Shown: positions 1 to 64,000 of the stretch, piece after piece | Position numbering within the stretch: the stretch's first letter is position 1 | How the letters are laid out: every line of letters starts with the position of its first letter | Source of the DNA: Candidatus Bathyarchaeota archaeon | GTDB lineage: Archaea; Thermoproteota; Bathyarchaeia; Bathyarchaeales; Bathycorpusculaceae | Direction of reading: 5' to 3' | Length of the DNA: 64,000 bases | Assembly: GCA_963715865.1 (NCBI GenBank) | Contig: OY970280.1 | Coordinates: forward strand, 1,728,001-1,792,000 | Notes under the pieces: generated by a model | The model's input: only the letters and a program-made list of their open reading frames with translations | Databases searched by the model: none | Told to the model about the DNA's origin: nothing | Made by a program: the position numbers and the translations under genes

Positions 1-73
1 GAAAAATAGTTCATTGATAGATTTTTTCATTTTGATTTAGCGCTAGCTCGATATATCAGATTACTGAATTGCG

Positions 74-85
74 TTTATAAGGAAG
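74..85 (+). promoter_or_regulatory. TATA-box-containing promoter motif TTTATAAGGAAG upstream of alba
   Basis: TTTATAA about 95 bp upstream of the alba start. The identical 12-mer lies upstream of the second alba (7362-7373, minus strand). Confidence 0.55.
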
Positions 86-174
86 TTTCGCGTACTAATG
101 CAGTAACGTTCCCAGTCTAAAAAGACAAAGAAGAACGTTACTACCGCAATGAACAAGTAAAGGAGTGATAGAAA

Positions 175-465
175 ATGGCAGAAAAACCTAATAATGTAGT
201 ATTCGTTGGAAACAAACCACCAATGAGCTATGTGCTCGCTATCATAACAGCTTTCTCTTCAGGCATAGAAAAAGAAATAATTCTAAAAGCACGAGGACAA
301 GCAATAACTACCGCTGTTGACGTTGCAGAAATAACAAGAAGCCGCTTCCTCAAAGACCTCAAAGTCTCAAAAATCGCAATCGGAACAGCAGAGATGCCAC
401 CAAGAGAAGGCGAAAACAGGTCCAGGATGGTTTCAACGATAGAGATATCTCTTGCAAAAGAGTAA
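175..465 (+). CDS. albA: DNA/RNA-binding chromatin protein Alba
   Basis: Alba motifs VFVGNKPPMSYVLA, LKARGQAITTAVDVAE and VSTIEI. Shine-Dalgarno GGAGTGA upstream. Confidence 0.95.
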   Translation: MAEKPNNVVFVGNKPPMSYVLAIITAFSSGIEKEIILKARGQAITTAVDVAEITRSRFLKDLKVSKIAIGTAEMPPREGENRSRMVSTIEISLAKE

Positions 466-549
466 CATGGCGAACAACAATCAATCTGGGAGTTTTAAGC
501 TCTCCAACCTTTTTACAACATTAACCACAATCATTTTAGCTTTTTAATA

Positions 550-1407
550 TCATGTTTTGCGATTATTTTTCAGGTAGGCTTCAACTTTCTTAACAATTTC
601 CATGAAAGCCTTAGCCGCAGCAGAATCCTTGTGTGCAACCACAAAAGGATGCCCCGTATCAGAATCCACACTTACCTGGGGGTCAATCGGAATACTGCCG
701 AGAAAGGGAACGTCAGCTTCTTCAGCCATCTTTTTCCCGCCGCCAGACCGGAAAATCTCAGTTTTCTCTCCGCAATGTGGGCAAACAAAACCGCTCATGT
801 TCTCTACAACACCAATTATAGGCATGTTTAATCTTTCAGCAAAAGTGATTGCCCTCTTAACAACGGAGCTTGACAACTCAGAAGGCATTGTAACAATCAC
901 TACACCATCCATCTCAGGCAAAAGCTGAGCAATACTTAACGGTTCATCACCTGTTCCAGGCGGCAAATCAATAAAGAGAAAATCCAGCTCACCCCAAACA
1001 ATATCCGACAAGAACTGGCGGATAGCCCTCATTTTTAATGGTCCACGCCAAATCGTCGGCGTTTCCTCGGGCAAAAAGAAATCTATGGACATAACCTTCA
1101 TCCCAAATGGTCCATCAACGGGAAAAGCGCCCGGCGGACCAGTTTTAACGCGTTGTCCTTCTAATCCAAGAAGCCTTGGAACACTGGGTCCATGAATATC
1201 AGCGTCTAAAACGCCAACTTTGCTTCCCTTCTGTGCGAATGCTACCGCAAGGTTAACGGTTACGGTGCTTTTTCCAACTCCGCCTTTACCGCTTATAACG
1301 GCGATTTTATGTTTAATTTTGCCCATTCTATCTTTCAGTTTCTGCTGCTCCTCTGACGTTTGCTGCCTGTAAGCTTCAATTTGAGCCATGTTTCTCTCTA
1401 AACTCAT
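550..1407 (-). CDS. mrp: Mrp/NBP35 family Fe-S cluster carrier ATPase
   Basis: Deviant Walker A GKGGVGKS, DADIHGPS, WRGP, DLPPGTGD, and VENMS..CPHC. Confidence 0.93.
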   Translation of the reverse strand: MSLERNMAQIEAYRQQTSEEQQKLKDRMGKIKHKIAVISGKGGVGKSTVTVNLAVAFAQKGSKVGVLDADIHGPSVPRLLGLEGQRVKTGPPGAFPVDGPFGMKVMSIDFFLPEETPTIWRGPLKMRAIRQFLSDIVWGELDFLFIDLPPGTGDEPLSIAQLLPEMDGVVIVTMPSELSSSVVKRAITFAERLNMPIIGVVENMSGFVCPHCGEKTEIFRSGGGKKMAEEADVPFLGSIPIDPQVSVDSDTGHPFVVAHKDSAAAKAFMEIVKKVEAYLKNNRKT

Positions 1408-1509
1408 AAAAACACCAGTTTGGAAATACTGTTTAAGGTTTGATGCTTAAGTAAACTAAAATAGTTTATGGTTGCTTAACTTTACAGGTTAAATGAGGGT
1501 CTTTAGGCG

Positions 1510-2487
1510 ATGAACAAAATGGTCACACTCAAAAATATACAGCAAGCACAAAACACCATAGCACCCTACGCCAAGCCCACGCCACTAACTCGCTCAAAGT
1601 TTCTAAGCGAACTATGCAGCGACGATGTCTTTTTGAAACTTGAAAACCAGCAGGTAACTCACTCCTTCAAAATTCGCGGAGTAATAAACAAACTACTCAA
1701 CTTATCACCTGAAGAAAAAGCCAGAGGAGTAGTAACGGCTTCAGCAGGCAATCACGGTCAAGCAGTAGCTTTTGGTGCTCAAAAGCTGGGTTTCTCAGCA
1801 AAAATCGTAGTGCCCACTAACACGCCGAAAATTAAAGTGGATGGCATAAAACAGTACGGTGCCGACCTCTTATTGTTCGGTGAAACTTACTCTGAGGCTG
1901 AAAAGAAAGCCAAAGAAATCGCAACACAAGAAGGATGCTTCTACATTTCTCCTTATAATGACGAGTTGATTGTGGCTGGACACGGAACCGTCGGGTTAGA
2001 AATCCTTAAAGCACTTCCAACCGTTGACGTCGTCATTGTGCCTGTTGGCGGAGGAGGCTTAATTTCAGGCATAAGCATAGCCGTTAAAAGCCTAAAACCC
2101 AACGTGCAAGTTATCGGCGTACAATCCGAAGCTTCACCCATCATGTTCGAGTCTTTGAAGGCGGGCAAAATCGTTCCTCCACACAGACACGAACCCTACA
2201 CCATTGCTGAAGGGCTATCCGGAGGCATCGAAAAAGGCTCCATCACATTCACCATCGCTCAGCAATACGTTGACGAGGTAATGCTGGTCAGAGAAGAATC
2301 CATTAGGCATGCGGTTTACTTGCTTTGGAAAAACGAAAAACAAGTGGTGGAAGGCTCAGGCGTGGCAGGCGTCGCAATGCTGCTGGAAAACAACGACTCA
2401 TTCACGGGGCAAACTGTTGCTGTAGTCATAACCGGTGGAAACATTGACGACTCGCTGTTTAAGAGCATTTTAGCTTCCGAAGAATAA
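1510..2487 (+). CDS. ilvA: Threonine/serine dehydratase (PLP-dependent, no ACT extension)
   Basis: LKLEN..HSFKIRG PLP-lysine motif, ASAGNHGQAVA, VPVGGGGLISG. Confidence 0.85.
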   Translation: MNKMVTLKNIQQAQNTIAPYAKPTPLTRSKFLSELCSDDVFLKLENQQVTHSFKIRGVINKLLNLSPEEKARGVVTASAGNHGQAVAFGAQKLGFSAKIVVPTNTPKIKVDGIKQYGADLLLFGETYSEAEKKAKEIATQEGCFYISPYNDELIVAGHGTVGLEILKALPTVDVVIVPVGGGGLISGISIAVKSLKPNVQVIGVQSEASPIMFESLKAGKIVPPHRHEPYTIAEGLSGGIEKGSITFTIAQQYVDEVMLVREESIRHAVYLLWKNEKQVVEGSGVAGVAMLLENNDSFTGQTVAVVITGGNIDDSLFKSILASEE

Positions 2488-2493
2488 TCGTCT

Positions 2494-2979
2494 TTAGCCG
2501 AGTTTGTAGCCTATTTTTCGCAAGAACCCACGCCGCTCCTTAACGTCAGCGTCGGTCTCTATGCCTTTGCTTTTCAAGCCATCAACAACGCCAACAATGC
2601 CTCTGCCCTGAGCAGTTTCAGCAATTATTACTTCTAGCGGGTTAGCTGTAGCTGCGTAAACAGTGCATACTTCAGGCACTTTCTTGATTTTGTCGAGAAC
2701 GTTTAATGGGTAAGCATTTTTTATGTAAATGAGAAAGCTGTGGCCGCAACCGATTTCAAAGGCTTTTTCCGCTGCCAAACTCCTCAGTTCCTCGTCATTT
2801 CCTTCATGCCGAACTAAGCAAGGTCCTGAGCTCTCGCAGAAACCTAGACCAAATTTAATATCGGGCACAGAATTAACCAGTGCCTCATACAAGTCTTCAG
2901 CGGTTTTTATGAAGTGAGCCATGCCTAAGATGATGTTGCAGTCTTTAGGCGGGTCAATTTTAACTGTTTTAAACTCCAA
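2494..2979 (-). CDS. Adenosine-specific kinase family (DUF355) protein
   Basis: [48 protein letters not shown]. Confidence 0.85.
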
Positions 2980-3206
2980 ACCTTAAGCCTCCAAAGCTAA
3001 TGACTTATCAGCGCTTTTAACATATAACTTTTTTAAAACAACTTGTAAGTTGCTTTTTGAAAAGCCCATTCAAGAGCAAGCGTTTAACAATGTATATTAT
3101 GGCTCTTTATTTAACGATAAATTTTATATGCGTCAATGCGTTGCATAGATAAGTCGTGCAAGAAGCAGTTTTTGCACAATAAACAGATATAAGGAGTTGA
3201 AAAGTA

Positions 3207-3350
3207 GTGTCCGAGAAAGAAATGCATAAAGCAACTTGCGCTGAATGCGGAAAAGAATGTGAAGTTCCATTCAAGCCAGATCCAAGCAGGCCAGTTTATT
3301 GCCGAGAATGCTTTGCTAAAAAACGACCAGCAAGGCCAAGACGATATTAA
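3207..3350 (+). CDS. CxxC-x17-CxxC zinc-finger domain protein (47 aa)
   Basis: Manual translation from GTG gives MSEKEMHKATCAECGKECEVPFKPDPSRPVYCRECFAKKRPARPRRY. It is below the ORF-track cutoff. GGAG upstream. Confidence 0.85.
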   Translation: MSEKEMHKATCAECGKECEVPFKPDPSRPVYCRECFAKKRPARPRRY

Positions 3351-3488
3351 GCTAACCGCTTAACCCATTAAATCTCTAAATTTATTCATTATTTTTTTTA
3401 AGTTTTTCATTATTTTTCTGCGTTAGCCCTGTTTTTGCACGAACAAAAGCTAAATATCATTGAATAGTTAATCAATGGGGAAAAGCAA

Positions 3489-3562
3489 GGGCCGGTAGTT
3501 CAGCTGGTATGAACGCTTGACTTGCACTCAAGAGGTCGGGGGTTCAAATCCCCCCCGGTCCA
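3489..3562 (+). tRNA. tRNA-Ala(TGC)
   Basis: Full cloverleaf: acceptor GGGCCGG/CCGGTCC+A, anticodon arm CTTGA-CTTGCAC-TCAAG, T arm GGGGG-TTCAAAT-CCCCC. No intron and no encoded CCA. Confidence 0.95.
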
Positions 3563-3876
3563 CTTCAAAATTGTTTTCAAATTCTTGCGAAGAAGAGGTA
3601 GCAGTCGAAGCATAATAACCCGTGAAGCATTTAAGCAACCCTAAAAAAATCGACCCTGCGCGCTGTTCAGATCATTGGAGGCCAACTGGCAAGAGAATAC
3701 CGTGCTCATCGCAAAACAGCACACACGTAACCGGTGGATTTCTTACACTGCGCTACCAACGGTAAGACCAATGATAGATCTGAAGGATCAAAGAAGCGTA
3801 TATATCCTTCAACTTAGATTGCTCTGAGCTTGTTTTAAATACTTAAACGCTCCAATTAATATGTGGGGAAGGAATA

Positions 3877-4077
3877 GTGTTGGAAGTACAACATGTGTGC
3901 TTCAATGAGTTCCCCGATCAATGCGTAGGATGCCCAGAATACAGTGAAACAAGGCAAGATCAGGCAACGCAACTCATATTGCTTACAGGGATGGGGATGA
4001 TGTACCCGCCATACGCGAAAAAAATCGTCAAAGAATGCAAGCGGTATCACAAGCGCAAAGTTGAATATCTGAGGTAG
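3877..4077 (+). CDS. Small Cys-containing hypothetical protein
   Basis: 66-aa ORF with 4 Cys. Only plausible gene in the first segment. No recognised family. Confidence 0.35.
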   Translation: MLEVQHVCFNEFPDQCVGCPEYSETRQDQATQLILLTGMGMMYPPYAKKIVKECKRYHKRKVEYLR

Positions 4078-4420
4078 AAAGAAGCTCAGCGCAACCCCGT
4101 ATAAGCAACCATAGAATAGACAAAGTTGAATGCGGAAACTAAGTATCGGGGAAAAGTCTCGATTTCTATGCCACTTCTTAGATTGCGCTAAAAATAGCTA
4201 AATGAATGCTGGGTGAATTATCATATGAGTCGCACTTTTTAGAGCCGCTTTTCTTGGTTTGGATTTATCAGCGCTCGCCTCCTCTCTAGTCATAAGATTT
4301 GTCCTTGAGAATCGATTCGTAGTCTTACTTATAGAAAAGAACAGAAAAAGAAAACACAGAAAAGCTCACCACTGGCACGAGTTCAAATCTTTGTCACTCT
4401 TAGAAGATGAAAAAAACAAA

Positions 4421-4481
4421 AAATAGGGGAATTGCGGGTGACATCTCCATTGTAGGCGGGGTTCAAATCCCCCCCGGTCCA
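4421..4481 (+). repeat. att-like site R2: non-tRNA arm plus exact 24-bp tRNA-Ala 3' end
   Basis: 4458-4481 GGGGTTCAAATCCCCCCCGGTCCA is identical to 3539-3562. The preceding arm GGGGAATTGCGGGTGACATCTCCATTGTAG is nearly identical to the arm of R4. Confidence 0.9.
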
Positions 4482-4671
4482 TTGTGCGGCTTGAACCCAA
4501 CACGGTTCAAATCCCATAGAGACTAGAACTATTTTGGGTTCAGAACTGATTAGATTCAAGATGTACATTTCAAGTTCCGGGTTTTTCCACTTGTCCTAAT
4601 CGCTTGTTAAGCAAAGCTTTATTCGTTGTTCCACTCATAAATTCTGTTATCACATTCATGGAGGCGAATTC

Positions 4672-4842
4672 ATGGCAAAATGTAAAACATGCGGAACAGA
4701 AGCTGCTTCACCGAGGAAGAAATGGGTTATGGCAGGTAGAGCCGACAAAACAGGAAAGAAAACCCAGTTGGAAATTGGACTTTTCGACTGCGCAAAATGC
4801 AAAAAAACCTTCCGCGCTACCCTAAGCAAAAAGAAGATCTAA
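4672..4842 (+). CDS. Cren7-like chromatin protein with two CxxC pairs (56 aa)
   Basis: Manual translation gives MAKCKTCGTEAASPRKKWVMAGRADKTGKKTQLEIGLFDCAKCKKTFRATLSKKKI, matching the Cren7 pattern K-x-W-x-[LM]-A...IGLF...K-x-FR. GGAGG SD upstream. Missed by the ORF track. Confidence 0.75.
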   Translation: MAKCKTCGTEAASPRKKWVMAGRADKTGKKTQLEIGLFDCAKCKKTFRATLSKKKI

Positions 4843-4923
4843 GACTGCTTGAAACTGACAGCACATCAAATCACTCCGTCTTAACTTTAAGAATCCATTT
4901 TCCTTTAGGATTGCCGTCTAAAT

Positions 4924-5097
4924 CTACCCCCTGCCCTTTAACACTTTAAATTCGCCCTGTTTCAAACCCAAATTTTGCATGGCGTATTCTGTTGCTTCTT
5001 TAATCGTACAGAATCCAGCTGGTTTCTTTGCCTCGGTCTTAGTAAATCCCCATTCTGGCGGAACTAAACTGTCTATCTGCAAAACTCTTAATCTCAT
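4924..5097 (-). CDS. Small hypothetical protein (57 aa)
   Basis: Manual translation MRLRVLQIDSLVPPEWGFTKTEAKKPAGFCTIKEATEYAMQNLGLKQGEFKVLKGRG. Perfect GGAGGTGA SD 7 nt upstream. Confidence 0.5.
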   Translation of the reverse strand: MRLRVLQIDSLVPPEWGFTKTEAKKPAGFCTIKEATEYAMQNLGLKQGEFKVLKGRG

Positions 5098-5353
5098 TCC
5101 TCTCTCACCTCCTCAAGGAAAATAGCGAAATATTCTTTGACGCGACCGTCTCGTTACTTGATGTCTTCGCTCCAGCCATTATAGAATGGAAATCGCTGTT
5201 AAAGCTTGCTTATCCCCCTAAAAAGTCTCCTTCAAGCCAATTTTATGTATCAGAGAAAAATAGGGAACGCGCGGGAAGCTTCTATACACTGGCAACGTAA
5301 GGCTTTTGTGAAGGGTATTTAGGCATCCGCTACACTATAAGAAGCGATGTTTA

Positions 5354-5914
5354 ATGCCGAAGACTAAAGCCATAATAAACATTCAGAACGTTGTTGCTTC
5401 GGCCACTTTAAATCAGAAAGTTGACTTAAACGCGATTGCGAAGAGTTATCCAACCGCAGAATATCGTCCGGACCAGTTTCCCGGATTAGTGTTTAGGCTT
5501 AAGAGACCGAAGACGGCTACGTTGATTTTTGGCTCTGGTAAAATGGTTTGTACAGGAGCAAAATCGGGAAAGGAATCCCGCAGAGCAATCATGAAAGTTG
5601 TTAAAGAACTAAAAAAGAATGGAATAATCATTATTAGCAAGCCGGACTTGAAGGTTGTGAACATCGTTGCTTCTGCAAGTCTAGGCGGAAAGGTAGATTT
5701 GGAGGAGACAGTTTCCACGCTTAGAAACACGATGTATGAGCCGGAGCAGTTTCCAGGCTTGGTCTACAGGATGGACGAGCCTAAGGTGGTCATGCTGATA
5801 TTTGCAAGCGGGAGCCTTGTTTGTGCCGGCGCGAATAAAGAACAGGACGTTTATGACGCAGTGCATAAGCTTCATGAAATATTGGAGGAACAAAACCTCA
5901 TATTCTACGAATAA
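5354..5914 (+). CDS. tbp: TATA-box-binding protein (probably a paralog)
   Basis: Two TBP repeats: NVVASA...QFPGLVFR...LIFGSGKMVCTGAK and NIVASA...YEPEQFPGLVYR...LIFASG. Confidence 0.97.
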   Translation: MPKTKAIINIQNVVASATLNQKVDLNAIAKSYPTAEYRPDQFPGLVFRLKRPKTATLIFGSGKMVCTGAKSGKESRRAIMKVVKELKKNGIIIISKPDLKVVNIVASASLGGKVDLEETVSTLRNTMYEPEQFPGLVYRMDEPKVVMLIFASGSLVCAGANKEQDVYDAVHKLHEILEEQNLIFYE

Positions 5915-6055
5915 AACTTCATATGTTAATCGCCTTCGTTTGTGCATTCCTTATCGTAGTAAAGCAGAACACGCTTGTACCCGAAAACAATGGAAAGTGA
6001 ACATATGCCTGATCTAACTCATAATACTTTTAAGAGCAAATACGCGCGCAAATCG

Positions 6056-6709
6056 TTAAGCCTCCACAGCGGGTGAATCCGTTGGAGTAATTTGTGATTC
6101 GAAGTCTTCGACGTTGGTGAGGAGTCCTCTTGTTCCAATGCTTAATTGCCTTTCCCCTCTGAAGAGAGAGGCTCGAGCGTTCTCAATTCGAACTGTATCC
6201 CCCACGGAGACACAGCCTATCTGCTCATTCCACAAACAAAGTCTGATAGTTCCCGTCTCATCCCCAATCACTGCTTTAGACACGCTTGCATAGTTGCCAT
6301 ACCTAGTAATAACACGCCTTGGTTCTGCAACCTCCAAGATTTTAGCCTTCAAACTAACGTGGTTCATCCCAGACCGCACATCTCTGATGGAGCGACCCTG
6401 GGCCTTACGCCTCTTCCTAGAAAGATATCTAAGAATCGTGTCGGTTTCCAAGAATTTTCCAAGCGGATTATTTCTCTCCAACAGAAACTCTTCAGGGACC
6501 CGAAATTGCGCAAGGACTCCAACATCATTGGTCATCAAAAAGATTTTTTTTGCGTTTATCTCACCGCGGCACTCGATTGAAATGGGGCCACAGCTGGATT
6601 TCCTGTTTTCTCCAGCTTTGACCAGTGCGCTAAAAAACTCTTCAGGGTCAACTTCATGTTTTACTGAAAGAAAAGCAAGATATGGCCCCATTGACCGTTT
6701 ATGTCTCAA
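6056..6709 (-). CDS. Single-stranded DNA-binding protein (one OB fold) with ~100-aa N-terminal extension
   Basis: C-terminal half VSLKAKILEV...IGDETGTIRLCLWNEQ...VGDTVRIENA is typical of crenarchaeal-type SSB/RPA. Confidence 0.8.
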   Translation of the reverse strand: MRHKRSMGPYLAFLSVKHEVDPEEFFSALVKAGENRKSSCGPISIECRGEINAKKIFLMTNDVGVLAQFRVPEEFLLERNNPLGKFLETDTILRYLSRKRRKAQGRSIRDVRSGMNHVSLKAKILEVAEPRRVITRYGNYASVSKAVIGDETGTIRLCLWNEQIGCVSVGDTVRIENARASLFRGERQLSIGTRGLLTNVEDFESQITPTDSPAVEA

Positions 6710-7026
6710 GGTTCTTCATCCTTTTCACTTTTCATAATGCGAGATAATTATGCTCTCTCAACCAGTCTGACCCGTTTCGTCTATACCGCCAAGTGATTTC
6801 GTCTTGCTCGTCCGTCGGAGAGCATTCAGGTTTTGGCTCCAAACAAGCAAAGGGATAGGATGGCAAAGAACGCTCGAACCGTATTCGAGGCAAATGAAGT
6901 GGCGCGTCTAGATCAGAGAAAGCGACGTCGTCTTGGTTTTTCCACGGGATTTTCAATCGGACAGCAGAAGACCAAAACACGCCGCGCCTTAATGGTTACA
7001 TAGCGCTCATATTTCGCAAGGTATTC

Positions 7027-7314
7027 CTACTCTTTTGTAAGCATTATTTCAATCGTTGAAACCATCCGCGCTCTAGTTTCGCCCTCTCTCGGCGGCATCT
7101 CCTCTGTTCCTATCGCGATTTTGCTTACTTTCAGGTCTTTTAGGAAGCGGTTTCTCGCTATTTCAGCTGCGTCAACAGCTGTAGTTATTGCTTTTCCTCT
7201 GGCCTTCAAGGTTATACCTTTAGCATTGCTCGCCGATAGGCCTGTAATTATCGCTAGAACATAGTCCATTGGCATTTTACTTCCAACGAAAACAATTCCC
7301 GATTTTTCAACCAT
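7027..7314 (-). CDS. albA: Second Alba paralog
   Basis: Highly similar to 175-465, sharing FLKDLKVSKIAIGT.EMPPREGE.R.RMVSTIEI. Confidence 0.95.
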   Translation of the reverse strand: MVEKSGIVFVGSKMPMDYVLAIITGLSASNAKGITLKARGKAITTAVDAAEIARNRFLKDLKVSKIAIGTEEMPPREGETRARMVSTIEIMLTKE

Positions 7315-7361
7315 TTTTCATCACCATTTAATCATAACGCTACTCCCCTATACTACGCAAC

Positions 7362-7373
7362 CTTCCTTATAAA
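7362..7373 (-). promoter_or_regulatory. TATA-box-containing promoter motif of second alba
   Basis: Reverse complement is TTTATAAGGAAG, identical to 74-85. Confidence 0.55.
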
Positions 7374-7539
7374 GCGATTAAACAACAGAGCATCCTGAGG
7401 ATGTTTCAGTGCGGCTCCCTTATCTTAGATTCTGGTTTTAGACACGGCACGCACATTGTGGATTTGTTTGATAAGCGTGTTTTGGCTGTGTTTAAGGAAT
7501 AAAAACCATTTACACCAATTTAGCAACGCGTGGCACGCT

Positions 7540-7990
7540 TCAGTATTCTTCCTTCTTCCAGATGTTGTATGGGCACTGTCTCCAACAGTATGTGCTTGCC
7601 TTGTAAATACAATTCTCACATTCGAGCCTGTCAAACCACCGTCTACGTCTGCTCACTGGCAGCGCCCTCCATACTCTTCTATACTGCCTTCCTCATTAAG
7701 TCTTGGATTGCGCCAGTTATTCCGTCAGGATAAAATGTATTCATAACCTTCTGAACGAACCCTCTTCAGGTAGAAGCTTATAGCCTCTTTTGTACATGAA
7801 ATTGTCCGAGAAGCATTTTGCCAAACGCGAGTGCACGTATGCCTGTTCCGAAATTGGAAAAAATTGTTTCCATTCGTGGGATTAAAAGGCAGCTTTTGGC
7901 TTCGTATCTGGTTTTAATTTCCTTGGAGAAACCGTCCTTCCCAAACTTGCAAAAGAATCCGAGAACGAAATTAAAACCACTTTTAGCCAT
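7540..7990 (-). pseudogene. Fragmented hypothetical gene(s), ending in a Cys-rich peptide (CENCIYKASTYCWRQCPYNIW)
   Basis: Protein-like stretches continue across several frame changes. No family recognised. Confidence 0.3.
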
Positions 7991-8056
7991 TTAGGAACAA
8001 TCATCCGCGCTTTAACTGCAAAGTATAAAGTTAGAAACCTTGCATTTAGTAATTTA

Positions 8057-8082
8057 TTCTACATTAGTGGAATAATGTAGAA
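8057..8082. promoter_or_regulatory. Perfect 10-6-10 inverted repeat TTCTACATTA-GTGGAA-TAATGTAGAA
   Basis: Arms are exact reverse complements. Lies between divergently oriented genes. Confidence 0.6.
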
Positions 8083-8285
8083 CCAGTAAAATCCTTGGAA
8101 GATAACCATTATACAGAAGGCGAAATCATGGGCGATCACCGATGCGAGAATTGCGGGAAGGTAGAAAATTCTAGTTGAGCGCTGGGATGATATAGGAGAT
8201 GGCTTCGGCGAATCAAGAAAAGCGCGGTTCTAATTCACAAAGCGTATATCCATGATAGTTGTAATTTATGCAGAAAGGTTTCGAT

Positions 8286-8579
8286 ATGAGACGGTCCAAG
8301 CTTGAAATGTACGTGGATATCCTTAAGGTTCTTGCGTAGCGTGGTCCATTGAAGCTAACTCACATAATGTACAAGGCTAACGTGAACTGCAAAGTGCTGA
8401 AGGAATACTTAGACTTCCTAGTCGGTCACGGCTTGGTTGAAGAAAGAATTGTGGGGAAGCGAAGAGTGGTTTACGCAACTACTCAGCGCGGCGTAACGGT
8501 TCTGAAATACTTCAGAGAACTGGAACAAGTGCTTCCTATAGTGGAAGAAGCCAGAAACGGCATGTTTGTTCCTTTTTGA
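8286..8579 (+). pseudogene. Winged-helix transcriptional regulator (MRRSKLE.. type) interrupted by in-frame TAG at 8337-8339
   Basis: ATG at 8286 gives MRRSKLEMYVDILKVLA*RGPLKLTHIMYKANVN...Y.TT.RG, a continuous wHTH across the stop. Confidence 0.8.
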
Positions 8580-8673
8580 CTTCCGTCTAAGTAAAGCGTG
8601 CACGCAAAGTTGTGGCTTTTTTGTTGGCTCTTGTTTTAGGAGGATTTTTCAGTTAAGGGTTCCGCCCCCTTTT

Positions 8674-8700
8674 GGGTTCAAATCCCCCCCGGCCCCACCA
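8674..8700 (+). repeat. att-like site R3: tRNA-Ala-type 3' half ending GGCCCCA-CCA
   Basis: GGGTTCAAATCCCCCCCGGCCCCACCA. Same T arm as 3540-3558 but a different acceptor end with encoded CCA. Lacks the shared arm. Confidence 0.85.
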
Positions 8701-9124
8701 CAACAATCCAAACCCAATTCGCGGATCATATTATTTGGTGCTTTCTGAACAATTTGACCACCTTAAATTCGTATATGAACTCAAAATCAGCATCTATTTA
8801 GGTCCAGATGCTTTCTTTTTGTTTCTTGCTTTTGTCGGGAAATAATAGGGGCTTTTTCCACTGGAAATTGCACACTATTAGTTGGCGTAATCCTTTTTTC
8901 ATTCTTTTTATTGTAGCGAAATCTTTAGCCAAGAAGTTTGAGCAGACTGGCGTAAGTTTGACGGCGTCAATGGAATAATCTGAAGACGATATGTGAATCA
9001 TTTAGAGATAGTTTTCATTTCATCTTAATTATTATTTTGGGTCATGATTTCGGGGTCATAATTGTTTTATTAATTTAACGTCACAAAGGAGTAATATATT
9101 TAGGAAAGATATGGTTGGAATTAT

Positions 9125-10423
9125 ATGCGGATTGGATTCTTCGTTTGGGAGTATCCTCCTTCAATTGTTGGAGGTCTGGGCACTTACGCGGAAAACATAA
9201 CGCGTGAATATGTTTCTATGGGGCATGATGTAACCCTTTTTACGCTCAATCCCGGCAACTTAAAAACAAGAGAAGTTATAAGGGGCGTAGAAGTTCATAG
9301 ACCACTTATTTCGGATGCAAGTAATGTTTTTCCAATGTTTGTAGTGGATGACTTAAAAAAATGGGGAACAAACATCCGCATGTTCAATGACATTTTCACC
9401 TACAACATTTTGAGTGCATCAAAATTCATAAACAGCATGCTGAAAAAGGAAAACTGCAATTTCGACGTCGTTTGCGTGCACGACTGGCTAAGCAGTATAG
9501 CTGGGATTATGGTTAAGAACGAAACGAAAATCCCAGTTGCGTTTCATGTCCATAGTACAGAATGGGGAAGAAGCGGAGGGTCAGGTTCTGGAGTTGTTTC
9601 TCATTTTGAATGGGCAACAGCTGAAAAAGCAGACAGAATCTTGACTGTGAGTCATGCTATGAGGGAAGATTTAGTGAAGCACGGTTGGTCAAGTTCTAAA
9701 ATAAGCGTTGTTTGGAATGGCGTAGATAGCGAACGATACAATTTAAAGAAATGCAAGACTGAAGAGATAGAAGCTATTCGAGAAAGATACGGCATCAAAT
9801 CAGACGAAAAAATGATACTCTTTTTAGGTAGGCTAACGTGGGTGAAAGGGGTCATGAACCTCGTTCAGGCGATGCCTATGATCTTGGCTGAATATCCAAA
9901 AGCAAAACTAGTAATTTTGGGCAAAGGAGAACAACAAAATGACATCATTGAAACCGCACGTAGACTTGGAATAGCAAAAAACGTCGTTTGCAGATTTGAT
10001 TTTGTGCCAGAAAAAGATCGTATCCTACATTACGCTGCATCTGACTTGTGTATCTTTCCTTCAACATATGAACCCTTTGGCATAGTGAGCCTAGAAGCTA
10101 TGTCAATGGAAAAGCCAATAGTTGTGGGTGCCCACGGCGTGGTCGGCTTCAGAGAACAAGTCATGCCCGATGGTCCTGACAAAAATGGTGTACACGTAAA
10201 TGGGGAGAGCCCAAGCGATATCGCATGGGGGATAAAAGAAATATTGTGTGACGATAACAGGGCTAAACAATGGGGCAAAAACGGAAGAAAACGGGTTTTA
10301 CAATATTTCCAGTGGAGAAAAGTTGCAGAACAAACGTTGCAAATATACGAGCGACTCCAGCGCCCAGATGAACAAGATGAACAGGTAACTTTCGGATTAG
10401 TTGAAAAACCATTTGTCTCATAA
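9125..10423 (+). CDS. GT4 family glycosyltransferase (glycogen synthase/RfaB-like)
   Basis: WEYPP..VGGLG, HDWL, FLGRLTWVKG, PS.YEPFGIVSLEAM. Confidence 0.92.
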   Translation: MRIGFFVWEYPPSIVGGLGTYAENITREYVSMGHDVTLFTLNPGNLKTREVIRGVEVHRPLISDASNVFPMFVVDDLKKWGTNIRMFNDIFTYNILSASKFINSMLKKENCNFDVVCVHDWLSSIAGIMVKNETKIPVAFHVHSTEWGRSGGSGSGVVSHFEWATAEKADRILTVSHAMREDLVKHGWSSSKISVVWNGVDSERYNLKKCKTEEIEAIRERYGIKSDEKMILFLGRLTWVKGVMNLVQAMPMILAEYPKAKLVILGKGEQQNDIIETARRLGIAKNVVCRFDFVPEKDRILHYAASDLCIFPSTYEPFGIVSLEAMSMEKPIVVGAHGVVGFREQVMPDGPDKNGVHVNGESPSDIAWGIKEILCDDNRAKQWGKNGRKRVLQYFQWRKVAEQTLQIYERLQRPDEQDEQVTFGLVEKPFVS

Positions 10424-10846
10424 GTGTCTTCCCGTTTCTGCTTATCCAAATCAAACAAGCATGCGTGTTCACTTTTCCCTTTTCCAAGGTTGCCCCGAAC
10501 AGAAGCGCGTCTTCAATCTGAGCCCAAATTGTAACCATGACAACTCATTGTCCAACGGAACCAATTTAACATATGCAAATCCAAAGCAGAAAAAATGCAG
10601 ATTTCACGGATTTTTTCCCGAAAGGCAAAACCCCGCCCTTCCCGCCTCAACTCCAGTTGTTCCCCAAAAAAATAACTAAAATTCGAGCACTTCACGTTTT
10701 CTGCCCTACTGCACTAGATGCACAAGTTGCAAACAACCATTCCAAATCTCATAACATGGAGGAAGAATTTCTAATCCATATTTGGCATTCACAAATCTAA
10801 TTTATTTCCATAAGTTCTTAGATATGATTGATAATGGGCGATAAAA

Positions 10847-11800
10847 ATGCACAGTAGTCTTAGGCAGGAGCGCAAAACAGCGCTACAATTGGATGAAACG
10901 CCCGCTGTTGTTAAAGCAACGGCTGATACTAGAGAGTCTTTCTGCAAGATGCTTGGGGAAGCTATTGACGAGGCATTTTCTTCTCTAGGTGAACCTACAA
11001 GAAAAGCAATATACATTCATCTGAAAAACTCGTTTGGGATTGCGAAGCGCGAAATTCCGTACAGGATCAATGATTTTTCAGATGCGCTCGAGAAAATTTT
11101 TGGACCAAGCGCCAGAAACCTGGAGATTATCTGTATAAAAAACATTCAAGCCAAAGCTAGAATTGACTACAAGTGGGATTTGCCCGAATCGAGTGGGTCC
11201 GAATTGACGTTTGAAGAATACATACGCATCGTTAAGCAGAACTATAAACAGCAAGAAAGCTATCAACGAGCGGAATCAAAGAGTAGCTCCGCCGAGAAAA
11301 AACGGGTAACTCCAGTGGCTCAAGAAAAAACAGATGAAAACAAAGTTACGTTAAAGGCTGTTAACGTGATGGTCAAGAAAGTAATTACGGTAGATGAAAA
11401 AGCGTCGGTCAAAGAAGCAGCTGACACAATGAATCAGTTCGAGATAGGCTCCGTAATTACCACCAGAAAAGGGGAGCCTATAGGCATAATTACTGAGCGA
11501 GACCTTTTGAAACGCATAGTCTCCGAGGGCAGAAACGTAAAAAAGACTAGAGTTAAAGAAATTATGTCAAGTCCATTGGTCGTTATTTCACCCAACACAG
11601 ACTTAGAAGAAGCGGCACGCTTGATGTTCGAGATGAAGATAAAGAAGCTGCCAGTAACCGAACAGAACCGCTTGGTGGGCTTGGTCAGTCTAACAGACAT
11701 AGCCCGCGCTCAGCCGATGATAAAATTCCTGCAAAAACTTGCCGCGACGCAATATACGCCGAAAAGCATACAGAAAGTCTTAAATTGCTACATTGTTTAG
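10847..11800 (+). CDS. CBS-pair protein with an N-terminal archaeal helical domain (DUF3227-like)
   Basis: C-terminal tandem CBS (VMVKKVITV...GIITERD...IMSSPLV...GLVSLTD). N-terminal AIDEAFSSLGE...IP.R..DFSDALEKIFG. Confidence 0.8.
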   Translation: MHSSLRQERKTALQLDETPAVVKATADTRESFCKMLGEAIDEAFSSLGEPTRKAIYIHLKNSFGIAKREIPYRINDFSDALEKIFGPSARNLEIICIKNIQAKARIDYKWDLPESSGSELTFEEYIRIVKQNYKQQESYQRAESKSSSAEKKRVTPVAQEKTDENKVTLKAVNVMVKKVITVDEKASVKEAADTMNQFEIGSVITTRKGEPIGIITERDLLKRIVSEGRNVKKTRVKEIMSSPLVVISPNTDLEEAARLMFEMKIKKLPVTEQNRLVGLVSLTDIARAQPMIKFLQKLAATQYTPKSIQKVLNCYIV

Positions 11801-11849
11801 CGCAATGCAATTGTTAGTGCCCCAGCCCGCTGAGGAAGCGCGCGCTCTT

Positions 11850-12170
11850 CTATTGGTTCACCCTTCGCCAGCGAAGTTGAACCTGTACTCTCTTGATGTA
11901 GCCCTGTTTTTCCAAGGAAATTAGACTGCGGTGAACTGAAGTATATTCCTTTGATTTGTACTCTATGATTTTGCCAAAAATCATCTCGGCAATTTCCTTG
12001 GTTGCCATGTCAGGTTTTATCTTTAGCATTTCCAAAATTCTTTTTTGGTTTTTAGAGAGACCAGCCAAATTCTGCAGCACGCTCTTGAGAGCTTCAATTG
12101 TTTTGTCAAAATTTAAATCTTTAACGCGCACTATAACTGCAGTTCTGATGGCTAGAATATAACAAAACAT
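11850..12170 (-). CDS. Winged-helix DNA-binding protein
   Basis: LSKNQKRILEML...TKEIAEMIF...SVHRSL.SLEKQGYI. Start uncertain. Confidence 0.65.
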   Translation of the reverse strand: MFCYILAIRTAVIVRVKDLNFDKTIEALKSVLQNLAGLSKNQKRILEMLKIKPDMATKEIAEMIFGKIIEYKSKEYTSVHRSLISLEKQGYIKRVQVQLRWRRVNQ

Positions 12171-12303
12171 GAAATATATACGAAGCGCGCATGGTATTGT
12201 GCAAATCCCTTAACGAAATAAATATTTAACTTCGCGCTTGCACCTTAATTAAGGGCACCCGCTACTCGGATAAAAATTCATGCAAATCCAATAGGACCCA
12301 ACA

Positions 12304-12372
12304 AAAAAATGGGGATTTGCGGGTGACATCTCCACTGTAGACGGGGTTCAAATCTCGCCCGGTCCACTTCAA
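12304..12372 (+). repeat. att-like site R4: shared arm plus tRNA-Ala 3' half plus CTTCAA tail
   Basis: 12343-12372 matches 3539-3568 at 28/30 positions. The arm closely matches R2. Confidence 0.9.
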
Positions 12373-12467
12373 CAACACCAGTAATCTAGTAAGAATTCAT
12401 GATGTTGTCAATTTTCAAATGCGTTCCAATCCTGTAACAAGGCTTTAGTAACCGTTTATCCATAACA

Positions 12468-12698
12468 TTGTCTGGTGATGTGGTGAAATTCGGTGTTGTA
12501 GTCGAAAAAGATGAAGATGGCTATTATGTTGCGTCCGTTCCCGAGTTGCCCGGTTGCCACACCCAAGCTAAAACTCTTGATGAAGTAATGAAGAGAATTA
12601 AAGAGGCCATTCAACTTTGCTTGGAAGTCGAAGGAACGAAAGGCAAGGGACGGAACGAACTCGTGGGAGTCCAGTTTGTAGAAGTTCAAGCTGAATGA
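12468..12698 (+). CDS. hicB: HicB family antitoxin
   Basis: VEKDEDGYYVASVPELPGCHTQAKTLDE...IKEAI.L.LE. Confidence 0.92.
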   Translation: MSGDVVKFGVVVEKDEDGYYVASVPELPGCHTQAKTLDEVMKRIKEAIQLCLEVEGTKGKGRNELVGVQFVEVQAE

Positions 12699-12924
12699 GC
12701 TTAAAGCCTCAACCAGCTAAGAAAATAATTAAAGTGCTCTCCAAGTTGGGTTTTGAAGTTGTAAGAAAACGAGGCAGTCATGTTATCCTGAAGCATGCTG
12801 ATGGAAGGCTGACTGTGGTTCCAGTTCATGCAGGAGAGGAAAAGGCTCTGGGCTGCTAAATAAGATAATTAAGGACACGGGACTATCGAAAGAGGAATTC
12901 ATCAAGTTATTAGAAACTGCCTGA
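12695..12924 (+). pseudogene. hicA: HicA family toxin with a 1-nt frameshift (premature TAA at 12857-12859)
   Basis: MSLKP..AKKIIKVLSKLGFEVVRKRGSHVILKH.DGR.TVVPVH then GSGLLNKIIKDTGLSKEEF in a shifted frame. ATGA overlap with hicB. Confidence 0.88.
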
Positions 12925-12966
12925 CTGACTCAAATTCAACTTGTTACACTTTTGCATCCAGACATG

Positions 12967-13034
12967 AAAAAATTGAATCCGCGGAGGTAATCTCCGCTTG
13001 CGTGGGGGGCTCAAATCCTCCCGGTTCACTTCAA
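12967..13034 (+). repeat. att-like site R5 (degenerate arm plus tRNA-Ala 3' half plus CTTCAA tail)
   Basis: GGGGCTCAAATCCTCCCGGTTCACTTCAA, preceded by an A-tract and GCGGAGGTAATCTCCGC, which is related to the R2/R4 arm. Confidence 0.8.
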
Positions 13035-13089
13035 CATTATTTTCAACCACCCTGATAATTTTTGCTTGATACTTCTATTTTCTTCACAG

Positions 13090-14313
13090 TCAATTTTTTT
13101 GTTGTTCTAGCCAGTTTCTTGATTTCATTACCGTTTTCCCTGCAACTTTTAATGACAATGCATCGTCATAGGGGCATATTTCAACGCATCGTGCGCAAAG
13201 TATACACCTTGATTCAGTTACGTCGCCCCCTTTTTTCTCGTACACTTGTGTAGCTTGAGTTGGACAAACGCGTTTGCAAACACCGCACTTGGTGCATTTT
13301 TGTTCGTTCTTCTCCAAGCGTGTTAGGGCGATTTGTTTGAAAGGGGTGAAAGTGCTGAATAAGCCTGTTAACGCGCCTAGAGGGCAGATTCTGCACCAGA
13401 ATCGCCTATAGGCTAAAGCTAAAATTGTGAATGCAATTAAGATAGCTAAGTTTATCGAAGTAAGATAACCGCCTGTTATCCACAGCGGTCCATAGGCTAT
13501 TTGCGAGACGTATGAAAACTTCATCGAGCCTAAACCACATTCGATTAACACGCAAAGGGGCCTCATGGGACAAACTAAACAAAAAGGCTCGTTAAGGTTG
13601 CCTACAAGGCCTGCTTCGGTTCCTTCAGGTCCTCCTGGTCTAGTGCCTGGAATAAGCTGAGCGCCAAAAATGGCGTACGAGGCAAAAATAACACTAAGAA
13701 TCAAAAAAACCGCAATAATGATATACCGTGATTGTCCAAGCGCCGTGTTTGTCTTGTCGGAAAAACGAAAATGCCGCAGCCGTAGGGCTTTGCGAATTCG
13801 TGTTAACACATCCATATATAGGCCGAAAGGACACAGCCAACCGCAGAAAAATCTTCCTAAAACAACAGACGCCACAGCTACCAAGCCGAAAACTATAGCT
13901 AGCTTCTCCAAACCAGAGGTAGAGTAGAAAACCTCGTAGCCTCTTGGATAGTTCCAAAATGGGAAAATGTAAGCTTGAATTTGCCAAATTGGACAAGTAA
14001 CTGTTCGCCCATTAGGATAGTAACATGCTAAAATAGGAACAGATAAGCCATCTGGAAATTGGTTCCCAAAAAAATTAGTCCCAACTAACCGGTCGCGTGG
14101 CGAAGACCCCAAAGGCTGGAATATTGGGACGTTGAAGGGACCTAATATAAGCCCCATAAACACAGCAAAGACGGCGGCTATTTGAATAAAAAATCGAAGC
14201 GAGCTGACTTTACGGGTTTTGTTTTTGGCGAATCTAAAGATAAGATAAATTCCAACCAACACTATCAAAACGTATACAGGTAATACGATTGCACTGGGAG
14301 CCTCCCACGACAT
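13090..14313 (-). CDS. Membrane-bound 4Fe-4S protein (NapH/MauN-like polyferredoxin)
   Basis: GRFFCGWLCPFG, FCLVCP, RFWCRICPLG, and two CxxCxxCxxxCP motifs, with transmembrane helices. Confidence 0.88.
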   Translation of the reverse strand: MSWEAPSAIVLPVYVLIVLVGIYLIFRFAKNKTRKVSSLRFFIQIAAVFAVFMGLILGPFNVPIFQPLGSSPRDRLVGTNFFGNQFPDGLSVPILACYYPNGRTVTCPIWQIQAYIFPFWNYPRGYEVFYSTSGLEKLAIVFGLVAVASVVLGRFFCGWLCPFGLYMDVLTRIRKALRLRHFRFSDKTNTALGQSRYIIIAVFLILSVIFASYAIFGAQLIPGTRPGGPEGTEAGLVGNLNEPFCLVCPMRPLCVLIECGLGSMKFSYVSQIAYGPLWITGGYLTSINLAILIAFTILALAYRRFWCRICPLGALTGLFSTFTPFKQIALTRLEKNEQKCTKCGVCKRVCPTQATQVYEKKGGDVTESRCILCARCVEICPYDDALSLKVAGKTVMKSRNWLEQQKN

Positions 14314-14380
14314 CTTTGCGCTTCCTACTTTTTATTTAATGCCGAGCCTTTGCTAATTAGCCTAAAGCACTTTCACCAAC

Positions 14381-15067
14381 TTATTTTTCACCCGAATGCT
14401 CTTTGCTTTTCACTTTAATTACGATAGCGACAATGATTGTGACAGCCACTACCATTGCTATTACAATGGCTACTGAATGCTGCTGGTAGAAAGGCAAGTT
14501 TGAACTAGACAGACCATTTCCCCCAAAGTCCCAGTGTGCAATGCTTACATTGCCAGTTACACCAGTTACAACCATTGACCCATCATGCGAAATGCTCCAT
14601 CCTTCACCCTCAGCTATGAAAACATTATTGTCAACAATAACACTCCATTCAACGCTGGCGCTCAACCCACCTTGGGAGACAAAACCAAGGTTTAAAATCT
14701 GCTTACCCTGACCTTCAATCAAATATCTTAACAGTACAATCTGAAACGAGGATGTGTTGTATGTTTGGTAAGAGAAGATTGTAACGTTAGAGTTTTGAGT
14801 TGAAATCTTGAAGTTTTCAAGCGGCTGTGAGCCATTGAGGTGCAAATTTGTAAAGGTCCAAGTGTCATTTTCAAATGTTGCCTCGGAATAGGTGCCATTT
14901 ACGGCAAAACTGATGGTGCCATTATACGAGGGGATATTGAATTTGTCTGCAGGACTGAAAGTTATGTTAGTTTGCGCTTGTGTATTAGGGCAAGTCCAAG
15001 GAAAAACTAAGACAATGACAATTATGGCAATTCCAGCTGAGACTTTGTTGTATTTAATTGTTACCAA
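14381..15067 (-). CDS. Secreted/surface protein with signal peptide and C-terminal TM anchor
   Basis: Hydrophobic N-terminus ending TQA-Q, N-glycosylation sequons, C-terminal TM followed by a basic tail. Confidence 0.75.
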   Translation of the reverse strand: MVTIKYNKVSAGIAIIVIVLVFPWTCPNTQAQTNITFSPADKFNIPSYNGTISFAVNGTYSEATFENDTWTFTNLHLNGSQPLENFKISTQNSNVTIFSYQTYNTSSFQIVLLRYLIEGQGKQILNLGFVSQGGLSASVEWSVIVDNNVFIAEGEGWSISHDGSMVVTGVTGNVSIAHWDFGGNGLSSSNLPFYQQHSVAIVIAMVVAVTIIVAIVIKVKSKEHSGEK

Positions 15068-15223
15068 GCCTCACTGCCTGCATCACTATAAGTAATTATT
15101 AAGTTTGGCTATAAGACTTTTCTAGGGTTCCAGGAAAGTTGCGGTTTAGCTTTCGGTTTGCAAAGGAAAAAGGGCGGGTTTATCCGTTTTGCCTATTAAT
15201 GAGAAGCTGTATAGGAAAATGCA

Positions 15224-16042
15224 ATGAAGAAATCGTTAGTCATAGCTGTGTTTCTCATCGTTGCCATCCTTGTTCTGAGCGCTTCAATACTGGTTTTCTT
15301 GAACAGCAATAAGCCGTCAACAAACTCCTCAGCTGTAACACATTACACTTACACCGTAGTTAACACGTATCCGCATGACCCGAATGCCTTCACTGAGGGG
15401 CTCGTGTACTCGGATGGTTTTCTGTACGAGAGCACAGGACTTGACGGCGGTTCATCTTTACGCCGCGTGGACTTGACCACAGGCAATGTGCAGCAGGAGG
15501 TTATGTTGCCGACTCAGGATTTCGGCGAAGGCATAGCCATAGTCAACAACACCATAATCCAACTAACTTGGCAGTCGCATATAGGCTTCATCTACGACAA
15601 AAACACCTTTGCAGTGCTGGGAAATTTTACTTACCCCACGGAAGGCTGGGGTTTGACCTTTGACGGCAAACAGCTAATCATGAGCGACGGCTCAGACAAC
15701 CTATACTTGCTTGACCCAACAACGTTTCAGCGGACAGGACAAATCCAAGTGCATGACGGAAACACAACTGTAGTAAACATCAACGAGCTAGAATACATCA
15801 ACGGCGACGTTTACGCCAACATCTGGCAAACAAACACAATCGCCATAATCAACCCGGAAACTGGACAAGTCAAAGCTTGGATAGACCTCACAGGACTACC
15901 AGCCGAAAACAATTCAAACCCAGAAGCCGTACTCAACGGCATAGCATACGACCAAAAAAACGACAGACTTTTCGTAACAGGCAAAGACTGGCCAAACCTC
16001 TACCAAATAAAACTAACACCATTAACCGAGCCTACAGCCTAA
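15224..16042 (+). CDS. Glutaminyl-peptide cyclotransferase (plant/bacterial beta-propeller type)
   Basis: YPHDP.AFTEGL, LYESTG, FGEGI, EGWGLT, INELEYI, VLNGIAYD, LFVTGK.W. Confidence 0.93.
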   Translation: MKKSLVIAVFLIVAILVLSASILVFLNSNKPSTNSSAVTHYTYTVVNTYPHDPNAFTEGLVYSDGFLYESTGLDGGSSLRRVDLTTGNVQQEVMLPTQDFGEGIAIVNNTIIQLTWQSHIGFIYDKNTFAVLGNFTYPTEGWGLTFDGKQLIMSDGSDNLYLLDPTTFQRTGQIQVHDGNTTVVNINELEYINGDVYANIWQTNTIAIINPETGQVKAWIDLTGLPAENNSNPEAVLNGIAYDQKNDRLFVTGKDWPNLYQIKLTPLTEPTA

Positions 16043-16131
16043 ACTAATCTACTCAGTGCTCTTTATAGACCGAAAGTTTGTGTTATTACTTTTTGACGCG
16101 GATGCAAAATTTGAATCGCTTAGCCTTTTCA

Positions 16132-16712
16132 TCAATCTTGAACTAAATAATAAGATAGAACTGCTAGTGGAACTACAAGAGCGTAGGAAAACAAGGTTCC
16201 AAGCCAAACACCAAAGCTCGGATACAAATATCTCACAGCTACGCTGAAAGGAATAATCGTTAGAATGCCAGACATCACTAATGGCTTTGTCACGGCTCGC
16301 GAGAATTCCGTTCCTTTGCTCTTATTCAGTATTACTAAGGTTGAAGTGAAAACTGCTGGAAACGCGGCTGCAATGCCGCCCAGAATAGGACCACCAATTT
16401 GGCTCAAAAGCACTGAGATTAAAACAAGAAACCCTGCACCGACTCCACGCAAGACAATCTCACGAATTTTGTAGAGCCCTTTCTCCTCCCGCTACGTTTT
16501 TGAGTTTTAGCTTTTTAGTGAAAGAATAATACGTTAAAACGGAAATCGCAGTTCCACCGACCAGAGAAAGCGCAAAATCCCTCAGACCAGAAGCAACAAT
16601 TAAGCCAGAAATTGCAAACCATATAAGAAGAGAAACGGAAATGCCTCGGCTAAACCCTTTCTGGGCGAAAAAAGCGAAGAAGAAAAGATAAACATGCCAA
16701 AGGATTCAACAT
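16132..16712 (-). pseudogene. Frameshifted multi-pass membrane protein (DUF3147-like repeat)
   Basis: GGILAAFPAVFTS-type motif in the 3' ORF. The upstream hydrophobic frame stops near 16462, with a frameshift around 16470-16490. 5' limit approximate. Confidence 0.45.
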
Positions 16713-16937
16713 ACCCTTTTTGCGGAGCTAAAATCAATCACACTGAAATGCAAACATTTGGGTGTTGCCGTTCATGTGTTGAAACCAACTGGAGTTAGCT
16801 TTAACTGGAAAATTACTAAACTAATGTCCCGTTCTTTTCAAGATATGTAGTTTTTAAACCATTCTTGTACAAACAAGTTATATAGCCGCTAAACGTAGTG
16901 TGTTCTTGTGGCGTACTAACACTACGGAAGAGAAAAA

Positions 16938-17510
16938 TTGGATTCCACTATCCTTGAAATCTTAGTTATTATTCTTGGAAACGGCGCGTTGATAGCTATA
17001 ATTGGCTATTGGTTTCAATATCGACAGCAAAAATCACAAACAGACTTTGAAGCAAGAAAGGGCGCAAGCCTATATTACCAAACAATTTATGGTCATATCG
17101 TCATTCTTCTCGATTTAGCAAACAAATATTGTGACAGTCTTTCTAAAGGCAAAATCATTGCAACCGATTTTGAACAATGCAAATTTAGTCAAATGACATC
17201 GGAAGAAATCATAGAAAATTATAGAAAAGCTTACTTAGAATTTGAAGGCTATTGCATAATGACTAAGAAAAAAGGTATGGAAATATTTGTCTCCGAGAAA
17301 TTACAAAAATTATTATACTCATTTTGGAATTATTCCTGGAATTTTTATAACGATAATAAATTGTTGCAGAAGCATATAATCAACTACAGTAAGATTGCTG
17401 ACCAAACAACAGACTATATGGATAAGTTGTTCGGTTTAGAGCGAGGGGGAATGGAACTATCACTGAAAAAAGAAAAAATGGATGTAACACAAGAACTGAA
17501 AACAAAATAA
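16938..17510 (+). CDS. Hypothetical protein with N-terminal TM helix (AT-rich gene)
   Basis: 190-aa ORF, one TM followed by a helical soluble domain. Confidence 0.7.
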   Translation: MDSTILEILVIILGNGALIAIIGYWFQYRQQKSQTDFEARKGASLYYQTIYGHIVILLDLANKYCDSLSKGKIIATDFEQCKFSQMTSEEIIENYRKAYLEFEGYCIMTKKKGMEIFVSEKLQKLLYSFWNYSWNFYNDNKLLQKHIINYSKIADQTTDYMDKLFGLERGGMELSLKKEKMDVTQELKTK

Positions 17511-17521
17511 CTTTTAATAAC

Positions 17522-17764
17522 ATGATGGAAATGAGCATTCAAACTCGTTATGCAGTTACACTTTCAGGTATAGCCTTTGCCTATCTGGGCTTATTATTTT
17601 TAATCTCAAGCTTAGTTCACTTTTATTACCTTGCTCCTTTCTCAATACAAATTGACCTTTTTATAATAGTAATTGGTAGCATCATGACTTTTATTGGTCT
17701 GTTAGGTTTTCATCGTAACAGTTCAGAAATCCCTCTACCTGAAATTAGCGATGCAAAAACTTAA
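17522..17764 (+). CDS. Small 2-TM hypothetical protein
   Basis: 80-aa ORF with two hydrophobic segments. Confidence 0.6.
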   Translation: MMEMSIQTRYAVTLSGIAFAYLGLLFLISSLVHFYYLAPFSIQIDLFIIVIGSIMTFIGLLGFHRNSSEIPLPEISDAKT

Positions 17765-17959
17765 ATCCGTTTTTTGTTTAACAAGCAATTACTATGTCAA
17801 ATAAACTTAGCAAAAGAGCTAGTGCTTTCTTTGTGATAATCGGAGCTATTGTTGCAGGTTTTTCGCAACTACTGTTTTAAGCTTTAGGCTGGAGAATATA
17901 AACATACGTGGTGAGATGGCTGACAAAACGGTTGATTCAATCCTTCAAAGTTCTTCGCT

Positions 17960-18622
17960 TTGTTTTATTTTGGAACGATAAGTTTGGTTTTGTTTGCATT
18001 TTTTCTCTTAACAGTAGGTAACTTTTATGGAATTACATTTTATAGTTTTGTGATTGTAACGGGCTTATTTTTGCAAGCTTTTGGTTGGGCTTTTCTTATG
18101 ATAAAAATTCAAAAATACCATCCTTTTGTTAGAGCAAGTGATGAGGAAATCAAAAGAGAAGATGACGTTTTGTTACAAGGTGCGACATTCTCTTCTGCAA
18201 TTCTGTTTTTTTATGTTAACATTTTATTTCCAGTCTCTGTCAAATTAGCTTTTAGTTTAATCATTGTTTTCTTAACTGGTTCCTTCTACTGCTTTAGAGC
18301 TTATGCTAAAATCAAGGATAGCCCTGAGTATAGAGTTATTTCTTCGGCGATTTTTCTGTATTTAGCTGGCACGTATGTTTTTATGCTATTGTTTTTATTT
18401 ATTCCGAATTTTTTCCCGATTATTTTCCACTGGCACCCAGCGATACAAATTCTAATTTTAGAGCTTTTGCTTGCAATTCCGCTTTCTGCGTTTGCAGTAT
18501 CTTTATTGTGTTTTCCAAGACGATATGGATATTTCCCAAGAATACGTTGGATTAGAGGAGGTCACTTTCCAAAGCTAGAAGTAACTAATATCTTTGACGA
18601 AATAAATGCTGACTGCATGTAA
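17960..18622 (+). CDS. Multi-pass membrane hypothetical protein (AT-rich gene)
   Basis: 220-aa ORF with about 6 hydrophobic segments. Confidence 0.65.
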   Translation: MFYFGTISLVLFAFFLLTVGNFYGITFYSFVIVTGLFLQAFGWAFLMIKIQKYHPFVRASDEEIKREDDVLLQGATFSSAILFFYVNILFPVSVKLAFSLIIVFLTGSFYCFRAYAKIKDSPEYRVISSAIFLYLAGTYVFMLLFLFIPNFFPIIFHWHPAIQILILELLLAIPLSAFAVSLLCFPRRYGYFPRIRWIRGGHFPKLEVTNIFDEINADCM

Positions 18623-18709
18623 GTTACTTCAAACGACTTTCAAGTCATGGCAAAAACTTAAAACTGGAAAGCGTAGACATAGCGTAAAACAACCAAAAAA
18701 ATCGAGTTT

Positions 18710-18760
18710 GCGATTTAATAGTTAAAATTACAAACTCTCTAAAACTAAGCGATTTAATAG
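18710..18760 (+). repeat. 12-bp direct repeat GCGATTTAATAG x2
   Basis: Exact copies at 18710-18721 and 18749-18760, upstream of 18816. Confidence 0.7.
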
Positions 18761-18815
18761 GTTATTCTATATATAATGGTTGTTATAGTCTCTTGGAAGC
18801 ATAATTACCGTTAAT

Positions 18816-19262
18816 TTGGGGGAGAATAGGTTGGATGAAGTATTAGACATGTTAGATAAAACTGCAAAGCGAATACAGAAAGTTGTTGACGAAACAAAAG
18901 AAGCAACTTGGAAACAATCAGCCCTATACGAGCAAACCATGCAATCACCCGAAGCTTCTCAAGAGCAAAAAATCAAGGCGTTTATCAAGAAAACCCGTTA
19001 TTTAGACCAACTTGAAGCCTTAAACTCCCAGCTTAGTTTACTATATACTCTTCAGATATTTGCGTTTAAAGTTAAAGTGCTTGAGGTAACAGTTGGAAAC
19101 ATCAACGAACAACTTGCAAAGTCTGGGGTTCTCCTCAAAACGGCAGAATTAGAGAGCATAAAGACGAATATTGATTCGCTCAAAATCTTAATTGAAGCGC
19201 AGTATGAATCCATGAAGGAAATCCGAGAGAGCCAAAACAAAACCTTAGACTACATTCATTAG
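18816..19262 (+). CDS. Conserved-looking coiled-coil hypothetical protein
   Basis: 148-aa helical ORF with heptad character. Confidence 0.75.
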   Translation: MGENRLDEVLDMLDKTAKRIQKVVDETKEATWKQSALYEQTMQSPEASQEQKIKAFIKKTRYLDQLEALNSQLSLLYTLQIFAFKVKVLEVTVGNINEQLAKSGVLLKTAELESIKTNIDSLKILIEAQYESMKEIRESQNKTLDYIH

Positions 19263-19347
19263 AATGGTTAAATAAAAAGGGCAGCCTGGTGGTTTTCACC
19301 ACTCATCAGGTTGTACTGCCTGCGATGTATCAGTTTTTTCTGAAGGC

Positions 19348-20271
19348 TTATTCTACGAGTTTTTCCCAGCTTGTAACGAAGTCAAGAACTTCTTGACCTT
19401 GCTTGCCGCCATAGCTCTTTAAGCGTTCTCGAACGTCAACCTGAGCAATTGCAGCTTTCTGGAAATCCTGCATCTGTTTAGCTTTGTCGGTTAAGTAAAG
19501 AATTCCGTCTACGCCTGCTCTTGCCATACGGACTGATAATGTTAAGAGTTCACTTGTGGTTGGCGTTTCTCTCGGGTCATCGCCTGGACCGATAACGTAT
19601 AATGCAATGTTGAGAGGTACGTCTTTGAAGAGTTTCTTGAAGTTACGGGTAAGCATTTCCCAATACCACGGTGTAGCGTAGTTTTTACTAAACATGACGA
19701 CGAGAAATTCGTCAGTTAACGGTGCCAAATCATCAAAATCGACGCCGAAGCGTTCATAGTTTGTAACTGGGTCTGGGAGAACGCCGATGACAAACTTTTT
19801 CTTCGCTCGGTCGCGTACTCGCTCGCTTACTTGCGCCATGTAGTCGGTGATTTCTTTTCTGCGCCATTCATACCAGCTTAAGCCACTTTTCGCGTGGAGT
19901 TCTTTGCAGCGCGGGCAAATGCAGTGACCGTGTTCTGCGAAGTGGATACTGTTTAGCCATATTCCCGGGCTCTTTCTTGCAACGTCTTCGATGTAATCTA
20001 ATTGTTCTGCACGGTGCTCTGGTTGGGTTGCACAGAGAACGTCCCATCGGACGTTAAAGTTGTCGTTTGTTCTCCATGCAGGACCTAGGTCTGACTGCGA
20101 AATCCAGTCTGGATGATTACGGGCAGTAACGTTGTCTCCGAAAATCGCAATGTTGCTGTACATTTCAGGGTGCGGTGGCATTCGTCTGCCTACTTCTGGT
20201 TTAACTCGGAAAAGGTCAAAGTCAAAGCCTGGAACTTTCTTTGCTTCAAACATGTATGTGCCGAATTTCAA
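19348..20271 (-). CDS. Putative glycoside-hydrolase-like TIM-barrel protein with CxCxxC motif
   Basis: LCAT.PE.R...LDYIED...GIWLNSIHF..HGHCICPRC...WR...IT. Start reassigned to the TTG at 20271, which has an upstream AGGT. Confidence 0.6.
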   Translation of the reverse strand: MKFGTYMFEAKKVPGFDFDLFRVKPEVGRRMPPHPEMYSNIAIFGDNVTARNHPDWISQSDLGPAWRTNDNFNVRWDVLCATQPEHRAEQLDYIEDVARKSPGIWLNSIHFAEHGHCICPRCKELHAKSGLSWYEWRRKEITDYMAQVSERVRDRAKKKFVIGVLPDPVTNYERFGVDFDDLAPLTDEFLVVMFSKNYATPWYWEMLTRNFKKLFKDVPLNIALYVIGPGDDPRETPTTSELLTLSVRMARAGVDGILYLTDKAKQMQDFQKAAIAQVDVRERLKSYGGKQGQEVLDFVTSWEKLVE

Positions 20272-20480
20272 TTTGCTTCTACCTTTTTGAATCCAAGACG
20301 TTTGGCGCTGTAATAAAGTTTTGCATAATAGGCACAAAATTGGTTTCAAAAAATAAATACCTGTTTGGCGATTGCTCCGATGGCACAATACATGCTTACG
20401 CATAGTTATTAAGCATTAAACTATGGATTAGTCGTTTATTTAGAGAGTATTAAGCTAATTAGTTTAATCCTAATTAATAC

Positions 20481-20538
20481 TTACTACGTACATGCTAAGG
20501 CTATGATGTACGTAGTAACCTCAGAATGTACGTAGTAA
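20481..20538. promoter_or_regulatory. Three copies of a 13-mer (TTACTACGTACAT inverted, then ATGTACGTAGTAA x2)
   Basis: Exact copies at 20481-20493, 20506-20518 and 20526-20538 in a divergent intergenic region. Confidence 0.7.
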
Positions 20539-20783
20539 TAGAAATTTTATTTACCTAAACTTGGTGATTTAACAACAAAAAAAGAAAATGGAAGATAGTT
20601 CTATTGCTTCTTTAACTGTCCGTTTGTCATAGTGATTCTACAAGAAGAACCACATAGCCATCATGAACCTTGGGTACTATGACTTCGATGCCCAGAACAT
20701 CATGTCTTTCCTTGCGTTGCGGGAAGGTTTAAATAGAGATTATCAAGTTTGCATATCTTTATTGTAGAGTATTTGGAGTTGTT

Positions 20784-21209
20784 TTGATGAATGTAAAGCA
20801 AATTGTAAGAGCGGAACCTGTTTTTGTGGAAGTAGCTAAAACCAGTGAAGTCGAGAAAGGCAAAATGAAAAGTGTAGAAGTAAATGGAATTGACATCTTA
20901 ATAGCAAATGTAGATGAGCATTTCTACGCTTTAGATGATAGATGTGGACACATGAATGCTTTGCTTTCGATGGGAACGTTGCAAGGAAAGATTGTGACCT
21001 GTCCGTTTCATTACGCTCAATTTGACGTTACCACCGGACAGAAAACTAAAGATCCTGTGCAGGAGTCATTTAAGGGCATGGATAAACTGCCTGAAGATAT
21101 GCAGAAATTCTTGGTTTACGCGGAGAAGTTGGTGGATCCCGTTAAATCTTTTGACCTGCAAACGCATGAAGTAAAAGTGGAAGGAGACAAAATATTCATC
21201 AGAATTTAG
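20784..21209 (+). CDS. Rieske [2Fe-2S] ferredoxin
   Basis: CxH (RCGHM) and CxxH (TCPFH..QFDV.TG). Confidence 0.92.
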   Translation: MMNVKQIVRAEPVFVEVAKTSEVEKGKMKSVEVNGIDILIANVDEHFYALDDRCGHMNALLSMGTLQGKIVTCPFHYAQFDVTTGQKTKDPVQESFKGMDKLPEDMQKFLVYAEKLVDPVKSFDLQTHEVKVEGDKIFIRI

Positions 21210-21524
21210 AGAACGGTTTGTGAACATCAGCCAAAAAAGGAAGATGCTCGCTAACTCTCCTATTATGTTAAAATGCTTTAAGCCTTGCTTTCATACTGTG
21301 TCTTAAGCTCCTTTTAGTTATTTCATACTAAAAAGTATGATTAACCATAGTTTTCTTGTTATTAACCGCTGTTTTCTATGTAAGCCAAAGCTTACCATGA
21401 CATAAACAGTAAAAAAGGAAAACAGGAGTCCACTAAATTCTAGCGATTGCCTACGCAATCTTTTTAGGGCAAAGTCCCTTTTAATCGCAAGTCTGCAAGT
21501 ATACAGAATTAAAATTGGATTCAG

Positions 21525-24155
21525 GTGCTGCCAATGAGCCAGTGGCATTCGCGAGAAACACAAGAACTAATTCGTTTATCAGGCGTGAATCCTGAAAAAG
21601 GCTTAACAGACCAAGAGGTAGCACAGCGCCTAAGTAAGTACGGAAAAAACACTCTTGTAGAGCAAAGGGAAATCCGCTTCTTAGGCATTTTAAAAGAAGA
21701 AGTAACTGAACCCATGATTCTGCTGCTAATCGCTGTAGGAGTACTCTACAGCTTTTTAGGCAGCTTAAGCGACGCCTTAACAATAATCGTAATAATAATA
21801 GTCCTTGTCTTAGCCGAAGTCTGGAATGAATATAGAGCCAAACGCTCAATCGCTTCCCTAAGGCAACTGGCACCACCAACCACACTAGTACTTAGAGATG
21901 GGCAACCGAAAGAAGTTGAAACAGCTTTTCTTGTTCCAGGCGATATTTTACTTTTTAAAACGGGTCAAAGAGTCTCAGCAGATGCTAGATTACTTGAAGC
22001 CTTCGGATTAGAAGCTGATGAATCCTCGCTGACTGGCGAATCATTTCCAGTCTCAAAAGATGCCACTGCAGTGTTGGCGAGCGAAACCAGAATCACAGAT
22101 CAAATAAACATGCTTTTCGCCGGAACAATAATTACCAGAGGAAGAGCCAAAGCTCTAGTAACTGCAACTGGAATAAACACGGAGCTTGGAAGAGTTGCAG
22201 GCATAACTAAAGCGGCAAAGGAGCCAAAAACAACCCTTCAACTGGCTATGAAGCAGCTTTCTAAAACGCTAGTGTGGATTGCGCTTTTCTTTAGCATTCT
22301 TATTCCAGTTTTAAGTTACATCAGAGGTTTACAGCCTAATCCGGGAGAAGCAGTACTTTACGGGTTGTCGTTGGCTTTTGTTGTTATCCCTGAGGAACTG
22401 CCCATCATTATCACCATGGTTCTAGGCGTTGGCGGTTACGCATTATCCAAGAAAGGCGCTATAGTGAAACGTTTACGAGCAGCAGAAGCCCTTGGAAACG
22501 TAACAGTAATAGCCACAGATAAAACCGGCACCATAACAGAAAATAAAATGCGACTAGAACAACTCTACTTCGACGGCGCAATTCATAGAGCCCAAGATTT
22601 CAAAGAAAATGAGAAAGCAGCATTAAAAACCGCGCTTTTAGCCAGCGACGCCATCAGAAACATGGCAGGAACCACTGCCTTAAGCAATCCCATGGCTCAG
22701 GCAATCCTGGAACGCATTAAGCAGGATGAAATCGATACCCAAAACATAACGAAAGACTGGGTTCTAAAAGACGAGTTAAGCTTTGATGTTAAACGGAAAC
22801 TCGCTTCGTACGTCTACCAATACGGTAATTCCCTAGTGGTCTTATCCAGTGGCGCACCAGAGAAACTCTTAGCTAACTCTACAAAAATCCTAGTTAAAGG
22901 TGAAGAAACACCGCTCAATGACACCACAAGAAACGAAGTAAATAGAGCCATGGCGCAAATGGCCCAGTCGGGTGAACGCCTATTAGCTTTTGGTTACCAT
23001 AGGTTACAGGCTGATTCAGCGTTTGATGAGCAAAATCTTGAAAGAAACATCGTTTTTGTCGGCATCTTAGGCTTCATTGATCCGCCAAGAAAAGAGGTCA
23101 AGGGAGCCATACGCACATGCCAAGAAGCAGGCATAAAGGTAATGATGATTACTGGTGACCACCCAGAAACCGCTAGAGCCATCGCTTCTCAAGTTGGAAT
23201 AAACAGCGTCAACGTTTTAACTGGCAGTGAAATCTCAAAAATGACTGACGATGACTTGAAGAAAGCATTAAGGAACACATTTGTCTTTGCGCGAGTAACT
23301 CCTGAAGATAAACTGCGGTTAGTACGGCTCTTAAAGGAGAACGGCGAAATCGTAGCTGTCACGGGTGACGGAATAAACGATGCTCCAGCCCTCAAAGAAG
23401 CGCACATTGGCGTTGCAATGGGGATCCGCGGAACCGATGTTGCTAAAGAAACGGCAGATATGATTTTAACTGATGATAATTTTGCTACTATAGAAACTGC
23501 TGTTAAAGAAGGACGGAAGCTTTATAGCAACTTAAGGAAGGGAATTCGTTACTACTTAGCCTGCAAAGTAGCCTTGGTTTCCATTTTCCTTGTCCCAATC
23601 ATACTGGGCATTCCGCTGCCGTTTGCCCCAATACAAATCATAGTGCTGGAATTATTCATGGACTTAGCTGCATCTGCCACTTTCGTCGCTGAACCCGAAG
23701 AATCAGGCATAATGAACAAGCCACCAAACAACCCGAACGAAAAATTCATGAACAAAAACATGCTTACAAGCCTAGCCTTAGGTGCAGTAAGCCTATTCGC
23801 CGCGGTTACAGCAACTTACCTATTCACATGGTACACGAACCCCGCCTCATCGGCTATACAGCATGCGCAGACAGTAGCCTTCGCCACATGGATGCTAGGC
23901 CACATCCTATTAGCCTTAAACCTGCGCTCAGACAAAGAACCACTCTCAAAACGTGGCATCCTATCAAACAAGGTCATGGTGCTTTGGGCTCTAATTGTCA
24001 TAGCCACACTGATACTTGGAACAAACTTGCCGTTCATAGCGAGCTCGCTTAAAATAACAAGCTTAACGCCGACGGACTGGGCAATAGTTGTCATTGTAGC
24101 GTTTGCGGCAACTTTCTGGATGGAACTTAAGAAAATACTTCAGAGAAGCACCTAA
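21525..24155 (+). CDS. P-type cation-transporting ATPase (type II, Ca2+-like)
   Basis: LTGES, PEEL, DKTGT, MITGDH, TGDGINDAPALK. Confidence 0.96.
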   Translation: MLPMSQWHSRETQELIRLSGVNPEKGLTDQEVAQRLSKYGKNTLVEQREIRFLGILKEEVTEPMILLLIAVGVLYSFLGSLSDALTIIVIIIVLVLAEVWNEYRAKRSIASLRQLAPPTTLVLRDGQPKEVETAFLVPGDILLFKTGQRVSADARLLEAFGLEADESSLTGESFPVSKDATAVLASETRITDQINMLFAGTIITRGRAKALVTATGINTELGRVAGITKAAKEPKTTLQLAMKQLSKTLVWIALFFSILIPVLSYIRGLQPNPGEAVLYGLSLAFVVIPEELPIIITMVLGVGGYALSKKGAIVKRLRAAEALGNVTVIATDKTGTITENKMRLEQLYFDGAIHRAQDFKENEKAALKTALLASDAIRNMAGTTALSNPMAQAILERIKQDEIDTQNITKDWVLKDELSFDVKRKLASYVYQYGNSLVVLSSGAPEKLLANSTKILVKGEETPLNDTTRNEVNRAMAQMAQSGERLLAFGYHRLQADSAFDEQNLERNIVFVGILGFIDPPRKEVKGAIRTCQEAGIKVMMITGDHPETARAIASQVGINSVNVLTGSEISKMTDDDLKKALRNTFVFARVTPEDKLRLVRLLKENGEIVAVTGDGINDAPALKEAHIGVAMGIRGTDVAKETADMILTDDNFATIETAVKEGRKLYSNLRKGIRYYLACKVALVSIFLVPIILGIPLPFAPIQIIVLELFMDLAASATFVAEPEESGIMNKPPNNPNEKFMNKNMLTSLALGAVSLFAAVTATYLFTWYTNPASSAIQHAQTVAFATWMLGHILLALNLRSDKEPLSKRGILSNKVMVLWALIVIATLILGTNLPFIASSLKITSLTPTDWAIVVIVAFAATFWMELKKILQRST

Positions 24156-24181
24156 CTTTTAAATCAAAACATTTCTATACA

Positions 24182-24616
24182 ATGCCATTAAGGGAGAGAC
24201 GAGGGTTGCCGATAAAGTATTTTGAAGCTCCAGAAATCAAAAAGCAAGTAGACCAGTTAGCAGAAGAATGCGAGTTCTACCATGTTGTGCCACAATTCGT
24301 TTTTTGCGTCAGAAGCAAAGGCTCCAAGGCTAGGCGTACAATCGCGCGAATTCACGGTTTAGGCAAGATTTGGCAAGGAGTTTTGAACCTGCCGCCTTCC
24401 TACATTATTGAGGTTATTTCTGAGATTTTTGATAAAATGTCAGATGAAGACAAAGAGAGAACTTTGATTCATGAACTAATGCATATTCCAGGCGGTTTCT
24501 CCGGAGGTTTCCGCCCGCATAAGGGTTATGTTGAGAGAAAAAATGTTGAGATAGTTTATAAGAAACTGCAGAGTGATAGGGCTTTGAAAAAGCAAAAAAC
24601 GCTTTTTTTCCAGTAA
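24182..24616 (+). CDS. Putative zinc metallopeptidase (HEXXH)
   Basis: TLIHELMHIP and RTIARIHGL motifs of an archaeal/phage metallopeptidase family. Confidence 0.8.
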   Translation: MPLRERRGLPIKYFEAPEIKKQVDQLAEECEFYHVVPQFVFCVRSKGSKARRTIARIHGLGKIWQGVLNLPPSYIIEVISEIFDKMSDEDKERTLIHELMHIPGGFSGGFRPHKGYVERKNVEIVYKKLQSDRALKKQKTLFFQ

Positions 24617-24772
24617 TTTGAATGGATTATTGGTGAATGTTTTTAAGTCGCGGAAAAGAGGTAATAGAAAGTTACAGCCTTAAGCGAAAAATAAAAAGCC
24701 ATGTATCGCAAATATCTTGGCAAAGTATAAATCTGTGAAGAGTGCCTTGCCAAGAAGTTTGAGGTCTAGCTA

Positions 24773-25099
24773 ATGAAACATGTTATGAAAAGTTTAAAAC
24801 ATAATGGCATATTCGTTCCGTATTACGATTATAAAGGCTTCAGCATCAAAATTAACGGTCAAACAATAAAGCTGACGCCTAAAAGTGAACAGATGGCGGT
24901 TGCGTGGATAAGAAAAACCTTGTCAACCATTTCTCCGCCAGATAGCGTTTTTAAGAGGAATTTCATGCGGGAATTCCTTGGGCAGTTGAAAAAGGAGAAC
25001 TCTTCGGCAGGTTTCTTGGATGGTTTTTCTTCAAAATACCTAACTAGCATCGATAATCCTTCAGCAATCTTAAACAATGGTAACCAGCCGTTGGAATAG
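24773..25099 (+). CDS. DNA topoisomerase IB, N-terminal part (frame broken at about 25090)
   Basis: SLKHNGI...KLTPKSEQMAVAW...VFKRNF..EF matches the TopIB N-terminal core. Confidence 0.8.
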   Translation: MKHVMKSLKHNGIFVPYYDYKGFSIKINGQTIKLTPKSEQMAVAWIRKTLSTISPPDSVFKRNFMREFLGQLKKENSSAGFLDGFSSKYLTSIDNPSAILNNGNQPLE

Positions 25100-26426
25100 C
25101 GAAATCGACTTTTCAGAAGTTACCAGTTATATTGAACAGGAAAAACAAAAGAAGCTAAACATAAGCAAAGAAGAGAAGAAACAGCAAGCTGAACAACGCA
25201 AAGCTAAACGTTTAGAATTCAAAGAAAAATACGGTTATGCCGAAGTTGACGGAGAAAAACTGGAAATCGCCAACTGGACTTCGGAGCCATCATGCCTTTT
25301 CGCTGGACGCGGTGACCATCCGCAGCGTGGAAAATGGAAGGACGGCCCAAACGAAGGAGACATAATCCTAAACCTTCCGCCTGACGCACCTGTTCCGCCG
25401 GGACGCTGGAAAGGAGTAGTTTGGGAACCCGACAAGATGTACGTGGCTAAATGGGAAGACAAACTAACAGGCAAAATCAAGTACGTCTGGTTCTCTGATA
25501 CAGCGTTCCTCAAGCAGAATCGAGAGAAAGAAAAATTCCAGAAAGCCGAAACCTTAGGCAAACAAATCAAAACAATTGAACAGCACATACTCAAAAATCT
25601 TAACGATAAAGATGATGCAAGGCGCAAGGTTGCAACTGTGTCGTGGCTTATTTTGGTGCCTAACATGAGGGTGGGCGACGAAAAGGACCCAGATGAAGCC
25701 GACACAGTGGGCGCCATAACGCTCAGGGCAGAGCACATCAAAATAGAAGGCGACACCATACACTTCGACTTCCTCGGCAAAGACAGCGTCAGATGGATAA
25801 AAAACGTTAAAGCACCGCCAGAAGTTATCCGAAACATCCAACACTACATACAAACAAGCAAAGAATACCTCTTCGAAGGCGTCGACTCCAAGAAGGTTTC
25901 CCGTTTCCTCTCTGAAAAAATGCCAAAGTTAACCGCTAAAGTCTTCCGCACTTGGAGATGCACAAAAACAGTCAAAGAAGAACTCGATAAAAGCGGAGTA
26001 GCAAAGGACGACCCAGATTACCGCAAGAATTTCGCTGCAAAAATGGCTAATTATAAAGTGGCAGAAGTGGCAAACCACAAAAGGAAGATTCCGCCAACCT
26101 TTGACCAGCGCTTAGCTAAAAAAGAAGACAACCTCAAAGCGCTTGAGGCGCAGCTCGAAGCAAAAAAAGCCGCAGGCAAAAAAACCGAATCACTTGAGAC
26201 AAGAATAGAAAAAGCCAAACTGGACATTGAATTGACAAAGCTAACCAAAGAATACAACTTGGGCACATCGCTGAAATCATACATTGACCCAACAGCTTAC
26301 GTGAAATGGGCAAAAAAAGTCAAGTTCGACATAGAAAAATTCTACCCCAAAACATTAAGGAACAAGTTCAGTTGGGCACTGCAGAGCAGCAAAGCATCGC
26401 AAGCAGCCGAGTGCATAACCGCATGA
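25077..26426 (+). CDS. DNA topoisomerase IB, core and catalytic part
   Basis: EP..LF.GRG.HP.RGKWK, MRVGDEKD..EADTVG, FDFLGKDS, KVFRT, NHKR, and GTSLKSYIDP with the catalytic Tyr. Confidence 0.93.
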   Translation: MVTSRWNSEIDFSEVTSYIEQEKQKKLNISKEEKKQQAEQRKAKRLEFKEKYGYAEVDGEKLEIANWTSEPSCLFAGRGDHPQRGKWKDGPNEGDIILNLPPDAPVPPGRWKGVVWEPDKMYVAKWEDKLTGKIKYVWFSDTAFLKQNREKEKFQKAETLGKQIKTIEQHILKNLNDKDDARRKVATVSWLILVPNMRVGDEKDPDEADTVGAITLRAEHIKIEGDTIHFDFLGKDSVRWIKNVKAPPEVIRNIQHYIQTSKEYLFEGVDSKKVSRFLSEKMPKLTAKVFRTWRCTKTVKEELDKSGVAKDDPDYRKNFAAKMANYKVAEVANHKRKIPPTFDQRLAKKEDNLKALEAQLEAKKAAGKKTESLETRIEKAKLDIELTKLTKEYNLGTSLKSYIDPTAYVKWAKKVKFDIEKFYPKTLRNKFSWALQSSKASQAAECITA

Positions 26427-26698
26427 AAATCAACGAAACCAAAGACGGCGTAATCATCACAATTTATGTAAAACCAAACGCGCCTAAATTCCGCATAGAA
26501 CTTGATGGCGACGAAATTGTTGTTCACTGCACTGAGGAACCAGTTAAAGGCAAAGTTAACAAGGAAATAATAAAAGAATTTTCAAAGCTCTTGCATGCTA
26601 AGGTTGAGCTTGCCTCTGGCGCCACCTCAAGGCAGAAACAACTGTTTGTGCAGGGCATTGGGAAAAGCCAAGTAGAAGAGCTTTTGCAGACAAATTGA
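26423..26698 (+). CDS. DUF167/YggU family protein
   Basis: IYVKPNA...EEPVKGKVNKEIIK..SK...SG.TSRQK. Start reassigned to the ATG overlapping the TopIB stop (ATGA). Confidence 0.88.
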   Translation: MKINETKDGVIITIYVKPNAPKFRIELDGDEIVVHCTEEPVKGKVNKEIIKEFSKLLHAKVELASGATSRQKQLFVQGIGKSQVEELLQTN

Positions 26699-27032
26699 TT
26701 GCAAGTGAGTATTGATATATCAGAAACCGAAATATCCCTTTTAAGCCAAAAAAGCGCTTAAGAGGAATGGAAAGGATTGTAATTTAAGGGAGAGGGGCAA
26801 ACCCCCTTCACCTTACCCCTAAAGCTACCCGTCTGCACTTCTCAACATCAATTCATTCACAAAATTGTGGCAAGATTGGTTTCCTGATGGGTACAAAAAC
26901 TGTTTAACGTTCTTCACCGGCATAAGTCGAACCTTTAACCATACGCTCTCTGAGGAGATGCAAGTCTTAACAAGCAAGCTAGTTAATGCGTCAGTCTACA
27001 TTGAGCACTAAACTCAACCATAGAGTCACCAT

Positions 27033-27103
27033 GCTGAGGTGGCCGAATTGTTCAGCGACAGCCTGCAAAGCTGGGTATATGGGTTCAATTCCCGTCCCCA
27101 GTT
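27033..27103 (+). tRNA. Degenerate tRNA-Cys(GCA) (probable pseudo-tRNA)
   Basis: Cloverleaf GCTGAGG/CCCCAGT+U73, anticodon loop CTGCAAA, T arm ATGGG-TTCAATT-CCCGT. Mismatches in the acceptor (A-C), D (C-A) and anticodon (A-G) stems, and no D-loop GG. Confidence 0.7.
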
Positions 27104-27193
27104 CTTAAGAGGAGCTATACTCTGAAACCCATAAGAACAGGTCCAAGCGAACAAACCCGTCATTTATTATAAGTAATCTACTCCAGTAAAATG

Positions 27194-28162
27194 TCATAAT
27201 TTTGCCATTAAGTCCTCGAAGTTCTTAATCAAAAAGTCGGGCACCCATTGATACACAGCCAATGGAATTTTTAGATCCTCAGTTATCTGTTTAAATGCTT
27301 CTCTATCAAATGGCGGTTGAAGTAAGTAGCGCTTGACTTGAAAAACTGTACCCTTTGCAGTCCTAACAATTTCATAAATCCTAGGGTGCGATAATCTAGT
27401 TACAAGAACAGGGATTAAGTCTAGGGTTTTACATATATCCAACATTTGATGAACGTCATCTACTCTAGGACACTCTAATCTGTTTTTAATTTGAATTCCA
27501 ATATAGGTATCCTTGGCCTTGGCATAAGCAACATAATCCAAGTCTTTCTTTCTCCCAGGCCTTTCTTCACCCGTTTGATGATATTCCTTTCCGTTAAAGT
27601 AGTGAGAATTCTTAGAGACAACATCATAACCTGCCCTTATCAAGGCATCCTCAACAAGCATCTCAGAATAGTCATCGTAAATAACGCCACGTCTTACATA
27701 TTTTCTAGGGTGAGTTATGTAAATGATCATTAGCTTTTTCTTATATTCAGCGATATCTTTTACATTACTCCATATTACATTTCTTGGAAAAAACCACCGA
27801 TTTTCATTGTAAAATTCCGTGTTCAATTCATTTGCTTCAACAAGTATATCACAAGCGTCATCAACATCCTCATGCCAAAAATAGTCTTCTAAAGCCACTT
27901 GCAATTCTCGCAAATAAACAATTTTCCTTGTTCTAACTGTTCTTAAAATTTCATCTTTAATGCTATCTAGGTTACGAGCCTTTCTGTCGCTTTGTATCCT
28001 TTTTACTTCTGTTTCGGTAAATCGATAACGACCTGTACCCGTACGGTAATAGTTGATTTTTTCATCTTCAATCCAACGATAAATTGTTCTCGTACTTACA
28101 TCTAATATCTTGGCTAATTTGCTTGTTGAGAATTCCTTACCACCATGTAAAGGCTCAGTCAA
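27194..28162 (-). CDS. Excisionase/MerR-like HTH fused to a PD-(D/E)XK nuclease-like domain
   Basis: N-terminus STSKLAKILDVSTRTIYRWIEDEKI...TGRYRF. C-terminus E..VEDAL...DLDYVA-x-GIQIKN. Confidence 0.7.
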   Translation of the reverse strand: MTEPLHGGKEFSTSKLAKILDVSTRTIYRWIEDEKINYYRTGTGRYRFTETEVKRIQSDRKARNLDSIKDEILRTVRTRKIVYLRELQVALEDYFWHEDVDDACDILVEANELNTEFYNENRWFFPRNVIWSNVKDIAEYKKKLMIIYITHPRKYVRRGVIYDDYSEMLVEDALIRAGYDVVSKNSHYFNGKEYHQTGEERPGRKKDLDYVAYAKAKDTYIGIQIKNRLECPRVDDVHQMLDICKTLDLIPVLVTRLSHPRIYEIVRTAKGTVFQVKRYLLQPPFDREAFKQITEDLKIPLAVYQWVPDFLIKNFEDLMAKL

Positions 28163-28306
28163 TTGATATCAAACAACGTTATGCTTGCTAATGGGATAAA
28201 ACATTTACGTTTAAGATTTTTGAAGATAGTCATTTTACAAAAAGGGAAATTGCCTCAGAGGTCACATTGCCGAGAAAGTTTGGGCATTATTGCTTCTCAA
28301 TAGTTG

Positions 28307-28556
28307 TTAGGGGGTTGTGTTGTTTAGGTTTTTTCGGATGTTGTTGATGTTGTCAAGCATTTTCGTTTCCGCACTTTCAGGCGGCAAAGCGTCATTTGAG
28401 CTACTTCCTGTTGGGCTTATTGTTACTTCTAGGATGGTGCCTGTGAGTTTTTTTCTTCTCTTTGCTTGAGGACTTCCATGGTTAGTTTTGGGATTGTTAG
28501 GCGGCCGTCGCTGACCATTTTTGCGAAGAACGCTTCTTCTTGGTAGCCGTGCTGAG
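28307..28556 (-). pseudogene. Frameshifted AbrB/SpoVT-like gene, paralog of 29496-29759
   Basis: FAKMVSDGRLTIPKLTMEVL then LTGTILEVTISP in another frame. The A7 run is one base short. Confidence 0.7.
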
Positions 28557-28591
28557 TCGAAGGGTTTGAGGCTGACTTTTATGAGCACAGA

Positions 28592-29014
28592 CTAGAGGTC
28601 TTTTGCAAAGTCTGCGGGCTCTATTCTTTTTATTCCTTTGATTTTATCGTATATGTGTTCGGTGCTGAGTATTGTTTTGTCTCTAGCTATTGCTGTTGCA
28701 AGGTGATAGGCATCGAAGGGAGAGGTATTGTACTCGCTTATCAACAGTGAGGCAGTTAGACATATCTCAGGAGTTATTGCAATCCACTCGACGTTCCGTA
28801 AGTGCGTGAGAACATTCACGGCTTTAGTGAGCTCACCTAGTAATTGCCTATTGTAAAACCAAAATATGATTTCCTGTATCACAGCGGTTGAAGCATAAAC
28901 ACCTTTTAGCTCACCGCAATCTATTCTCTCCAAGATTTTCTCAGCGGTAAGTTTCAATCGGTCATCTTTCTTTATGACAGCTAATAAAAGGTCCGATTCG
29001 ATTAGAATCCACAA
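28592..29014 (-). CDS. vapC: PIN-domain toxin (VapC)
   Basis: ILIESDLLLA...VIQEI...SPFDAYHLATA...ILSTEH.YDKI. Confidence 0.88.
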   Translation of the reverse strand: MWILIESDLLLAVIKKDDRLKLTAEKILERIDCGELKGVYASTAVIQEIIFWFYNRQLLGELTKAVNVLTHLRNVEWIAITPEICLTASLLISEYNTSPFDAYHLATAIARDKTILSTEHIYDKIKGIKRIEPADFAKDL

Positions 29015-29272
29015 TCACCTTTTTAATTTTCTGTCCACAAGCCTTCGAGCTGTTTCTAAAGCTTCCATCCGCATTTCATGAACGGATTCTTTAACGTCAA
29101 TTTTGAAATCCTTTAATTCCTTAAGTGGATGTTTAGAAACTGGCACCATCGCCACATGGTCGCCTAAGTCAACATAAATGATGCTGTCTCCCTCATCAAT
29201 CCTGTATTTTTTCCTGATTGCTTTGGGGATTGTGGTTTGGCATTGCCTTGTAACCTTGACTTCGTAAGCCAT
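29015..29272 (-). CDS. AbrB/MazE-family antitoxin (VapB)
   Basis: KVTRQCQTTIPKAIRKKYRIDEGD. Directly upstream of the PIN gene. Confidence 0.88.
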   Translation of the reverse strand: MAYEVKVTRQCQTTIPKAIRKKYRIDEGDSIIYVDLGDHVAMVPVSKHPLKELKDFKIDVKESVHEMRMEALETARRLVDRKLKR

Positions 29273-29283
29273 AATAGTGCACC

Positions 29284-29352
29284 TACTAAATTAGTATGCA
29301 AAATACTATAAATTGTTTGCTTCTACTATTATCGACTTCTACTATTATCGAC
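29284..29352. promoter_or_regulatory. TA operator region: palindrome TACTAA-A-TTAGTA and tandem 16-bp repeat TTCTACTATTATCGAC x2
   Basis: Palindrome at 29284-29296. Tandem copies at 29321-29336 and 29337-29352. Confidence 0.6.
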
Positions 29353-29495
29353 CGAGAAATTCGTTAAAAATTCCCGAAATTTCCATAACTGTTCTTATGC
29401 AGAACAAGATTTGTCGTTTTCTGTTTTCTACCAGAACAATTTTCTAGGCAGGTAAGGTCAGACCTGAATTTTTGCAATTCTTCATTCTAAATTTG

Positions 29496-29759
29496 TTAAC
29501 TTGTGTTGCCCAGATTTTTTCGGATATCCTTGATTTTGCCCAACATTTTCGTTTCAGTACTTTCAGCGGGCGAAGCGTCATTGGAGCTTCCTGCTGGGCT
29601 AATTTTCACTTCAAGGATGCAGCCTTCAAGGTTTTTTTCTTCTATTTCTTGCAGGATTTGCATGGTTAGTTTTGGAATTGTTAGGCGGCCGTCGCTGACC
29701 ATTTTTGCAAGGAACTCTTCTTCTGGGTAGCTGTCGAGGTTTGGGTATTGTTTGAACAA
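29496..29759 (-). CDS. AbrB/SpoVT-like swapped-hairpin protein
   Basis: EEFLAKMVSDGRLTIPK...LEG.ILEVKISP. Confidence 0.7.
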   Translation of the reverse strand: MFKQYPNLDSYPEEEFLAKMVSDGRLTIPKLTMQILQEIEEKNLEGCILEVKISPAGSSNDASPAESTETKMLGKIKDIRKNLGNTS

Positions 29760-29880
29760 AGCGTTTTGGGGTTGTTTGAACTAATGTCTATAGGTTCTGC
29801 GGGGGCATCTGTGCGTGCGGAGGCTAAGTGGTCTACTTTTAGCTTGAAATTTTAGCGGCAAAAACCAGTCTTGTAGCCGT

Positions 29881-31149
29881 TTAGGTTTGTTGTTTGAATC
29901 GGAGCATCGCGGCGATGCCGCCAAACGCGTTCTTCAGCATTTGCCCCTCTTCAGTCTCACCAGAAATAATCTCAACATCCGTGTTTGCAAGTTCCGCCAA
30001 CTCTGCCAAGTCATCAACAACATCCTTCTTATCCACTACCGCTAAGGATGGCGCGGTGCATTTTGGGCAAGGTTTCCCGACTAAGCTTTGCTCAAAACTG
30101 GCTACCTCTTGGCTTTTGAGGGTACGTTGTTCCTCGTAGCCGCAAGCGCTGCACTTAACTGTGACACGAACTAAATCCAAGCTCTCGGACATGATGAGCA
30201 AGCGAACTGCACCTGCCTGCAGCAGCCTTCGAACTTCAGCTTCACCATAAGTCATCATTCCAGTGTCATGGCCAACTTCGTAGAGGAATTTTTGCATGAT
30301 TTCTTTTTCTTCGATGTAGCGGACTTTGCGCATTATTTCAGGCGCTTTATCTACCACTTCTTTAACGCCTTGCTCTTCCACGTAAGCTGTGTCGATTGTG
30401 TCGATGATTTTGTTTTTCAACTGGTAATTGAGGTAGTCGCCTTTTTCAAAATCGTATTTTGTCGGGCCAGGTCCACCGACAATTATGCCCTTTAAAGTGT
30501 CGATTGGCAAGAAAGCCTCGTTCGCATGCGCACCAACACGAGTAAAATACTCATTAAGCTGCATATCCCTTAAGCGCTCATATCGCCTAGCTGATTGCCC
30601 ACCAGCACGAGTCTTGCCTGCAACGCCTGAATGCATTTTCCTAACAATCTCAAGTCGTTTACCCTGCAAAGTCGCAATCGTAGCATCTGAAGCATCCACA
30701 AGCAAAATGCCATAAGTTTCTTTTTCCCGCAACATCTCCTGCAGGTGCTCAGTGTGGAAGCGTGAATCACAACGATAAAGGAAAACCCTGATGGGTTCAG
30801 GCGGAATGATGACGTATGATTCCATGCGTTCGGTACCTGGTCCGCCACCTTCCTGCGGAAGGGCACCACAAAAAATCACTATGCCCTTTTCGCCCGGATC
30901 CTTGAAAAGTTTGAGCTTCTGCTGAGCTTTAACGATAGCATCTAGAACGTTTTTCCGTGTAACGTTTGATTTAATGTTGCTGGCGGTTCCATATTCGTCC
31001 CGCAGAAGGTTTAAGGCATCGCTGATTTGTTTGCCCGGCGGAACATAGATGGTGATGAGTTCCGTGTGGCTACCTTCTTTGCTGGCTAGCGAGTTGAGTG
31101 TTTTTCGTAGCCTGAATAGTTCAAGGGACGTTTTTTTCGCTGTACTCAA
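29881..31149 (-). CDS. prf1: Archaeal peptide chain release factor aRF1
   Basis: GTASNIKS, YRCD, AGGQSARR, GPGPTK, and a Zn-ribbon in domain 3. Confidence 0.97.
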   Translation of the reverse strand: MSTAKKTSLELFRLRKTLNSLASKEGSHTELITIYVPPGKQISDALNLLRDEYGTASNIKSNVTRKNVLDAIVKAQQKLKLFKDPGEKGIVIFCGALPQEGGGPGTERMESYVIIPPEPIRVFLYRCDSRFHTEHLQEMLREKETYGILLVDASDATIATLQGKRLEIVRKMHSGVAGKTRAGGQSARRYERLRDMQLNEYFTRVGAHANEAFLPIDTLKGIIVGGPGPTKYDFEKGDYLNYQLKNKIIDTIDTAYVEEQGVKEVVDKAPEIMRKVRYIEEKEIMQKFLYEVGHDTGMMTYGEAEVRRLLQAGAVRLLIMSESLDLVRVTVKCSACGYEEQRTLKSQEVASFEQSLVGKPCPKCTAPSLAVVDKKDVVDDLAELAELANTDVEIISGETEEGQMLKNAFGGIAAMLRFKQQT

Positions 31150-31230
31150 ATAACTTCACTAAATCTATTTAGTTGGATAACTAACGTTAAAAGGAATCAA
31201 ATAAAAGTTCCGTATGAAAAACAAAAGCTG

Positions 31231-32247
31231 TTACGCTTTTTGCTTAACTGGCGGTGCCTGCGCTGGCTCTGGCATTGGTGCACCTATAGCTTCCCTTAGA
31301 TAAGCCTTGAACGGACCAAGCTTGCCGCCGTAGTTGCCCGAGGAAATCTTGACAACACCAGGCACGCCGATTGCCGCTGTAACACCTTCTTTGATGCCCT
31401 TCTTGACCGCGTCCAAAGATAAGCCATTCATGACTATTTCATAAACGCTTGTTACGCCTTCTGGAACAACAGTGTCAGGCACAAGTGTGCGCAACGTTGG
31501 GCAGTACGGATGGTTAGTTGAAGCCTTCAGTTTGTATTTAAGTGAACCAGCTTTGCTTCCTGCACGGCAAACTCCCCCTGGAAACTGCATAATTACGTCG
31601 GGAGCATTTGCGCGGATTGCGTCAGCTGCTGCTTCAGCCGCTTTCAATCCTGATGGCTGATCTTTCGCAAAAATCATAAAGTTGCCGCCTGCAACCGCTT
31701 CCATGGCACCGAAGCCGTTTTCAACTATGAAATTGCCTTCCATAACTGGGATTTTCCAGCATTTTCTTCCTCCAACCATGGCTTTTTTCTGGAAGCCATC
31801 ACCGAAATAGCGTAGGCTGTTGCCAACGTCTAAGGTTCTTTTGCTCTTATCCAAGCCGTTGAAGGCTGCGGTTGTTGGGCAAGTCAAAGTGCATTGACCG
31901 ATACGCTCCATGAGTTGGCGCTTGAGTTCAAAGCGGTCACGATTATAAATTTGAATAAGGATTCCAGGTCGTTTGTCAGGTGTCTGGTCTGCTGGAACAG
32001 TTCGTTCGATTGCTGCTTCTGCAGAGGCTTCAATTACGCTTGTGGCAAAACCTGTAGTTAAACTTGCGGCGATTTGTGCCCACTTCTCGTTTTGAGCAGT
32101 GATTAGAACTCTTCCTGCCCAAAGCCCGAACATTTCTGCAAAGGTATCTTGAACCTTCACGATGTTTCCGCTGGGTGATTTTACGAGGAACATTTTTTCT
32201 TTATCGTCATAGCTTTGGATTTCAAGCGTGTTAGTATTTGATGACAT
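31231..32247 (-). CDS. ftr: Formylmethanofuran-tetrahydromethanopterin formyltransferase
   Basis: DTFAEMF...RVLITA, TGFATSVI, TPD.RPG, VAGGNF, HPYCPT, SSGNYGGKLG. Confidence 0.95.
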   Translation of the reverse strand: MSSNTNTLEIQSYDDKEKMFLVKSPSGNIVKVQDTFAEMFGLWAGRVLITAQNEKWAQIAASLTTGFATSVIEASAEAAIERTVPADQTPDKRPGILIQIYNRDRFELKRQLMERIGQCTLTCPTTAAFNGLDKSKRTLDVGNSLRYFGDGFQKKAMVGGRKCWKIPVMEGNFIVENGFGAMEAVAGGNFMIFAKDQPSGLKAAEAAADAIRANAPDVIMQFPGGVCRAGSKAGSLKYKLKASTNHPYCPTLRTLVPDTVVPEGVTSVYEIVMNGLSLDAVKKGIKEGVTAAIGVPGVVKISSGNYGGKLGPFKAYLREAIGAPMPEPAQAPPVKQKA

Positions 32248-32353
32248 GAAAGGGACCTTGCAGTTCAGTTGGGAATTGTCTAATTTAAGAGTTTTCGTGA
32301 ACGACGAAGGGTTTTCTCGTTTTCAAAGGCTAATTTGAAACTGACTCGTGTTT

Positions 32354-33838
32354 CTATACAGATACATTGGTGTTTTGAATTGATCTTTTTCTGCCCCTAA
32401 AAACTACAGCTGCCATCACGACAATTACTGCGACCAGCACTATGATTACTATATACGGCCAGTCTTGAGCTATGACTTGGGTACCGGTGCCAGCAGGAGT
32501 TTGGGGCGCTGTCGTTGGATTATGCGAAGTGGAAGGCGTTGGGGTTGGTGTTGATGATGGCGTTTGAACAGGTATTTCGGTAGGCGTTGCTGTAGGAGTT
32601 GTTGTGTCTAAAACTGGCGGGTTTGTGGTAGGCATTGCTTGAGGGTTAGATGCAGTTAGGAAAGGAGAGAAGTTGACTTTGCCTAAGTTGAAGTCTTTGT
32701 TGTAATCATAGATTGTCTGGCTGATTGTTTGTGAGTCGGCTGTTCCCCACCAGTTGTATGTGACGTTGACATCGTTGGGAGTGTTTTGTAAATAGATGTT
32801 GTAGTTGGTGTTGTCTTGTATGTTGTTATTTACAATTTGATATTCTTGTGTGGAACCTACAAATTCTATGCCTACGCCATTTTTTGTTATGGTATTGTTT
32901 TGAATGGTTGTGGGCGGTGCAGTTCCATAGGATTCTTGGGTGACTATGCTGTATCTTATGCCAACGCCGTTTTCGGTTATCTGGTTGTCTTGTATTAGTG
33001 GAATGTTGGCGACAAACCAGTCTCGAATAAGTACACTAATGTCGATACCAACGGTGCTGTTTGTGATAAGGTTATTTTCAATTTTTGGGAAGCCTCCACC
33101 ATAAACGTAAGGTGAACCCATAAAGATAGCATCGCCACTATAATCGCTGCCAGAACTTGCAAGTCCACCTGTAATGGTGTTATTTGAAACTAGGCAGTTG
33201 CCGTTAACATTAATCCCGCCTCTTATGAAGTTGTTTGAAGTGACGCCTGTACAGCCCACGTTCCCAGTGATGACATTGTTAAGAATTGTTGCGCTCGTAA
33301 CGCCGCCAACAATGGTATTGCTTGTAATTATTCCGCCGTTGACGTCGCCTTTTATGTTATTGTTTGAAACTATAGTGGAACTGCTAACGGTGAACCCAGT
33401 GTCAATAGTGTCCAAGTTTATTTTCACGGTATTGCTACTGGATAATACTGTTCCCGTAAGAATAGCGTTTTCTATTATGCACCCAGAGCCTGTTTGTTCA
33501 TTCCAACTAACGCTATTAGAATTAAATGTAATTGATCCCCCGTTGAAGCGTATCTGGTCGTCGCTGGTACCTCTTGCCGTCAAGGTGCCATTTACCATTA
33601 TGTAATAGCTGTTTAGGTTCACTGTGACTCCAGGCTCTATAGTTAAGGTAACTCCATTGTTGACCAAAACATTCCCGACAAGATTGTATGGACTATTTGC
33701 TTTAGTCCAAGTGGTATCTGAAGCGATTATGCTACTAACGTTTGTAGCCAAAGCAAGTTGTAAACCACCAACAAAAATCAATCCACTCACTGCCATTGCG
33801 ACCAACAGGACAGCTAAGAGTGCTCTTGCCAATTGCAA
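32354..33838 (-). CDS. Surface protein with right-handed beta-helix (NosD/pectin-lyase-like), Pro/Thr linker and TM anchor
   Basis: Signal peptide, SDTTWT..NSPY, Asn-rich repeats, YNWWG, a PT-rich stretch and a C-terminal TM. Confidence 0.85.
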   Translation of the reverse strand: MQLARALLAVLLVAMAVSGLIFVGGLQLALATNVSSIIASDTTWTKANSPYNLVGNVLVNNGVTLTIEPGVTVNLNSYYIMVNGTLTARGTSDDQIRFNGGSITFNSNSVSWNEQTGSGCIIENAILTGTVLSSSNTVKINLDTIDTGFTVSSSTIVSNNNIKGDVNGGIITSNTIVGGVTSATILNNVITGNVGCTGVTSNNFIRGGINVNGNCLVSNNTITGGLASSGSDYSGDAIFMGSPYVYGGGFPKIENNLITNSTVGIDISVLIRDWFVANIPLIQDNQITENGVGIRYSIVTQESYGTAPPTTIQNNTITKNGVGIEFVGSTQEYQIVNNNIQDNTNYNIYLQNTPNDVNVTYNWWGTADSQTISQTIYDYNKDFNLGKVNFSPFLTASNPQAMPTTNPPVLDTTTPTATPTEIPVQTPSSTPTPTPSTSHNPTTAPQTPAGTGTQVIAQDWPYIVIIVLVAVIVVMAAVVFRGRKRSIQNTNVSV

Positions 33839-33932
33839 TTCCTCAGTAGTCTCTCTCTTACTTGCACTTTTAAATTTGTGCTTTTTGGAAGCTGAGCTTG
33901 TAAAAAACGCATTAGCTTTGAAAGGTTGCTAG

Positions 33933-34655
33933 TTAATTCATTTTTGGCGATTGTCCTTGTACTTTGATTATTTGGGGGATTTTGCCTGCGGTGCCCACTT
34001 GACCTTTATAGATTATTAACACGCCTTCCACGCCTTCAACAGATAATCCTTTTCTGATTCCGGCTTTAATCGCGGCTTGGGCGTCTTCGCCTTTAACTAC
34101 ATTACCTACGGCTGTGGCTGCTGCATCGGCTAAGGCGGCGTTTTTGCAGAAAACTGTTGCTGCCTCCGCGTCACCAAAACTCAATGCGTGGCTAAATCGC
34201 CCTGAACTTGTGGCGACGCCGATTGGAAATTCTGCGAGCCGAAACCCGAACCGCTTCGATAAAGGCTCGTCTCCAGCAGCAACCGCCACATCAACAGGCG
34301 TGTTTGATACTGCTGAGATTTCTCCGCCGTCCTCCACAACAGCCACTTCACAGCCTTCACGAGTCATATCGCTTACCACTAGATCAGCTATGACGCCTGC
34401 TACGGCTGCCATGGGTCCAACACCTGCTTTTTCAGCAGCTTGAGCCATCAATTTAGCCACAAGAGGCTTTTCTGGCGCAGGGATTGGCTTTAGCGTGTAC
34501 AAGAACTTGGGGTTTGCTCTTATGTAAATTTCAAGTTCTCGCCTGTTGCGTTTAATTGATTCGATAGCGGTTTGGATGGCTTGCTGCTTATCAGAAATTA
34601 TAGTGCATTGCGTTTCTTTTAGGGTGAAGTTTTCTTTGAAAAGGTTCCTTGTCAA
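33933..34655 (-). CDS. UPF0280 / ApbE-superfamily protein
   Basis: GVGPMAAVAG, EDGGEI, GVATSSG.FSHALSFG.A.AATV...A.ADAAATA.GN. Confidence 0.9.
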   Translation of the reverse strand: MTRNLFKENFTLKETQCTIISDKQQAIQTAIESIKRNRRELEIYIRANPKFLYTLKPIPAPEKPLVAKLMAQAAEKAGVGPMAAVAGVIADLVVSDMTREGCEVAVVEDGGEISAVSNTPVDVAVAAGDEPLSKRFGFRLAEFPIGVATSSGRFSHALSFGDAEAATVFCKNAALADAAATAVGNVVKGEDAQAAIKAGIRKGLSVEGVEGVLIIYKGQVGTAGKIPQIIKVQGQSPKMN

Positions 34656-34658
34656 CTT

Positions 34659-35087
34659 TTACTTTTTCCTGTTATTCGCTGACTCATTGTTAGGTTGCTT
34701 GACTGATTTTATGGCTCTGGCTGGGCACGCGTCAACGCAGATGCTGCAGGTGCTGCCAACGCATTTTTCCTTATCAAACTGGACTGATGAATCCTTATCG
34801 ATGCTTATGGCTTCAACAGGGCAAAGAGCCACACAGGAGCCACAGCTAAAACATTTTTCTGTGTCAACTTCGATTAGTTTTGGTACAGTAACTGTGACGC
34901 CTCTTTTTCGGAAGGCTTTTATTATTTTTTCCTGTGCCTCGTCTGGGACTTCAGCAAGTATTTCGCCGCCTTTAGAGTTTATGTGGGCTGCTAAAATGGC
35001 GATTGGCACTTTATATTCGAGAACTATTTGGGAAGTTATCGGTTGTGGTACTTGTTCTTCAGAGAACCTTAAGAGAACTCTTACCAT
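34659..35087 (-). CDS. NIL-domain 4Fe-4S ferredoxin (homocysteine biosynthesis partner)
   Basis: N-terminal NIL domain plus CFSCGSCVALCP and C..C..CVDACP. Confidence 0.88.
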   Translation of the reverse strand: MVRVLLRFSEEQVPQPITSQIVLEYKVPIAILAAHINSKGGEILAEVPDEAQEKIIKAFRKRGVTVTVPKLIEVDTEKCFSCGSCVALCPVEAISIDKDSSVQFDKEKCVGSTCSICVDACPARAIKSVKQPNNESANNRKK

Positions 35088-35090
35088 GTT

Positions 35091-36593
35091 TTACCGTCCT
35101 AACAGTTTAGACACATCTTCAGAGGTGACTATTCCCAGCACTTTCTTTTCAATATCAATCACAGGTAGTGCTGAAATGTTATGCTGCGCCATCCGTTTAG
35201 AAGCAACCTCCAGCGGCTCATCAGGTTTAGCAGTGATCACGTTACGTGATTCTATGTCTGCTAACGCTTTTTTGCCTTCAGCCATAGCCCGAGTGATATC
35301 CCACGAAGTAACTATTCCCCGCAACTTCCCAGCGCCATCAACCACGACTATGTGATTAACCGATTTGGTGACAATTCGCTCTGCAATGGCGCGTATTTCC
35401 TCATTCTCGGTGCATGTGACCGCTGGATGCATAACGCTGACGACGAACGGTATTTCCCCAGTCTGCCTCATAGGTTTAAACACGCTGTCACTTGGCAACC
35501 GCTCGATAGGCAAAGTTAAGAAAAACGTGCCTTCCTCAATCCAAGACTTCAGTGTCTTAGAAACTTTCTTAGCCATCTTTAGGCTAGACAGGGAACTAAC
35601 CCTGACTTTCTTATCATCGATCATTATCGAGCCAGACTTCAACTCTTTATAACTAACTTGCCGTAGCTTCGGGCGGTCTCTTCGCGGTACGCTGTAATCA
35701 ACCACATCGGTGAAAATTTCACTGTCACGAATCGCTGTCTTCTTAGCCAAGCCCTCATTCAAGATTGGAATAGGAACCCCTAAACCCACATAGAGCGATG
35801 TGCCATAACGCGTGAAAGTAGCGCCCTGCAAGAACTCAGGCGACATCTTCTTCGCGTCGCCCTTAACCATCAATGTGCCGTTCAAGTTTTTGGGGCTATG
35901 CTGCGTTCCCTCACCAATAACGTAGCCTTGCGCTCCGCCAAGGAAAATGCGAGTACCCATGCCAATCGTTTCGTAATCTGGGTCATTCATGAGCGGGTTT
36001 AATTCGCCTGCACCAGAAAACGTAGCGTTTCGCAGTCTAGGCAAAAGTTTGCTCATGTAAGTGTAAATGGTTTCCTCACTGCTGTTCACTGCGCAGTTGT
36101 AGCGTTGGTAGCAGTTGCGGAAATTAAGCAGGTAAAACTGGTTTAAATCGTCCTTTGTCAAAGTTGTTTTAAGCTGAGTTCTCGGGTAACAGTCAGTTCC
36201 ATAAGCTGTGGCACGGAGCTCAACCTCTTTTCCAGCTACAAGGTCTTGGATAACATGTCCGCCGCCATACTCGAAAGGCTGCTTCTCTGACATGTTGGTG
36301 GCACCAATAAACAAGTCAACAGCTGCACCTGGATGGCAAACTTCAACATCATTAATCCAAGCATGGTCAATCTTTATTGGCGGGTCAGAATGACCAAGAT
36401 TAATAACTGCACCTGAGGAACACATGGCTCCAAAAGTGCCTGTTGTAACCACATCAACCTCTTTAAACGCGACTTCAACGCCGCTGCTTTCAACTAGTTT
36501 TTTCATTTCCTCAGCGGCTAAAACTTGAACGTCGCCCTTGCGGATTTTCTCATTAATCTCTTCCACTGTACGAGTTTTACCCTGTTTGGACAA
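35091..36593 (-). CDS. Homocysteine biosynthesis protein (L-aspartate semialdehyde sulfurtransferase, DUF39 plus CBS pair)
   Basis: RTVEEINEKI, VDVVTTGTFGAMCSSGA, YGGGHVI.DL, YGTDCYPR, ELNPLMNDP, GTRIFLGG, plus C-terminal CBS domains. Confidence 0.92.
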   Translation of the reverse strand: MSKQGKTRTVEEINEKIRKGDVQVLAAEEMKKLVESSGVEVAFKEVDVVTTGTFGAMCSSGAVINLGHSDPPIKIDHAWINDVEVCHPGAAVDLFIGATNMSEKQPFEYGGGHVIQDLVAGKEVELRATAYGTDCYPRTQLKTTLTKDDLNQFYLLNFRNCYQRYNCAVNSSEETIYTYMSKLLPRLRNATFSGAGELNPLMNDPDYETIGMGTRIFLGGAQGYVIGEGTQHSPKNLNGTLMVKGDAKKMSPEFLQGATFTRYGTSLYVGLGVPIPILNEGLAKKTAIRDSEIFTDVVDYSVPRRDRPKLRQVSYKELKSGSIMIDDKKVRVSSLSSLKMAKKVSKTLKSWIEEGTFFLTLPIERLPSDSVFKPMRQTGEIPFVVSVMHPAVTCTENEEIRAIAERIVTKSVNHIVVVDGAGKLRGIVTSWDITRAMAEGKKALADIESRNVITAKPDEPLEVASKRMAQHNISALPVIDIEKKVLGIVTSEDVSKLLGR

Positions 36594-36663
36594 TTAGCCT
36601 TACCTTAATGCCAATCGAAAAGGCATCGCACGTTAATATTTTTTGCGCAACTATTCAATCGGT

Positions 36664-39600
36664 TTACCAGAGTTTCCAGGGCAGGTCGTCCATGTACTCG
36701 TTGAGTGAGCGGATTGAATTGCCATTTTTACCTTTCTGCTTTAACACTTCCACCAACGCATCGGCTAACTGCAAGTTCGTTATCACTGGCACGTTAAATT
36801 CTACTGCTTGGCGTCGGATGATGTAGCCGTCGGTTAAAATTTCTGAGTAATTGGCCTGCTTGTTAGCCATGGGTACGTTAATTACTAAGTCTATTTTGCG
36901 TTCTTGCAGGTAATCGAGGATGTTTGGGTTAGCTTGAGCTTCCTTAACCTTGTAGAGCACTGTAGCGTTTACGCCGTTAGCATTAAGTACAGCAGCTGTA
37001 TGCGCGGTCGCGTAGATTTTAAAACCCATCTCAGCCAAAGCCTTAGCTATCGGCACAACTCGTTTTTTGCGTTCTTCATCGCCGCCAACACTTATGAATA
37101 CTGCACCATCTTTTGGTGGAATTTTGAATTCTGCAGACTGCAATGCCTTGGAAAAAGCGTCAGAGAAGTTTTCTCCTAAACACGCTACCTCACCAGTGCT
37201 GAGCATTTCTACTCCGAGAACAGGGTCAGCGCCGCTTAAGCGCATAAAGCTGAACTGCGGAACCTTAACTCCAACGTGAGGGGCAATGGTCATTGGTGAG
37301 AGTTTAACGCCATCGATTTTTTTGCCTAGCATCGCCAAAGTGGCTAGCTCAATGAGGTTTATTCCGCGTGTTTTGCTGACAAAAGGCATTGAACGCGATG
37401 CTCGCAGGTTGCATTCAATGACACTAACTACGTCGTCTTTAACGAGGTATTGGATGTTGTATGGTCCGTGAATTTTAAGCGCTTTGACTATGCTTAGTGT
37501 GTAGTCCTCAATTTTCTTCTGAACCTCAACCTTTAATGCTTGAGGGGGAATGGTCATGGTTGCGTCGCCGCTATGGACGCCAGCATTTTCCACGTGTTCC
37601 ATTATGGCGCCAATCAGCACGTTTTCTCCGTCAGAAACGCCATCAACCTCAACTTCTTTAGCGCGATTTATGAATTTGCTGATAACTACTGGGTGGTCGC
37701 GTGAAACCTTAGCTGCCAAGTTCAGAAAATTTTCCAGCGATGTTTCGTTGTAAGCTACACGCATCGCGGAGCCTGACAGCACGTAGCTTGGGCGAACGAT
37801 AACTGGGTAACCGATTTTTTCGGCAAACCGTTTGGCGTCGGCAATTGATAGTAGTTTGCTCCAGCTAGGCTGACCAATCCCAAGCTGGTCAAGAAGCGCG
37901 CTGAATTTTGAGCGGTCTTCAGCCAAATCGACGTTTTCGGCGGAAGTTCCTAGCAGTTTTACTCCTGCGTTGGATAGGTTCATGGCTAAATTGTTTGGAA
38001 TTTGACCGCCGACACTGGTGATGACGCCTAACGGGTTCTCTTTCTCATAAATATCCAAGATTCGTTCAGTTGTAAGTTCCTCAAAGTACAGTTTATCAGA
38101 AACATCGTAGTCCGTAGAGACTGTTTCAGGGTTATAGTTAACCATTATTGCTTCTTGAATACCGTTCTTCTTTAAAGCCCAAATCGTGTTGACGCCGCAC
38201 CAGTCAAACTCCACGCTTGAGCCTATTCTGAAGACACCCGCGCCTAACACGATAACTTTGCTTGTGTTACTTGTTAATTCAATGTCATCTTCGTCTCCAC
38301 CGTAAGTCAGATAGAGATAGTTTGTTTTTGCTGGCCATTCAGCTGCCAACGTATCAATCTGCTTAACTACTGGGACAATGTTTGCGTTTTTTCTAAACGT
38401 TCTAATTGTTGATTCATCAGTGCTTTGACATGTGGCGATTTGCTCATCAGAAAATCCTAAACGTTTAGCTTCACGAATAACTTCAGCTGCTGAGCTATGT
38501 CCAAGGTTTAGCTCCCGCAGTTCTGCTTCCATGTTAATAATATTTTGAATTTTGTACAGGAAGAATGGATCAACACCGCTTAAACGGTAGATTTCCATGA
38601 TGGGTATGCCCATTTTTAACGCTTTAACAATCGTGTAGAGCCTCTCGTCTGTCGGGTTCGCAAGCACATCACGTATTCTCTCTTCAGTCTCAGGCTCTGA
38701 ATCTTCTGGGTTGCAAACTAAGCCTATCTTGCCAGTGTCCAACATGCGCACGGCTTTTTGCAGTGCCTCTTCAAAGCAGCGACCAATAGCCATAACCTCA
38801 CCCACGGAACGCATCTGCGGACCAATGTGGCGATCAGCGTTCTTGAATTTCTGCAGGTCCCAGCGTGGAATTTTCACAGTTATGTAGTCTAAGGCTGGTT
38901 CAAAGCATGCTGTGGTGACTTCCGTTACTTTGTTTATTAGTTCTGGAAGCAAATAGCCCAGCGTCAGTTTTGTCGCTATGTAAGCTAAGGGGTAACCAGT
39001 TACTTTGCTTGCGAGTGCCGAGCTTCTGGACATGCGCGAGTTAACTTCGATTACACGGTACTCTTCTGATTTCGGATGCAGAGCCCATTGGATGTTGCAT
39101 TCGCCAACAATGCCTAAACTGCGTATTGCATTTATCGATGTTGAGCGGATAAGGTGGTATTCACGGTTTGATAGTGTTTGCGAGGGAGCTACAACTATAG
39201 AGTCTCCTGTGTGGACGCCCATGGGGTCGAAGTTTTCCATGTTGCAGACCGTAAGGCAGTTGTCTGCGTAGTCGCGCATAACTTCATATTCGACTTCTTT
39301 CCAGTGTCCAACGTACTCTTCAACAAGTATTTGGCTTATTCGACTTTGGACTAAACCACGGGTTGCTATTTCTTTAAGTTCCCAAGGGTTGCGGGCTACG
39401 CCTGCGCCTTTACCGCCAAGAGTATACGCAACCCTAATCATAACTGGATAACCAATCTCATCAGCCACTTCCAAGGCTTGTTTAACGGTTGTGGCTGATT
39501 TGCTTTTTAATGGCGGAACACCTGCTTTAAGCATTGCTTGCCGGAAACGTTCACGGTCGCCCGTGTCTTCTATCGCTTGGATGGGTGTGCCTAAAACTTT

Positions 39601-39945
39601 AACGTTGTATTTTTGCAGAACCCCTGTTTTTTCAAGTTCCAAACCGCAGTTTAAAGCGGTTTGTCCACCGAAGCCCAAAAGGATGCCGTCGGGCCGTTCT
39701 TTTGCGATAACTTTCTCAACGTACTCAGGCGTGACTGGAAGAAGATACACTTTTCCTGACAACCGCGGGTCAGTCTGAATAGTCGCAATGTTAGGATTAA
39801 CCAACACCGTTTCTATGCCCTCTTCCCGTAGAGCCTTGAGGCATTGGCTTCCCGAGTAGTCAAATTCGGCTGCTTCACCGATTTTTATGGCGCCACTTCC
39901 AAGAACCATCACTTTCTTTATCCAGTCAAACTTTGGCATACTCAT
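36664..39945 (-). CDS. carB: Carbamoyl-phosphate synthase large subunit
   Basis: GSG.I.IG.AAEFDYSG.Q, HTGDSIVVAP, IEVN.R.SRSSAL, HSGDAT, and an MGS domain. Confidence 0.98.
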   Translation of the reverse strand: MSMPKFDWIKKVMVLGSGAIKIGEAAEFDYSGSQCLKALREEGIETVLVNPNIATIQTDPRLSGKVYLLPVTPEYVEKVIAKERPDGILLGFGGQTALNCGLELEKTGVLQKYNVKVLGTPIQAIEDTGDRERFRQAMLKAGVPPLKSKSATTVKQALEVADEIGYPVMIRVAYTLGGKGAGVARNPWELKEIATRGLVQSRISQILVEEYVGHWKEVEYEVMRDYADNCLTVCNMENFDPMGVHTGDSIVVAPSQTLSNREYHLIRSTSINAIRSLGIVGECNIQWALHPKSEEYRVIEVNSRMSRSSALASKVTGYPLAYIATKLTLGYLLPELINKVTEVTTACFEPALDYITVKIPRWDLQKFKNADRHIGPQMRSVGEVMAIGRCFEEALQKAVRMLDTGKIGLVCNPEDSEPETEERIRDVLANPTDERLYTIVKALKMGIPIMEIYRLSGVDPFFLYKIQNIINMEAELRELNLGHSSAAEVIREAKRLGFSDEQIATCQSTDESTIRTFRKNANIVPVVKQIDTLAAEWPAKTNYLYLTYGGDEDDIELTSNTSKVIVLGAGVFRIGSSVEFDWCGVNTIWALKKNGIQEAIMVNYNPETVSTDYDVSDKLYFEELTTERILDIYEKENPLGVITSVGGQIPNNLAMNLSNAGVKLLGTSAENVDLAEDRSKFSALLDQLGIGQPSWSKLLSIADAKRFAEKIGYPVIVRPSYVLSGSAMRVAYNETSLENFLNLAAKVSRDHPVVISKFINRAKEVEVDGVSDGENVLIGAIMEHVENAGVHSGDATMTIPPQALKVEVQKKIEDYTLSIVKALKIHGPYNIQYLVKDDVVSVIECNLRASRSMPFVSKTRGINLIELATLAMLGKKIDGVKLSPMTIAPHVGVKVPQFSFMRLSGADPVLGVEMLSTGEVACLGENFSDAFSKALQSAEFKIPPKDGAVFISVGGDEERKKRVVPIAKALAEMGFKIYATAHTAAVLNANGVNATVLYKVKEAQANPNILDYLQERKIDLVINVPMANKQANYSEILTDGYIIRRQAVEFNVPVITNLQLADALVEVLKQKGKNGNSIRSLNEYMDDLPWKLW

Positions 39946-41087
39946 TGAGCCTCCAACATTTTCGCAAACTTATCAAACAGCAATTCAGTGTCGTATGGTC
40001 CTGGCGAGGCTTCAGGATGCCATTGTACAGCAAAGACTGGCTTGTTCTTGTGTTTGATGCCTTCTGTTGTTTTGTCGTTGGCGTTAATGAACCAAGTTTC
40101 CAATGGGGTTTTCTTTAGGGATTCTATGTCTACAGCGTAACCGTGATTTTGGGTTGTAATGTAGCAGCGTCTGTTGTTTAGGTCGAGGGCTGGTTGGTTT
40201 TGGGATCGGTGACCAAACTTTAACTTATAAGTGTCTCCGCCCAACGCCAATGCCAGTATTTGAGCCCCAAGGCAAATGCCCATAAACGGAACCTTATCAA
40301 CAACTTCGCGAACGCACTCGATTGTTTTCACGCATTTCTTTGGGTCTCCTGGACCGTTGCTTAAGAAAACACCATCAGGATTGTGAGACATTATTTCGCT
40401 GGCTGAAGTATCATAGGGCACGCGTACAACGTTTATGCCTCGTTTAAGCAGGTTACGGATGATGCTGTATTTGACTCCACAGTCGATTAGGACAACGGTT
40501 TTTTTACCGTCCACGCTGTACCTAATTGGTTTTTTCACTGAAACTTCCTTAACCAAATCCGTTAAGTTAGGGTCAGCAATGTTTTTGCCGTTCTTTAAGA
40601 GAGCATCCAAGTCAGGTTCTTCGTTTGCGTCAAAAACCTGCAAAATCCCCAGCATGACACCGTGAGTTCTAAGTTTCTTTGTTAAGCGTCTTGTGTCGAC
40701 TCCGTATATTCCAGGAACGCCTTCGTCTAATAGCCACTTGTCTAGGGTTCTTGTTGACGCCCAATGATACGGTTCATGGCATAACTCGTGAATTACTAAT
40801 CCTTGTACTTGTATGTGGTCTGACTCGAAATAGAGCGGAAGACCAAGGTTCAATTCGTTCGATGGAACGCCGTAGTTGCCTACAAGCGGGTAAGTTAAGG
40901 TTAAAACTTGTCCTTTGTACGATGGATCAGTAAGCGCTTCTGGATAGCCAACCATTTGAGTTGAGAATACTACTTCGCCCGAGATTTTTCCTGTTGCTCC
41001 AAAACCGTTGCCGATAAATGACGTTCCGTCTTCAAGAAGCAGAATTGCTTTTTTATTTTTGTTGGACGTGCTATGTTGTGGGACCAA
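39942..41087 (-). CDS. carA: Carbamoyl-phosphate synthase small subunit
   Basis: LEDG, GE.VF.T.M.GY, SNGPGDP, GICLG, QNHGY, QWHPEASPGP.D. Confidence 0.98.
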   Translation of the reverse strand: MVPQHSTSNKNKKAILLLEDGTSFIGNGFGATGKISGEVVFSTQMVGYPEALTDPSYKGQVLTLTYPLVGNYGVPSNELNLGLPLYFESDHIQVQGLVIHELCHEPYHWASTRTLDKWLLDEGVPGIYGVDTRRLTKKLRTHGVMLGILQVFDANEEPDLDALLKNGKNIADPNLTDLVKEVSVKKPIRYSVDGKKTVVLIDCGVKYSIIRNLLKRGINVVRVPYDTSASEIMSHNPDGVFLSNGPGDPKKCVKTIECVREVVDKVPFMGICLGAQILALALGGDTYKLKFGHRSQNQPALDLNNRRCYITTQNHGYAVDIESLKKTPLETWFINANDKTTEGIKHKNKPVFAVQWHPEASPGPYDTELLFDKFAKMLEAQ

Positions 41088-41100
41088 AGCCCTATACTAC

Positions 41101-42612
41101 CTACAAGTTTGAATTTTTAAGTCTTGTGTTTAATGGGGGATTTGAAAGAGAGTAAGATTCTACGATGGAATTGAGGGTGCTTTCTGCGTCCGCAAGGTTC
41201 TGTTTCAGTTTAGTTATGTTGGTTTTTGCATGTGCAATGTTTTTCTTTCTTGTGACGATGGATTTTTCAACCTCGACGGGTGAAGGACCACCTAGTACTT
41301 TATATGTTTCGATTAGTTTGTGCGGATTTGTACATTCAACTATGTCCTCTTTTTTAACCGTTAATTTTACGCCAGCTGCTTCCTGAGCTATTTTTTGCAG
41401 CAGTTCAGGTGCCGCATCCAGCAAAGTTTGCTTAGAATCAATTAGTGACTTGACAAGAGCGCCAACTATCTTATGCGAGGTTCGGAAAGCAACATTGTAT
41501 TTTCGCACAAGCACATTAGCAAGCTCGGTTGCGCCCACAAAACCTGCCGCAGCTTTGCCTTCATCGATTGTTGACACTTTCAAATTAGGCATAAGCTTTG
41601 CAAATATGCTCAGTGAGTTGGCTAAATTGTCTATTGAAGCCCAAAGTTTCGGCGTTATCTCTTGGAAATCAAGGTTATAGGTTGATGGCAAACTTTTCAT
41701 GGCAGCAGTCGAAGCCACAAAATCACCCAGCACATGGCTGGCTCTTGCACGGATAACCTCAAGCACTTCTGGGTTCTTTTTTTGTGGCATGATGCTGCTG
41801 GTTGATGTGAAATCGTCAGGTAACTCCACTGTGCCGAACTCTGGCGAACTCCAAATTATCAGGTCTTCGGCTAAGCGGCTCAAATTCACTGCAAGTAAAG
41901 TTAGTGCCGCTTGGGTTTCAAGGATAAAGTCTCGACTGCCAACCGCATCAATCGAATTCTCCAACACCGCGTTGAAGCCTAATAATTCTGCTGTTCTCTT
42001 GCGATTTATTGGGAAACTTGTTGTTGCTAATGCTCCAGAGCCAAGAGGGCAAAGATTAACCCGTTCATAAACGCCCTGAAGTCTTTCCAAGTCACGCCCT
42101 AACCCATCAAAATGCGAAAGCAAGTAGTGGGCAAACGTAACTGGTTGTGCTGGTTGCAGGTGAGTGTATTCCAAAATGACCGTGTCGACGTGTTTGCTGG
42201 CTGTGTCCAAGAGGCTTTCCTGCATCTGAAGCACGTTAAACATCAATTCAACAAGTTCTTTTCTGAGTTGCATGCGGATGGCGGTTGTGACTTGGTCGTT
42301 TCTGCTTTTTGCGATGTGCAGGTTTCCGCCTACTTCTGGTCCTGTTTCGTTTAGGACTGCTTCTTCCACTGCCATGTGAACGTCTTCAGCGGAAGGGTCA
42401 AGCTTAATGCTGGATTGCTTTGAGAGGGCTTTTAGGATTTTTGCTCCGTCTTGCCATTGGATTATTTTCTGTTCCATCAGCATTACAATGTGGGCTTTGT
42501 TGATGTCAACCACAGCCGTGGCTAAGCGAGCGTCATCTTTTATTGAAGAAGTAAATTTAGCCACATCTTCACGCACGGACGACAGTCGTCCGCCATGCAG
42601 TATTTTTGACGT
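41101..42612 (-). CDS. argH: Argininosuccinate lyase (probable ACG start at 42612; ORF track start 42576)
   Basis: SRNDQV, YTHLQ.AQP, GSGALA, STSSIMPQKKNP. In-frame upstream extension SKILHGGRL follows SD GGAGAGTGA. Confidence 0.95.
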   Translation of the reverse strand, partial: TSKILHGGRLSSVREDVAKFTSSIKDDARLATAVVDINKAHIVMLMEQKIIQWQDGAKILKALSKQSSIKLDPSAEDVHMAVEEAVLNETGPEVGGNLHIAKSRNDQVTTAIRMQLRKELVELMFNVLQMQESLLDTASKHVDTVILEYTHLQPAQPVTFAHYLLSHFDGLGRDLERLQGVYERVNLCPLGSGALATTSFPINRKRTAELLGFNAVLENSIDAVGSRDFILETQAALTLLAVNLSRLAEDLIIWSSPEFGTVELPDDFTSTSSIMPQKKNPEVLEVIRARASHVLGDFVASTAAMKSLPSTYNLDFQEITPKLWASIDNLANSLSIFAKLMPNLKVSTIDEGKAAAGFVGATELANVLVRKYNVAFRTSHKIVGALVKSLIDSKQTLLDAAPELLQKIAQEAAGVKLTVKKEDIVECTNPHKLIETYKVLGGPSPVEVEKSIVTRKKNIAHAKTNITKLKQNLADAESTLNSIVESYSLSNPPLNTRLKNSNL

Positions 42613-42648
42613 TTTCTTTCACTCTCCTGCTTGTTCACCATATATTGC

Positions 42649-43872
42649 TTAGGTTTGCTTAGTTTTTTCAGCTGCTTTTTTGCCTGTCTTTTTTAGAGTA
42701 TTGTACATTCTTGTTTGGAGTCCCCACAATTCAATGAAGCCTTTAGAGTAGGACTGGTTGAACGTGGTTTTGATGTTGTAGTTGGCTAAGTTCTTATCGT
42801 AGAGTGACATTGGCGATGAGCGTCCGACTACTTGCAAGCTGCTCTTGTAGAGTTTAAGTTTGACTTCTCCGTTCACGTTCTCTTGAGACTTGTTGATGAA
42901 AGCGTCAAGGTCATCTTTGAGCGGATCAACCCATAAGCCCGCATAGGCTAAAAATACCCATTGGGCATCGATTTGCTGTTTGAATAGGACTTCATGACGC
43001 GTCATAACCATCTTTTCAAGGTCTTTATGAGCTTCCAAAATGACTGTGGCAGCTGGGCACTCATAAACTTCCCTAGATTTTATGCCTACTAATCGGTCTT
43101 CAATGTGGTCTATGCGCCCTACACCGTGCTTGCCAGCGATTTTATTCATTGTTTCAATAAGTTCGAGCGGTTTCATGTTTTCATTGTTAACGGCTACTGG
43201 CACTCCAGCCTCAAATTTTAAGGTGACCAGTTCTGGCGTGTTTGGCGCTTTTTCAGCTGAAACAGTCCATTCGTAAGCATCTTCGGGCGGCGCTTGGCTT
43301 GCATCTTCGAGCAGTCCGCATTCGATTGCTCTTCCCCAGACGCTTGCGTCTATGCTGTATTTTTTGGCTGCGTTGGAGACTGGGATGCCTTTGGTTTTTG
43401 CGTAAGCGATTTCTTCTTCGCGTGTCATGCCCCACTCGCGTACTGGAGCAATAATTTTTTTGTCTGGTGCTAAGGAGCCAAGGGTAACGTCAAAGCGTAC
43501 TTGGTCGTTGCCTCTACCTGTGCAGCCGTGGGCTAAACCTGTGGCGCCTTCTTTTTCGGCGATTTCAACCATCTTTGATGCGATTAGTGGTCGAGATAGG
43601 CTTGTGCTTATCGGATACTTTCCCTCGTAAAGGGCGTTAGCTTTTATCGCGGGAAAAATGTAGTCTTTTGCAAACTCGTCTTTGGCATCGATTGAAAAAT
43701 GTTTGAGAACGCCGAGTTTTTTGGCTTTCTCCTCAGCGGCTTTCAGGTCTTCTTGTTGGCCAACGTCTACGGTTACGGTTATTACTTGTGCGTTGTATTT
43801 TTCTTGGAGGTACTTGATTAATACGGATGTGTCCAATCCGCCTGAGTACGCTAGCACGATTTTTTCGGTTAT
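42649..43872 (-). CDS. argG: Argininosuccinate synthase (probable ATA start at 43872; ORF track start 43857)
   Basis: VLAYSGGLDTS, HGCTG.GNDQVRF, GIKSREVYE. In-frame upstream TEKI follows SD GGGGGAG. Confidence 0.96.
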   Translation of the reverse strand: MTEKIVLAYSGGLDTSVLIKYLQEKYNAQVITVTVDVGQQEDLKAAEEKAKKLGVLKHFSIDAKDEFAKDYIFPAIKANALYEGKYPISTSLSRPLIASKMVEIAEKEGATGLAHGCTGRGNDQVRFDVTLGSLAPDKKIIAPVREWGMTREEEIAYAKTKGIPVSNAAKKYSIDASVWGRAIECGLLEDASQAPPEDAYEWTVSAEKAPNTPELVTLKFEAGVPVAVNNENMKPLELIETMNKIAGKHGVGRIDHIEDRLVGIKSREVYECPAATVILEAHKDLEKMVMTRHEVLFKQQIDAQWVFLAYAGLWVDPLKDDLDAFINKSQENVNGEVKLKLYKSSLQVVGRSSPMSLYDKNLANYNIKTTFNQSYSKGFIELWGLQTRMYNTLKKTGKKAAEKTKQT

Positions 43873-43999
43873 TTTTTTTGCTCCCCCATTTTTTGATTCG
43901 AATTATTCCCCTAACCTTCAATGCTGTATTTTTAAAGGTTGTGACTTTTTTGTTACTTAATAAAATTTAAATGTCCCATTTGATACATTCAGTGTCATT

Positions 44000-44578
44000 A
44001 TGACTATAGCTCAAAACGTGAGAAACCACCTGCGAAACAAACCATACCTACTAGAAGCCCTGGAAAAAGGCATAGTAAACCTAAGCGAGCTGTCAAGACA
44101 AATACAGAAAGAATTGAAAACCGATGACACAAGCGCCATAAAAGCCGCATTACGCCGTTATTCAGAAGAACTGCAAAAACACAAGCAGAAAAGAGAAGAA
44201 AAAGTCCTCCAACTCCTGAAACGCAGCGGCATAGCAGTTTATGACCGAAAATCCGTCATGATAACAGGCAAAGAAATTACCTCAAAAAATGGTATGAAAG
44301 TTGATTTACTAGGCAAATTCGTTTACCTACTCGACAGAAGCGATTTACCTGAACGCATAAACGCCCTCGTCAAACATGACAACTGCACAATGATTGTTAT
44401 TCATTCACCCGAGGAACTGGAGGCAACGCCGGGAGTTGTCGCATTCCTAGCAACGATACTGGCAGAGCAGAACGTGAACATTATTGAGTTCATTTCATGC
44501 TGGACTGAAACTATTATTGTGGTTGAGAAAAAAGACAGCCTAAAAACCTATGAAATTTTGTCCAACATGGTGGGCTAA
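44000..44578 (+). CDS. ACT-domain protein with N-terminal helical (possible HTH) region
   Basis: C-terminal ATPGVVAFLA..LAEQNVNIIEFISCWTETII. N-terminal GIVNLSELSR.I...AIKAALRRY. Confidence 0.8.
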   Translation: MTIAQNVRNHLRNKPYLLEALEKGIVNLSELSRQIQKELKTDDTSAIKAALRRYSEELQKHKQKREEKVLQLLKRSGIAVYDRKSVMITGKEITSKNGMKVDLLGKFVYLLDRSDLPERINALVKHDNCTMIVIHSPEELEATPGVVAFLATILAEQNVNIIEFISCWTETIIVVEKKDSLKTYEILSNMVG

Positions 44579-44660
44579 AATGCAACAAAACAGTTTCAAA
44601 CGAAACAACAATGTTAATAATTTCACAATCCATAACTTGGGCTAAAGTAGAAGTGACAAG

Positions 44661-45611
44661 ATGCCCCTAAAACAAGTAACAATCAAGTCGCCTGCAACAA
44701 GCGCTAATCTTGGGCCAGGCTTTGACGTTTTCGGCTTAGCATTAGAGCAACCCAGGGATAAAGTAACGATACAGGCTATTCTTGACGGGGTAAAAATACA
44801 AGTCACTGGACTCTCAGCACAAACAATATCCACCATACCAGAAAAGAACACCGCTGGCATAGTAGCTAACCAAATCATAAAGGAATTCTCAATTAAAACA
44901 GGGTTAAACCTAAAAATTGAAAAAGGCATAAAGCCCGGAGCAGGTTTAGGAAGCAGTGCAGCTTCCGCGGCTGCGGTGGCTTACGGTTTAAACTGCCTAT
45001 TCAACCTCGGCTTAAGTAACACTGAGTTGATTCGGTTTGCTGCCAAGGGCGAATTAGCCTCTGCTGGTTTTGAGCATGCGGATAATGTTTCGGCAGCTAT
45101 TTACGGAAACTTTGTAATAATCAAATCTTATAACCCCTTATCTGTAGTTAACTTGGAGTGCCCAAAAAACATGGAGATCTGCGTTGCTTTGCCACACATT
45201 ATTATTCCAGCAGACAAAACGAGAAAGGCTCGGTTGATAGTTCCAAAAATGGTTCCAATAGACAAGCACATTTACAATGTTGGAAGGGCTGCGGCCATGG
45301 CTAGCGGCTTTGCCAATGGCGATGTAGACTTAATCGGAGAATCCATGTCAGATGCTGTTGTGGAGCCAACACGAGCAGCTTTTATTCCTGGTTACCATCA
45401 AGTAAAAGAGAACGCGTATAAAGCAGGCGCATGTGGAGTAGCCATTAGCGGTGCTGGACCAGCCATGATAGCTATAGTTAACAAGAAAACCGTTGACTCA
45501 GCCAAAGTTGCCCACGCAATGCAGGAAGGGTTCAAATCAGCAGGCATTGACTCAACGGCTTTCGTTACTAAACCGGGAAAAGGCGCTTGCCTATTGGAGA
45601 TGAAACAATGA
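44661..45611 (+). CDS. thrB: Homoserine kinase
   Basis: PATSANLGPGFD, GLGSSAASAAA, HADNV, ISGAGP. Confidence 0.96.
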   Translation: MPLKQVTIKSPATSANLGPGFDVFGLALEQPRDKVTIQAILDGVKIQVTGLSAQTISTIPEKNTAGIVANQIIKEFSIKTGLNLKIEKGIKPGAGLGSSAASAAAVAYGLNCLFNLGLSNTELIRFAAKGELASAGFEHADNVSAAIYGNFVIIKSYNPLSVVNLECPKNMEICVALPHIIIPADKTRKARLIVPKMVPIDKHIYNVGRAAAMASGFANGDVDLIGESMSDAVVEPTRAAFIPGYHQVKENAYKAGACGVAISGAGPAMIAIVNKKTVDSAKVAHAMQEGFKSAGIDSTAFVTKPGKGACLLEMKQ

Positions 45612-46858
45612 CACATCAAGAATGCATAAACTGCAAAACAAAATACGACATAGATGAGATTGTTTATTTCTGCAAGAAATGCGGAGACATACTAGAAATA
45701 AAATTTGACTTCAAAAAGTTAGCGGAAACCCTCAAAGGCAGCGACTGGAAAAAAACACCCTTGTCCGTTTGGCGATACCGCGACTTCATGCCCATCCACG
45801 AAGCCGCACACATAGTCACCCTAAACGAAGGCGGCACGGGTCTGCACCGTTCCCAACGCTTAGGCGACAAATTAGGACTAAAGCAACTGTACGTTAAGAA
45901 CGAGGGAGAAAACCCTACAGGCAGCTTCAAAGACCGCGGCATGACCGTCGGTGTCACAAAAGCAGTTGAGCTCGGTGCAAGGCATGTTATCTGCGCTTCA
46001 ACAGGCAACACTTCCGCGAGTTTAGCCGCTTATGCTGCAAGGGCTGGGTTGAAATGCACAGTTCTTATTCCCTCTGGCAAGATTGCTTATGGAAAACTGG
46101 CGCAAGCCATGATTCACGGCGCCAAAGTTTTGCAGGTCCGAGGCAACTTTGATCAAGCCTTAGAATTCGTTCTTAAACTGGCTGAGAAGCACAGGAACAT
46201 TTACCTTCTTAACTCGATTAATCCCTTCCGTATCGAAGGGCAGAAATCCTTAGGCTATGAAATCTGCGAGCAACTAAACAATGAGGCACCTGATAGAATT
46301 ATCGTGCCTGTTGGAAACGCTGGGAACATAAGCGCTATCTGGAAAGGCTTAACCGAATTCTACAAACTTGGCTTCATAAAAACACTGCCCAAAATGACGG
46401 GGATACAAGCTGCTGGCTCCGCGCCCATAGCGCAGGCAATCAAAACTAACAGCAACAACATAATTCCAGTAGAAAAGCCCGAAACGGTCGCCACAGCCAT
46501 CCGAATCGGCGCTCCAGTAAGCTGGAAGAAAGCTGTAAACGCCATTCGCGAATCGCATGGAACAGCTGAAACCGTGACTGACGAGGAAATCTTGGACGCA
46601 CAGAAAACCCTTGCCAGAATTGAGGGCATTTTCGTGGAACCCGCAAGCGCCTCATCCATCGCTGGCTTAAGGAAACTTGTAAACAACGGTGTTATCGGCA
46701 AGGATGAGCGTGTTGTCTGTGTTACCACTGGGCATGGGCTCAAGGACCCTGATACGGCAATTAAGCAGAGTGAGAAACCAATTGAAGTTGACGCTGACAT
46801 TTCAGCCATCGAAAATGCTTTAGGCTTGAAAGAGAAAGTGGCAATCCTAGCAAGGTGA
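45608..46858 (+). CDS. thrC: Threonine synthase
   Basis: NPTGSFKDRG, CASTGNTSASLAAY, VPVGNAGN, EPASA. Start reassigned to the ATG overlapping the thrB stop. Confidence 0.96.
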   Translation: MTHQECINCKTKYDIDEIVYFCKKCGDILEIKFDFKKLAETLKGSDWKKTPLSVWRYRDFMPIHEAAHIVTLNEGGTGLHRSQRLGDKLGLKQLYVKNEGENPTGSFKDRGMTVGVTKAVELGARHVICASTGNTSASLAAYAARAGLKCTVLIPSGKIAYGKLAQAMIHGAKVLQVRGNFDQALEFVLKLAEKHRNIYLLNSINPFRIEGQKSLGYEICEQLNNEAPDRIIVPVGNAGNISAIWKGLTEFYKLGFIKTLPKMTGIQAAGSAPIAQAIKTNSNNIIPVEKPETVATAIRIGAPVSWKKAVNAIRESHGTAETVTDEEILDAQKTLARIEGIFVEPASASSIAGLRKLVNNGVIGKDERVVCVTTGHGLKDPDTAIKQSEKPIEVDADISAIENALGLKEKVAILAR

Positions 46859-46866
46859 AATAGAAC

Positions 46867-47901
46867 ATGAGGATAATCTTGGTTGGCTATGGCGTAGTCG
46901 GGAGGGGCGTAGCTACTATTCTTGCTCACCGATATGCAGAGAAGGTTAAGGATTACGGGTTTAACCCAAAAATCGTTGCCATCGCCGATATAGATGGCGC
47001 GTTTATAAACCCAAGAGGTTTAAGCCCTGAAAAGCTGGGAACGCTTCGTTTTCCGATATCAGCGGACCCTGAGTTTGGTCATCCAGGAATATCAGCGTTA
47101 GATGTTATTGAATCGGTTGAAGCAGAAGTGGTCGTTGAAGTTACGCCCGTCAACATCAAAACCGGTGAACCAGCCCTATCGCACATCACTAAAGCGTTCA
47201 AAACAGGAAAACACGTTGTGACAACCAACAAAGGACCATTAGCCTTAGCCATGCCAGCCCTCACAGAACTAGCTGACTATAACAACGTTTTCCTGCGGTT
47301 TAGCGGCACGGTCGGTGGTGGAACCCCCATGCTTGAGTTCGCCAAAAGATGCCTCGCTGGAGACAAAATACTTGCCATACGAGGCATACTAAACGGCACA
47401 ACTAACTACATACTAACTGAAATGTCTCAAAACCGCGTGACCTTCCAAGAAGCGCTAACAAATGCACAGAAGCTCGGTTACGCCGAAACAGAGCCGTCCA
47501 TGGATATTGACGGGTTTGATACCGCCTGCAAAGTAGTCATTCTCGCGAACTGGATTATGAACAAGAAAATAACCTTAAAAGACGTAGATAGAACGGGCAT
47601 TCGCGAAGTGTCTTTGCAAGCACTTGAAGACGCCGCCAAAAAGAACAATACAATCAAGCTTATCGGTTCAATAGACGGCGACAAAGCGACAGTTAAGCCT
47701 ATAGAAATACCGAAAAACAATCCCTTATGCGTCAGTGGAGTCCTAAACGCGATAACTTTCTTTACCGAATATGCTGGCGAAGAAACCCTCATTGGCAGAG
47801 GGGCGGGCGGCATGGAGACCGCCAGTGCAGTTTTAAGGGACCTCTTAGACATAAGACATAAGTTAGCTAACCGACTGCTAAATAATAATTCGGAGTCATA
47901 A
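46867..47901 (+). CDS. hom: Homoserine dehydrogenase
   Basis: GYGVVG, TTNKGPLA, GILNGTTNYIL, GYAE..P..DIDG.D, GAGG.ETA. Confidence 0.96.
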   Translation: MRIILVGYGVVGRGVATILAHRYAEKVKDYGFNPKIVAIADIDGAFINPRGLSPEKLGTLRFPISADPEFGHPGISALDVIESVEAEVVVEVTPVNIKTGEPALSHITKAFKTGKHVVTTNKGPLALAMPALTELADYNNVFLRFSGTVGGGTPMLEFAKRCLAGDKILAIRGILNGTTNYILTEMSQNRVTFQEALTNAQKLGYAETEPSMDIDGFDTACKVVILANWIMNKKITLKDVDRTGIREVSLQALEDAAKKNNTIKLIGSIDGDKATVKPIEIPKNNPLCVSGVLNAITFFTEYAGEETLIGRGAGGMETASAVLRDLLDIRHKLANRLLNNNSES

Positions 47902-47903
47902 AA

Positions 47904-49310
47904 ATGAAAATCGTCATGAAGTTCGGCGGCACCAGCGTTGGCACAGGCGAAAACATACGCCATGTCGCCGACCTAGTAGCCCAAAACACCAAGAACGCCA
48001 AGGTCGCAGTGGTTGTTTCAGCGTTGGCAGGAGTAACTAACAGTCTAATTGAAGTTGCTGAGCAAGCAAAGAAAAGCGATGAAAAGCACATTCAAGCGTT
48101 CACAAAAGAGCTGTTGGATAAGCATTTGGCAACGGTTTCAACGGCTATTACCAGTAAGCATGTTCAAAAGGAAGTAACGCAAATCACCGAGAAGACCATC
48201 GCTGAGCTAGAGAAGGTTCTCACAGGCATATGTTATGTTGGTGAGCTTACGCCGAAATCTAAAGATTACGTTTTATCCTTTGGCGAACGGTTATCTGCGC
48301 CCATCGTTTGGGGCGCCATAAAAGACCTCAAGTTCGAAACGCAATGCTTTACAGGCAAAGAAGCAGGCATAGTCACCGACTCAAACTTCGGTGAAGCCGA
48401 CGCGCTCATGAACTTCACCACTCACCTCATCCGCGAACGGCTAGAACCACTATACGAAAAAGGCATAATCCCAGTAGTAACAGGTTTTATAGCGGCAAAC
48501 CAAGATGGCGTCGTAACTACCGTTGGTCGCGGCGGCTCAGACTATACTGCCACCATTCTTGGCGTAGCTTTGCAGGTTGATGAGGTCTGGATATGGACTG
48601 ATGTTGACGGTATAATGACCACCGACCCCAAAATCGTCCCGTCCGCACGAATGTTGCCGCAGCTCAGTTATCAGGAAGCAGCTGAAATGGCGATTTTCGG
48701 TGCAAAAGCCATGCACCCGCGTGCTTTAGAACCAGTAATCAAAGAAAACATCCCCGTTAGGATACGCAACGTTTTCAATCCTGACAACCCTGGCACATTA
48801 ATAACCAAAGAACCCTTCGCTAAAGCAACAGAAGTTGTTAAAGCTGTAGCCATGATAAAGGACGTTGCCATGTTAAACGTTAGCGGCGCAGGAATGGTTG
48901 GTGCGCCTGGAAGTTACGCTAAAGTGTTTGATGTACTGGGCAAAAACAACATTAACGTTATGATGATTTCCACGGCTGTTTCGGAAGCCAACATTTCAAT
49001 GATTATTCGGCGTGGTCTTTTGGGCAGGGCTATTAGCAACCTTGAAATTGCACTCTTAGACAGAAGCGGCTTAGTCAGCGAAGTTTCAACTGAAGACGAT
49101 GTTGCCGTAATAGCTGTAATGGGCGCCAACATGAAAGGAACCTTAGGTGTAGCGTCAAGAATATTCACGACTGTCGCCCGAAAGGGCATCAACATTCGCA
49201 TGATTGCTCAAGGCTCATCTGAACTAAACATCTCGTTCGTTGTCAAAGAGAAAGATGGGGAAGCTGTAGTGCGAGCTATCCACGAAGAATTCAATTTAGA
49301 CAAGATTTAA
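47904..49310 (+). CDS. lysC: Aspartate kinase
   Basis: MKFGGTSV, SFGERLSA, GRGGSDY, WTDVDG..T.DP, and two ACT domains. Confidence 0.96.
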   Translation: MKIVMKFGGTSVGTGENIRHVADLVAQNTKNAKVAVVVSALAGVTNSLIEVAEQAKKSDEKHIQAFTKELLDKHLATVSTAITSKHVQKEVTQITEKTIAELEKVLTGICYVGELTPKSKDYVLSFGERLSAPIVWGAIKDLKFETQCFTGKEAGIVTDSNFGEADALMNFTTHLIRERLEPLYEKGIIPVVTGFIAANQDGVVTTVGRGGSDYTATILGVALQVDEVWIWTDVDGIMTTDPKIVPSARMLPQLSYQEAAEMAIFGAKAMHPRALEPVIKENIPVRIRNVFNPDNPGTLITKEPFAKATEVVKAVAMIKDVAMLNVSGAGMVGAPGSYAKVFDVLGKNNINVMMISTAVSEANISMIIRRGLLGRAISNLEIALLDRSGLVSEVSTEDDVAVIAVMGANMKGTLGVASRIFTTVARKGINIRMIAQGSSELNISFVVKEKDGEAVVRAIHEEFNLDKI

Positions 49311-49691
49311 CGGTTTCAGGTATTTTCTAAGAAATTCGAAGCTTTCAGCTTGGAAAAGGTGGCTCGTGCAGCGGCAGTCGGAGCATCCGAAGCCGGTGAT
49401 TGGCGTGCTGTTTTGCGCAAGTAGATTGGCGATGTGGCATTCTTCCGTTTTGCACCCCGGCTTATAGTAGACGTTGATTATTTTTGCGGCTTTGTTGTTT
49501 AGCAGGTAGTCGATGTGCCAGAACAGGCGTTTCTCTTTCCTAAGGTGCCTCGCTACTCTAAGCGCTATGTTGTTTTGTGCAGAACCAACGTAAGCGTACA
49601 AGCCCGCGGGGAAAGTTATCTCGCCTAAGGCGCCGATCTTGCAGCGTATGCGCTTGTTTATTTGGATTATTAGGACGTAGGTGCCTTTCAA
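49296..49691 (-). CDS. GIY-YIG (Uri superfamily, DUF123) endonuclease
   Basis: KGTYVL, Y.YVGSA, RV.RH, WHIDYLL, FGCSDC.C.SHL. Confidence 0.9.
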   Translation of the reverse strand: MKGTYVLIIQINKRIRCKIGALGEITFPAGLYAYVGSAQNNIALRVARHLRKEKRLFWHIDYLLNNKAAKIINVYYKPGCKTEECHIANLLAQNSTPITGFGCSDCRCTSHLFQAESFEFLRKYLKPLNLV

Positions 49692-49787
49692 TGGTTTTCG
49701 CCTTTCTTATGTTATGTAAGCTGGGTAACGTTAGATTTGGTTGATCGCGTAAAAGTTTTGTTCAAACAATCGCTCTATTGGCAATCT

Positions 49788-51851
49788 CTAATTGTGGTCT
49801 TTTAGTTGGAGTTGGTCAAGCATCACCAGGGGGCTGTTGGTGGGCGGGAGGCATGTTTGGTTTTGGCAGACGTATGCGGTTGCTTTGCCTTCGATTTGCT
49901 GGTAGCCTAAGCCGGCTTTGCTTGGATGCTTAAGGGCAATAACCGTTGATGGTAGATAATGCTTCCTTATGGCGTTCAGCATGTCGGATGTGTCTTTTTC
50001 CTTTAAGTCGCCGACTACTGTCACGCTGTAGGATGGACCGATTAGAAAGCCGAGTGTGGAAAGGAAGAAAGTGAACGCTTCTGGCGCGCCTTCTATTTCT
50101 TGTGCGAATGTTTTGGTCATTTGGGTTGCCATCGTGTCGTATGTGGGTTCGTTGGTTAAGCGGCTGAGCCACAGTAAATCGTGTAGTGCTACCGAGTTGC
50201 CTGATGGTATCGCGCCGTCGTAGAGCTGCTTCATTCTTGGCATGGTGGCATCTCCGTTTTTCTGCGTTTGGTAGAACCCTCCGTTTTTGTCGTCCCAAAA
50301 CTTGGTTACCATGGTCTTCGTTAAATCAGTGGCAGCTTGAAGGTACTTGTCCTCGAATGACGCCTCGTAAAGCTCGATTAGTCCATACACGAAGAAAGCG
50401 TAGTCGTCCAAGAAACCTTCCACGGCTCTTTCGCCCTTTGCGTAACGGTGATAGAGCACGCCATCTTCGCGCATGTAGTCTAGGATGAAGTCGGCAGTTT
50501 TCATGGCGGTTTCAAGATATTTCGGTTCATTGAGAACGGTGCCTGTTTTGGCTAAGGCTGCGATCATTAAGCCGTTCCAGTCAGTTAAGATTTTATCATC
50601 TGTTGCGGGGGGTAAGCGTTTTTTTCTTGCTTCAAAGAGTGCGTCTCTTATGTTGTGCACGCGGGCGATAAGCTCTTCAAATGTTAAGCCTTTGTATGGT
50701 GCAAGTTCCTCTAGGGATTCGGCGATGCGGAGTATGTTTTTGCCTGAGCCGTCAGGAAAGTTGCCTTGTGGCTTTAACCCGAATATATGAACTGCTAAAT
50801 CGGCGTCGGCAGGAGGCAGCGTGTCGAGCACTTCGTCCATGGTCCAGAGGTAGAATTTGCCTTCTTCGCCTTCTATGTCGGCGTCTTGAGCTGAGTAAAA
50901 ACCTCCTTGTGGCGATGCTAAATCTCTTAGGGCGTAATCTATAATTTCTTTGGCTGCAAGCACGTATCTTTTGGTGCCTGTTGCCTGAAAAGCTTCCGTA
51001 TAGGCTAATGCCATCAGTGCTTGGTCGTAGAGCATTTTTTCGAAGTGCGGAACCAACCATTCTGCGTCAGTGCTGTATCGGTGAAAGCCGAAGCCTAACT
51101 GGTCGTAAATGCCTCCAAGCCGCATCTGCGTTAGCGTTTTTTCCACCATTGCCAGGGCGTTTTTTTCGCCTGTTCGCGCATAGTATCGGAGGAGGAATAG
51201 GAGGTTGTGGGGTCTTGGGAATTTGGGTGCTGTGCCGAAGCCGCCGTTTTTGTCGTCAAACTCCAGCGTTAAACGGTCGTAAGCGTCTTGCAAGACTTCT
51301 TTGCCGAGTTCTTTTTGGGGTGTTCTTTTTTCCATGGTTTCTATGCGGCTCTTGATGTCGGCGCCCACCATTTCCAGCTGTGCCCTCTGCCCTTTCCATA
51401 TTTGCATAACCTGCGGAACCAGATCCAACATGCCTATCAAGCCAGGTCTGCTGTGTTTTGGTATGTAGCTGGCGGCATAAAACGGGTTAAGCCGTTGCGT
51501 CATGAGTATGTTGAGTGGCCAGCCGCAGTTTCTTCCCATGGCTTGGCAAACTGCCATGTACTGGGCGTCTAAGTCGGGCCTTTCTTCACGATCAACTTTA
51601 ATGCAGACAAACGCCTGATTAAGCAGGTTGGCGACTTCTTGGTCGCTGAAGCATTCCGCTTCCATGACGTGACACCAGTGGCAACTGGCGTAGCCTATGC
51701 TCAGGAAAACTGGTTTGTTTTCAGCTTTCGCTCTATCGAAGGCTTCTTGGTTCCAAGGGTACCAGTCTACTGGGTTGTAGGCGTGCTGGAGAAGGTAAGG
51801 GCTTTTTTCATTTATCAGCCTGTTAGGCTTCTTTTCTTGATTTGGCTGCAA
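49788..51851 (-). CDS. Thioredoxin-domain / glycosidase-like protein (YyaL/SPATA20 family)
   Basis: [42 protein letters not shown]. Confidence 0.94.
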
Positions 51852-51990
51852 AAAAGGGACCTGCTTACTTTCATTATGAGCATGCGCCTTTTATTAACCG
51901 TTCGAGAGCATTGTAAGTATAGGATTGTATTGGAGTGTTGATTCCGAAGTGTTTATAGTTTACATTATATATTTTATTAACTGATCTTTA

Positions 51991-52434
51991 ATGAGTGAGA
52001 AAACAGTTTCGATTCTTAGGGCGCTGGGGAACCCGAATAAGGCAAAGATAATTGCGCATCTGGCTAAGCATAGGGGAGAGACTGCGGAAGGCATAGGCAA
52101 GCATCTGGGCTATCCGCTACCAACAGTCTACAAGTATCTAAGAGAGCTTGAGGCTGCAAGGGTCGTGGAGAGTGAAGCTAAGGGTAATACGAGGATTTAT
52201 TATGCGGGCGATTTCAAGCTTGAAGTGTCACCTGAGAAACTGATGGAGGCGTTCGAGGAACAAACAATAGAAGACGTTTACAGAGCCAAGTTTGGCGATG
52301 AAGGAATGAGAAGGCTTAGAGAGGTTGCTAAGAAGGCGAAGGCTGGCAAAATGACCTACAGGCAAGCGGCTTCCACTTTGGGCATAACCTATTATGAGTT
52401 TGTCTCGCTTTTGGAAGAGACTGGCGCAGCTTAA
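51991..52434 (+). CDS. ArsR-type HTH fused to a UPF0175-like antitoxin domain
   Basis: LRALGNP.K.KII..L...TVYKYL.ELE. C-terminal MTYRQAASTLGITYYEF..LL. Confidence 0.75.
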   Translation: MSEKTVSILRALGNPNKAKIIAHLAKHRGETAEGIGKHLGYPLPTVYKYLRELEAARVVESEAKGNTRIYYAGDFKLEVSPEKLMEAFEEQTIEDVYRAKFGDEGMRRLREVAKKAKAGKMTYRQAASTLGITYYEFVSLLEETGAA

Positions 52435-52931
52435 TGCATAAGCGCTTAGTCGTTGACTCATCTGTTCTAATAGCTTTAGATAGTCAGGGAAGACTTGAGG
52501 GTCGTTTAAGACAGAGAAAGGATGAAGGCTATGAGGCAATTATCCCTGAGGCAATAATGAAAGAAGTAATCGAAGAACCAGTGAAGATTGCTGAAGAAAT
52601 TAGGGAAAGGTCTCCAGTTTTGGCGGACAAAGTAAGGGCGTCAGCCATGAGCATTAACGGCGCGATTGATCAAGGGCTGATAAAAGTTGTAACTGTAGAT
52701 TACAGAAAGCATTCTAAGGTTATGGATAACGTCAGGAAACACTTGAGTAAGCTAGAAGCGAAGCCTGAACACATGATAAAGAAGGGAGACACAGAGCTTA
52801 TAGCGCTAGTAATTCAGCTCTATTACGAAAATAAGGAGAAAGTTTTCGTGGCAACGTTTGATAAAGGGCTACTCAAAGCCCTTAAGCCATTCAGCAAAGA
52901 AGTAGAATACGAAGTCTTAGAAAGACTTTGA
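52434..52931 (+). CDS. PIN-domain protein (putative toxin)
   Basis: LVVDSSVLIAL, IPEAI..EV, GDTELIAL, VATFDKGL. Translationally coupled to the upstream gene. Confidence 0.75.
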   Translation: MHKRLVVDSSVLIALDSQGRLEGRLRQRKDEGYEAIIPEAIMKEVIEEPVKIAEEIRERSPVLADKVRASAMSINGAIDQGLIKVVTVDYRKHSKVMDNVRKHLSKLEAKPEHMIKKGDTELIALVIQLYYENKEKVFVATFDKGLLKALKPFSKEVEYEVLERL

Positions 52932-53067
52932 AGATGAAGACCACAAAATTGTTTTGAATCTTTTGAGCTTACTAATGCTCTATGTATGTCTTTTTTGCTG
53001 CTTGGCCTTTTATTAACCTGTTTCGTGAGTTGTTGTAGGCATCTTGACTTTTGAAAAATTGTTGTAG

Positions 53068-53514
53068 TTATCTTTTGGTTTCTATGATTTGAAGAAATTC
53101 GTTCACTGGCATTATTTGCGTTTTCTTGTAGCAAGCTACTTTGAGGAGGTGCTTGTCGCCGCTAACTATGTAGTCTGCTCCAGCTGCAAAGGCGCATTCT
53201 ATGAACTTATCGTCTGCCGGATGTTCCTTAACAGCATTAAGCTTTTTCGTGACTTTGACGAATTTCGCAATTTTCAGCACTGTTTCAATTAAATCTTCTC
53301 TGCGTAATCTTTCAGCTTGGTAGGTCTTCTTAAGCTTAGGATAAGTTAAAACCTGATTAACTTCTGCGACAATTTCTTCGGACGTAAGGATGCTGACTCT
53401 GTACTGTTCGGCGGCCTTTATGATTTCTGCGGGTTTCCCACCCCAAAGCAATGCTGAAACCCAAACGTTTGTGTCAAGAACTACTTTTGGCTCTTGCTTC
53501 GTCGATGAGGGCAT
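53068..53514 (-). CDS. Putative toxin-antitoxin PIN toxin
   Basis: VVLDTNVWVSALL, DDKFIECA..AGADYIVSGD.HLL. Confidence 0.9.
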   Translation of the reverse strand: MPSSTKQEPKVVLDTNVWVSALLWGGKPAEIIKAAEQYRVSILTSEEIVAEVNQVLTYPKLKKTYQAERLRREDLIETVLKIAKFVKVTKKLNAVKEHPADDKFIECAFAAGADYIVSGDKHLLKVACYKKTQIMPVNEFLQIIETKR

Positions 53515-53734
53515 TTATGTCTTCCTCCGAAAGACCCATCTGTCGAACTCTAGCCCACACTGGCTTGAGGGTTTCTTCAAAGGATTTATCAATTATTTTT
53601 TTAAGAACAATGGTATCATCAATAGCTATTGCTAGGAGCTTCTCGCCTTTCTTGAGGCTAGCTGCCTTCCGCACATTCGCGGGGATAACCACTTGCCCTT
53701 TAGAGGAAACTTTAGTTGTGGATGCCTCCACCAT
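53474..53734 (-). CDS. AbrB/MazE-family antitoxin
   Basis: TTKVSSKGQVVIPANVRK...LKKGEKL. Start reassigned to the ATG at 53734. Confidence 0.88.
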   Translation of the reverse strand: MVEASTTKVSSKGQVVIPANVRKAASLKKGEKLLAIAIDDTIVLKKIIDKSFEETLKPVWARVRQMGLSEEDINALIDEARAKSSS

Positions 53735-53791
53735 GCTCTCACCACTCAAAAGTAAGAACATTCTTACTTATAACAATATTGCGAAAATAGC

Positions 53792-53883
53792 CTAGGCTTT
53801 ATCGATGGCTTCTCGACCCCACGGAAACCAGTCAACTGGGTTATAGGCGTGCTGGAAAAGGCAGGCACTTTTTAGCTATGAGA
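53792..53883 (-). pseudogene. Decayed 5' fragment of a YyaL-family gene
   Basis: Translates [22 protein letters not shown], versus [23 protein letters not shown] in 49788-51851. Confidence 0.8.
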
Positions 53884-54024
53884 ACTACACGTAAAAAGAG
53901 GGTATCCCTTCGGACCATCAGCTTTGTGGGGGCACTGACTCCTTTCAGCAGTTATTTTGCGAAATCGTCCAAACCAGACTAAATCTAGCGTGCCTGTTGA
54001 TTTCCATTCTTACTGTTATGTAGC

Positions 54025-55119
54025 TCAGACTAGTCTGAGGAGCGTCTCCTTGTAAACCTGAATCGCATTCAAGTACTCGCTTATGTCAATGTGCTCATCT
54101 AAGGTGTGGTCAAGGTGCGAGTCGCCTGGACCGTAAGTGACTATGGGCAGGTTCATGGCTTTACCGAGAATGTTCATGTCGCCGGTTCCGGTTTTGCGCA
54201 GAAGCGTTGCTGGCTTGTTCAGCACTTTCCTAACCGAAGACGATAATACATGTACCAGCGGTGAAGCCTTGTTCACTTCAAAAGGCTCGACAGTGTCTAA
54301 AACGGTTGCTTTCGCAGTAACCTTCGGATTAGCAGCCTGATACTTCGCAATTAACTTCTCTATCTCCTCAAAAACCTGAGCCGTGGAAAATTGGATTGGC
54401 ACTCGAACGTCAATGTTCAATTCAGCTTCAAACGGAATCACGGAGGTTGCTCTGCCACCCGTAACTTTAACCAAGCAGACTGTAACAGCATAAAAAGGGC
54501 TCTCTGCAGGCTCCAGCGCCGGATAAGGATACGCGTTTTTGATTTGTCCCCAAAGCTCATACGCTTTCTCCAACGCGTTCTCGTAAAGCCAAGGCATAGA
54601 CGCATGACCAGTCTGAGTCCTGCAAACAATCTTAAGCTGGATTTGACCTTTGTAACCGATGGTTACGTTCTCAACACCGCTGGGCTCACCAAAAATCGCG
54701 TAGTCAGCCTTAATTCCCTGAGTTATCAAGTGCTTGACGCCTCGGCTGGTGGCTTCTTCCTCGACAACGCTTGCAACTAAAATTTTACCCTTAAACCCCG
54801 GCTCCTTACCAGCAGCAGCCGCAGCCATAACCATCGCAGCAAGCGGACCTTTAGCGTCCACAGCGCCACGAGCATAGAGTTTGCCTTCTTCAATCCGAAG
54901 CGGCAAATGCCCAGCCACCGTATCCATGTGCCCGCATAACAAGATGACTGGTTCGCCTTCACCCACAACGCCTATTACGTTTCCGATGCCATCTTTTCCA
55001 ACATCAAAACCCATCTTCTTCATTTCATAAGCTAAGAAGTTGGCTATATCCTCTTCTTTTCCTGAAGGACTGTAAATGCCAAGAAGATTAGTTAGGAACC
55101 GTACTGCTTGCTCGCTCAT
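54025..55119 (-). CDS. lysK: [LysW]-lysine/ornithine hydrolase (M20 family, LysK/ArgE)
   Basis: GHMDTV, ARGAVDAKGP, VEEE, GEPS, YGPGDS.LDHT.DE. Confidence 0.93.
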   Translation of the reverse strand: MSEQAVRFLTNLLGIYSPSGKEEDIANFLAYEMKKMGFDVGKDGIGNVIGVVGEGEPVILLCGHMDTVAGHLPLRIEEGKLYARGAVDAKGPLAAMVMAAAAAGKEPGFKGKILVASVVEEEATSRGVKHLITQGIKADYAIFGEPSGVENVTIGYKGQIQLKIVCRTQTGHASMPWLYENALEKAYELWGQIKNAYPYPALEPAESPFYAVTVCLVKVTGGRATSVIPFEAELNIDVRVPIQFSTAQVFEEIEKLIAKYQAANPKVTAKATVLDTVEPFEVNKASPLVHVLSSSVRKVLNKPATLLRKTGTGDMNILGKAMNLPIVTYGPGDSHLDHTLDEHIDISEYLNAIQVYKETLLRLV

Positions 55120-56299
55120 TTTCTTCTTCCCCTAAAACCTCGTCTAAAACAGCAACTGCCCGATTAATCTGTTCTTTCTCAATCACAAGCGGCGGCAATA
55201 AACGAACTACGGTTCTTCCAGCATCCAGCACCAGAACACCTCTCGCTACTGCCTTAAGAATCACGTTAAGAACGTCATACCGCAATTCCACACCAAGCAT
55301 CAAGCCTAAACCGCGAACTTCCTTGACGATTTTATGCTTAGCCTGCAAACCTTCCAACTGAACCTTGAAATACTTGCCCATTTCCGCCGCGCGTTCAGCA
55401 AGTTTTTCTTCCACAAGCGCATCTATGGCAGCGCATCCAGCAGCACAAACCAGCGGGCTTCCACTGAAAGTAGTCGAGTGCTCACCAACTTTAAGCGCTG
55501 ACATAATGTTTTCCTTGGCTACGGTTATGCCGATTGGTAAGCCGCCTGCAAACGGCTTCGCCAAACACATAACATCAGGCGTAACACCCCAGTTCTGGCA
55601 CCCGAACAGTTTGCCCGTCCGTCCGAAACTGGTTTGCACCTCATCAAAGATTAAGAGAACGTTCTTTTCGTCGCAGATTTCACGTACCGCCTGCAAGTAA
55701 CCGTCTGGTGGAACACGAACACCGCCTTCACCGCGGATTGGCTCCATCAAAACTGCGGCTGTTTTCTCTGTTATGGCTTCACGGATTTTATCGGCATTGT
55801 CAGGCGCTACATGCTTGAACCCTGGAACCAGCGGCATGAAAGGCTCGCGGTATTTCTTGTCCCATGTGGCGGATAGTGCGCCCATGGTTTTGCCGTGAAA
55901 AGCGCCCATTAAAGCGATTATTTCTGGTTTACCTTTGAATTTGCGGGCGAGTTTTATGGCGCATTCGACGGATTCGGCGCCGCTGTTTGAAAGAAACGCT
56001 TTGTCCAAGCCTTTCGGCGTTATCTGCACAAGCTTCTCTACGAATTCAGCGCGTTTGTCATTGTAGAAGCCGCTGTGACAAGAAATCAACTTTTCAGCTT
56101 GAGCGCAAACTGCCTGCACAACTTTTGGGTGACAATGCCCCAGCAACGCTACACCATAGCTGCTTGTGCAATCAACGTATTCTTTGCCATTTATATCCCA
56201 AACAAGCGCGCCTTTACCTCTTGTAAGTACGACTGATTTTTTGGAGAAAACATTCGCCATGAACCGATTTTCAATATCCATTATGTCTTTGTCATTCAC
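55088..56299 (-). CDS. lysJ: [LysW]-aminoadipate/glutamate semialdehyde aminotransferase (LysJ/ArgD)
   Basis: NSGAESVECAIKLAR, FHGKT.G, EPI.GEGG, DEVQT, AK..AGG, H.TTF.G. Confidence 0.93.
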   Translation of the reverse strand: MNDKDIMDIENRFMANVFSKKSVVLTRGKGALVWDINGKEYVDCTSSYGVALLGHCHPKVVQAVCAQAEKLISCHSGFYNDKRAEFVEKLVQITPKGLDKAFLSNSGAESVECAIKLARKFKGKPEIIALMGAFHGKTMGALSATWDKKYREPFMPLVPGFKHVAPDNADKIREAITEKTAAVLMEPIRGEGGVRVPPDGYLQAVREICDEKNVLLIFDEVQTSFGRTGKLFGCQNWGVTPDVMCLAKPFAGGLPIGITVAKENIMSALKVGEHSTTFSGSPLVCAAGCAAIDALVEEKLAERAAEMGKYFKVQLEGLQAKHKIVKEVRGLGLMLGVELRYDVLNVILKAVARGVLVLDAGRTVVRLLPPLVIEKEQINRAVAVLDEVLGEEENERASSTVPN

Positions 56300-57110
56300 C
56301 TGTTATCACTGTACCAACCTTATGATTCAAAGCGGAACTAATAGGCTGATTTCCCGTGCCTGAGGTAACTAAAACTTCCTTGACACCTTGATTTAACGCT
56401 TCCAGCGCCGCGTGCACTTTGGTGCTCATGCCTTGCCCAATGCTTGACATGACCTCTTTAACTTCGGTTGCACTAATTTTCGGAACGCACTCGCCCTTAA
56501 GCATTAAGCCTTGCACGTCAGTAAGTAGGATTAGGCGGTCTGCTTTGAGGGCACCCGCGATTATGGCTGCTGCTCTGTCGCCGTCCACGTTGAGTGACTC
56601 AAAATCTTGGCTCACCGCAATAGGCGTCACAATCGGCACGTAACCTTTTTCAAGCAGAAGATTCAGCAGACCAGCGTTGACTTGAGTTATTTTTCCAGTG
56701 TAACCGCCATCGATTACTTTTTTTCTGCCGCGTTCGTCAACGGCGATGAGCTTGGTTTTTCGTTCAGCCTTCAAGGTTGCCGCATCCAAGCCGGTTACGC
56801 CGACAGCTGGGATGCCTTGGCTTTGCAGCGCTAAAACGATTTGCTTGTTGATTTTGCCTGCCATAACCATAGTGTAAATCTCAATTGTTTCTTTGTCGGT
56901 GTAGCGGCTTCTGAACCCTTCGGGTGAAATTATGAATTTTTGTTCTTTGCCGAGTTTTGAGGCGATTTCGGTGACTTCGACGCCTCCGCCGTGCACAATG
57001 ATGACCTTGTTGTCTTTGGCTACGTCTTTTAGGTCGGCGACTAAATCGGTTGATGCGCCTTCTTTGAGTATGCTTCCGCCCATCTTAATTACAAGCAGCA
57101 TTGCTATCAC
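56292..57110 (-). CDS. lysZ: [LysW]-aminoadipate/glutamate kinase (LysZ/ArgB)
   Basis: IKMGGS, VHGGG, SPEG..SRYT, NVDGDRAA, GM..K. Confidence 0.93.
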   Translation of the reverse strand: MIAMLLVIKMGGSILKEGASTDLVADLKDVAKDNKVIIVHGGGVEVTEIASKLGKEQKFIISPEGFRSRYTDKETIEIYTMVMAGKINKQIVLALQSQGIPAVGVTGLDAATLKAERKTKLIAVDERGRKKVIDGGYTGKITQVNAGLLNLLLEKGYVPIVTPIAVSQDFESLNVDGDRAAAIIAGALKADRLILLTDVQGLMLKGECVPKISATEVKEVMSSIGQGMSTKVHAALEALNQGVKEVLVTSGTGNQPISSALNHKVGTVITGE

Positions 57111-58162
57111 ATCGGATGGAAACCAGTACTCTTTAGCCCAGTTGTCTCATCTATGCCCATAAGTATGTTCATGCATTGGACTGCTTGACCTGAAGCGCCT
57201 TTAGTCATGTTGTCTAAGGCTGAGAAAAGCAAAAGCCGATTCGCATGCTCATCAATTTCAAAGCCGACATCACAGTAGTTTGTACCCATAGTCACTTTCG
57301 GGTCAGGCAACTGGTATGGACCCTTCTGGTATTTCACTAAACGTATGAAAGGTTCACTCCCATACTGTCCACGAAGAGCTTTCCAAATGTCCTTGCTGGT
57401 TATTGGCTGTTTGGGGAAAGTGTGAACAGTGGCAAGGATCCCGCGCACCATGTTAACGGCATGCGGAGTCAACGATACAGTAACAGGTTCGCTAGTTAAC
57501 GCGTTTAATTCTTGTTCTACTTCACCGATATGGCGGTGTCCCACTACCTTGTATGGTCGTACACCACTGAACCGTTCAGGATGATGTGAAGCGATGGAGA
57601 GTTTGCTTCCTGCACCTGATGAGCCGACTTTTAGATCGGAAATTATACGGTTTTTCTCGATAAACCCTGCTTTTATTATGGGGGCTAAGGCGTAAATTGT
57701 TGTTGCTGCCATGCAGCCTGGACAAGCGACGAGCTTAGCGTTTTTTATTTCTTCGCGATGAAGTTCGGGCAAGCCGTATGCTGCTTCTTTGAGCATTTCT
57801 GGGTGGGCATGTTTCCAACCATAGTAGGTTTCGTAGTCGGCTGGGTTTTTGAGGCGGAAGTCAGCGCTCATGTCGATTACTTTTAAGCCTGCATCTAAGA
57901 GTTTGGGGACTAAATTGACTGAGCCGCCGTGTGGAGTTGCGGTGAAGATTAAGTCGCAGTTTTTCTGCAACTCAGCCATATCTTGGGGAACAAATTTTAA
58001 TTGTGTCAAACCTCGCAGGTTCGGGTGTACGTTGAAGATGTATTCGCCTACGCTTTGGCGTGAAGTAACCATGGTTACCTCTGCTTGCGGGTGAAGAAGT
58101 AGGAGTCGCAGGAGTTCGCTGCCGACGTATCCTGAACCGCCAATTATTCCAATTCTCAACAT
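57107..58162 (-). CDS. lysY: [LysW]-aminoadipyl/glutamyl-phosphate reductase (LysY/ArgC)
   Basis: GGSGYVG.EL, ATPHG, D.SADFR, GSSGAG, HRH..E, DN..KGASGQAVQ. Confidence 0.95.
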   Translation of the reverse strand: MLRIGIIGGSGYVGSELLRLLLLHPQAEVTMVTSRQSVGEYIFNVHPNLRGLTQLKFVPQDMAELQKNCDLIFTATPHGGSVNLVPKLLDAGLKVIDMSADFRLKNPADYETYYGWKHAHPEMLKEAAYGLPELHREEIKNAKLVACPGCMAATTIYALAPIIKAGFIEKNRIISDLKVGSSGAGSKLSIASHHPERFSGVRPYKVVGHRHIGEVEQELNALTSEPVTVSLTPHAVNMVRGILATVHTFPKQPITSKDIWKALRGQYGSEPFIRLVKYQKGPYQLPDPKVTMGTNYCDVGFEIDEHANRLLLFSALDNMTKGASGQAVQCMNILMGIDETTGLKSTGFHPM

Positions 58163-58182
58163 TTCCGTTTTTCCTCGTTACT

Positions 58183-59367
58183 TTAATGGTCGATTAGGCT
58201 TTGGGCGCTTTTTAAGAGTGGAACCGCCACGTTAAAGCCTGTTGCGAGTCGAGTGTTCTCCCAGAATTCTGGGCAGGAATTCGACTCATGAAAGACTAAG
58301 GCGCTCTTATTTTTTTCTACGCTTTCTTCAATTATGTTTTTAATATTTTCGTAATGCTTACTGTTCACATAGCCGTGGAACGCTGTTTCTAATTTGCTGT
58401 TCCATGCTGGGAAGTCAGTTAGGCGTGTTTCATCCTGCTTAACTTTTTGAACAGGCACAAACGCTTGCGCTGCCTTATCAAGTTCAGCTTTAAGGTAAGC
58501 GTCGTCCACTGTCTTGTTTTCTTTAACGTTTACCATGGCATCTAAAGCTAAAATCCATGCTTCACTGCCTTTGCCAAGAGTTTTGCCACATTTCACCGCT
58601 AACTCCTGAACGCTTAGGGGTAATTTGGCGCCGAAAACCAAGTTGCCCAAGAAAGTGTTTGTTCTGAAATCCTTAAAGCCGGCTCTTGCCATTGCAATGT
58701 GATAGCAAGCGGGTTGTTTACCTTTCTCTTTGGAAACGATTATTCTTAAATCGTAAAACCATTTTTCGACTAATTCCTGCGCGACTATGCCGACAGGGTT
58801 AATTATTGAGGGTTTTGTTTCTTGGATGTTAGCGATTAGCTCTTCATGGTTTTTTGCAAGCATAATCATTTTGCCATGTGTCCCAGCGTCAGCTTTAATC
58901 ACTATGCCTTCCGAAAGGGGGATTTCTTGTTGAAATAGTTCTGCTATGTCTTTTTCGTTATGGATTTCTTGCCCATTTTTCATTGTGTCCGCTGAGTCGC
59001 AAGGGACGTAAACTGTTTTGGGAATCGGTATGCCTTCTTTCCAAAGATGCAGTAATGTACGTAGTTTGCTGTAGCAGACGAATTCGATTTGAGAAGAATT
59101 TAATGTTTTTTTGCCAAGCATTTCCATGATATATGAGGCTTGAAGGCGACGGTTTTTGCTTTGCGCACGATTAAGCACGACAGCGGTATCTTTGATTATG
59201 CTTGTGTAGTCTTTGCCTTTGGTTTTAGCGCTGAAACCATCTTTGGAAATAGATAAAGCGATTTTTCGGAATGGCAAAAAAGTTAAATCTATTCCCAATT
59301 GCTGTGCAGTTAGTTTTATTCCGTTTTCGTCGTTTTCAGACCGTTCATACAAAAGTGCTATGCTCAT
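58183..59367 (-). CDS. lysX: RimK/LysX/ArgX-like ATP-grasp ligase, atypically long
   Basis: NRAQS, N......C.SKL.T, IP.PKT, IK...G..G, QE, DLRI, FRTN, E.N..PEF. Located directly downstream of lysW. Confidence 0.8.
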   Translation of the reverse strand: MSIALLYERSENDENGIKLTAQQLGIDLTFLPFRKIALSISKDGFSAKTKGKDYTSIIKDTAVVLNRAQSKNRRLQASYIMEMLGKKTLNSSQIEFVCYSKLRTLLHLWKEGIPIPKTVYVPCDSADTMKNGQEIHNEKDIAELFQQEIPLSEGIVIKADAGTHGKMIMLAKNHEELIANIQETKPSIINPVGIVAQELVEKWFYDLRIIVSKEKGKQPACYHIAMARAGFKDFRTNTFLGNLVFGAKLPLSVQELAVKCGKTLGKGSEAWILALDAMVNVKENKTVDDAYLKAELDKAAQAFVPVQKVKQDETRLTDFPAWNSKLETAFHGYVNSKHYENIKNIIEESVEKNKSALVFHESNSCPEFWENTRLATGFNVAVPLLKSAQSLIDH

Positions 59368-59437
59368 CGCTTATCTGCTTCCATCAAAAATTTTTTTAAA
59401 AAACTGATTTAAATAAAGGCTTTTTAGTAAATACTGT

Positions 59438-59656
59438 TTATTCGCCCCAGTCTTCTCCTTCAATCGTTAATTCTTGAAGGTCTACGCATCCGCCTTTCAC
59501 TTGTTTAACTTCTAGTTCCAGTCCGCAGCCCGGGCAACTTAGGATTTCTCCTTTTTCTGTGTCTGCTGGAACATCAAGCTCTGCGTCGCAGTCAGGGCAT
59601 CTTGCCTTGTTTATAGCCTTCACCTCTTGAGGGTTTGAGTTTGCTTGTTTAATCAT
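59438..59656 (-). CDS. lysW: Amino-group carrier protein LysW/ArgW
   Basis: CPDC...CPGCG zinc ribbon and C-terminal EDWGE. Confidence 0.96.
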   Translation of the reverse strand: MIKQANSNPQEVKAINKARCPDCDAELDVPADTEKGEILSCPGCGLELEVKQVKGGCVDLQELTIEGEDWGE

Positions 59657-59916
59657 TTTTGTTCGTCACTTTATTATCTCTGGAAATGTCTTTTTCAATA
59701 AACCCGACTTTAATTTAAACGTTGTGACTTATTTGTTACAAGTCGGACTTTTAATGTTCCATTTGGTGCAGACATTTTAGCATGGTAAAAACAGCTGGCG
59801 GTAGTGGAAAACGCACAATAAACACGTAAGCACAACGAAATTCGCATCACACTTTAAATGTTAATAAGGGAAATCGTTAAATTTTTCCCACAGCAATAAT
59901 CATTCGGCGATAAAAA

Positions 59917-60327
59917 ATGGACGAGAAAGATAAGCAAATAATCGAAATCCTAAAAGATGACGGCAGAGCAGGCTACGGCGAAATAGGCGCTAAAATCGGA
60001 TTATCTGAAGGCGCTGTGCGGAAAAGAATCAAAACTTTAACCGACGAAGGAGTAATTCGCAAATTCACTGTTAAAATCAGCCTAGCAGAAGGCGCCCAAG
60101 CCATAACTTTGCTAACAGCAAACCCAGCCTTTCCAACTCAGGAAGTCTCCAAGAAAATCCAAACAATCCCAAACGTTGAAACAACCTATGAAGTCAGCGG
60201 CGAATATGACATCGTGGCAGTCATCAGCGGAATGAACATGACAGAAGTTAACGAGTGCATAGAGAAAATTCGCATGGTAGAAGGCATCGTGAAAACCAAC
60301 ACAATGATAGTCCTAAGAAGTTCATGA
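59917..60327 (+). CDS. Lrp/AsnC family regulator (LysM-like), divergent from lysW
   Basis: DEKD..II..L..DGR.....I...IGLSEGAVRKRIK.L...GVI, plus a RAM domain EVSGEYDI. Confidence 0.93.
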   Translation: MDEKDKQIIEILKDDGRAGYGEIGAKIGLSEGAVRKRIKTLTDEGVIRKFTVKISLAEGAQAITLLTANPAFPTQEVSKKIQTIPNVETTYEVSGEYDIVAVISGMNMTEVNECIEKIRMVEGIVKTNTMIVLRSS

Positions 60328-60556
60328 CATTTAACGTAGACTCAACCGCATCAGAATTGCTCTCACTTACTCTGTAGTTGCTTTATCAAGCTTCTGCCAC
60401 TTGCTGCCTAATTCTAAAGCAAATATCCTTCATAGTTTTGTAAATATAAATTGTGCCTTTTTGGCGTAGCCTGTTTAAGTGTTGCACAGATGCTCAAGAT
60501 ATATTATTAAGTCGTAATGTTTAATACACCAAGCATGACTACGTAACAATAACATA

Positions 60557-61044
60557 GTGACAAAATTGAACAACGGGAAAAAATCAGGGAAACTGCTCAT
60601 CGTTGCAAAGTACTAACAATAGTAGCATTAGCCTCAGTTCTAGTAGTCTTCGCTGCCATCCTCGGAACATTTCATGGAAGCTCAGTAACAGTAACCGATG
60701 TTGCACAAGGAACAGTCGAATACAGCCCTGACGGAAGCACGTGGGATACAAGCATGTCAGCATTCAATGTAAACGGCGGCTCGTGGTATGCGAGATTTGT
60801 TGTAAGCAGCACCACCTATATTGGAAGTGCAACTGTAACTTTCCAACTTGAAAAGCAAAACACAGATAGCTCATGGTCACCTACTGGCGCACCTGTAATA
60901 ATAAGCGATTTTGATTTAACTGGAGCAAGTCAAATTATCTATGCGTCAAACGACGGGCTTGTTACAAGCCAGAATCATGACTGGAGCGGCGACATCAGTA
61001 CTGGAGGAAACTACAGAATTACCGTAACTGTTGCTTCAGTGTAA
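60557..61044 (+). pseudogene. Secreted/pilin-like surface protein with an apparent 1-nt frameshift near 60608
   Basis: GTG start gives MTKLNNGKKSGKLLIVA. The hydrophobic VLTIVALASVLVVFAAILG and the rest of ORF 60754-61044 are in the next frame. Confidence 0.55.
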
Positions 61045-61089
61045 TATTGATGCTGAATCAACAAATTTTTTTAACAAATAACACCCAAT

Positions 61090-61686
61090 TTGCTTTCAGG
61101 GATACTCGTGATTCCATATGCAGACGAAATAGTCACCGCCATAACCATCATAGGAATCGGCGCAATTCTGGCTATTTACCTATCAATACTTAAAAAGAAC
61201 GGTTGGATAGGAAAACCTTCCAACTACAGATGCCCAAACCCTCAATGCCAAAAAATTTTCCAAACACCTTTAAAAGTCAAAGATTTTTCAAACAAAAAAA
61301 ATGTCCACCTCGCATGCCCTGAATGCGGATACGATTTAGGATCTTCAAATGACGAAACAATAAAGGAACTAAACATTGAGAACACGTCACAATCAAAAAT
61401 AAATCCAACCTCAGAACCAATTGAAACTAAAGTCTCAGTCACAACTAATGCCAACAAAGAACCTAAAGCAATCGAAAGCCCCTCTCCAACTATTGAACTA
61501 AAGGAAAGTACGAGTCTTCCAGAAACAAACCATAAACTAACCCCAAAACAAAAAACGGACAACTACAAAAAAGACAGGCCTACAGGATGTAACCATCATT
61601 TCGGTTACTTAGGGACTCTTCCAAAAGGTACAGAAACTCCGGATGAATGTTACTCTTGCGCCAGATTAATTGAATGTTTTAAATAA
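61090..61686 (+). CDS. Membrane-anchored protein with Zn-ribbon (CPNPQC...CPEC) and C-terminal C-x2-HFGYL...CxxC domain
   Basis: Cys motifs read from the translation, N-terminal TM helix. Confidence 0.75.
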   Translation: MLSGILVIPYADEIVTAITIIGIGAILAIYLSILKKNGWIGKPSNYRCPNPQCQKIFQTPLKVKDFSNKKNVHLACPECGYDLGSSNDETIKELNIENTSQSKINPTSEPIETKVSVTTNANKEPKAIESPSPTIELKESTSLPETNHKLTPKQKTDNYKKDRPTGCNHHFGYLGTLPKGTETPDECYSCARLIECFK

Positions 61687-61690
61687 CCAA

Positions 61691-61719
61691 TGGATTAAAT
61701 TTTAGTCCCAAACCCAAAC
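61691..61719 (+). repeat. Site A: GGATTAAATTTTAGTCC core plus CAAACCCAAAC
   Basis: Core at 61692-61708 is identical in sites B and C. Confidence 0.85.
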
Positions 61720-61720
61720 T

Positions 61721-61764
61721 ACGACTCTAACACTTACACACCAAACACTCACGACTCTAACACT
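61721..61764 (+). repeat. 14-bp direct repeat ACGACTCTAACACT x2 (30-bp period)
   Basis: Copies at 61721-61734 and 61751-61764, immediately after site A. Confidence 0.7.
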
Positions 61765-62315
61765 CACTACGCAAAACTACGCACGACCTTGAACCTAAGT
61801 CTTAAATCTGCATAACGGTAGAACTACATTCGCGCGCTGGCTTGTCCCGAAATTGAAAAGCTTATTTTGAGAAGAGGGGTCTCGTATCAAATGAGCGCGC
61901 GCGCTTAATTTTTCTAGGTGAAGCTACACCCAGACAGGTAATTTGCTCCTTTTTTCGTGCTTTGCTCATTTAACGATGCATTTTGGTACTGGAACAGCAG
62001 CACCATAAGATTTTTCTAGTGCTTTTCTGCATTTTTCAGCAAATTCATGGTTAAGATTTTGGGCATATTCTTGATTTATCATTTTATTCCTCGATAATTT
62101 TAACTCTCATTCGCCCAAAAGCACTCTGAATACTTGTGCTTAACTTCTGGGCCTTTCTGCCAAATCTTGTCATAACCTGCGATAAAGTCTTTGCTTGATG
62201 TTTTCCTCACTGTTATACCAACCAATAGTATTAACACTAAAGATTCAATATATAATCTTCATTACCAAATCAGAATATATCAAAAAACGATATGCCAGAA
62301 AAGAAGCGTGAATCG

Positions 62316-62351
62316 GTTTGGGTTTGGGGATTAAATTTTAGTCCAACCAAC
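62316..62351 (-). repeat. Site B: same core with inverted flanks (GTTTGGGTTTGG-core-AACCAAC)
   Basis: Core at 62328-62344. Flanks are reverse complements of the site C flanks. Confidence 0.85.
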
Positions 62352-62445
62352 GTACTTTTCCTTTAAGGAAAATAATATTGTAAGTTTACCGCATCATAAT
62401 CTAATTGAGAAAAGGTGTTAAGTAAAAAATTAGATTTACTATTTT

Positions 62446-62955
62446 TTAAGCAACGATTATGTAGTAGATGGACGAACAGCCTTCTGACGACAGAAGTCTG
62501 ATTTGATAAGTGTTACCAACTGTTATACCGCCTGTCAAAGTCAAAATCAAACTTATGTTAGAATTTGTTGGTATTGCTATGTCTTTTTCAAGGTTTAATG
62601 GATAGTCGTTGACATAGACATCAGTAATTGCAAGGTCAGATGAACCGCTGTTAAGGACTGAAACCAAGAATGTGCCTGCACTTGCATTTACTTGTACGTT
62701 TGTTATAGTTAACTTGTCAGTGTTAGGTGAGAGAGAAGGGCTGGGGATATTAACGCTATATGGCATAGGGGAAGGAGTAGCAGTAACAGAAGGCGTAGGA
62801 GAAGGAATAGTGCTGCTTAAAGTCTTGGGAGAGGGGCTGGCAACGGTGGTTGCATTTTGAGCGAAAGATTGGGATACCAACATACCCAATACTAAACTAT
62901 TCAAAATAACAGCAATCGTAATCAAAATGATTAAGGTCAGGTAATTTTTACTCAT
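62446..62955 (-). CDS. Secreted/surface protein with Pro/Ser/Thr linker and pilin/Ig-like C-terminal domain
   Basis: Signal-like N-terminus ending SFA-Q, SPT repeats, LTITNVQV...VLNSGS.DL.ITDVYVN. Confidence 0.7.
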   Translation of the reverse strand: MSKNYLTLIILITIAVILNSLVLGMLVSQSFAQNATTVASPSPKTLSSTIPSPTPSVTATPSPMPYSVNIPSPSLSPNTDKLTITNVQVNASAGTFLVSVLNSGSSDLAITDVYVNDYPLNLEKDIAIPTNSNISLILTLTGGITVGNTYQIRLLSSEGCSSIYYIIVA

Positions 62956-63300
62956 GTTCCTTACTCATCGAATCACTCTCGTTAATCCAACTGTTTATTA
63001 ATTATGAATTTAGAGTAATTACTCCTAATAACTAACGAAAATCGCAAGAACAATCTAAGAAAAAAATAGTGTTACATAAGTGATAAAACGGTAGTATTCT
63101 AAGAAAGATTTAATCATTATTTGAATTCTAATTCCTTACTTGATTACCGTATACTCGATTCCGACTATACCTATATACGTACCCTATATTGACTTGATTT
63201 CTAGGTACTAGCCTCTTTTCCTGCTATGGAACCTCTGTATATGCTGAATCCTGTATACTGCCTTGATTAAGTCTTTCCAGAAGGTCATGCTGAGTAGTTT

Positions 63301-63337
63301 TTGGTTGGTTGGATTAAATTTTAGTCCCAAACCCAAA
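63301..63337 (+). repeat. Site C: TTGGTTGGTT-core-CAAACCCAAA
   Basis: Core at 63311-63327. Confidence 0.85.
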
Positions 63338-63482
63338 TTTCCCTAAATACTTTGTATTTTACCATCCTTATGTTAGCATTACAGTTCTTGAATTTGTACA
63401 TGCGTTGAACAGAGAGCACAGAAAAAAAGAAACCAATAACATTTATTAATACTTACTACACCCTTTTATTGGGCTAAGAAAA

Positions 63483-64000
63483 ATGAATGAAAAGGTACAA
63501 GAAAGCGCCCAGTACTTGAAATGCTGCGCCAATCTAGAAATCGAAGCTTTTAGGCTTTATGAAACTTTTTCTAAGAAAATCAACCAGCCTGAAAACGGCT
63601 TTATCTTAGGTTTCGCTTATGACAGCCTAAAATGCGCCAAAATCATTCAAGGAATACTCGATTATGTAGATATGCCTGAAACAGAAAAAACGAGCCCCAA
63701 AAAGAACTTCTCAGAAGTAACCAACAGCGTTTCAGCCTTTACAAAAAAAATTTCTAAAATCAACAACGTAGACTACGAAATTTCCTGCGAAATACTAAAA
63801 GAACTCAGCAACCTAGAAGACCAACTCAGCGAGGCATACACGAATTACCTCCAATCTGGCGCAATTAAAACAATAGCCGACGAATTCTCAAAGCTAGCAA
63901 TAAACTTAACTAACTTCAAGAAACTGTTTGAAACCTTTATAGAACAAAAACAAAAACACAAAGAAACTATCCTCGAAATCATATGCTACTTTGAAACTAG
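63483..64000 (+). CDS. Helical hypothetical protein, possibly ferritin-like fold (partial, runs off window end)
   Basis: Manual translation MNEKVQESAQYLKCCANLEIEAFRLYETF... stays open to base 64000. Confidence 0.6.
   Translation, partial: MNEKVQESAQYLKCCANLEIEAFRLYETFSKKINQPENGFILGFAYDSLKCAKIIQGILDYVDMPETEKTSPKKNFSEVTNSVSAFTKKISKINNVDYEISCEILKELSNLEDQLSEAYTNYLQSGAIKTIADEFSKLAINLTNFKKLFETFIEQKQKHKETILEIICYFET

Follow-up and report, generated by a model that had tools for sequence, protein, structure and literature searches.

In a peat-soil archaeon of the Bathyarchaeia, an intact tRNA-Ala(TGC) gene is followed by four copies of its own 3' end, which split 9.5 kb of DNA into four segments. We regard this array as the probable outcome of tandem accretion and decay of integrative elements at a tRNA-Ala attB hot spot. 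Coordinates refer to the window, i.e. the whole stretch of 64,000 nucleotides that was analysed; the tRNA, the repeat sites and the right flank are located as follows:

3489..3563 (+): tRNA-Ala(TGC), intact, called by both ARAGORN and Rfam
3539-3568: R1, the tRNA-Ala itself (repeat copy)
4409..4481 (+): R2, arm motif (A-run, GGGG, TTGCGGGTGACATCTCCA) followed by a core whose 24 nt are those of the tRNA; repeat copy 4458-4487
8673..8702 (+): R3, tRNA-like core without arm, acceptor strand CCGGCCC
12294..12372 (+): R4, arm motif followed by the core (with 2 mismatches) and the trailer CTTCAAC; repeat copy 12343-12372
12964..13060 (+): R5, degenerate arm plus degenerate core (13005-13034) plus trailer CTTCAACATTATTTTCAACC
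4415-4481 and 12300-12366: extended match between R2 and R4
13090..14313 (-): gene for a 4Fe-4S protein, right flank

A repeat search of the window returned these sites as one five-copy direct repeat family that includes the tRNA-Ala copy, with spacings of 919, 4215, 3670 and 662 nt from R1 to R5. The att core consists of the T-arm and acceptor 3' strand of the tRNA (3539-3562) and is followed by the att trailer CTTCAAAATTGTTTTCAA, which reaches about position 3580 and is similar to the trailers of R5 and of the tRNA-Ala genes of congeners; CTTCAA directly after the tRNA end is common to R1, R4 and R5. Identity to the tRNA core is 24/24 in R2, with 2 mismatches in 23 in R3 as well as R4, and R5 is degenerate. 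This decay of the core with growing distance from the tRNA was counted in favour of accretion and decay. R3 lacks U70, the mark of tRNA-Ala, because its acceptor strand reads CCGGCCC. R2 and R4 also have a 43-nt upstream arm in common, so that their match extends over 67 nt in total (90% identical). The more diverged R5, detected by the repeat search and weakly by the arm profile (E 0.04), is probably the oldest displaced tRNA end. As is characteristic of islands, the near boundary is an intact tRNA and the far boundary a direct repeat of its 3' end. An Rfam search of positions 3000-14000 gave no match besides the tRNA-Ala(TGC).

We judge it extremely improbable that the sites reflect local duplication of the tRNA 3' region, or chance T-loop-like similarity, without a mobile element. 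The T-loop sequence GGTTCAAATCC is indeed common to many tRNAs, and R5 is weak. However, when up to 3 mismatches are allowed, the window contains the 23-mer core four times versus 0.00 expected (100 shuffles), which together with the repeat search confirms the four same-strand tandem copies of the original prediction. Beyond the repeat sites the four segments have nothing in common with each other, and relatives have other DNA at the same place, in some of them with an integrase.

Synteny with the three closest relatives breaks off exactly where tRNA-Ala has its 3' end (query position 2166). In G018, G003, G015, G020 and G012 the DNA behind tRNA-Ala contains none of the segments, and both gene order after the tRNA and cargo differ in every relative examined, in agreement with the earlier view of the copies as att-type duplicates at an integration hot spot. 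On the right, the 4Fe-4S gene adjoins a glutaminyl cyclase gene (15224-16042), a pairing also present in G020, G012 and G008. The relatives further provide an integrase: in G012, a 442-aa protein (PF00589, 83.6 bits) is encoded by a gene ending 57 nt from tRNA-Ala, and a repeat of the tRNA-Ala 3' end lies 45 kb away. Inspection of the sequence showed the same layout with an intact integrase in G058 and G002, and coordinates indicate it in G013, G010, G008 and G014 as well, amounting to seven congeners. The intact genes beside the tRNA in G012 and G058 encode 425-442 aa, and in the PDB the tRNA-Ala integrase is closest to Xer-type recombinases. An ortholog was not found in the present genome, where the best match has 41% identity; the window has no PF00589 match, and there is no intact integrase-bearing element neighbouring the array.

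The segments have the following contents, including two traces of an integrase:

3581..4414: segment 1 body, conserved non-coding stretch plus a 66-aa Cys-rich ORF (3877-4077); no Pfam match in the body
4491..4542: left end of segment 2, inverted repeats resembling a T-loop, TGAACCC ... GGTTCAAATCC ... GGGTTCA
5354..5914 (+): TATA-binding protein (TBP) paralog, segment 2 (PF00352, E 7e-62)
6056..6709 (-): SSB-like OB-fold protein, segment 2 (PF21473)
7027..7314 (-): Alba paralog, segment 2 (PF01918)
8277..8579 (+): winged-helix (HTH_45) gene with in-frame stop, segment 2
8729..8797 (-): integrase remnant 1, last 20 residues, segment 3 (profile E 0.021; also by tblastn)
9059..9160 (-): integrase remnant 2, profile positions 277-297, segment 3 (E 0.33)
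9125..10423 (+): family-4 glycosyltransferase, segment 3 (PF00534 and PF13439)
10847..11800 (+): CBS-domain protein, segment 3 (PF00571)
11850..12170 (-): small winged-helix protein, segment 3 (weak HTH_24/MarR_2 matches), starting 130 nt left of the R4 arm
12468-12698 (+): HicB antitoxin, segment 4, followed by the HicA toxin at 12695-12859 (+) (PF15919, PF07927)

The cargo genes are accessory genes of cellular type, which the integrase-bearing island of G058 carries as well. The original prediction stated that none of the segments encodes an integrase, which holds for intact genes; segment 3, on the other hand, retains the two decayed fragments. They were found by searching 484 six-frame pieces of the region with a profile built from four integrase proteins: the best and the second-best piece both lie directly right of R3, on the minus strand and colinear. 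Remnant 1 is oriented toward R3, with about 28 nt between its end and that site, and remnant 2 overlaps the start of the glycosyltransferase gene. The C-terminus thus points at R3, which is the geometry of the intact genes. Because it begins with integrase remnants, segment 3 at least appears to be a decayed integrase-bearing element, contrary to the assumption that the segments are not remnants of such elements. The same search gave no remnant in segments 1, 2 and 4, a result that counts against accretion and decay. Elsewhere in the present genome, tRNA-Cys is followed by an 85-aa remnant (E 1e-29), the block there having an arm site with a tRNA-Cys core at its end, and another remnant, of 14 aa, comes after the arm site at genome position 195143. 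Further remnants were detected after arm sites in G059 (118 aa) and G076, and after the arm-less attR of the 45-kb element of G012.

The observed sites, the variation among relatives, the integrase of congeners at the same tRNA, the remnants and the population variants lacking single segments (see below) are best explained as follows. Within this Bathyarchaeia genus, a clade of tyrosine integrases of ~440 aa would use the 3' end of tRNA-Ala(TGC) as chromosomal attachment site, which would extend from the T-arm into the trailer for about 20-30 nt. Integrase-bearing elements would have entered the tRNA one after another, an order of arrival that we infer, and each entry would have rebuilt the tRNA and displaced the earlier tRNA end, with everything behind it, further downstream, giving rise to R2-R5. 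Integrase genes would later have been lost by deletion and decay, with two fragments surviving in segment 3, so that integrase-less accessory-gene blocks would be left over between att copies. The ~45-nt arm preceding R2, R4 and R5 may be the conserved arm that this element family contributes to its attachment site. As the genome lacks a cognate integrase, the array is presumably immobile now.

New here is an arm, conserved across the order, that is fused to a T-loop at block ends. In R2, R4 and, weakly, R5 it comprises ~45 nt (A-run, G-run, GCGGGTGAYATCTCCAC). About 20 copies are present in this genome, some of them at tRNA-Cys and tRNA-Leu. Of 121 genomes of the order, 44 contain the 17-mer of the arm, frequently as arrays on one strand with as many as 9-10 sites, and across 28 genera it is kept at no more than one mismatch. 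Such conservation exceeds the needs of a passive att arm and counts against accretion. The far ends of the intact integrase-bearing elements of G012 and G013 lack the arm, so it is segment 3, the tRNA-Cys block and G059 that link the arm to this integrase. An arm-like motif upstream of the intact integrase genes was looked for and is not present.

The arm might instead be an independent dispersed element, i.e. a REP/MITE-like repeat or a regulatory module (promoter, operator or terminator) that tends to adjoin T-loop-like hairpins, making the att resemblance of R2, R4 and R5 partly a by-product; we consider this improbable. Several of the about 20 genomic copies do lie far from any tRNA, a dispersal that counts against the original prediction, and some lack the T-stem 3' strand or the acceptor. 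Variants have the arm preceding other hairpins and then a T-run, the opposite strand of the arm ends in CCCC plus a T-run, a small zinc-ribbon ORF begins 45-55 nt beyond the arm at two loci, and the motif is conserved across the order. On the other hand, the arm in R2 and R4 is followed by a tRNA match of 22-24 nt and the trailer, and at tRNA-Cys and tRNA-Leu by sequence that matches those tRNAs instead, as integration predicts and repeat dispersal does not. Moreover, no transposase is associated with the arm, neither an inverted partner nor a target duplication was seen, and the predicted RNA folds no better than shuffles.

Peat metagenome contigs join 4474 to 8709, with segment 2 absent (two runs), and 12376 to 13095 via 83 other letters, with segment 4 and R5 absent (two runs); these joints rest on short contigs with sides of 30-34 nt, in one case 128 nt. 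The breakpoints fall at repeat sites. A strain with segments 1 and 3 but without segment 2 means that an internal site, and not the tRNA alone, has recombined, which counts against simple accretion at the tRNA. A joint of 3568 to 4504 was left out, as one side measures only 20 nt and the joint falls on a second T-loop-like sequence. One run contains a joint that "goes back" from 7418 to 4485, without a repeat site at 7418; it could be a circle, a tandem copy or the order of another strain. The search for junctions had been proposed along with the original prediction, and it yielded the forms without segment 2 or 4, but no circular junction at the repeat sites was seen in the peat contigs. Read depth over the segment 3 glycosyltransferase (9125..10423) is low in three peat runs.

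According to the original prediction, small circles are stacked at the tRNA by an integrase acting in trans, in an integron-like capture platform. Extended to the arm, this would make arm plus T-loop core a dedicated recombination site comparable to attC, which we regard as a tentative idea; the tRNA and every internal site would serve for insertion and excision of integrase-less one-site circles, again a doubtful proposition, and the integrase would come in trans, e.g. from an incoming integrase-bearing element, a source that we likewise think unlikely. That the module is the dedicated site of a widespread archaeal element family with integrases in trans is, correspondingly, not what we expect. 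The recurrence of the array has nevertheless held up: blocks with unrelated cargo have one common site module, it occurs on tRNA-Ala, tRNA-Cys and tRNA-Leu cores, and many genomes have arrays on one strand, with as many as 9-10 sites at intervals of 0.2-10 kb, some on contigs without an integrase (no PF00589 match, e.g. G063:C17), which also counts against accretion and decay. The variant without internal segment 2 by itself implies recombination at internal sites, and in another family a TBP gene forms a single-gene block between tRNA and arm. Set against this, the genome lacks the cognate integrase clade and hence has no candidate for an integrase in trans, the remnants within blocks indicate decay rather than capture, no circular junction was seen, and R3 and the far end of the G012 element have no arm. 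Integrons have been reported in Archaea (Ghaly et al. 2022, PMC9668308). Like integrons, the array consists of gene blocks, each followed by a site-like module of about 60-110 nt, with all modules in one orientation beside a fixed anchor site. Unlike integron cassettes, the segments carry one to four genes on both strands, with no common promoter evident across them; no IntI-type integrase lies beside the tRNA-Ala anchor, the sites are derived from tRNA and are not attC hairpins, and integrase remnants occur inside the blocks. In these respects the array is not an integron.

Parallels are found among tandem tRNA-anchored islands. In these, too, a single small RNA gene is used again and again as target, a direct repeat of its 3' end is left by every integration, and the islands lie in a row with accessory cargo that varies strongly among strains. 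The ssrA-specific islands of Dehalococcoides are an example (McMurdie et al. 2011, PMC3146451). The tRNA-Ala blocks differ in their archaeal host, in that most have lost the integrase, and in their ~45-nt order-wide arm, which is also on other tRNA cores. CIMEs are cis-mobilizable elements that are bounded by att sites, lack recombination genes, derive from integrase-bearing elements and sit in tandem with these at one attB. The blocks described here are likewise att-bounded and without intact recombination genes; in contrast to CIMEs, the locus has no conjugation genes and the genome no neighbouring intact element. Mobilisation in cis or trans by a related integrase-bearing element, in the manner of CIMEs, might be conceivable, the evidence being limited to the population variants that lack single segments; the genome has no cognate integrase. 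CIMEs and the accretion of streptococcal integrative elements are covered in reviews (PMC5704250, PMC7563491).

Targeting of tRNAs and decay of integrated elements in the chromosome are also features of archaeal SSV1-type elements. A split integrase of that type was ruled out at this locus: the remnants are C-termini with their own stop, and in relatives integration has left the integrase gene whole. Its stop lies at a distance of 57 nt from the tRNA, which places the att site outside the gene. In SSV1-type elements, by contrast, the integrase gene contains the att core, and its N- and C-terminal halves come to lie at opposite ends. Casposons use a Cas1 integrase, are bounded by terminal inverted repeats and duplicate 14-15 bp of their target at the end of a tRNA. 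A casposon was excluded, as the genome has no PF01867 (Cas1) match, and the repeat search gave no inverted arm copies at the left ends of segments.

Bathyarchaeia are abundant and uncultured, and the movement of their accessory genes is poorly known. Together with its relatives, the locus represents a testable system with a defined attachment site (tRNA-Ala T-arm plus trailer) and a defined integrase clade, and a 17-nt motif conserved in 28 genera marks ends of accessory-gene blocks. If this motif is a working recombination or control site, it would account for the spread and stacking of small integrase-less blocks, which include extra TBP, SSB and Alba copies, glycosyltransferases and toxin-antitoxin pairs, and it would serve as a practical marker for such blocks in metagenomes. 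If it is not such a site, the locus would be an unambiguous, though ordinary, example of islands that accrete and decay. Should capture apply after all, arrays of up to ten blocks would parallel integrons in function, with an independent origin.

Other identities of the arm were tried and rejected. It is not a coding sequence: the spacers that separate G-run, 17-mer and T-loop differ in length by amounts not divisible by 3, and the copies have different stops. An RNA or DNA hairpin found no support either, as the half-palindrome GGTGAY/ATCTCC shows A/T, T/T, T/G and A/G without compensation and folds of the arm score z between -0.3 and +1.7 relative to shuffles. By eye, R2 resembles the 3' end of 16S rRNA (GGGGAACCTGCGG..GATCACCTCC); a copy of that end was dismissed, R2 scoring within about 2 sd of shuffles and other arms at the mean. 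Ten exact 17-mer matches in IMG/VR are attributed to chance because the flanking motif is missing in all ten. One arm site in G041 has a weak Rfam match to a tmRNA end (23 bits, below the cut-off).

The conserved 290 nt of segment 1 were considered as a structured RNA and discarded (z = +1.15, no Rfam match). Copies of cargo exist elsewhere: the TBP of segment 2 has a 91% identical copy in G019 and an 83% identical one in another family, beside tRNA-Arg and followed by an arm, and segment 1 DNA is 85% identical to a stretch ~0.5 kb downstream of tRNA-Cys in G018 and G003.

The genome is complete (2.35 Mb; the window is its positions 1728001-1792000), and with ARAGORN and Rfam we found a single tRNA in the window, tRNA-Ala(TGC) at 3489-3563. 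Its T-arm and acceptor 3' strand form one five-copy family of direct repeats (3539, 4458, 8673, 12343 and 13005, here R1 to R5, R1 being the tRNA end itself). A 23-mer search with up to three mismatches recovered four of the five copies and nothing in shuffled sequences. Therefore, the site coordinates and segment sizes of the original prediction, which saw an integrase-less cassette array, are correct, whereas its interpretation is only partly supported. Not noticed at that stage were 43 further nt that R2 and R4 have in common upstream (67 nt in total, 90% identical), CTTCAA as the first bases after the tRNA end in R1, R4 and R5, and the lack in R3 of both an arm of the R2/R4 type and the U of the tRNA-Ala G3:U70 pair. 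By arm we mean a motif of about 45 nt fused to the T-loop before R2, R4 and, weakly, R5. The blocks between the sites, with genes in both orientations, and their flanks carry the following:

Left flank: PLP enzyme and adenosine kinase (housekeeping-type)
Segment 1, R1 to R2: conserved non-coding stretch and 66-aa Cys-rich ORF
Segment 2, R2 to R3: TBP paralog, SSB-like OB-fold protein, Alba paralog and winged-helix gene with internal stop
Segment 3, R3 to R4: family-4 glycosyltransferase, CBS-domain protein and small winged-helix protein
Segment 4, R4 to R5: HicB/HicA pair
Right flank: 4Fe-4S protein and glutaminyl cyclase (housekeeping-type)

The segments were not distinguishable by base composition. 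In a synteny search with 14.7 kb around the locus against 40 related genomes, the left flank was conserved to the last tRNA base, and not beyond, in the three closest genomes (85-88% identity). The DNA behind tRNA-Ala differed in every genome examined: 14 kb lie between tRNA-Ala and the 4Fe-4S gene in G020, 8.5 and 11.5 kb between tRNA-Ala and the cyclase in G003 and G015, respectively, and 60 kb behind the tRNA in G012. The closest relative, G018, has two alternative continuations on contigs (L033/L034; G018:C15, G018:C46) that share tRNA-Ala and the upstream 20 nt and then diverge, one leading to a glycosyltransferase gene (92% identical to that of the window) and then the cyclase; this suggests strain polymorphism at the same site.

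Parts of the window segments occur elsewhere in the genomes of relatives. For example, the non-coding ~290 nt at the start of segment 1 (3581-3870), which gave no Rfam match and fold no better than shuffles (z +1.15), share 85-90% identity with a stretch that lies downstream of tRNA-Cys in both G018 and G003. The TBP paralog, accompanied in the window by the extra SSB-like and Alba genes (5354-7314), is 91% identical in G019 (L039, G019:C94, 4989-6289) and 83% identical in a different family (L073, G039:C110, 4500-5830), where it is the only gene of a block flanked by tRNA-Arg(CCT) and an arm site; the identity of the conserved left flank, for comparison, is 76% in G019 and 76% or less where the TBP was compared. 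The TBP paralog travels with mobile DNA. At least two further TBP genes (1614396 and 919210) are present in this genome.

Contigs of four peat/wetland metagenome runs were compared with window 2000-16000. In two runs, a joint connects 4474, inside R2, with 8709, directly behind R3, and has 12 other letters in between; segments 1 and 3 are thereby present without segment 2. This form demonstrates recombination at an internal site, whether by insertion or by excision. In two runs, 12376, just after R4, is joined via 83 other letters to 13095 at the end of the 4Fe-4S gene, with segment 4 and R5 absent. The breakpoints of both forms lie on the sites. A third joint (9156 to 11584, three peat runs) links the beginning of the glycosyltransferase gene with the end of the CBS gene, has its breakpoints away from att sites and lacks 2.4 kb. 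As the depth over 9472-10405 is also 5-20 times below that of neighbouring DNA, most of the population in three of the four runs lacks the glycosyltransferase gene. Since the joint sides are short (30-34 nt, one 128 nt), the joints are moderate evidence.

An intact integrase is found at this tRNA in relatives. In G012, a 442-aa tyrosine integrase reads toward the orthologous tRNA-Ala and ends 57 nt from its 3' end, and a copy of the tRNA-Ala end, followed by the same trailer, is found at a distance of 45 kb. Orthologs with 64-83% identity occupy the same place, as seen in sequence in G058 and, truncated, in G002 and as judged from coordinates beside the left-flank genes in G013, G010, G008 and G014. 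Among solved structures, archaeal XerA is the best match to the catalytic part. PF00589 had no match in the window and nine elsewhere in the genome, which has no ortholog of the tRNA-Ala integrase; the best relative is 41% identical and located elsewhere. A profile of four clade integrases, compared with all 484 stop-to-stop pieces of window 3400-13200, ranked two remnants first and second:

8729-8797, minus strand: integrase remnant, 20 residues that match the C-terminal 20 (E 0.021; tblastn)
9059-9160, minus strand: integrase remnant, profile positions 277-297 (E 0.33)

Both lie just right of R3 and are colinear, with the C-terminus toward R3. As this is exactly the layout of the intact genes, segment 3 appears to be the residue of an integrase-bearing element, with R4 and its arm as the far end. 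The predicted absence of any integrase from the segments thus holds for PF00589 matches but not for these remnants, and for segment 3 they point to the decay of a larger element that had been named as speaking against the cassette reading. In the same genome, an 85-residue integrase remnant (E 1e-29) follows tRNA-Cys within a 1.5-kb block that includes a ketopantoate-reductase-like gene and terminates in an arm site with a core matching tRNA-Cys, and another remnant, of 14 residues, lies behind the arm site at genome position 195143. Further remnants lie after arm sites in G059 and G076 and after the arm-less attR of the 45-kb element of G012. The simplest account covering all observations is that elements of one integrase family would integrate repeatedly at tRNA-Ala and lose their integrase genes after integration, the arm being the putative element-side arm of their attachment site. 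Tandem islands with integrase-less, CIME-like derivatives are a known pattern, and the proposed course of events is the same.

A profile search gave about 20 arm copies in this genome. When 62 distinct copies from a large number of loci are aligned, the unit shows a sharp left edge and is composed of an A-run, a G-run, 2-8 nt, GCGGGTGAYATCTCCAC, ~9 nt and GGGTTCAAAT, with conservation weakening rightward. The T-loop is most commonly followed by the remainder of the tRNA-Ala end and the trailer CTTCAACATC...TTTT; in this genome, a tRNA-Cys end follows the arm 1.5 kb behind tRNA-Cys, and a tRNA-Leu(TAG) end 5.5 kb behind tRNA-Leu(TAG). Some copies are far from tRNAs and devoid of a tRNA-like 3' part. 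Allowing up to one mismatch, we found the conserved 17-mer of the arm in 35 of the 61 genomes of the genus (control: one match); across the order it is present in 44 of 121 genomes, covering 28 of 55 genera (control: no match). We see the main interest of the array in this order-wide motif and in the testable link among the motif, tRNA-derived cores and one integrase family.

Arm copies often form same-strand arrays with a spacing of 0.2-10 kb. For example, G063 has nine to ten sites within 31 kb (no integrase match on this contig), G076 has six or seven, and G128 has six within 7.5 kb. Their cargo is also cellular: surface proteins, a kinase/regulator pair, phosphofructokinase and an IS. Accretion at the tRNA does not explain such long arrays without a nearby integrase, nor the strict conservation of the arm across an order, nor the intact elements of G012 and G013 that lack an arm. 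For these three reasons we give some weight to a capture platform with integrases supplied in trans, as originally proposed, and yet regard it as unlikely.

Two arm sites with a tRNA-Ala-type core and CTTCAAC trailer, G000:C1:195063-195143 (minus strand) and 1532193-1532270 (plus strand), are far from any tRNA-Ala gene and could stem from genome rearrangement or integration at secondary sites; the former is the first of a three-site array (195143, 193041, 191744). In arm variants with GCGCGGGAGAYATCGCCA (G000:C1:648009, 235342, 709445 and 1719854; L032 4770-4816 and 9776-9827), no T-loop follows; in its place stands TTAGGGTATGTTCC or a perfect hairpin with a T-run (AGAGGATAA TTAC TTATCCTCT G TTTT). 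In G015, each T-loop-type site is preceded by such a variant at a distance of 93 nt. A separate regulatory or repeat element seems to us an improbable reading of the arm; it would fit the opposite strand, where the arm terminates in CCCC followed by a T-run, and small zinc-ribbon ORFs of 43-65 aa, similar to the integrase N-terminus, that begin 45-55 nt beyond this T-run at two loci, one of them behind a TTTAAA box (L062, G058:C5, 7076-7348, and L059, G076:C9, 14522-14665, both plus strand).

At G000:C1:309652-309969, a 117-aa open frame corresponds, at 62% identity, to the C-terminal ~105 residues of the integrase family. Its length is the same in G071 and G041 and similar in G002, G046 and G064; it may represent a fragment conserved on its own and not a product of random decay. 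In the window, ARAGORN does not call a tRNA-Cys(GCA)-like sequence at ~27031-27103 (plus strand) that has 86% identity with the G018 tRNA-Cys; this could be a pseudo-tRNA or a further displaced att copy.

Follow-up and report, generated by a model that had tools for sequence, protein, structure and literature searches.

Why should a TATA-binding protein (TBP) gene and four other genes for nucleic-acid-binding proteins lie together just downstream of a tRNA gene in a bathyarchaeon, whose source habitat is peat soil? The 64,000-nt stretch of DNA analysed here (the window) carries such a group at positions 4482-8673, between two short repeats, and the original prediction was that this "kit" is a mobile accessory module bounded by att sites and able to remodel chromatin and promoter selection, possibly one serving a stress or dormancy program or host takeover by an element.

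A cluster of extra transcription and chromatin genes

The five genes encode a Cren7 homolog, a TBP, an SSB-like OB-fold protein, an Alba, and an Sso10a-family winged-helix protein (Table 1). The observation was confirmed, and proved stronger than had been stated. The five families together account for ~32 genes in the 2.35-Mb genome, so that by a rough, post hoc estimate ~0.06 would be expected in 4.2 kb where 5 are seen. Genome-wide counts (4 TBP, 4 Alba, 6 Ssb-like OB, 3 Cren7-like, and 15 HTH_45 genes above cut-off) bear out the accessory status originally proposed, in that all five kit genes are extra copies.

Zn-chelating Cren7 orthologs are found in Crenarchaeota and Bathyarchaeota (Kaur et al. 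2018, PMC5906684), and the 56-residue kit protein resembles them in its Cys pairs at the beta1/beta2 and beta4/beta5 turns, its conserved W...GR...IGLF...FR core, and a predicted fold that superposes on Cren7-DNA structures. Specifically, i) the top Foldseek matches of the AF2 model (pLDDT 88.8) are Cren7-DNA complexes (TM 0.65), and Cren7 structures make up 11 of its 16 best PDB matches (TM 0.57-0.65); ii) Cren7 is also the best match in a PDB profile search; and iii) PF11520 is found on 20-37% of the members of its Atlas clusters. Unlike the published orthologs, it is a third, accessory copy (the paralogs lie at 1613333 and 959990 of the source genome, G000) and falls below the threshold of the Pfam Cren7 model.

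The SSB-like protein scores 87 bits, under cut-off, with NCBIfam SSB models. The winged-helix gene is interrupted in the assembly by a TAG at 8337-8339, where L069 and the four metagenome runs all read CAG, and the same four runs have an extra C after position 4926 within p57; the full-length counterpart of p57 (75 residues, 87-96% identity across 7 metagenome loci) was assigned to no family by our family searches. The base composition of the kit resembles that of its flanks, consistent with a source inside the genus.

Table 1. Features of the tRNA-Ala(UGC) locus, in window positions
Feature	Position	Strand	Evidence or remark
tRNA-Ala(UGC), island anchor (attB-bearing gene)	3489..3563	+	ARAGORN, Rfam 70.7 bits
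First cassette (R1-R2), small ORFs only	3564..4418		Homolog in relatives
Arm + R2	4419..4481	+	~62-nt direct repeat of 12304-12366; final 24 nt exactly the tRNA-Ala 3' end
Additional T-arm-like tRNA fragment	4491..4518		Counterpart upstream of Cren7-like gene in L069, L070
Zn-ribbon-retaining Cren7 homolog, 56 aa, CxxC...CxxC	4672..4842	+	AF2 model, Foldseek, PDB profile
p57, truncated copy of conserved 75-aa protein	4924..5097	-	Divergently oriented to TBP-C
TBP-C, accessory TATA-binding protein, intact, 186 aa	5354..5914	+	Pfam E 7e-62, two repeats
SSB-like OB-fold protein, N-terminal extension without family assignment	6056..6709	-	PF21473 E 1e-10
Alba-C, accessory Alba, 95 aa	7027..7314	-	NCBIfam 97.6 bits (cut-off 90)
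70-aa ORF without assigned function	7778..7990	-	ORF call
Sso10a-family (HTH_45) winged-helix chromatin protein	8286..8579	+	NF053610 61.9 bits (cut-off 60), HTH_45 E 5e-18, with TAG read through
R3, tRNA 3'-end-like remnant	8673..8700	+	21/24 to tRNA-Ala; 26/28 to tRNA-Pro(GGG)
GT4 glycosyltransferase	9125..10423	+	In G018 between tRNA-Ala and right core flank
CBS-domain protein, relocated	10847..11800	+	94% nt identity to G018 gene at different locus, dS 0.07
Small winged-helix-like protein, 106 aa	11850..12170	-	Weak matches only
Arm + R4, second ~62-nt repeat copy	12304..12366	+	Right end of 7.9-kb stretch absent from G041
HicB-HicA toxin-antitoxin pair, first genes past R4	12468..12859	+	Annotation
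4Fe-4S membrane protein and 228-aa protein	13090..15067	-	Common to G041; absent between GT and QC genes of G018
Right conserved flank: glutamine cyclotransferase (QC), DUF3147	15140..16452		Synteny with G018, G003, G015 resumes

tRNA-derived repeats and their breakpoints

The final 24 nt of the tRNA-Ala gene (R1, 3539-3562) recur exactly in R2 (4458-4481), at 22 of 24 positions in R4 (12343-12366), and at 21 of 24 in R3 (8673-8696). Within 3 mismatches this 24-mer has only 8 sites in the genome, three of them tRNA-Ala T-arm/3' ends and three R2, R3, and R4 themselves; and 12 of 34 intron-less tRNA genes are followed by a downstream copy of their own 3' end. R3 is ambiguous: no ~38-nt arm stands before it, as one does before R2 and R4, and its match to the 3' end of tRNA-Pro(GGG), counted from the printed sequences, includes the ACCA; R3 may derive from another tRNA.

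Synteny with four related genomes (G018, G003, G015, and G041) breaks at the tRNA-Ala 3' end (3564-3565) and is back at ~15140, and the content between differs genome by genome. The homolog of the R1-R2 cassette, for example, adjoins tRNA-Cys in G018 and G003, and lies within the tRNA-Ala array of G041 itself. Since the genome has further TBP, SSB, and Cren7 copies and synteny is lacking at the locus, the kit is not the sole set of these genes at a conserved position. In G041, the closest relative, a contig (G041:C11) carries one arm and repeat in place of the two that surround 7.9 kb in the source genome, the sequence on its left matching that left of R2, and the sequence on its right that right of R4; 4482-12366 is therefore an indel with ~62-nt direct repeats at its ends. 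Contigs from peat metagenomes (X3, X4) join 4474, in R2, to 8709, just past R3, skipping the 4234 nt of the kit, with a shorter side of only 20-37 nt, and these joints may come from other strains. A loose end at 8692 runs on into the right flank of R4, and further breakpoints fall at 3564-3568, 4485-4504, and 12304. In four metagenome runs from four studies, every bin of the kit has coverage at ≥95% identity. The predicted bounding by repeats is thus supported, in that the repeats are tRNA-derived and strains differ in presence or absence at them. As a correction, the unit missing from the nearest relative is R2-R4 (4482-12366), R2-R3 being the unit missing from the metagenome variant.

Nowhere in 3564-15100 is there an integrase, excisionase, or replication gene. 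In G041, however, a 432-residue protein absent from the source genome's island is encoded 60 nt past the tRNA-Ala, and is 68% identical to the products of G000 genes that immediately follow tRNA-Gly and 66% identical to those of the genes behind tRNA-Pro. Some of the more than 3000 members of this ~430-residue family are named "site-specific integrase" or "integrase" by NCBI and JGI, and PF00589 is recorded on about a quarter of them, although the PF00589 scores of the ~430-residue protein are weak (20-22 bits, under cut-off). From these scores, the position of the genes, and the database names, we regard the family as putative integrases.

Phylogeny, divergence, and neighborhoods of TBP-C

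TBP-C occurs in 7 of 81 genomes of the genus (the source and 6 of the 80 others, where orthologs are 86-88% identical in amino acids). Its clade (support 98/90) falls outside that of the core TBP-A, with the TBP of another family (G039) as sister, so by phylogeny TBP-C is an old paralog of patchy distribution and not a recent in-paralog. For the same genome pairs, dS is 0.10-0.21 for TBP-C against a median of ~1.0 for core TBP-A, a divergence between species far below that of the core. Relative to G018, dS is 0.22 for the island SSB, 0.26 for the glycosyltransferase, and 0.07 for the CBS-domain gene, with core genes at 0.28-0.71; relative to the close relative G041, TBP-C (0.21) and Alba-C (0.26) lie above the core (0.03-0.13). 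Values mostly below the core, yet above it for G041, are the pattern of a shared accessory pool. dN/dS is 0.3-0.55 for TBP-C and 0.03 for core TBP; the genes are intact and under relaxed purifying selection.

The gene set recurs elsewhere in the form of TBP and Alba with or without Cren7-like, Sso10a-like, and SSB genes. At 11 of 16 loci TBP-C has an Alba gene no more than 8 kb away, and at least five different gene orders and contexts occur; a Cren7-like gene was verified at 6 loci, an Sso10a-like gene at 3, and an SSB-like gene at 2. Orthologs of Alba-C (88-94%) lie 0.2-7.3 kb from TBP-C in other genomes, an ortholog of the kit SSB (84%) adjoins Alba-C in G018, and L095 has the same TBP-SSB-Alba order as the kit. 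The kit itself is a mosaic whose neighboring genes are 78-98% identical to different sources; 7843-8014, overlapping the 70-residue ORF, is 98.8% identical to G041:C84. Neither arm nor tRNA-end repeats surround the TBP/Alba cluster in G052, G062, G044, G019, or L069-L071, and the kit as an att-bounded unit is consequently demonstrated in the source genome only.

Alternative explanations

We conclude that the kit is probably a cargo cassette without an integrase, set in an island that is anchored at a tRNA gene, and that it carries a cluster of TBP and nucleoid-protein genes in horizontal circulation. A rather unlikely alternative is an ordinary chromosomal paralog cluster in a recombination-prone hot spot near a tRNA, spread by homologous recombination or gene conversion without site-specific cassette movement, the repeats being relics of unrelated older integrations. 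The lack of an integrase in the island and of att-like flanks in the other genomes would fit, as would the mosaic kit, expected of piecemeal recombination, and the position of TBP-C in L097 and L099, where its neighbors are single-copy core genes (Topo VI and PCNA, for instance). What speaks for a cassette instead is that breakpoints fall on the repeats themselves (R2/R4 in G041, the R2/R3 metagenome joint, and the R3/R4 loose end), and that a putative integrase, from a family associated with tRNAs, adjoins this tRNA in the nearest relative.

Host takeover by an element found no support. TBPs do occur in the haloarchaeal tailed viruses HRTV-9 and HJTV-2 (30-37% identity), and the locus is at a tRNA integration site with a HicAB pair close by; but it is very improbable that the locus is what remains of a provirus or integrated plasmid that once used its TBP and chromatin genes to take over host transcription, as no viral or plasmid hallmark genes (capsid, terminase, replication, or conjugation) were found, PHROG matches in the kit are weak ones to the winged-helix protein only, no close TBP or SSB relatives were found in IMG/VR viral contigs, TBP-C has cellular neighbors elsewhere, and the composition is that of the host. 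Least probable of all is that the single-contig genome was mis-joined at tRNA-end repeats and the kit really lies elsewhere. Single-base indels and the TAG, at odds with all four metagenome runs, do suggest uncorrected errors, none of the metagenome contigs listed spans the whole stretch, and assemblies of relatives fork at tRNA-Ala. Yet an independent 1.9-kb contig of run X1 crosses R3 from 8183 to 9986 with 11 differences, the kit is covered throughout in runs from four studies, and repeats of 24-62 nt are far shorter than long reads.

Comparison with known systems

Cis-mobilizable integrase-less elements are one comparable system. Integrons, including those reported from Archaea, hold promoter-less or single-gene cassettes in tandem, each with a terminal recombination site, beside a fixed anchor; the tandem array next to an anchor is shared here, but an IntI-type integrase and attC hairpins are missing, a tRNA gene serves as the anchor, and copies of the tRNA 3' end serve as the sites. 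H-NS-like "stealth" proteins on bacterial plasmids and islands, such as Sfh of plasmid R27, are likewise spare general DNA-packaging proteins on horizontally moving DNA, although the families here are archaeal (Alba, Cren7, and Sso10a).

Tycheposons of Prochlorococcus (bioRxiv 10.1101/2020.12.28.424599), elements whose tyrosine integrases build genomic islands at tRNA genes, also integrate specifically at tRNA 3' ends, in arrays parted by partial tRNA copies; gain, lose, and duplicate cargo at sites where strains differ; and have an integrase family each member of which lies beside a particular tRNA. They differ in that our host is archaeal, the integrase family is unrelated by name, no replication module is seen, the cassette lacks an integrase, a conserved arm precedes the tRNA-end copy, and the cassette carries genes for basal transcription and chromatin where tycheposons carry genes for nutrient uptake. 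Haloarchaea have multiple TBP and TFB paralogs, and in Halobacterium NRC-1 several of them are on the pNRC100/200 replicons (PMC1447603); alternative TBP-TFB pairs have been proposed for promoter selection. These, and the viral TBPs, resemble TBP-C in that they supplement a core TBP and are partly encoded on accessory DNA, but belong to another phylum with only 30-37% identity; TBP-C, in turn, lies in a chromosomal tRNA island, is linked to nucleoid-protein genes, and shows a direct dS signal of exchange between species.

Proposed mechanism and significance

In the cassette scenario, 3564 to ~15100 would be an additive island anchored at tRNA-Ala(UGC), made of tandem stretches parted by tRNA 3'-end copies, with the conserved arms of R2 and R4 on the element side and the kit as one of its cargo cassettes. 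Elements with Bathyarchaeia-specific, tRNA-targeting tyrosine integrases of ~430 residues may have entered the tRNA 3' end successively; the integrase may afterwards have been lost through decay or recombination; and the leftover cassettes could have been gained, lost, and reshuffled at the repeats, through homologous recombination or the action of an integrase in trans. The kit is cargo rather than a self-mobile element, and would be one version of a recurrent cluster, centered on TBP-C and circulating horizontally inside the genus, to which an accessory Alba usually, and a Zn-Cren7 homolog, Sso10a-family, or SSB-like protein often, would belong. TBP-C might act as an alternative basal factor picking a subset of promoters, and the nucleoid proteins that travel with it might modify chromatin or buffer it, for instance by coating freshly acquired DNA.

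A spare TBP and four DNA-binding or packaging genes thus share a ~4-kb cassette; and since the cassette is absent at its site in related strains, and species exchange its core genes, the flexible genome here includes part of the basic toolkit for transcription and chromatin.

Islands at tRNA-Ala differ between genomes

Synteny with four related genomes (G018, G003, G015, and the closest relative sampled, G041) breaks at 3564-3565, at the last base of tRNA-Ala(UGC), and picks up again near 15140. The content between these points is different in each of the genomes compared: G015 has cassettes of surface proteins, contig C15 of G018 has acyltransferase and hydrolase genes, and G007 has a PIN-domain-like (VapC-type) ORF with an adjacent small ORF and other genes (by eye from translations). 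The G018 assembly forks at tRNA-Ala, and its contig C46 has the order tRNA-Ala, 1.35 kb, GT gene (92%; an island gene lying to the right of R3 in our window), 0.7 kb, and right flank. Base composition gave no island signal.

Direct repeats resembling the tRNA 3′ end (R2, R3, and R4) lie at both borders, as expected of an element at a tRNA gene, and single-repeat empty sites are provided by contig C11 of G041 for R2/R4 and by a metagenome joint for R2/R3. Specifically, i) G041:C11 carries the homolog of the R1-R2 segment, a single arm+R, HicAB, and then the genes found here after R4, and in a three-way alignment the sequence before its arm+R corresponds to that before R2, and the sequence after it is identical to that after R4, so that 4482-12366 (the kit between R2 and R3, R3 itself, the GT and CBS genes, and a small wHTH gene) is present here, absent in G041, and bounded by the ~62-nt repeat; ii) among contigs of four peat and wetland metagenome runs (X1-X4) aligned to window 2500-16500, those of two runs join 4474, within R2, to 8709 (12 nt past R3), a variant without the R2-R3 kit; iii) one metagenome contig passes from R3 into the right flank of R4; and iv) a 1.9-kb metagenome contig bridges R3 as assembled, other metagenome breakpoints falling at 3564-3568, 4485-4504, and 12304. 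All three pairings of R2, R3, and R4 have therefore been observed in nature, albeit on contigs whose shorter side spans 20-37 nt. A contig of run X4 joins 7418, upstream of the kit's Alba gene (Alba-C), back to 4485, the base just past R2 (2934 nt); the 7418 side is not an R site, and the joint is either the circle or tandem junction of a Cren7-TBP-SSB-Alba block or the gene order of another strain.

Coordinates and main properties of the island features (window positions)
Feature	Position	Strand	Remarks
Treble-clef zinc-finger gene (PF23477)	3207-3350		upstream of tRNA-Ala
tRNA-Ala(UGC)	3489-3563		anchor of island
R2	4458-4481		24/24 to last 24 nt of tRNA-Ala(UGC)
arm+R2 and arm+R4	4419-4481 and 12304-12366		~62-nt direct repeat; arm = ~38 shared nt
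56-aa CxxC...CxxC protein, Cren7 homolog	4672-4842		
57-aa ORF (p57)	4924-5097	opposite to 56-aa protein gene	
TBP (TBP-C)	5354-5914		PF00352 205.7 bits (cut-off 22.9), two stretches
SSB-like OB protein	6056-6709	minus	
Alba (Alba-C)	7027-7314	minus	
HTH_45 / Sso10a-family protein	8286-8579		
R3	8673-8696		21/24 to last 24 nt of tRNA-Ala(UGC); no arm
CBS-domain gene	10847-11800		
R4	12343-12366		22/24 to last 24 nt of tRNA-Ala(UGC)
HicB-HicA toxin-antitoxin pair	12468-12859		directly after R4

We set aside R3 as a plain copy of the tRNA-Ala end: by hand count from the sequences it matches the 3′ end of tRNA-Pro(GGG) at 26 of 28 positions, which fits at least equally well. Read as a tRNA or tRNA-like gene, arm+R2 has only a weak Rfam match (tRNA-like, of mascRNA type, E 0.13), and none was seen in the metagenome locus L069; a split integrase of the SSV type over the att site was rejected since the arm+R2 frames stop after ~20 codons or contain stops (by eye).

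The arm contains a 16-nt motif (consensus GCGGGTGAYATCKCCA) with ~17 copies in the source genome, G000, at ≤2 mismatches, located at window 4434-4449 and 12319-12334, at G000 478454, 887748, 1205661, and 1874433, and at other sites; in G015 (locus L041) it lies at 5691 and 10701. An A-rich tract comes before the motif, and T-arm/acceptor-like sequence of varying identity usually follows it. In G015 there is one motif per ~1000-aa surface-protein cassette downstream of tRNA-Ala, and the majority of copies have no nearby tRNA gene.

The kit carries genes of nucleoid-protein families and an SSB-like gene

The original prediction listed a Cren7-like protein, a TBP, an OB-fold SSB, an Alba, and a winged-helix regulator in the kit; this list of nucleic-acid-binding genes is right, and the HTH_45 gene, if read through, would itself belong, just over the NCBIfam cut-off, to the Sso10a chromatin-protein family. 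Alba-C exceeds curated cut-offs (in brackets) over its full length, with 52.8 bits to Pfam PF01918 (25), 97.6 to NF003088 (90), and 93.1 to TIGR00285 (88.25). The SSB-like protein passes the Pfam Ssb-like_OB domain cut-off (41.7 bits against 24) and does not reach that of the NCBIfam PRK06461 models for crenarchaeal-type SSB (best 86.9 bits against 176); its N-terminal ~100 residues have no family match. The Sso10a-like protein scores 61.9 bits with NF053610 (cut-off 60) and covers HTH_45 profile positions 1-75 of 77 only when an in-frame TAG (8337-8339) is read through. L069 (a 98%-identical metagenome copy) and all four metagenome runs have CAG at this codon, so the TAG is a private mutation or an assembly error; a pyrrolysine reading was rejected, as no tRNA with anticodon CUA was found and other copies have CAG.

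The 56-aa protein has no match to the Cren7 Pfam model PF11520 at E ≤ 0.1, and its paralog at G000 1613369 scores E 0.014 and 16.9 bits, under the cut-off of 25. With an alignment profile of the 56-aa protein, Cren7 is the top PDB sequence (E 0.19); its nearest Atlas clusters carry PF11520, and several homologs have precomputed PF11520 assignments. The AF2 model (pLDDT 88.8) has an SH3-like five-stranded fold superposable on Cren7: Cren7 structures make up 11 of the top 16 PDB matches in Foldseek (TM 0.57-0.65, rmsd 2.4-3.5 Å, 33-38% identity, probability 0.97-1.00), the first ones being Cren7-DNA complexes with TM up to 0.65, and E-values reach only 0.16-0.7 owing to the small size of the protein. 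By these cluster, profile, and structure matches, we identify the 56-aa protein as a Cren7 homolog retaining the zinc ligands; zinc-bearing Cren7 orthologs of Bathyarchaeota have been described by Kaur et al. (PMC5906684).

G000 is complete in a single contig of 2.35 Mb, of which the window covers 1728001-1792000, and, to judge by the names that databases give to close homologs, it belongs to Bathyarchaeia. Peat and wetland metagenomes of 23 studies contain DNA near-identical to the window. Compared with each of the four metagenome runs, the assembly has single-base indels at window 4926, 12842, 12994, 14364, and 15133 and T for C at 8337, differences that truncate a 75-aa protein, create the TAG in the Sso10a-like gene, and alter the end of HicA; they probably represent private mutations, or else assembly errors left uncorrected. 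One of the indels shortens the 75-aa protein (p75) to the 57 aa of p57. Pfam and Atlas yielded no identification of p75 (AF2 pLDDT 57), which is present in 8 of 16 TBP-C loci and was not found in the six other genus genomes with TBP-C.

TBP-C is an old paralog of patchy distribution

TBP-C has two tandem TBP repeats and keeps the QFPGL stirrup motifs and the S1/S1′ Asn residues. Nine of its positions are fixed differently from TBP-A-type sequences, among which E11Q and Q102V are pseudo-symmetric, each just before the invariant Asn of strand S1 or S1′. Had the kit held the only copies of these genes, it would have been hard to regard as accessory; its TBP, Alba, SSB-like, Cren7-like, and HTH_45 genes are all extra copies in a genome with 4 TBP, 4 Alba, 6 Ssb-like OB, and 3 Cren7-like genes and 15 HTH_45 genes over the cut-off. 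TBP-A (70-79% identical to TBP-C) and TBP-B (~65%) are near-universal in 80 other genus genomes, and TBP-C orthologs (86-88%) occur in 6 of the 80 (7 of 81 with G000); metagenomes contain more than 120 TBP-C-like clusters (clustered at 90% identity), 85-94% identical.

In a maximum-likelihood tree TBP-C forms one clade (98/90) whose sister is the TBP of G039, from another family of the order (96/83), and this clade lies outside one (90/77) that unites genus TBP-A with the TBP-A of ten genomes from other families. By this position and its patchy spread TBP-C is an old paralog and no recent in-genome duplicate.

At core locus G000 1613333-1614945 a Cren7-like gene lies 0.9 kb upstream of core TBP-A (1614385), so that the Cren7-TBP pairing is itself duplicated; at 959543-960202 a Cren7-like gene lies beside an HTH_45 gene. 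Small DNA-binding genes are thus paired outside the island too.

Probable exchange of kit genes between species, in small blocks

We examined 16 TBP-C loci, from seven genus genomes (G041 giving two) and eight metagenome contigs. In 11 of them TBP-C has a same-type Alba (88-94%) 0.2-7.3 kb away, in at least 5 arrangements with differing flanks. TBP-C, Cren7-like, Alba-C, and Sso10a-like genes are consecutive in L069 and in G041:C88, where the row adjoins core DNA found 100 kb away in G000; in metagenome locus L095 the TBP-C, SSB-like, and Alba genes share the order and orientation of the window, and G018 has SSB-like and Alba-C genes without TBP-C. The window kit is itself a mosaic in which the Cren7-like gene, the p57-TBP-C block, the SSB-Alba block, and the Sso10a-like gene are each nearest a different source (78-98%). 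None of the other genomes checked has arm or tRNA-end flanks around a TBP/Alba cluster, and the kit is thus better described as cargo recombining in small blocks than as a self-contained element.

Elsewhere TBP-C has as neighbors CDC48, thermosome subunits, TFB, TFE-alpha, a three-piece RpoB, an RpoP-like Zn ribbon, Topo VI A and B, PCNA, and XPD (L095 10454-13846; L047 5542-8645; L070; L071; L097; L099), some of which are probably core copies. Homologs (78-80%) of the PF23477 zinc-finger gene lie beside the TBP-C-like gene of G039 (L044 6440-6568) and beside a Cren7-like gene in L071 (7674-7805).

Pairwise over the same seven genomes, TBP-A has a median dS of 1.0 and dN/dS of 0.03, TBP-C a dS of 0.10-0.21 and dN/dS of 0.3-0.55. 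In comparison with G018, dS is 0.28-0.71 for the core genes surrounding the island and 0.22 for the SSB-like gene, 0.26 for GT, and 0.07 for CBS; against G041 (core dS 0.03-0.13), TBP-C (0.21) and Alba-C (0.26) are more divergent than the core. Copies younger than the split in distant pairs and older in close pairs are the pattern that a horizontally shared gene pool would leave. Since all listed TBP-C copies have open frames, the elevated dN/dS indicates a constraint that is relaxed but real. The CBS gene is 94% identical in nucleotide sequence to a G018 gene at the locus equivalent to G000 2.219-2.221 Mb, and this near-identity at a different locus points to recent relocation or transfer into the island.

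Candidate integrases and a proposed origin of the island

No PF00589 match was found near the window, and the island has no integrase of its own by this measure. In G041 a gene for a 432-aa protein begins 60 nt after tRNA-Ala in the same orientation; the protein has G000 relatives encoded immediately past tRNA-Gly (68% identity) and immediately past tRNA-Pro(CGG) (66%). The ~430-aa family has more than 3000 members, some named ‘site-specific integrase’ or ‘integrase’ by NCBI/JGI and about a quarter with PF00589; the G000 copy reaches only 20-22 bits with that model, and searches of PHROGs and PDB sequences with the candidate were blank. A copy of the last 24 nt (≤3 mismatches) lies within 40 kb downstream of 12 of the 34 intron-less G000 tRNA genes; tRNA-linked insertions are common in G000. 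At tRNA-Gly the order is tRNA, integrase, cargo, and arm plus tRNA-like end, over 9.7 kb. This layout, the 3′-end copies, and the candidate integrase of G041 lead us to read the arm as the putative element-side part of attP. As side observations, a 5.5-kb insertion at G000 tRNA-Leu(UAG) is lacking in G041 and L069, and past the integrase adjacent to tRNA-Ala on G041:C21 (L090 2712-3581) lie a tRNA-Leu-like 3′ fragment and two Cas1 fragments.

The island may then have arisen by serial integrations followed by integrase loss, as described for the tycheposon islands of Prochlorococcus (bioRxiv 10.1101/2020.12.28.424599). The likeness is in mechanism only, for a tycheposon has a lineage-specific tyrosine recombinase and a replication module, whereas the island has neither; an integron likewise has an IntI integrase and attC hairpin sites, whereas the island lacks an integrase and its repeats consist of an arm plus a tRNA 3′ end. 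We infer that cassettes without an integrase would remain mobile through site-specific recombination in trans, and not through homologous recombination between the repeats. A viral origin, or the host takeover by an element that the original prediction had entertained, found no support, although haloarchaeal viruses do have distant TBPs: Pfam and PHROG scans of the ORFs found no hallmark genes (capsid, terminase, replication, or conjugation), and IMG/VR pattern scans with TBP-C and the SSB-like protein, sensitive to close relatives only, found no relatives. The idea of a mobile kit therefore stands insofar as the kit is accessory and exchanged at att-like repeats, but not insofar as it would be a virus.

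Implications

The most likely role of TBP-C would be that of an alternative basal factor, with alternative nucleoid proteins alongside it. Plasmid-borne nucleoid proteins in bacteria offer an analogy for the nucleoid proteins of the kit. The alternative TBP-TFB pairs proposed for Halobacterium (PMC1447603) offer one for TBP-C.

We wish to stress that the segment is of known kinds (tRNA-anchored islands and TBP paralogy), with an unusual cargo and a clear signal of horizontal transfer. It is conceivable, if rather unlikely, that it represents a portable ‘transcription and chromatin identity’ module (an alternative TBP with Alba, Zn-Cren7, Sso10a, and an SSB-like protein), traded between species in tRNA-anchored, integrase-less cassette arrays with arm plus tRNA 3′ end sites, and reprogramming promoter choice or shielding new DNA; were this so, the arrays would be an archaeal counterpart, built on tRNA sequences, to the cassette systems of integrons or tycheposons. 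The locus, in which a candidate attachment site can be matched with a candidate integrase family, is a concrete, testable case of island building in a class of archaea that is uncultured and abundant worldwide. As a rule, chromatin proteins and basal transcription factors are regarded as core genes, fixed and inherited vertically; here several nucleoid-protein genes and a paralog of TBP behave like cargo of the flexible genome, and if TBP-C selects its own promoters, the basal transcription machinery would differ, transferably, between strains of a single genus.

Follow-up and report, generated by a model that had tools for sequence, protein, structure and literature searches.

The 64-kb window analyzed here, the whole 64,000-nucleotide stretch of a bathyarchaeal contig, contains a composite island headed by a tRNA-Ala gene (Table 1). 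Within it, segment 4482–8673 carries genes for TBP, Alba, an SSB-like protein with an OB fold, a Cren7 homolog that keeps its Cys residues, and a wHTH interrupted by an in-frame stop. An earlier note had listed TBP, SSB, Alba, Cren7-like, and wHTH genes here; profile and fold searches recovered each where it had been placed, although the wHTH proved to be interrupted by a TAG. That note had overlooked a broken aIF-1A gene, which lies as two opposite-strand pieces between SSB and Alba. Segment GC is in line with host GC. A promoter/terminator scan, bacterial in type, stayed at chance level, and inspection by eye showed no common promoter motif.

Table 1. Features of the tRNA-Ala island and of the segment within it
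Feature	Position	Strand	Remarks
tRNA-Ala(TGC)	3489–3563	+	3′ end is R1; heads composite island reaching ~13034
R2a att-like end	4415–4481	+	Dispersed arm motif and tRNA-Ala 3′ fragment
R2b att-like end	4484–4530	+	Second, palindromic; conserved left cassette edge
Zn-ribbon-type Cren7 homolog	4672–4842	+	56 aa, 4 Cys, CxxC...CxxC; accessory lineage, 66% to core copy
57-aa ORF	4924–5097	-	Points away from TBP; conserved ahead of many accessory copies of it
Accessory-clade TBP	5354–5914	+	186 aa, intact; PF00352, two repeats, E 7e-62
SSB-like protein	6056–6709	-	~100-aa N-terminal α/β domain and OB fold; PF21473 E 1e-10
aIF-1A pseudogene, C-terminal piece	6732–6824	-	Residues 68–101
aIF-1A pseudogene, inverted middle piece	6859–6968	+	Residues 42–78, with stop
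Accessory-lineage Alba	7027–7314	-	95 aa, intact; TIGR00285, PRK04015
Small Cys-rich reading frame	7549–7692	-	No called start; family recurs beside accessory TBPs
HTH_45/Sso10a-like wHTH	8286–8579	+	PF14947 E 3e-12, 46.9 > 25.5 bits (gathering)
R3	8640–8700	+	Palindromic-family arm and tRNA 3′ fragment; right edge per earlier note
GT4 glycosyltransferase	9125–10423	+	Outside R3; family often neighbors cassette blocks elsewhere
R4	12300–12372	+	R2a-family arm and tRNA-Ala fragment
R5	12975–13034	+	Degenerate att-like end; closes island after hicBA-like pair

The Cren7-like protein combines the Cren7 β fold with Cys pairs at turns and a conserved Trp (W18, invariant). Its AF2 model (pLDDT 87) retrieved Cren7 chains at ranks 1–5 (probability 0.97–1.0, TM ~0.64), with an E of only 0.12; a second fold search gave Cren7 as the top VIA match (Z 4.7), tied with NrdR and ZPR1. 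Pfam returned no Cren7 match at E 0.1, and the family profile reaches Cren7 chains at E 0.03–0.4. Copies in other islands are 85–98% identical (dN/dS 0.08). Two histones are also encoded by the host genome.

The SSB-like protein is one of four long paralogs in the genome (42–44% identity), which has shorter OB genes elsewhere. Its OB model matches Sulfolobus SSB 1o7i (E 3e-9, rmsd 1.6; Z 14.1), whereas it differs from the crenarchaeal-type single-OB SSB in not being a stand-alone OB, having an extra 100-aa N-domain, and in scoring 87 bits against an equivalog cut-off of 176. That N-domain matched no family, and fold searches barely probed it. Alba exceeds the cut-offs of TIGR00285 (93.1 > 88.25 bits) and PRK04015 (97.6 > 90 bits) and is 73–74% identical to its two nearest genome paralogs (dN/dS 0.11). 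The 57-aa ORF matched no Pfam or Atlas family; copies 81–96% identical adjoin TBP elsewhere (dN/dS 0.26). The aIF-1A remnant is common to five other loci (L151, L162, L178, L256, and L273). The TAG of the wHTH lies at 8337–8339 (codon 18) in this assembly, where four related loci read CAG; it may be a strain mutation or an assembly error, the two not being separable. Pyrrolysine read-through was ruled out, no PylRS (PylS) scoring over cut-off in the genome. In one RNA run, short metatranscriptome contigs fall on TBP, SSB, Alba, and the 57-aa ORF at 90–98% identity, which marks related strains with possible DNA carry-over and is not proof of transcription.

The earlier note took 4482–8673 to be att-bounded. 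tRNA-3′ direct repeats do lie at both borders, and an exact 19-mer is common to R1, R2, and R3 (at 3540, 4459, and 8674; 0 expected from 100 shuffles). However, R2 consists of two stacked att-like ends, R2a and R2b, and the conserved left edge is at ~4498, not 4482: identity to two other loci (L256 and L221) begins at 4498, and in both an IS1182-type end is inserted there. T-arm fragments are dispersed, with two arm patterns matching 22 and 10 times in the genome (0 in shuffle), and the R2a arm with its T-arm core also stands beside a tyrosine integrase in an IMG/VR tailed-virus contig (L227). Weak contig joints of the kind that excision at the repeats would leave (empty site and circle) connect 4474 to 8709 and 8694 back to 4485, but their short side is only 31 letters and both arms are dispersed repeats. 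For structured RNA, an Rfam search of the repeats gave tRNA-Ala only. The 64-kb window contains no tyrosine integrase, and the genome has nine PF00589 matches; this profile misses an integrase-like ORF at another locus (L241), and the segment has no ORF of comparable size. In relatives, tyrosine integrases do occur at this tRNA-Ala; across 20 of them the site is hypervariable, with unrelated cargo, and the cassette is present in none (0/20). The repeats are tRNA-3′ att-like scars with a putative role in movement.

This complete genome has 4 TBP, 3 Cren7-like, and 4 Alba genes, and its core Cren7-SPase-TBP-pyrE locus lies elsewhere, away from the segment. The earlier description of the module as accessory holds, because other copies are present and the locus is not syntenic; the possibility that these are the only copies, or the core locus itself, is ruled out. 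The segment genes are extra copies belonging to lineages distinct from the core ones. The window TBP, a full-length archaeal TBP that aligns to P. woesei TBP without gaps, is 77% identical to the core TBP and 66% to the pelota-linked TBP. Accessory TBPs occur in 14/120 genus genomes (13 intact and 1 frameshifted) and also in family f6; the clade (branch 97/73) includes three f6 copies, the genus subclade stands at 98/89, and 0/17 accessory-clade tree rows are located at the SPase-TBP-pyrE locus. That the core Cren7-SPase-TBP locus was simply duplicated within the genome was ruled out, as the closest tree neighbors of the TBP are island copies from other genomes; it is also contradicted by the Cren7-like gene, which lies on either side of TBP depending on the locus.

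Synonymous distances point the same way. Across the same 13 genomes, median dS was 0.17 for accessory TBP versus 1.27 for core TBP (accessory lower in 77/78 pairs), and the two sets of distances were uncorrelated (rho 0.006, Mantel P 0.48). The low accessory dS holds for G094 and G123, each of which has both TBPs on one long contig. As to whether such copies are in-paralogs or xenologs, a question the earlier note had raised, tree and dS identify the TBP as a horizontally spreading lineage, not an in-paralog.

The surrounding DNA recurs with it. In a related organism, 4498–8434 (3.9 kb) is found at 98.4% identity inside a tRNA-Ser(GCT) island whose flanks are 92–93% identical (L256); 5256–7399 adjoins tRNA-Leu at 93% (L273); and 4868–7749, at 91%, is followed by RpoB, CDC48, and SPFH genes (L224). 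IS elements flank the cassette as often as att scars. The whole 4.2 kb is present in 0 other genus genomes (120 examined), and gene content and order vary between loci. The notion of one att-bounded segment applies in part: at least one instance (L256) shows it travelling whole, but genus-wide it is a mosaic of blocks drawn from a larger pool. TBP, Alba, Cren7-like, and SSB genes remain linked through several gene orders. Transfer is at the DNA level: blocks bring their promoters and common pseudogenes along, both from one species to another and from one tRNA-linked or IS-rich site to another. An assembly artefact was ruled out: 23 peat/wetland DNA runs contain more than 60% of the sampled words, and L256 comes from a contig assembled independently. 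The segment is accessory and very probably mobile; its blocks would be passive cargo, moved by IS elements and by tyrosine integrases that target tRNA genes, both encoded at other sites.

In other places the same blocks accompany second copies of RpoB, TFB, RpoP, thermosome, CDC48, and Vps4, and fuller versions also include PCNA and an SPFH protein; the segment is thus one piece of a larger pool whose genes have been shuffled. Accessory CDC48 (dN/dS 0.25) is present in 11/14 accessory-TBP carriers versus 7/106 other genomes, counts in which kin are not independent. A second RpoB occurs in G094 and G117, with dS 1.47 to the G117 core copy and 0.65 to another island copy. We read the segment as one piece of a horizontally circulating "second set" of genes for information processing and protein quality in Bathyarchaeia, an explanation to which, taken as a whole, we give about even odds.

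Both constancy and change mark the accessory TBP. Intercalating Phe 42, 59, 133, and 150, the Asn 12/103 pair, and E131 (acidic TFB loop) are kept in 112/112 of the closest homologs. The window TBP has Q11, V102, S154, A158, and N161 where core copies have E11, Q102, K154, T158, and K161; Q11, V102, and S154 are typical of the accessory clade, and A158 and N161 are rare. Q11, V102, and S/N154 are found in 112/112 closest homologs, and 17/80 metagenome loci of the wider clade have Q instead of V102. By a residue-to-DNA contact mapping that we take to carry over from yeast and Pyrococcus TBP work, the near-fixed substitutions appear to cluster on the DNA-binding face. Salt tuning was considered and rejected: Q11, D40, Q41, and V102 align with P. 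woesei E12, E41, E42, and Q103, presumably the residue numbers of the three-glutamate result, and positions 40–41 vary among homologs. The general form of that result is published (PMC3438722). Accessory TBP dN/dS is 0.24–0.29; at matched dS it is 0.29 versus 0.065 for core TBP, ~4.5-fold higher. The rise suggests relaxed constraint, which fits decay as well as retuning. The ratios of TBP, Alba, and the Cren7-like gene indicate purifying selection.

The best reading is an accessory transcription kit for stress or stationary phase that is transmissible and in part decaying; its functional side has about an even chance of being right. The accessory TBP would still bend TATA DNA and recruit TFB; its C-terminal half appears to have lost basic/polar contacts, so that it would rely more on TFB/BRE or an activator and serve a different promoter set. 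Additional Alba, Cren7, and SSB would cover DNA and shield it, and chaperone/AAA genes from the wider pool would deal with damaged protein. Such an optional programme would be useful at times only, hence frequent gain and frequent erosion, as of the wHTH and aIF-1A here. Among the candidate functions that the earlier note had named (chromatin remodelling, altered promoter selection, a stress or dormancy programme, host takeover), a stress role fits the companion genes and the predicted TBP surface changes. A precedent cited for this reading is Halobacterium TbpD, which is minichromosome-encoded and influences survival of heat as well as the levels of cctA and hsp1 (PMC2121645).

The same erosion could instead mark nearly neutral cargo: redundant paralogs in recombination hotspots, with a dosage or back-up benefit at most, being lost and forming no separate programme. 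We regard this as unlikely, though to be taken seriously. Breaks occur in many pool genes across the genomes, including frameshifts in TBP, RpoB, SSB, Vps4, and SPFH genes outside the window; the raised TBP dN/dS, the patchy presence, and the unrelated cargo at tRNA-Ala in 20 relatives also agree with it. Against it, 24/24 full-length accessory TBPs and 45/45 Albas have no internal stops (a coverage filter left out frameshifted copies), dN/dS is well below 1, near-fixed TBP substitutions seem to gather on the DNA-binding face, and the four linked genes stay together through different orders.

Alternatively, the blocks may be captured pieces of a large unassembled extrachromosomal element of Bathyarchaeia (megaplasmid, Borg-like, or big virus), an origin we consider improbable. 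Such an element would run host transcription, or seize it, with a TBP, TFB, RpoB, RpoP, PCNA, SSB, chromatin proteins, and chaperonins of its own, and hosts would pick up fragments that then decay. The pool does resemble a self-standing expression apparatus; a single donor population undergoing recombination would account for the low dS, the raised dN/dS, and the nearly star-shaped tree; fragments are scattered over many sites, vary in gene order, and are frequently broken; the R2a arm adjoins an integrase in a tailed-virus contig; and haloarchaeal minichromosomes carry most of their TBPs (PMC2121645). Yet the neighborhoods of accessory TBPs yielded no recognisable gene for virions, replication initiation, or conjugation, and the segment ORFs include no virion, replication, or transfer genes. 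Long contigs with accessory TBP are host chromosome, GC matches the host, and the arm motif is dispersed rather than cassette-specific. A viral origin specifically was rejected on IMG/VR searches: TBP and Alba had no relatives there, and R2b-type patterns gave none and one chance match. It is likewise improbable that the cassette and its sister blocks stem from an undescribed mobile replicon, or transmissible programme, of Bathyarchaeia that provides an almost full second transcription system (a TBP whose TATA-binding face is altered, TFB, RpoB, and RpoP, along with chromatin proteins and chaperones of its own) and redirects host transcription through exchange of basal factors and polymerase subunits. 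Old vertical duplicates, lost in most lineages with islands formed around them, are very improbable: the TBP clade has f6 members, so the lineage is old, and some carrier MAGs show 6–9% contamination, but accessory dS is seven-fold lower than that of core TBP and uncorrelated with host distances, insertion sites differ even between close relatives, and the cassette is more alike than its flanks, so that dS and site data already contradict this origin.

As a putative transmissible stress kit, the segment has partial counterparts. In a survey covering part of the literature, we found no description of the cassette. Bacterial tLST/LHR, the transmissible locus of stress tolerance, is an island that, like the blocks here, is mosaic and mobile and contains additional paralogs of chaperones and AAA+ proteins; no homology is claimed. 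To our knowledge, tLST has no basal transcription factor or RNA polymerase subunit. In Halobacterium sp. NRC-1, tbpA-D lie on pNRC100 and tbpF on pNRC200, and TbpD-TfbA serve a heat response (PMC2121645, PMC4230888). That multi-TBP/TFB system shares dispensable extra TBPs off the core locus, proposed alternative promoter use in stress, and a thermosome link. Halobacterium TBPs, however, are lineage expansions on large replicons, whereas here one TBP lineage crosses species in small chromosomal blocks that include chromatin proteins and SSB and, when fuller, RpoB, TFB, CDC48, Vps4, and thermosome.

Four-Cys Zn-ribbon-type Cren7 of Crenarchaeota and Bathyarchaeota is already described (Kaur et al., PMC5906684), and our model likewise matches Cren7 structures; an island-borne accessory lineage linked to a mobile TBP is absent from the available part of that account. 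The tRNA 3′ repeats, tandem scars, and hypervariable cargo resemble archaeal tRNA-targeted elements and islands, Bathy-6 regions, and proviruses (PMC11697101, PMC10848311), unlike which the segment lacks integrase, virion, and transfer genes and has basal transcription and chromatin machinery as cargo. The main text of the Bathy-6 paper does not mention TATA, Alba, or thermosome.

Vertical inheritance is assumed for core genes such as TBP, RNA polymerase B, Alba, and Cren7, two of which (RpoB and TBP) serve as phylogenetic markers. In this case, species of an abundant peat/sediment archaeon have recently exchanged a distinct lineage of such genes as linked blocks. Some peat-dwelling Bathyarchaeia have an extra transcription-start and DNA-packaging set, an unusual mobility for central genes, which may enable a second expression programme. 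With 77% identity and few DNA-facing differences, the TBP pair offers a natural test, outside haloarchaea, of whether an alternative TBP acts as an alternative sigma factor, and the cassette points to a possible donor element. Marker trees and contamination scores can go astray when they pick up island RpoB copies, which are 95–96% identical to core.

The segment between repeats R2 and R3 is real, accessory and mobile, and its present copy is partly decayed. All five genes that the earlier note had named there are present. TBP, Alba and wHTH pass family cut-offs, and the SSB-like protein consists of a 100-residue domain, with no match in a known-family search, followed by an OB fold (E 3e-9 against Sulfolobus SSB). 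A Pfam search of the 56-aa Cren7-like protein returned no Cren7 match; Cren7 chains head both fold searches, with the weak scores expected at such size, and four-Cys Cren7 homologs have already been described in Bathyarchaeota (PMC5906684). Codon 18 of the wHTH gene is TAG here and CAG in genomes G045 and G076 and loci L218 and L256. The gap between SSB and Alba contains an aIF-1A pseudogene, split over both strands into two pieces and found in several other genomes as well.

The source genome, a single contig of 2.35 Mb in which the window spans 1,728,001–1,792,000, encodes four TBP-like, three Cren7-like, four Alba, four long SSB-like and three close wHTH copies, together with two histones. 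By this count the segment's genes are extras, as had been proposed: Cren7-like, signal peptidase, TBP and pyrE form a conserved locus at 1.613 Mb that is found again across the class, and a pelota-adjacent TBP is the second conserved TBP. Close homologs of the window TBP are labelled Bathyarchaeia, and the cassette sequence is present in peat and wetland metagenomes.

The same 19 nucleotides of the tRNA-Ala 3′ end occur without mismatch in R1, R2 and R3. R2, R4 and, in degenerate form, R5 carry an upstream arm. A tailed-virus contig has the same arm ahead of a T-arm core and a tyrosine integrase, so we read these three repeats as att scars. A second palindromic end directly after R2 (R2b) is of the same kind as the R3 arm, and both arm types are dispersed in the genome (22 and 10 matches). 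No integrase was found in the window. In 20 relatives the tRNA-Ala site holds other cargo, with an integrase-like gene in three and the cassette in none. Peat contigs contain both excision-type joints (4474 to 8709 and 8694 to 4485), with 31 letters on one side, within dispersed repeats; these give only a hint of excision at R2/R3.

Mobility of the block, claimed from the sequence alone, is borne out by other sites. The JGI contig L256 carries 4498–8434 at 98.4% identity, running to the contig end, whereas the sequence on either side of the block is only 92–93% identical to the genome; the block sits behind an IS1182-type element in a tRNA-Ser(GCT) island, in opposite orientation to the tRNA. 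Partial copies adjoin tRNA-Leu (L273, 5256–7399) or are followed by RpoB, CDC48 and SPFH (L224, 4868–7749). Among the 120 genus genomes searched, no other holder of the whole block was found. In G045, whose core TBP is nearly identical to that of the source genome, TBP, Cren7-like, Alba and wHTH lie close to aIF-2 alpha in a different order. During transfer, pool genes would be passive, moved in trans by integrases and IS elements.

Thirteen of the 120 genomes have an intact accessory TBP, and one more has a frameshifted copy. In the tree, these TBPs and three copies from another family, f6, form one group apart from all core copies (97/73; genus part 98/89), which places the window TBP with island copies on the in-paralog versus xenolog question raised earlier. 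Accessory TBPs conserve four Phe, both Asn and the TFB loop without exception. Q11, V102 and S/N154 occur in 112/112 closest homologs, where core copies have E, Q and K; more distant clade members sometimes keep Q102. Residues 102, 154, 158 and 161, which by alignment we equate with yeast Q158, K211, T215 and K218, residues of the DNA-binding face, are all lost in the window TBP. Accessory TBP dN/dS (0.24–0.29) indicates purifying selection, yet exceeds that of core TBP at matched dS (0.065).

The cassette belongs to a pool of paralogs that is mobile and mosaic in make-up and on which selection, though relaxed, still acts. For most of the pool genes tested, dN/dS lies at 0.06–0.3, and many individual copies have been broken. 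The accessory Alba lineage occurs in about 50 of the 120 genomes, every TBP carrier included, and an accessory CDC48 (75% to core) in 18, 11 of which carry accessory TBP. Across genus genomes and 80 metagenome loci, neighbours include information genes (Cren7-like, SSB-like, aIF-1A, TFB, RpoP and PCNA) as well as thermosome pairs, a Vps4-like ATPase, SPFH, a glycosyltransferase and phosphofructokinase. Pool loci lie close to tRNA-Val, Phe, Ser, Pro, Ile, Leu or Thr, and to IS elements. Genomes G094 and G117 each have a second RpoB within an island and a confirmed core RpoB; island copies are nearer each other than the G117 island copy is to the G117 core gene, and dN/dS among island copies is about 0.04.

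We consider it an even bet that the whole is a conditional programme, in which the altered TBP would shift promoter use under certain conditions, extra chromatin and ssDNA-binding proteins would protect DNA, and extra chaperones would deal with damaged protein. Among known systems, the haloarchaeal one with multiple TBPs comes closest: its TbpD, encoded on a minichromosome, affects the genes for thermosome and small heat-shock proteins (PMC2121645; PMC4230888). The cassette may work similarly and is not a member of that system. Our literature search for such a cassette found no description. Near-neutral redundancy is a weaker candidate, which the many broken copies of pool genes would fit. Slightly less probable again, the genes could be fragments of a self-transcribing element not yet known. 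Compared with the conditional programme, vertical inheritance with loss is scarcely credible, given the dS comparison below.

Median dS between the 13 carriers is 0.17 for accessory TBP but 1.27 for their own core TBP, the accessory value being the smaller in 77/78 pairs, and accessory and core distances show no relation. Although some of the carriers are MAGs in many fragments, the dS result is no different for G094 and G123, whose two TBPs share a long contig. Accessory TBP has thus recently passed between species. What surprises is such recent movement of a TBP lineage that is linked to genes for chromatin proteins and, in the fuller versions of the cassette, to RpoB.

Additional features of the window, the source genome (G000), other genus genomes (G numbers) and island loci or contigs (L numbers)
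Location	Feature	Remark
Window 3877-4077	66-aa Cys-containing ORF, R1-R2 interval	80-97% copies in tRNA islands L182, L233, L240; no family found for the ORF
Window 5582	Single-base deletion within TBP, part of contigs from two peat runs	May mark frameshifted TBP alleles in the population
Window 12468-12905	hicB-hicA-like pair between R4 and R5	hicA shortened by one-base difference at 12842, absent from all peat contigs compared; assembly error or strain mutation
Window ~27040-27100	Degenerate tRNA-Cys-like sequence, T-arm intact	No ARAGORN call
Window 28315-29734, 51723-53873, 61691-63337	Paralogous gene pairs	
Window, close to end	28-nt repeat, both orientations	
G000 557083-557679 (L009)	Very divergent (33%) TBP-like gene	Flanked by type I restriction-modification-like genes; rRNA region and integrase nearby
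G000 493000-494750, 431600-433500, 673000-683400	Small clusters mixing CxxC proteins, aIF-1A, SSB-like and wHTH paralogs	Perhaps left by this pool at an earlier time
L077:12959-16330 (G094), L080:13939-17310 (G117), L187, L188, L224, L343, L345	Island RpoB, full-length or frameshifted	By accessory CDC48 and Alba
L079:11750-16333 (G097)	Tail sheath and tube-like genes, contractile injection system-like	Adjoining accessory TBP island
L254:4604-5374 and 18564-19823	Accessory Alba-DUF1508 fusion; weak tubulin/FtsZ-like gene	Another accessory TBP nearby
L227 (IMG/VR 3300043569_000003)	Tailed-virus-like: HK97-gp10 gene, R2a arm motif, tRNA core, tyrosine integrase	Probable att site of a Bathyarchaeia provirus
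L221:1421 and 3263, L224:413, L256:5849 and 7691	IS1182-type ends exactly at tRNA T-arm palindromes	Suggests that these elements target att scars; they may mobilise island cargo

Follow-up and report, generated by a model that had tools for sequence, protein, structure and literature searches.

Gene content of the segment

The window, by which we mean the whole stretch of 64,000 nucleotides that was analyzed, comes from the genome of a peat/soil Bathyarchaeon (G000). Beside a tRNA-Ala gene in the window lies a segment of ~4.2 kb (window 4482-8672), hereafter called the kit, with genes for a Cren7-like protein, a TBP, an OB-fold SSB, an Alba and a wHTH protein, all five of which were found where the first-pass annotation had placed them. 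The TATA-binding protein gene, TBP' (5354-5914, + strand), is an accessory paralog that matched PF00352 over both repeats (7e-62, 205.7 bits), and the DNA-contact motif QFPGL(V/I)(F/Y)R is readable in both repeats of its translation. The protein is 78% identical to the core protein TBP-A and scored 245.7 against the NCBIfam equivalog, which is under the cut-off of 270.

A gene upstream of it, Cren7' (4672-4842, + strand), encodes a Zn-ribbon Cren7 homologue of 56 aa with four cysteines in the arrangement CxxC...CxxC. In the Pfam search, only two weak Zn-ribbon families were obtained (E up to 0.1), and since no family rose above noise, the Pfam Cren7 model did not register; the profile comparison to PDB Cren7 was also weak (E 0.11-1.1). 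The ten best Foldseek matches of the predicted model (pLDDT 84) in PDB were all Cren7 (TM 0.57-0.65, 33-40% identity, E 0.16-0.5), with Cren7-DNA complexes as the best structural matches, while the VIA Z of 4.6 was equal to that of an unrelated chain. Judged from this model, the product of 4672-4842 matches Cren7 by fold, a ~60-aa SH3-like/Zn-ribbon beta protein. It shares 66% identity with the core Cren7, the gene of which lies upstream of that for TBP-A, and this core Cren7-TBP-A pair is located at another locus, where it is kept across the genus. Cysteine-bearing Cren7 orthologues have been described in Bathyarchaeota (Kaur et al., 2018, PMC5906684), and Cren7' is of equal size and has its four cysteines at the turn positions given there, but it differs from them in being a third, accessory copy with putative DNA binding.

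SSB' (6056-6709, - strand) has two domains, of which the N-terminal alpha/beta domain of ~100 aa matches no known family and the C-terminal one, at 105-204, is an SSB-type OB fold (PF21473, 1e-10) that aligned to the Sulfolobus SSB in Foldseek (7e-07, rmsd 1.8 A, 35% identity). A canonical crenarchaeal-type SSB, in which a single OB fold carries a flexible tail, was rejected as an identification, given the extra 100-aa N-terminal domain and the missed equivalog cut-off, the scores against the NCBIfam SSB models being 58-87 and thus far under the cut-offs of 176-235. The paralogs of SSB' in G000 are 43% identical to it, and a separate 181-aa SSB gene is located at G000 position 753461. Alba2 (7027-7314, - strand), which adjoins SSB' in five other genomes, is an accessory Alba paralog that scored above the cut-offs for PF01918 (3e-14, 52.8, cut-off 25) and for the NCBIfam models NF003088 (97.6 bits, cut-off 90) and TIGR00285 (93.1, cut-off 88.25).

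The fifth gene (8286-8579, + strand; HTH_45) had been called a wHTH regulator, of which the wHTH domain stands; from its sequence matches, we assign the protein to the Sso10a family of chromatin proteins rather than to the generic regulators. The gene is broken in G000 by a CAG to TAG nonsense change at 8337-8339 (codon 18), so that only 8349-8579 is open. At this codon position, strain M, represented by the metagenome contigs L086/L087, has CAG for Gln, and the paralogs have His. TAG is an ordinary stop in G000, since it ends 228 of the 1104 long ORFs. The intact protein from strain M scored 62.8 bits against NF053610 (cut-off 60), as compared to 45.8 for the remaining ORF in G000.

Besides these five, orf4924 (4924-5097, - strand) was added as a conserved member of the kit. 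This 57-aa gene is divergent from TBP' and was found beside TBP' at 89-95% amino acid identity in L076, L088-L090, L093 and L094; it had no match in Pfam, NCBIfam or PHROG and no paralog in G000. The status of the 70-aa orf7778 (7778-7990, - strand) is doubtful, as no family match was obtained in Pfam or PHROG, and the stretch 7459-8280 was not found beside kit genes at the other loci examined, strain M excepted. In the PHROG search, five of the six kit proteins (orf7778 included) had no match, and the wHTH protein matched regulator or unknown families only.

Boundaries and site occupancy

The integration target is the gene for tRNA-Ala(TGC) at 3489-3563 on the + strand (ARAGORN; Rfam tRNA, 70.7 bits), the last 24 nt of which (R1, 3539-3562) recur three times downstream, at 4458-4481 (24/24 identical), 8673-8696 (21/24) and 12343-12366 (22/24). 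These four matches compare to none expected in 100 shuffles, and the repeats by which the segment had been described as att-bounded are thus real. The left boundary of the kit is an attR-type scar (R2, 4415-4481, + strand), which consists of a 43-nt P-arm motif followed by the exact 24-nt tRNA-Ala 3' end; the P-arm motif is the conserved element-end motif of the local integrase-bearing elements. A second attR-type scar with the P-arm motif and a tRNA-Ala-like core (R4, 12300-12366, + strand) is 89.6% identical to 4415-4481 and is followed by a conserved flank with genes for HicB (12468-12698) and HicA (12695-12859). The right boundary (R3, 8673-8696, + strand) is a hybrid att, the left half of which comes from the original right att of the kit and the right half (CCCCACCA...) from the next element. 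The right end of the kit does not have the P-arm motif found at the local integrase-bearing elements.

Synteny with all relatives examined ends at 3564/3565. In the closest genome, G037, the site is empty, with a single att copy where G000 has R2 to R4 and the same flanks; window 3743-4481 abuts 12304-16043 on L052. Strain M aligned at 98.4% to window 4498-8706 and then directly to 12344-16043 via one att, TTTTGGGTTCAAATCCCCCCCGGTCCACTTCAAC, which replaces R3 to R4 and matches the tRNA-Ala 3' end at 23 of 24 positions; its left junction is an IS element and not an att site. The three site states, empty, kit only and kit with the right-hand neighbor E2, differ exactly at the att cores. Because of the empty site in G037 and the direct junction of the kit to the downstream flank in strain M, the kit is a discrete, repeat-bounded insertion. 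Joints of excised circles were absent from the contigs of one sequencing run, which were assembled contigs and not raw reads. Among the features by which tRNA-targeting elements are recognized, the kit has the direct repeats of the tRNA 3' end and the unoccupied site in relatives, and it does not have an integrase of its own.

Neighboring elements and the integration system

The kit is flanked on both sides by other insertions. To the left is E1 (3564-4457, + strand), a 0.9-kb remnant of an older integrated element that contains orf3877 (3877-4077); window 3743-4481 aligned (87%) with the right end of an element in G037 that is much larger and starts with a 432-aa recombinase adjoining tRNA-Ala. 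To the right is E2 (8697-12342, + strand), with genes identified in Pfam as a GT4 glycosyltransferase (9125-10423, + strand), a CBS-domain protein (10847-11800, + strand) and a wHTH protein (11850-12170, - strand), all of which have paralogs at 55-75% elsewhere in G000. Strain M does not have E2, window 8706 being followed there immediately by 12344, which shows that E2 is a second, later insertion. Another scar of the family of R2 and R4, the degenerate R5 (12962-13034, + strand; nhmmer E 2.6e-05), has the tail GGCTCAAATCCTCCCGGTTCACTTCAAC. At four loci, those of Cys, Leu, Ala and, with a weaker signal, Gly, scars of P-arm motif and tRNA tail follow the tRNA to which they correspond, and at Gly and at Pro the recombinase comes immediately 3' of the tRNA.

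A PF00589 search of the genome identified no integrase in the window region. No recombinase domain was detected in the kit proteins with Pfam and NCBIfam, and the searches of Pfam, NCBIfam, PHROG and PF00589 together recovered no integrase, replication, conjugation or virion gene in the kit. Both E1 and E2 in G000 are integrase-less remnants, whereas an intact integrase-bearing element occupies the same site in G037. In G000, the kit has no recombinase or replication gene and is therefore not an active element but a passive remnant.

Distribution and evolution of the kit genes

The kit genes are again found as a group, with their order shuffled, on 10 or more other contigs. Fuller islands elsewhere add Vps4', Cdc48', TFB and a second RpoB, and the kit in G000 is without a 2.6-kb piece with Vps4'/o18686 that other copies have. 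The kit looks like a cut-down, non-autonomous piece of the larger island seen elsewhere.

The distribution of the extra copies is patchy: TBP' was found in 7 of the 81 genus genomes sampled, and SSB' in 3 of the 81. In G000, where we counted 4 TBP, 3 Cren7-like, 4 Alba and 6 SSB-like OB genes, TBP', Cren7', Alba2 and SSB' are each one of several copies, so that they are not the only copies of the genome at a syntenic locus. The proposal that the segment is an accessory module is borne out by these extra paralogs, by the empty site in the nearest relative and by strain M, which has the kit without its right-hand neighbor.

The question of in-paralogs or xenologs was addressed with a tree and synonymous divergences. 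TBP' forms a clade of its own with the copies in G031 and G037 (94/92). The dS values for TBP' were 0.11 (G031), 0.105 (G051) and 0.143 (G043), as compared to core values for the same pairs of 2.58 (TBP-A), 0.78 and 0.97 (both RpoB); SSB' gave 0.225 and a flank gene 0.72 (G018). Over four genome pairs, dS of TBP', Alba2 and SSB' was below the core genes by a factor of 2 to 20, while the closest relative, G037, showed the reverse (TBP' 0.21, core 0.063). The low synonymous divergence relative to the core points to horizontal acquisition of the kit genes by recent inter-species transfer, although gene conversion or codon constraints could in principle also lower dS. The dN/dS values were 0.33-0.56 for TBP', 0.26-0.35 for SSB' and 0.10-0.22 for Alba2, as compared to 0.02-0.05 for core genes across species; with dN/dS of about 0.1-0.6, the kit genes evolve under relaxed yet continuing purifying selection.

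Discussion

We consider it likely that the kit is a non-autonomous island in a scar array at tRNA-Ala(TGC), with second-copy, host-type DNA-binding genes that circulate among species of the genus. It would be one unit among the integration scars that are lined up in tandem 3' of this tRNA gene, with Cren7', TBP', an SSB-type OB protein, Alba2, an Sso10a-family protein and the small conserved ORF as its putative cargo. Its insertion may have been catalyzed in trans by a family of divergent tyrosine recombinases of ~430 aa, members of which are located beside tRNA genes in G000 and beside tRNA-Ala in G037. The kit proteins would be made in the host and would give it a variant packaging of its chromatin and, at a subset of its promoters, an alternative TBP, with intact frames and dN/dS below 1 as the functional hints. 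The remodeling of chromatin and promoter selection, the stress or dormancy program and the host takeover suggested in the first-pass annotation are candidate functions. The version in G000 is a reduced one, with the Vps4'/o18686 piece missing and the Sso10a gene knocked out.

The same genes could instead be what is left of a provirus or an integrated plasmid, in which the DNA-binding proteins served the element itself, in the packaging and transcription of its own genome or in host takeover, rather than a host program. The location in a tRNA integration array, the divergent TFB on other integrated elements of G000 and the raised dN/dS would all suit such an origin, and Vps4', Cdc48' and the second RpoB in the fuller islands recall large mobile elements that copy host genes. 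However, neither the kit nor the 20-60 kb examined around the related islands contained a gene for a capsid, a terminase, a replication initiator or conjugation, a pattern scan of IMG/VR, which reaches close relatives only, recovered no relative of TBP' or SSB', and the related copies examined are embedded in longer contigs (0.95-1.5 Mb in some cases) with ordinary cellular-type genes as neighbors. We regard this origin as rather unlikely.

Ordinary host paralogs in a variable chromosomal region, dating from ancient duplications in the genus and passed on by vertical descent with numerous losses, would make the repeats unrelated scars and the differences between genomes deletions by recombination between repeats. 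The 67-nt repeats R2 and R4 could indeed recombine and so remove the segment, and such a history agrees with the paralogs that each named kit gene has in G000, with the same G+C, with the kit being without a mobility gene and with the related islands in most other genomes, which, over the stretches examined, had no clear att boundaries. It does not account for the low dS in the four pairs, nor for the dS above the core in the closest pair; TBP' in G037 is located on a different contig amid toxin-antitoxin genes, and the site states change precisely at the att cores, all of which make vertical descent a poor candidate. A misjoin of the segment into G000 during assembly or binning is conceivable for a MAG with a repeat-rich region but highly improbable, given that the genome is a single 2.35-Mb contig, that the kit with its right junction was recovered at 98% in independent metagenome contigs, and that the flanking DNA matches several relatives as far as the att cores.

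Among archaeal elements that integrate into tRNA genes, those whose tyrosine integrase stays intact (non-partitioning) are of the pNOB8 type. The island at tRNA-Ala shares with them the integration in the 3' part of a tRNA gene, the displaced 3'-end scar and the several scar generations per hot spot, but has no int gene and, at its right end, no P-arm motif of the local family.

Parallels in organization are also the cis-mobilizable elements (CIMEs) and the tandem accretion at bacterial tRNA att sites (reviewed in PMC5704250; catalogued in ICEberg 2.0, PMC6323972). Like CIMEs, the kit has att-type direct repeats from the 3' end of the target gene and no recombinase or transfer genes of its own, shares its site with tandem remnants of elements that bore an integrase, and belongs to an array in which each unit is independently present or absent in relatives. 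It differs in its archaeal host, in the divergent ~430-aa tyrosine recombinase family and in its cargo, which is informational (TBP, chromatin proteins, SSB-like) rather than resistance or metabolic; its mobilization in cis is putative.

For the cargo, the comparison is to Halobacterium NRC-1, which has multiple TBP and TFB genes, several of them on pNRC replicons, and promoter selection by alternative TBP-TFB pairs has been proposed for haloarchaea (PMC1447603). In both cases an extra gene for a general transcription factor is located on accessory, potentially mobile DNA. The extra TBP of the kit is located in a small chromosomal island and is linked to chromatin proteins, not to TFB; moreover, its dS indicates recent transfer between species.

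The extra, horizontally acquired copies in the kit show that transfer between species in this lineage extends to core-type genes of chromatin and transcription. As a tentative extension of the island reading, which we think doubtful though conceivable, the kit could be a fragment of an undescribed class of large mobile islands in peat/soil Bathyarchaeia with parallel information-processing and cell-biology genes (TBP', TFB, a second RpoB, Cren7', Alba2, Sso10a, SSB', Cdc48' and Vps4'). If such a class exists, it would contradict the rule that informational genes are rarely transferred, and the large islands could give the cells that receive them an alternative state of transcription and chromatin.

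Nested insertions at the tRNA-Ala gene

In the genome under study (G000, a single contig of 2.35 Mb), synteny with every relative ends at the last base of the tRNA-Ala(TGC) gene (3489-3563). The last 24 nt of this gene are repeated at positions 4458-4481 (R2, 24 of 24 nt), 8673-8696 (R3, 21 of 24) and 12343-12366 (R4, 22 of 24), while no such repeats are expected by chance. In the closest relative, G037, with a protein identity of 96% in the flank, positions 3743-4481 adjoin 12304-16043, the 67-nt repeat is present once, and positions 4482-12303 are wholly absent. G037 suggested that R2 to R4 is the sole unit, a reading that was abandoned when two overlapping contigs from a peat metagenome (strain M) resolved two nested units. 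Here, positions 4498-8706 match at 98.4% and are directly followed by positions 12344-16043 at 95.4%, with one single site, TTTTGGGTTCAAATCCCCCCCGGTCCACTTCAAC, at the junction between flank and the segment from R2 to R3 (the kit, 4482-8672). Alignment of the junctions demonstrates that the strain M site is the left side of R3 fused to the right side of R4, so the DNA at 8697-12342 (E2), which codes for a GT4, a CBS-domain protein and a wHTH protein, is a second element inserted into the right att of the kit. Three states of the site were observed: empty in G037, kit only in strain M, and both kit and E2, with R3 between them, in G000.

The first-pass annotation had proposed that the segment is an att-bounded, mobile accessory unit, which is supported by the tRNA-Ala repeats, the empty and kit-only states, the extra paralogs and the low dS values. 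The proposed unit from R2 to R3 stood, but its anatomy was corrected in that it is nested beside a later insertion from R3 to R4 and has no integrase; no recombinase was found in the window region. The segment to the left (E1, 3564-4457) is the stump of an element that is intact in G037. In strain M, homology to the window starts at 4498 and the left junction of the kit is an IS element. Immediately to the right of R2, at 4491-4542, are an inverted repeat of 22 nt and more fragments that resemble a T-loop (CGGTTCAAATCCC), all of which may be remains of older att sites at the left end of the kit. A HicB/HicA toxin-antitoxin pair (12468-12859), in a position kept in G037 and strain M, is located directly to the right of the last strong att scar. 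Also, the G+C content at 16500-19000 is 0.33-0.35, as compared to 0.41-0.46 on both sides, and this stretch may be another foreign segment.

A proposed family of tRNA-integrating elements

Each of R2 and R4 is the end of a copy of the longer repeat of 67 nt (4415-4481 and 12300-12366, identity 89.6%). Its extra 43 nt are a conserved motif, AAAAAGAGGG..TTGCGGGTGAYATCTCCAC, of which about 14-20 copies are scattered over G000, including those of the window (4415-4457, 12300-12342 and about 12962-13010), the last within a further, degenerate scar (about 12962-13034); R3 lacks the motif. In copies where the motif is followed by a tRNA-like tail, this tail matches the nearest upstream tRNA, which is Cys (21/23), Leu (24/26) or Ala, with a weaker match for Gly (about 17-18/22). 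At the tRNA-Gly locus, a 435-aa ORF is located directly 3' of the tRNA, with the motif 9.7 kb beyond, and the equivalent ORF of 429 aa at the tRNA-Pro locus scores above the Phage_integrase threshold. Both have 66-68% identity to an ORF of 432 aa that immediately follows tRNA-Ala on its 3' side in G037. Based on the motif distribution, the tRNA-matching tails and these tRNA-adjacent integrase-type ORFs, we read motif plus tail as the putative attR scar of a tRNA-integrating element family with a divergent tyrosine recombinase. Since the motif marks the distal end of integrated elements and holds a near-palindrome, GGNGAYATCNCC, a recombinase or an excisionase may use it as an arm site. An RNA gene (the 3' half of a split tRNA, a C/D box RNA or another ncRNA) was rejected as an explanation for the 67-nt repeat because Rfam gave no match there, the T-stems are not perfect and each copy shows a different decay of its tail.

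Genes in the kit

Profile and fold matches confirmed that the kit contains genes for Cren7-like, TBP, OB-fold SSB, Alba and wHTH proteins, as annotated in the first pass; the accessory copies are referred to as Cren7', TBP', SSB' and Alba2. The TBP' gene (5354-5914, plus strand) matches PF00352 at 7e-62. Alba2 is encoded on the minus strand at 7027-7314, as is a 57-aa protein, orf4924, at 4924-5097.

The identification of the 56-aa CxxC...CxxC protein (4672-4842, plus strand) as Cren7 holds on the predicted structure. In a Foldseek search of the PDB with a model built from ten homologues (pLDDT 84), the best ten matches were all Cren7 (TM 0.57-0.65, identity 33-40%). The top chain in VIA-align was also Cren7, with a Z-score of only 4.6 that was level with an unrelated chain, and a profile search of PDB sequences recovered Cren7 at an E-value of 0.11. 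Cren7 orthologues with cysteines are present in Bathyarchaeota (Kaur et al., PMC5906684).

SSB' (6056-6709, minus strand) consists of two domains. The C-terminal OB fold superimposes on the Sulfolobus SSB at 1.8 Å with 35% identity, and the N-terminal alpha/beta domain was modelled with confidence. Foldseek gave no class for the latter, the list being taken up by OB folds, and atlas look-ups for this domain and for orf4924 scored below 0.9 and gave no lead. SSB' is not the canonical SSB, which is encoded by a separate gene of 181 aa.

The HTH_45 winged-helix gene (8286-8579, plus strand), previously annotated as a generic wHTH regulator, is an Sso10a-family gene instead: the intact strain M orthologue scores 62.8 against NF053610 (NCBIfam, cut-off 60). 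In G000, this gene is truncated by one CAG to TAG change at 8337-8339. Pyrrolysine or other recoding is out, because TAG is a common terminator, at the end of 228 among 1104 long ORFs, and because this position is CAG in strain M and His in the paralogs.

A virus origin of the kit is considered unlikely: scans of IMG/VR by pattern, which reach close relatives only, gave no match to TBP' or SSB', PHROGs gave nothing for five of the six kit proteins, and no virus hallmark was found in these searches. The sole RNA run listed contained 5% of the sampled words, in short contigs that are mostly 90-95% alike and so come from relatives; it can show neither transcription nor its strand and was excluded as evidence.

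Core and accessory copies

None of the kit genes is the sole copy in G000, which has four genes for TBP, four for Alba, six for Ssb-like OB proteins and three for Cren7-like proteins, and for each of the genes from R2 to R4 there is a paralog at another site (43-80%). In the core arrangement, a zinc-ribbon Cren7 gene is located shortly upstream of the core TBP gene, TBP-A (G000 1613333/1614385). This order, with Cren7 0.3-2.4 kb upstream on the same strand, was found in 10 of 10 same-genus genomes examined, G000 included, and represents a conserved chromatin-protein/TBP neighbourhood. The pair in the window is an additional copy that has diverged from the core pair, with identities of 66% (Cren7) and 78% (TBP). 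A tree was made for TBP, in which the window copy clusters with copies from G031 and G037 (support 94/92) in a clade with long branches outside the tight TBP-A clade of the genus. TBP' orthologues (at least 86% identity) were identified in 7 and SSB' orthologues in 3 of the 81 sampled genomes of the genus.

Related genes were also found at other sites. A highly divergent TBP-fold gene outside the window (G000 C1 557083-557646; PF00352, 77 and 67 bits), with 33% identity to TBP', is located between HsdS and HsdM in a type I restriction-modification operon. A TBP pseudogene (G032 C13 3735-4120; 77% identity), disrupted by one TGA and a break in the frame, is located about 70 kb from the tRNA-Ala locus of that genome on the same contig. 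Finally, an integrated element at tRNA-Pro(CGG) (G000 C1 226487-231502, outside the window) has its 429-aa divergent tyrosine recombinase immediately 3' of that tRNA. About 3 kb deeper into this element is a divergent TFB gene, so that the mobile DNA of G000 encodes yet another basal transcription factor.

Transfer and selection

The dS value for TBP' between G000 and G031 is 0.11, as compared to 2.58 for TBP-A. Likewise, TBP' and Alba2 have dS values of 0.105 and 0.34 to G051 (core RpoB, 0.78) and of 0.143 and 0.36 to G043 (core RpoB, 0.97), and SSB' has a dS value of 0.225 to G018 (flank gene, 0.72). For the closest pair, G000 and G037, the sign of the difference is reversed (TBP' 0.21, TBP-A 0.063), and TBP' in G037 is located on a different contig among toxin-antitoxin genes. 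The dS pattern and this placement fit poorly with vertical descent. The dN/dS ratios are 0.33-0.56 for TBP', 0.26-0.35 for SSB' and 0.10-0.22 for Alba2, which is above the cross-species values for core genes (0.02-0.05) yet below 1, and therefore shows relaxed but ongoing purifying selection on the kit genes.

Larger islands in relatives

Comparisons of gene content suggest that the kit is a shortened version of a larger island. On related contigs, kit genes occur in shuffled order, such as Cren7'-Vps4'-o18686-orf4924-TBP'-SSB' (L088 and L090) and TBP'-Cdc48' (L093 and L094), followed by RpoB in L093. In the G000 kit, the Vps4'/o18686 piece of 2.6 kb is missing, and the junction is at 4868. 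The island in G038, which adjoins IS elements and att scars, contains TFB, GT, Alba2, SSB', a zinc ribbon, a second RpoB, Cdc48', TBP' and Vps4', and the islands in G051, G061 and G043 have similar gene sets. G038 and G043 have two RpoB genes each, in G038 both on one contig. The second, full-length RpoB of 1123 aa (L076 11519-14890 in G038, L084 14139-17507 in G043) is located near Cdc48', TBP' and Alba2 within the islands. Purifying selection on it is strong, as the dN/dS ratio is 0.03-0.05, and its dS values to the core copies are 0.7-1.5. A distinct, recently shared lineage of island RpoB copies was not supported; the dS value between islands (0.76) is like the core values. When the surroundings of the fuller islands were searched for bounding att sites, tRNAs and integrases, there were no clean boundaries and no resident recombinase, only an integrase fragment (G043) and scars and tRNA-Val(CAC) near the islands in G038 and G051.

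Implications

The closest known kinds of system are the cis-mobilizable elements that occur in tandem tRNA arrays of bacteria (PMC5704250) and the extra TBP and TFB genes on haloarchaeal replicons (PMC1447603). New compared to both is a small integrative island that has linked chromatin proteins and TBP as cargo and for which recent transfer between species is measurable.

Chromatin proteins and general transcription factors are usually viewed as stable core genes. At this hot spot for integration at a tRNA, such genes are linked and behave like accessory DNA that was exchanged recently, and the larger versions in sister genomes add even a second RNA polymerase B subunit. In addition, nested integrations in Bathyarchaeia could be reconstructed here in textbook quality, from empty to kit only to kit plus E2. 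By its gene content, the kit may affect promoter use or DNA packaging. Should the additional TBP and chromatin proteins prove active, this would be a natural case of horizontally acquired capacity for promoter recognition and DNA packaging in a class of uncultured, globally abundant archaea, and would provide a concrete test of the limits to the exchange of informational genes.
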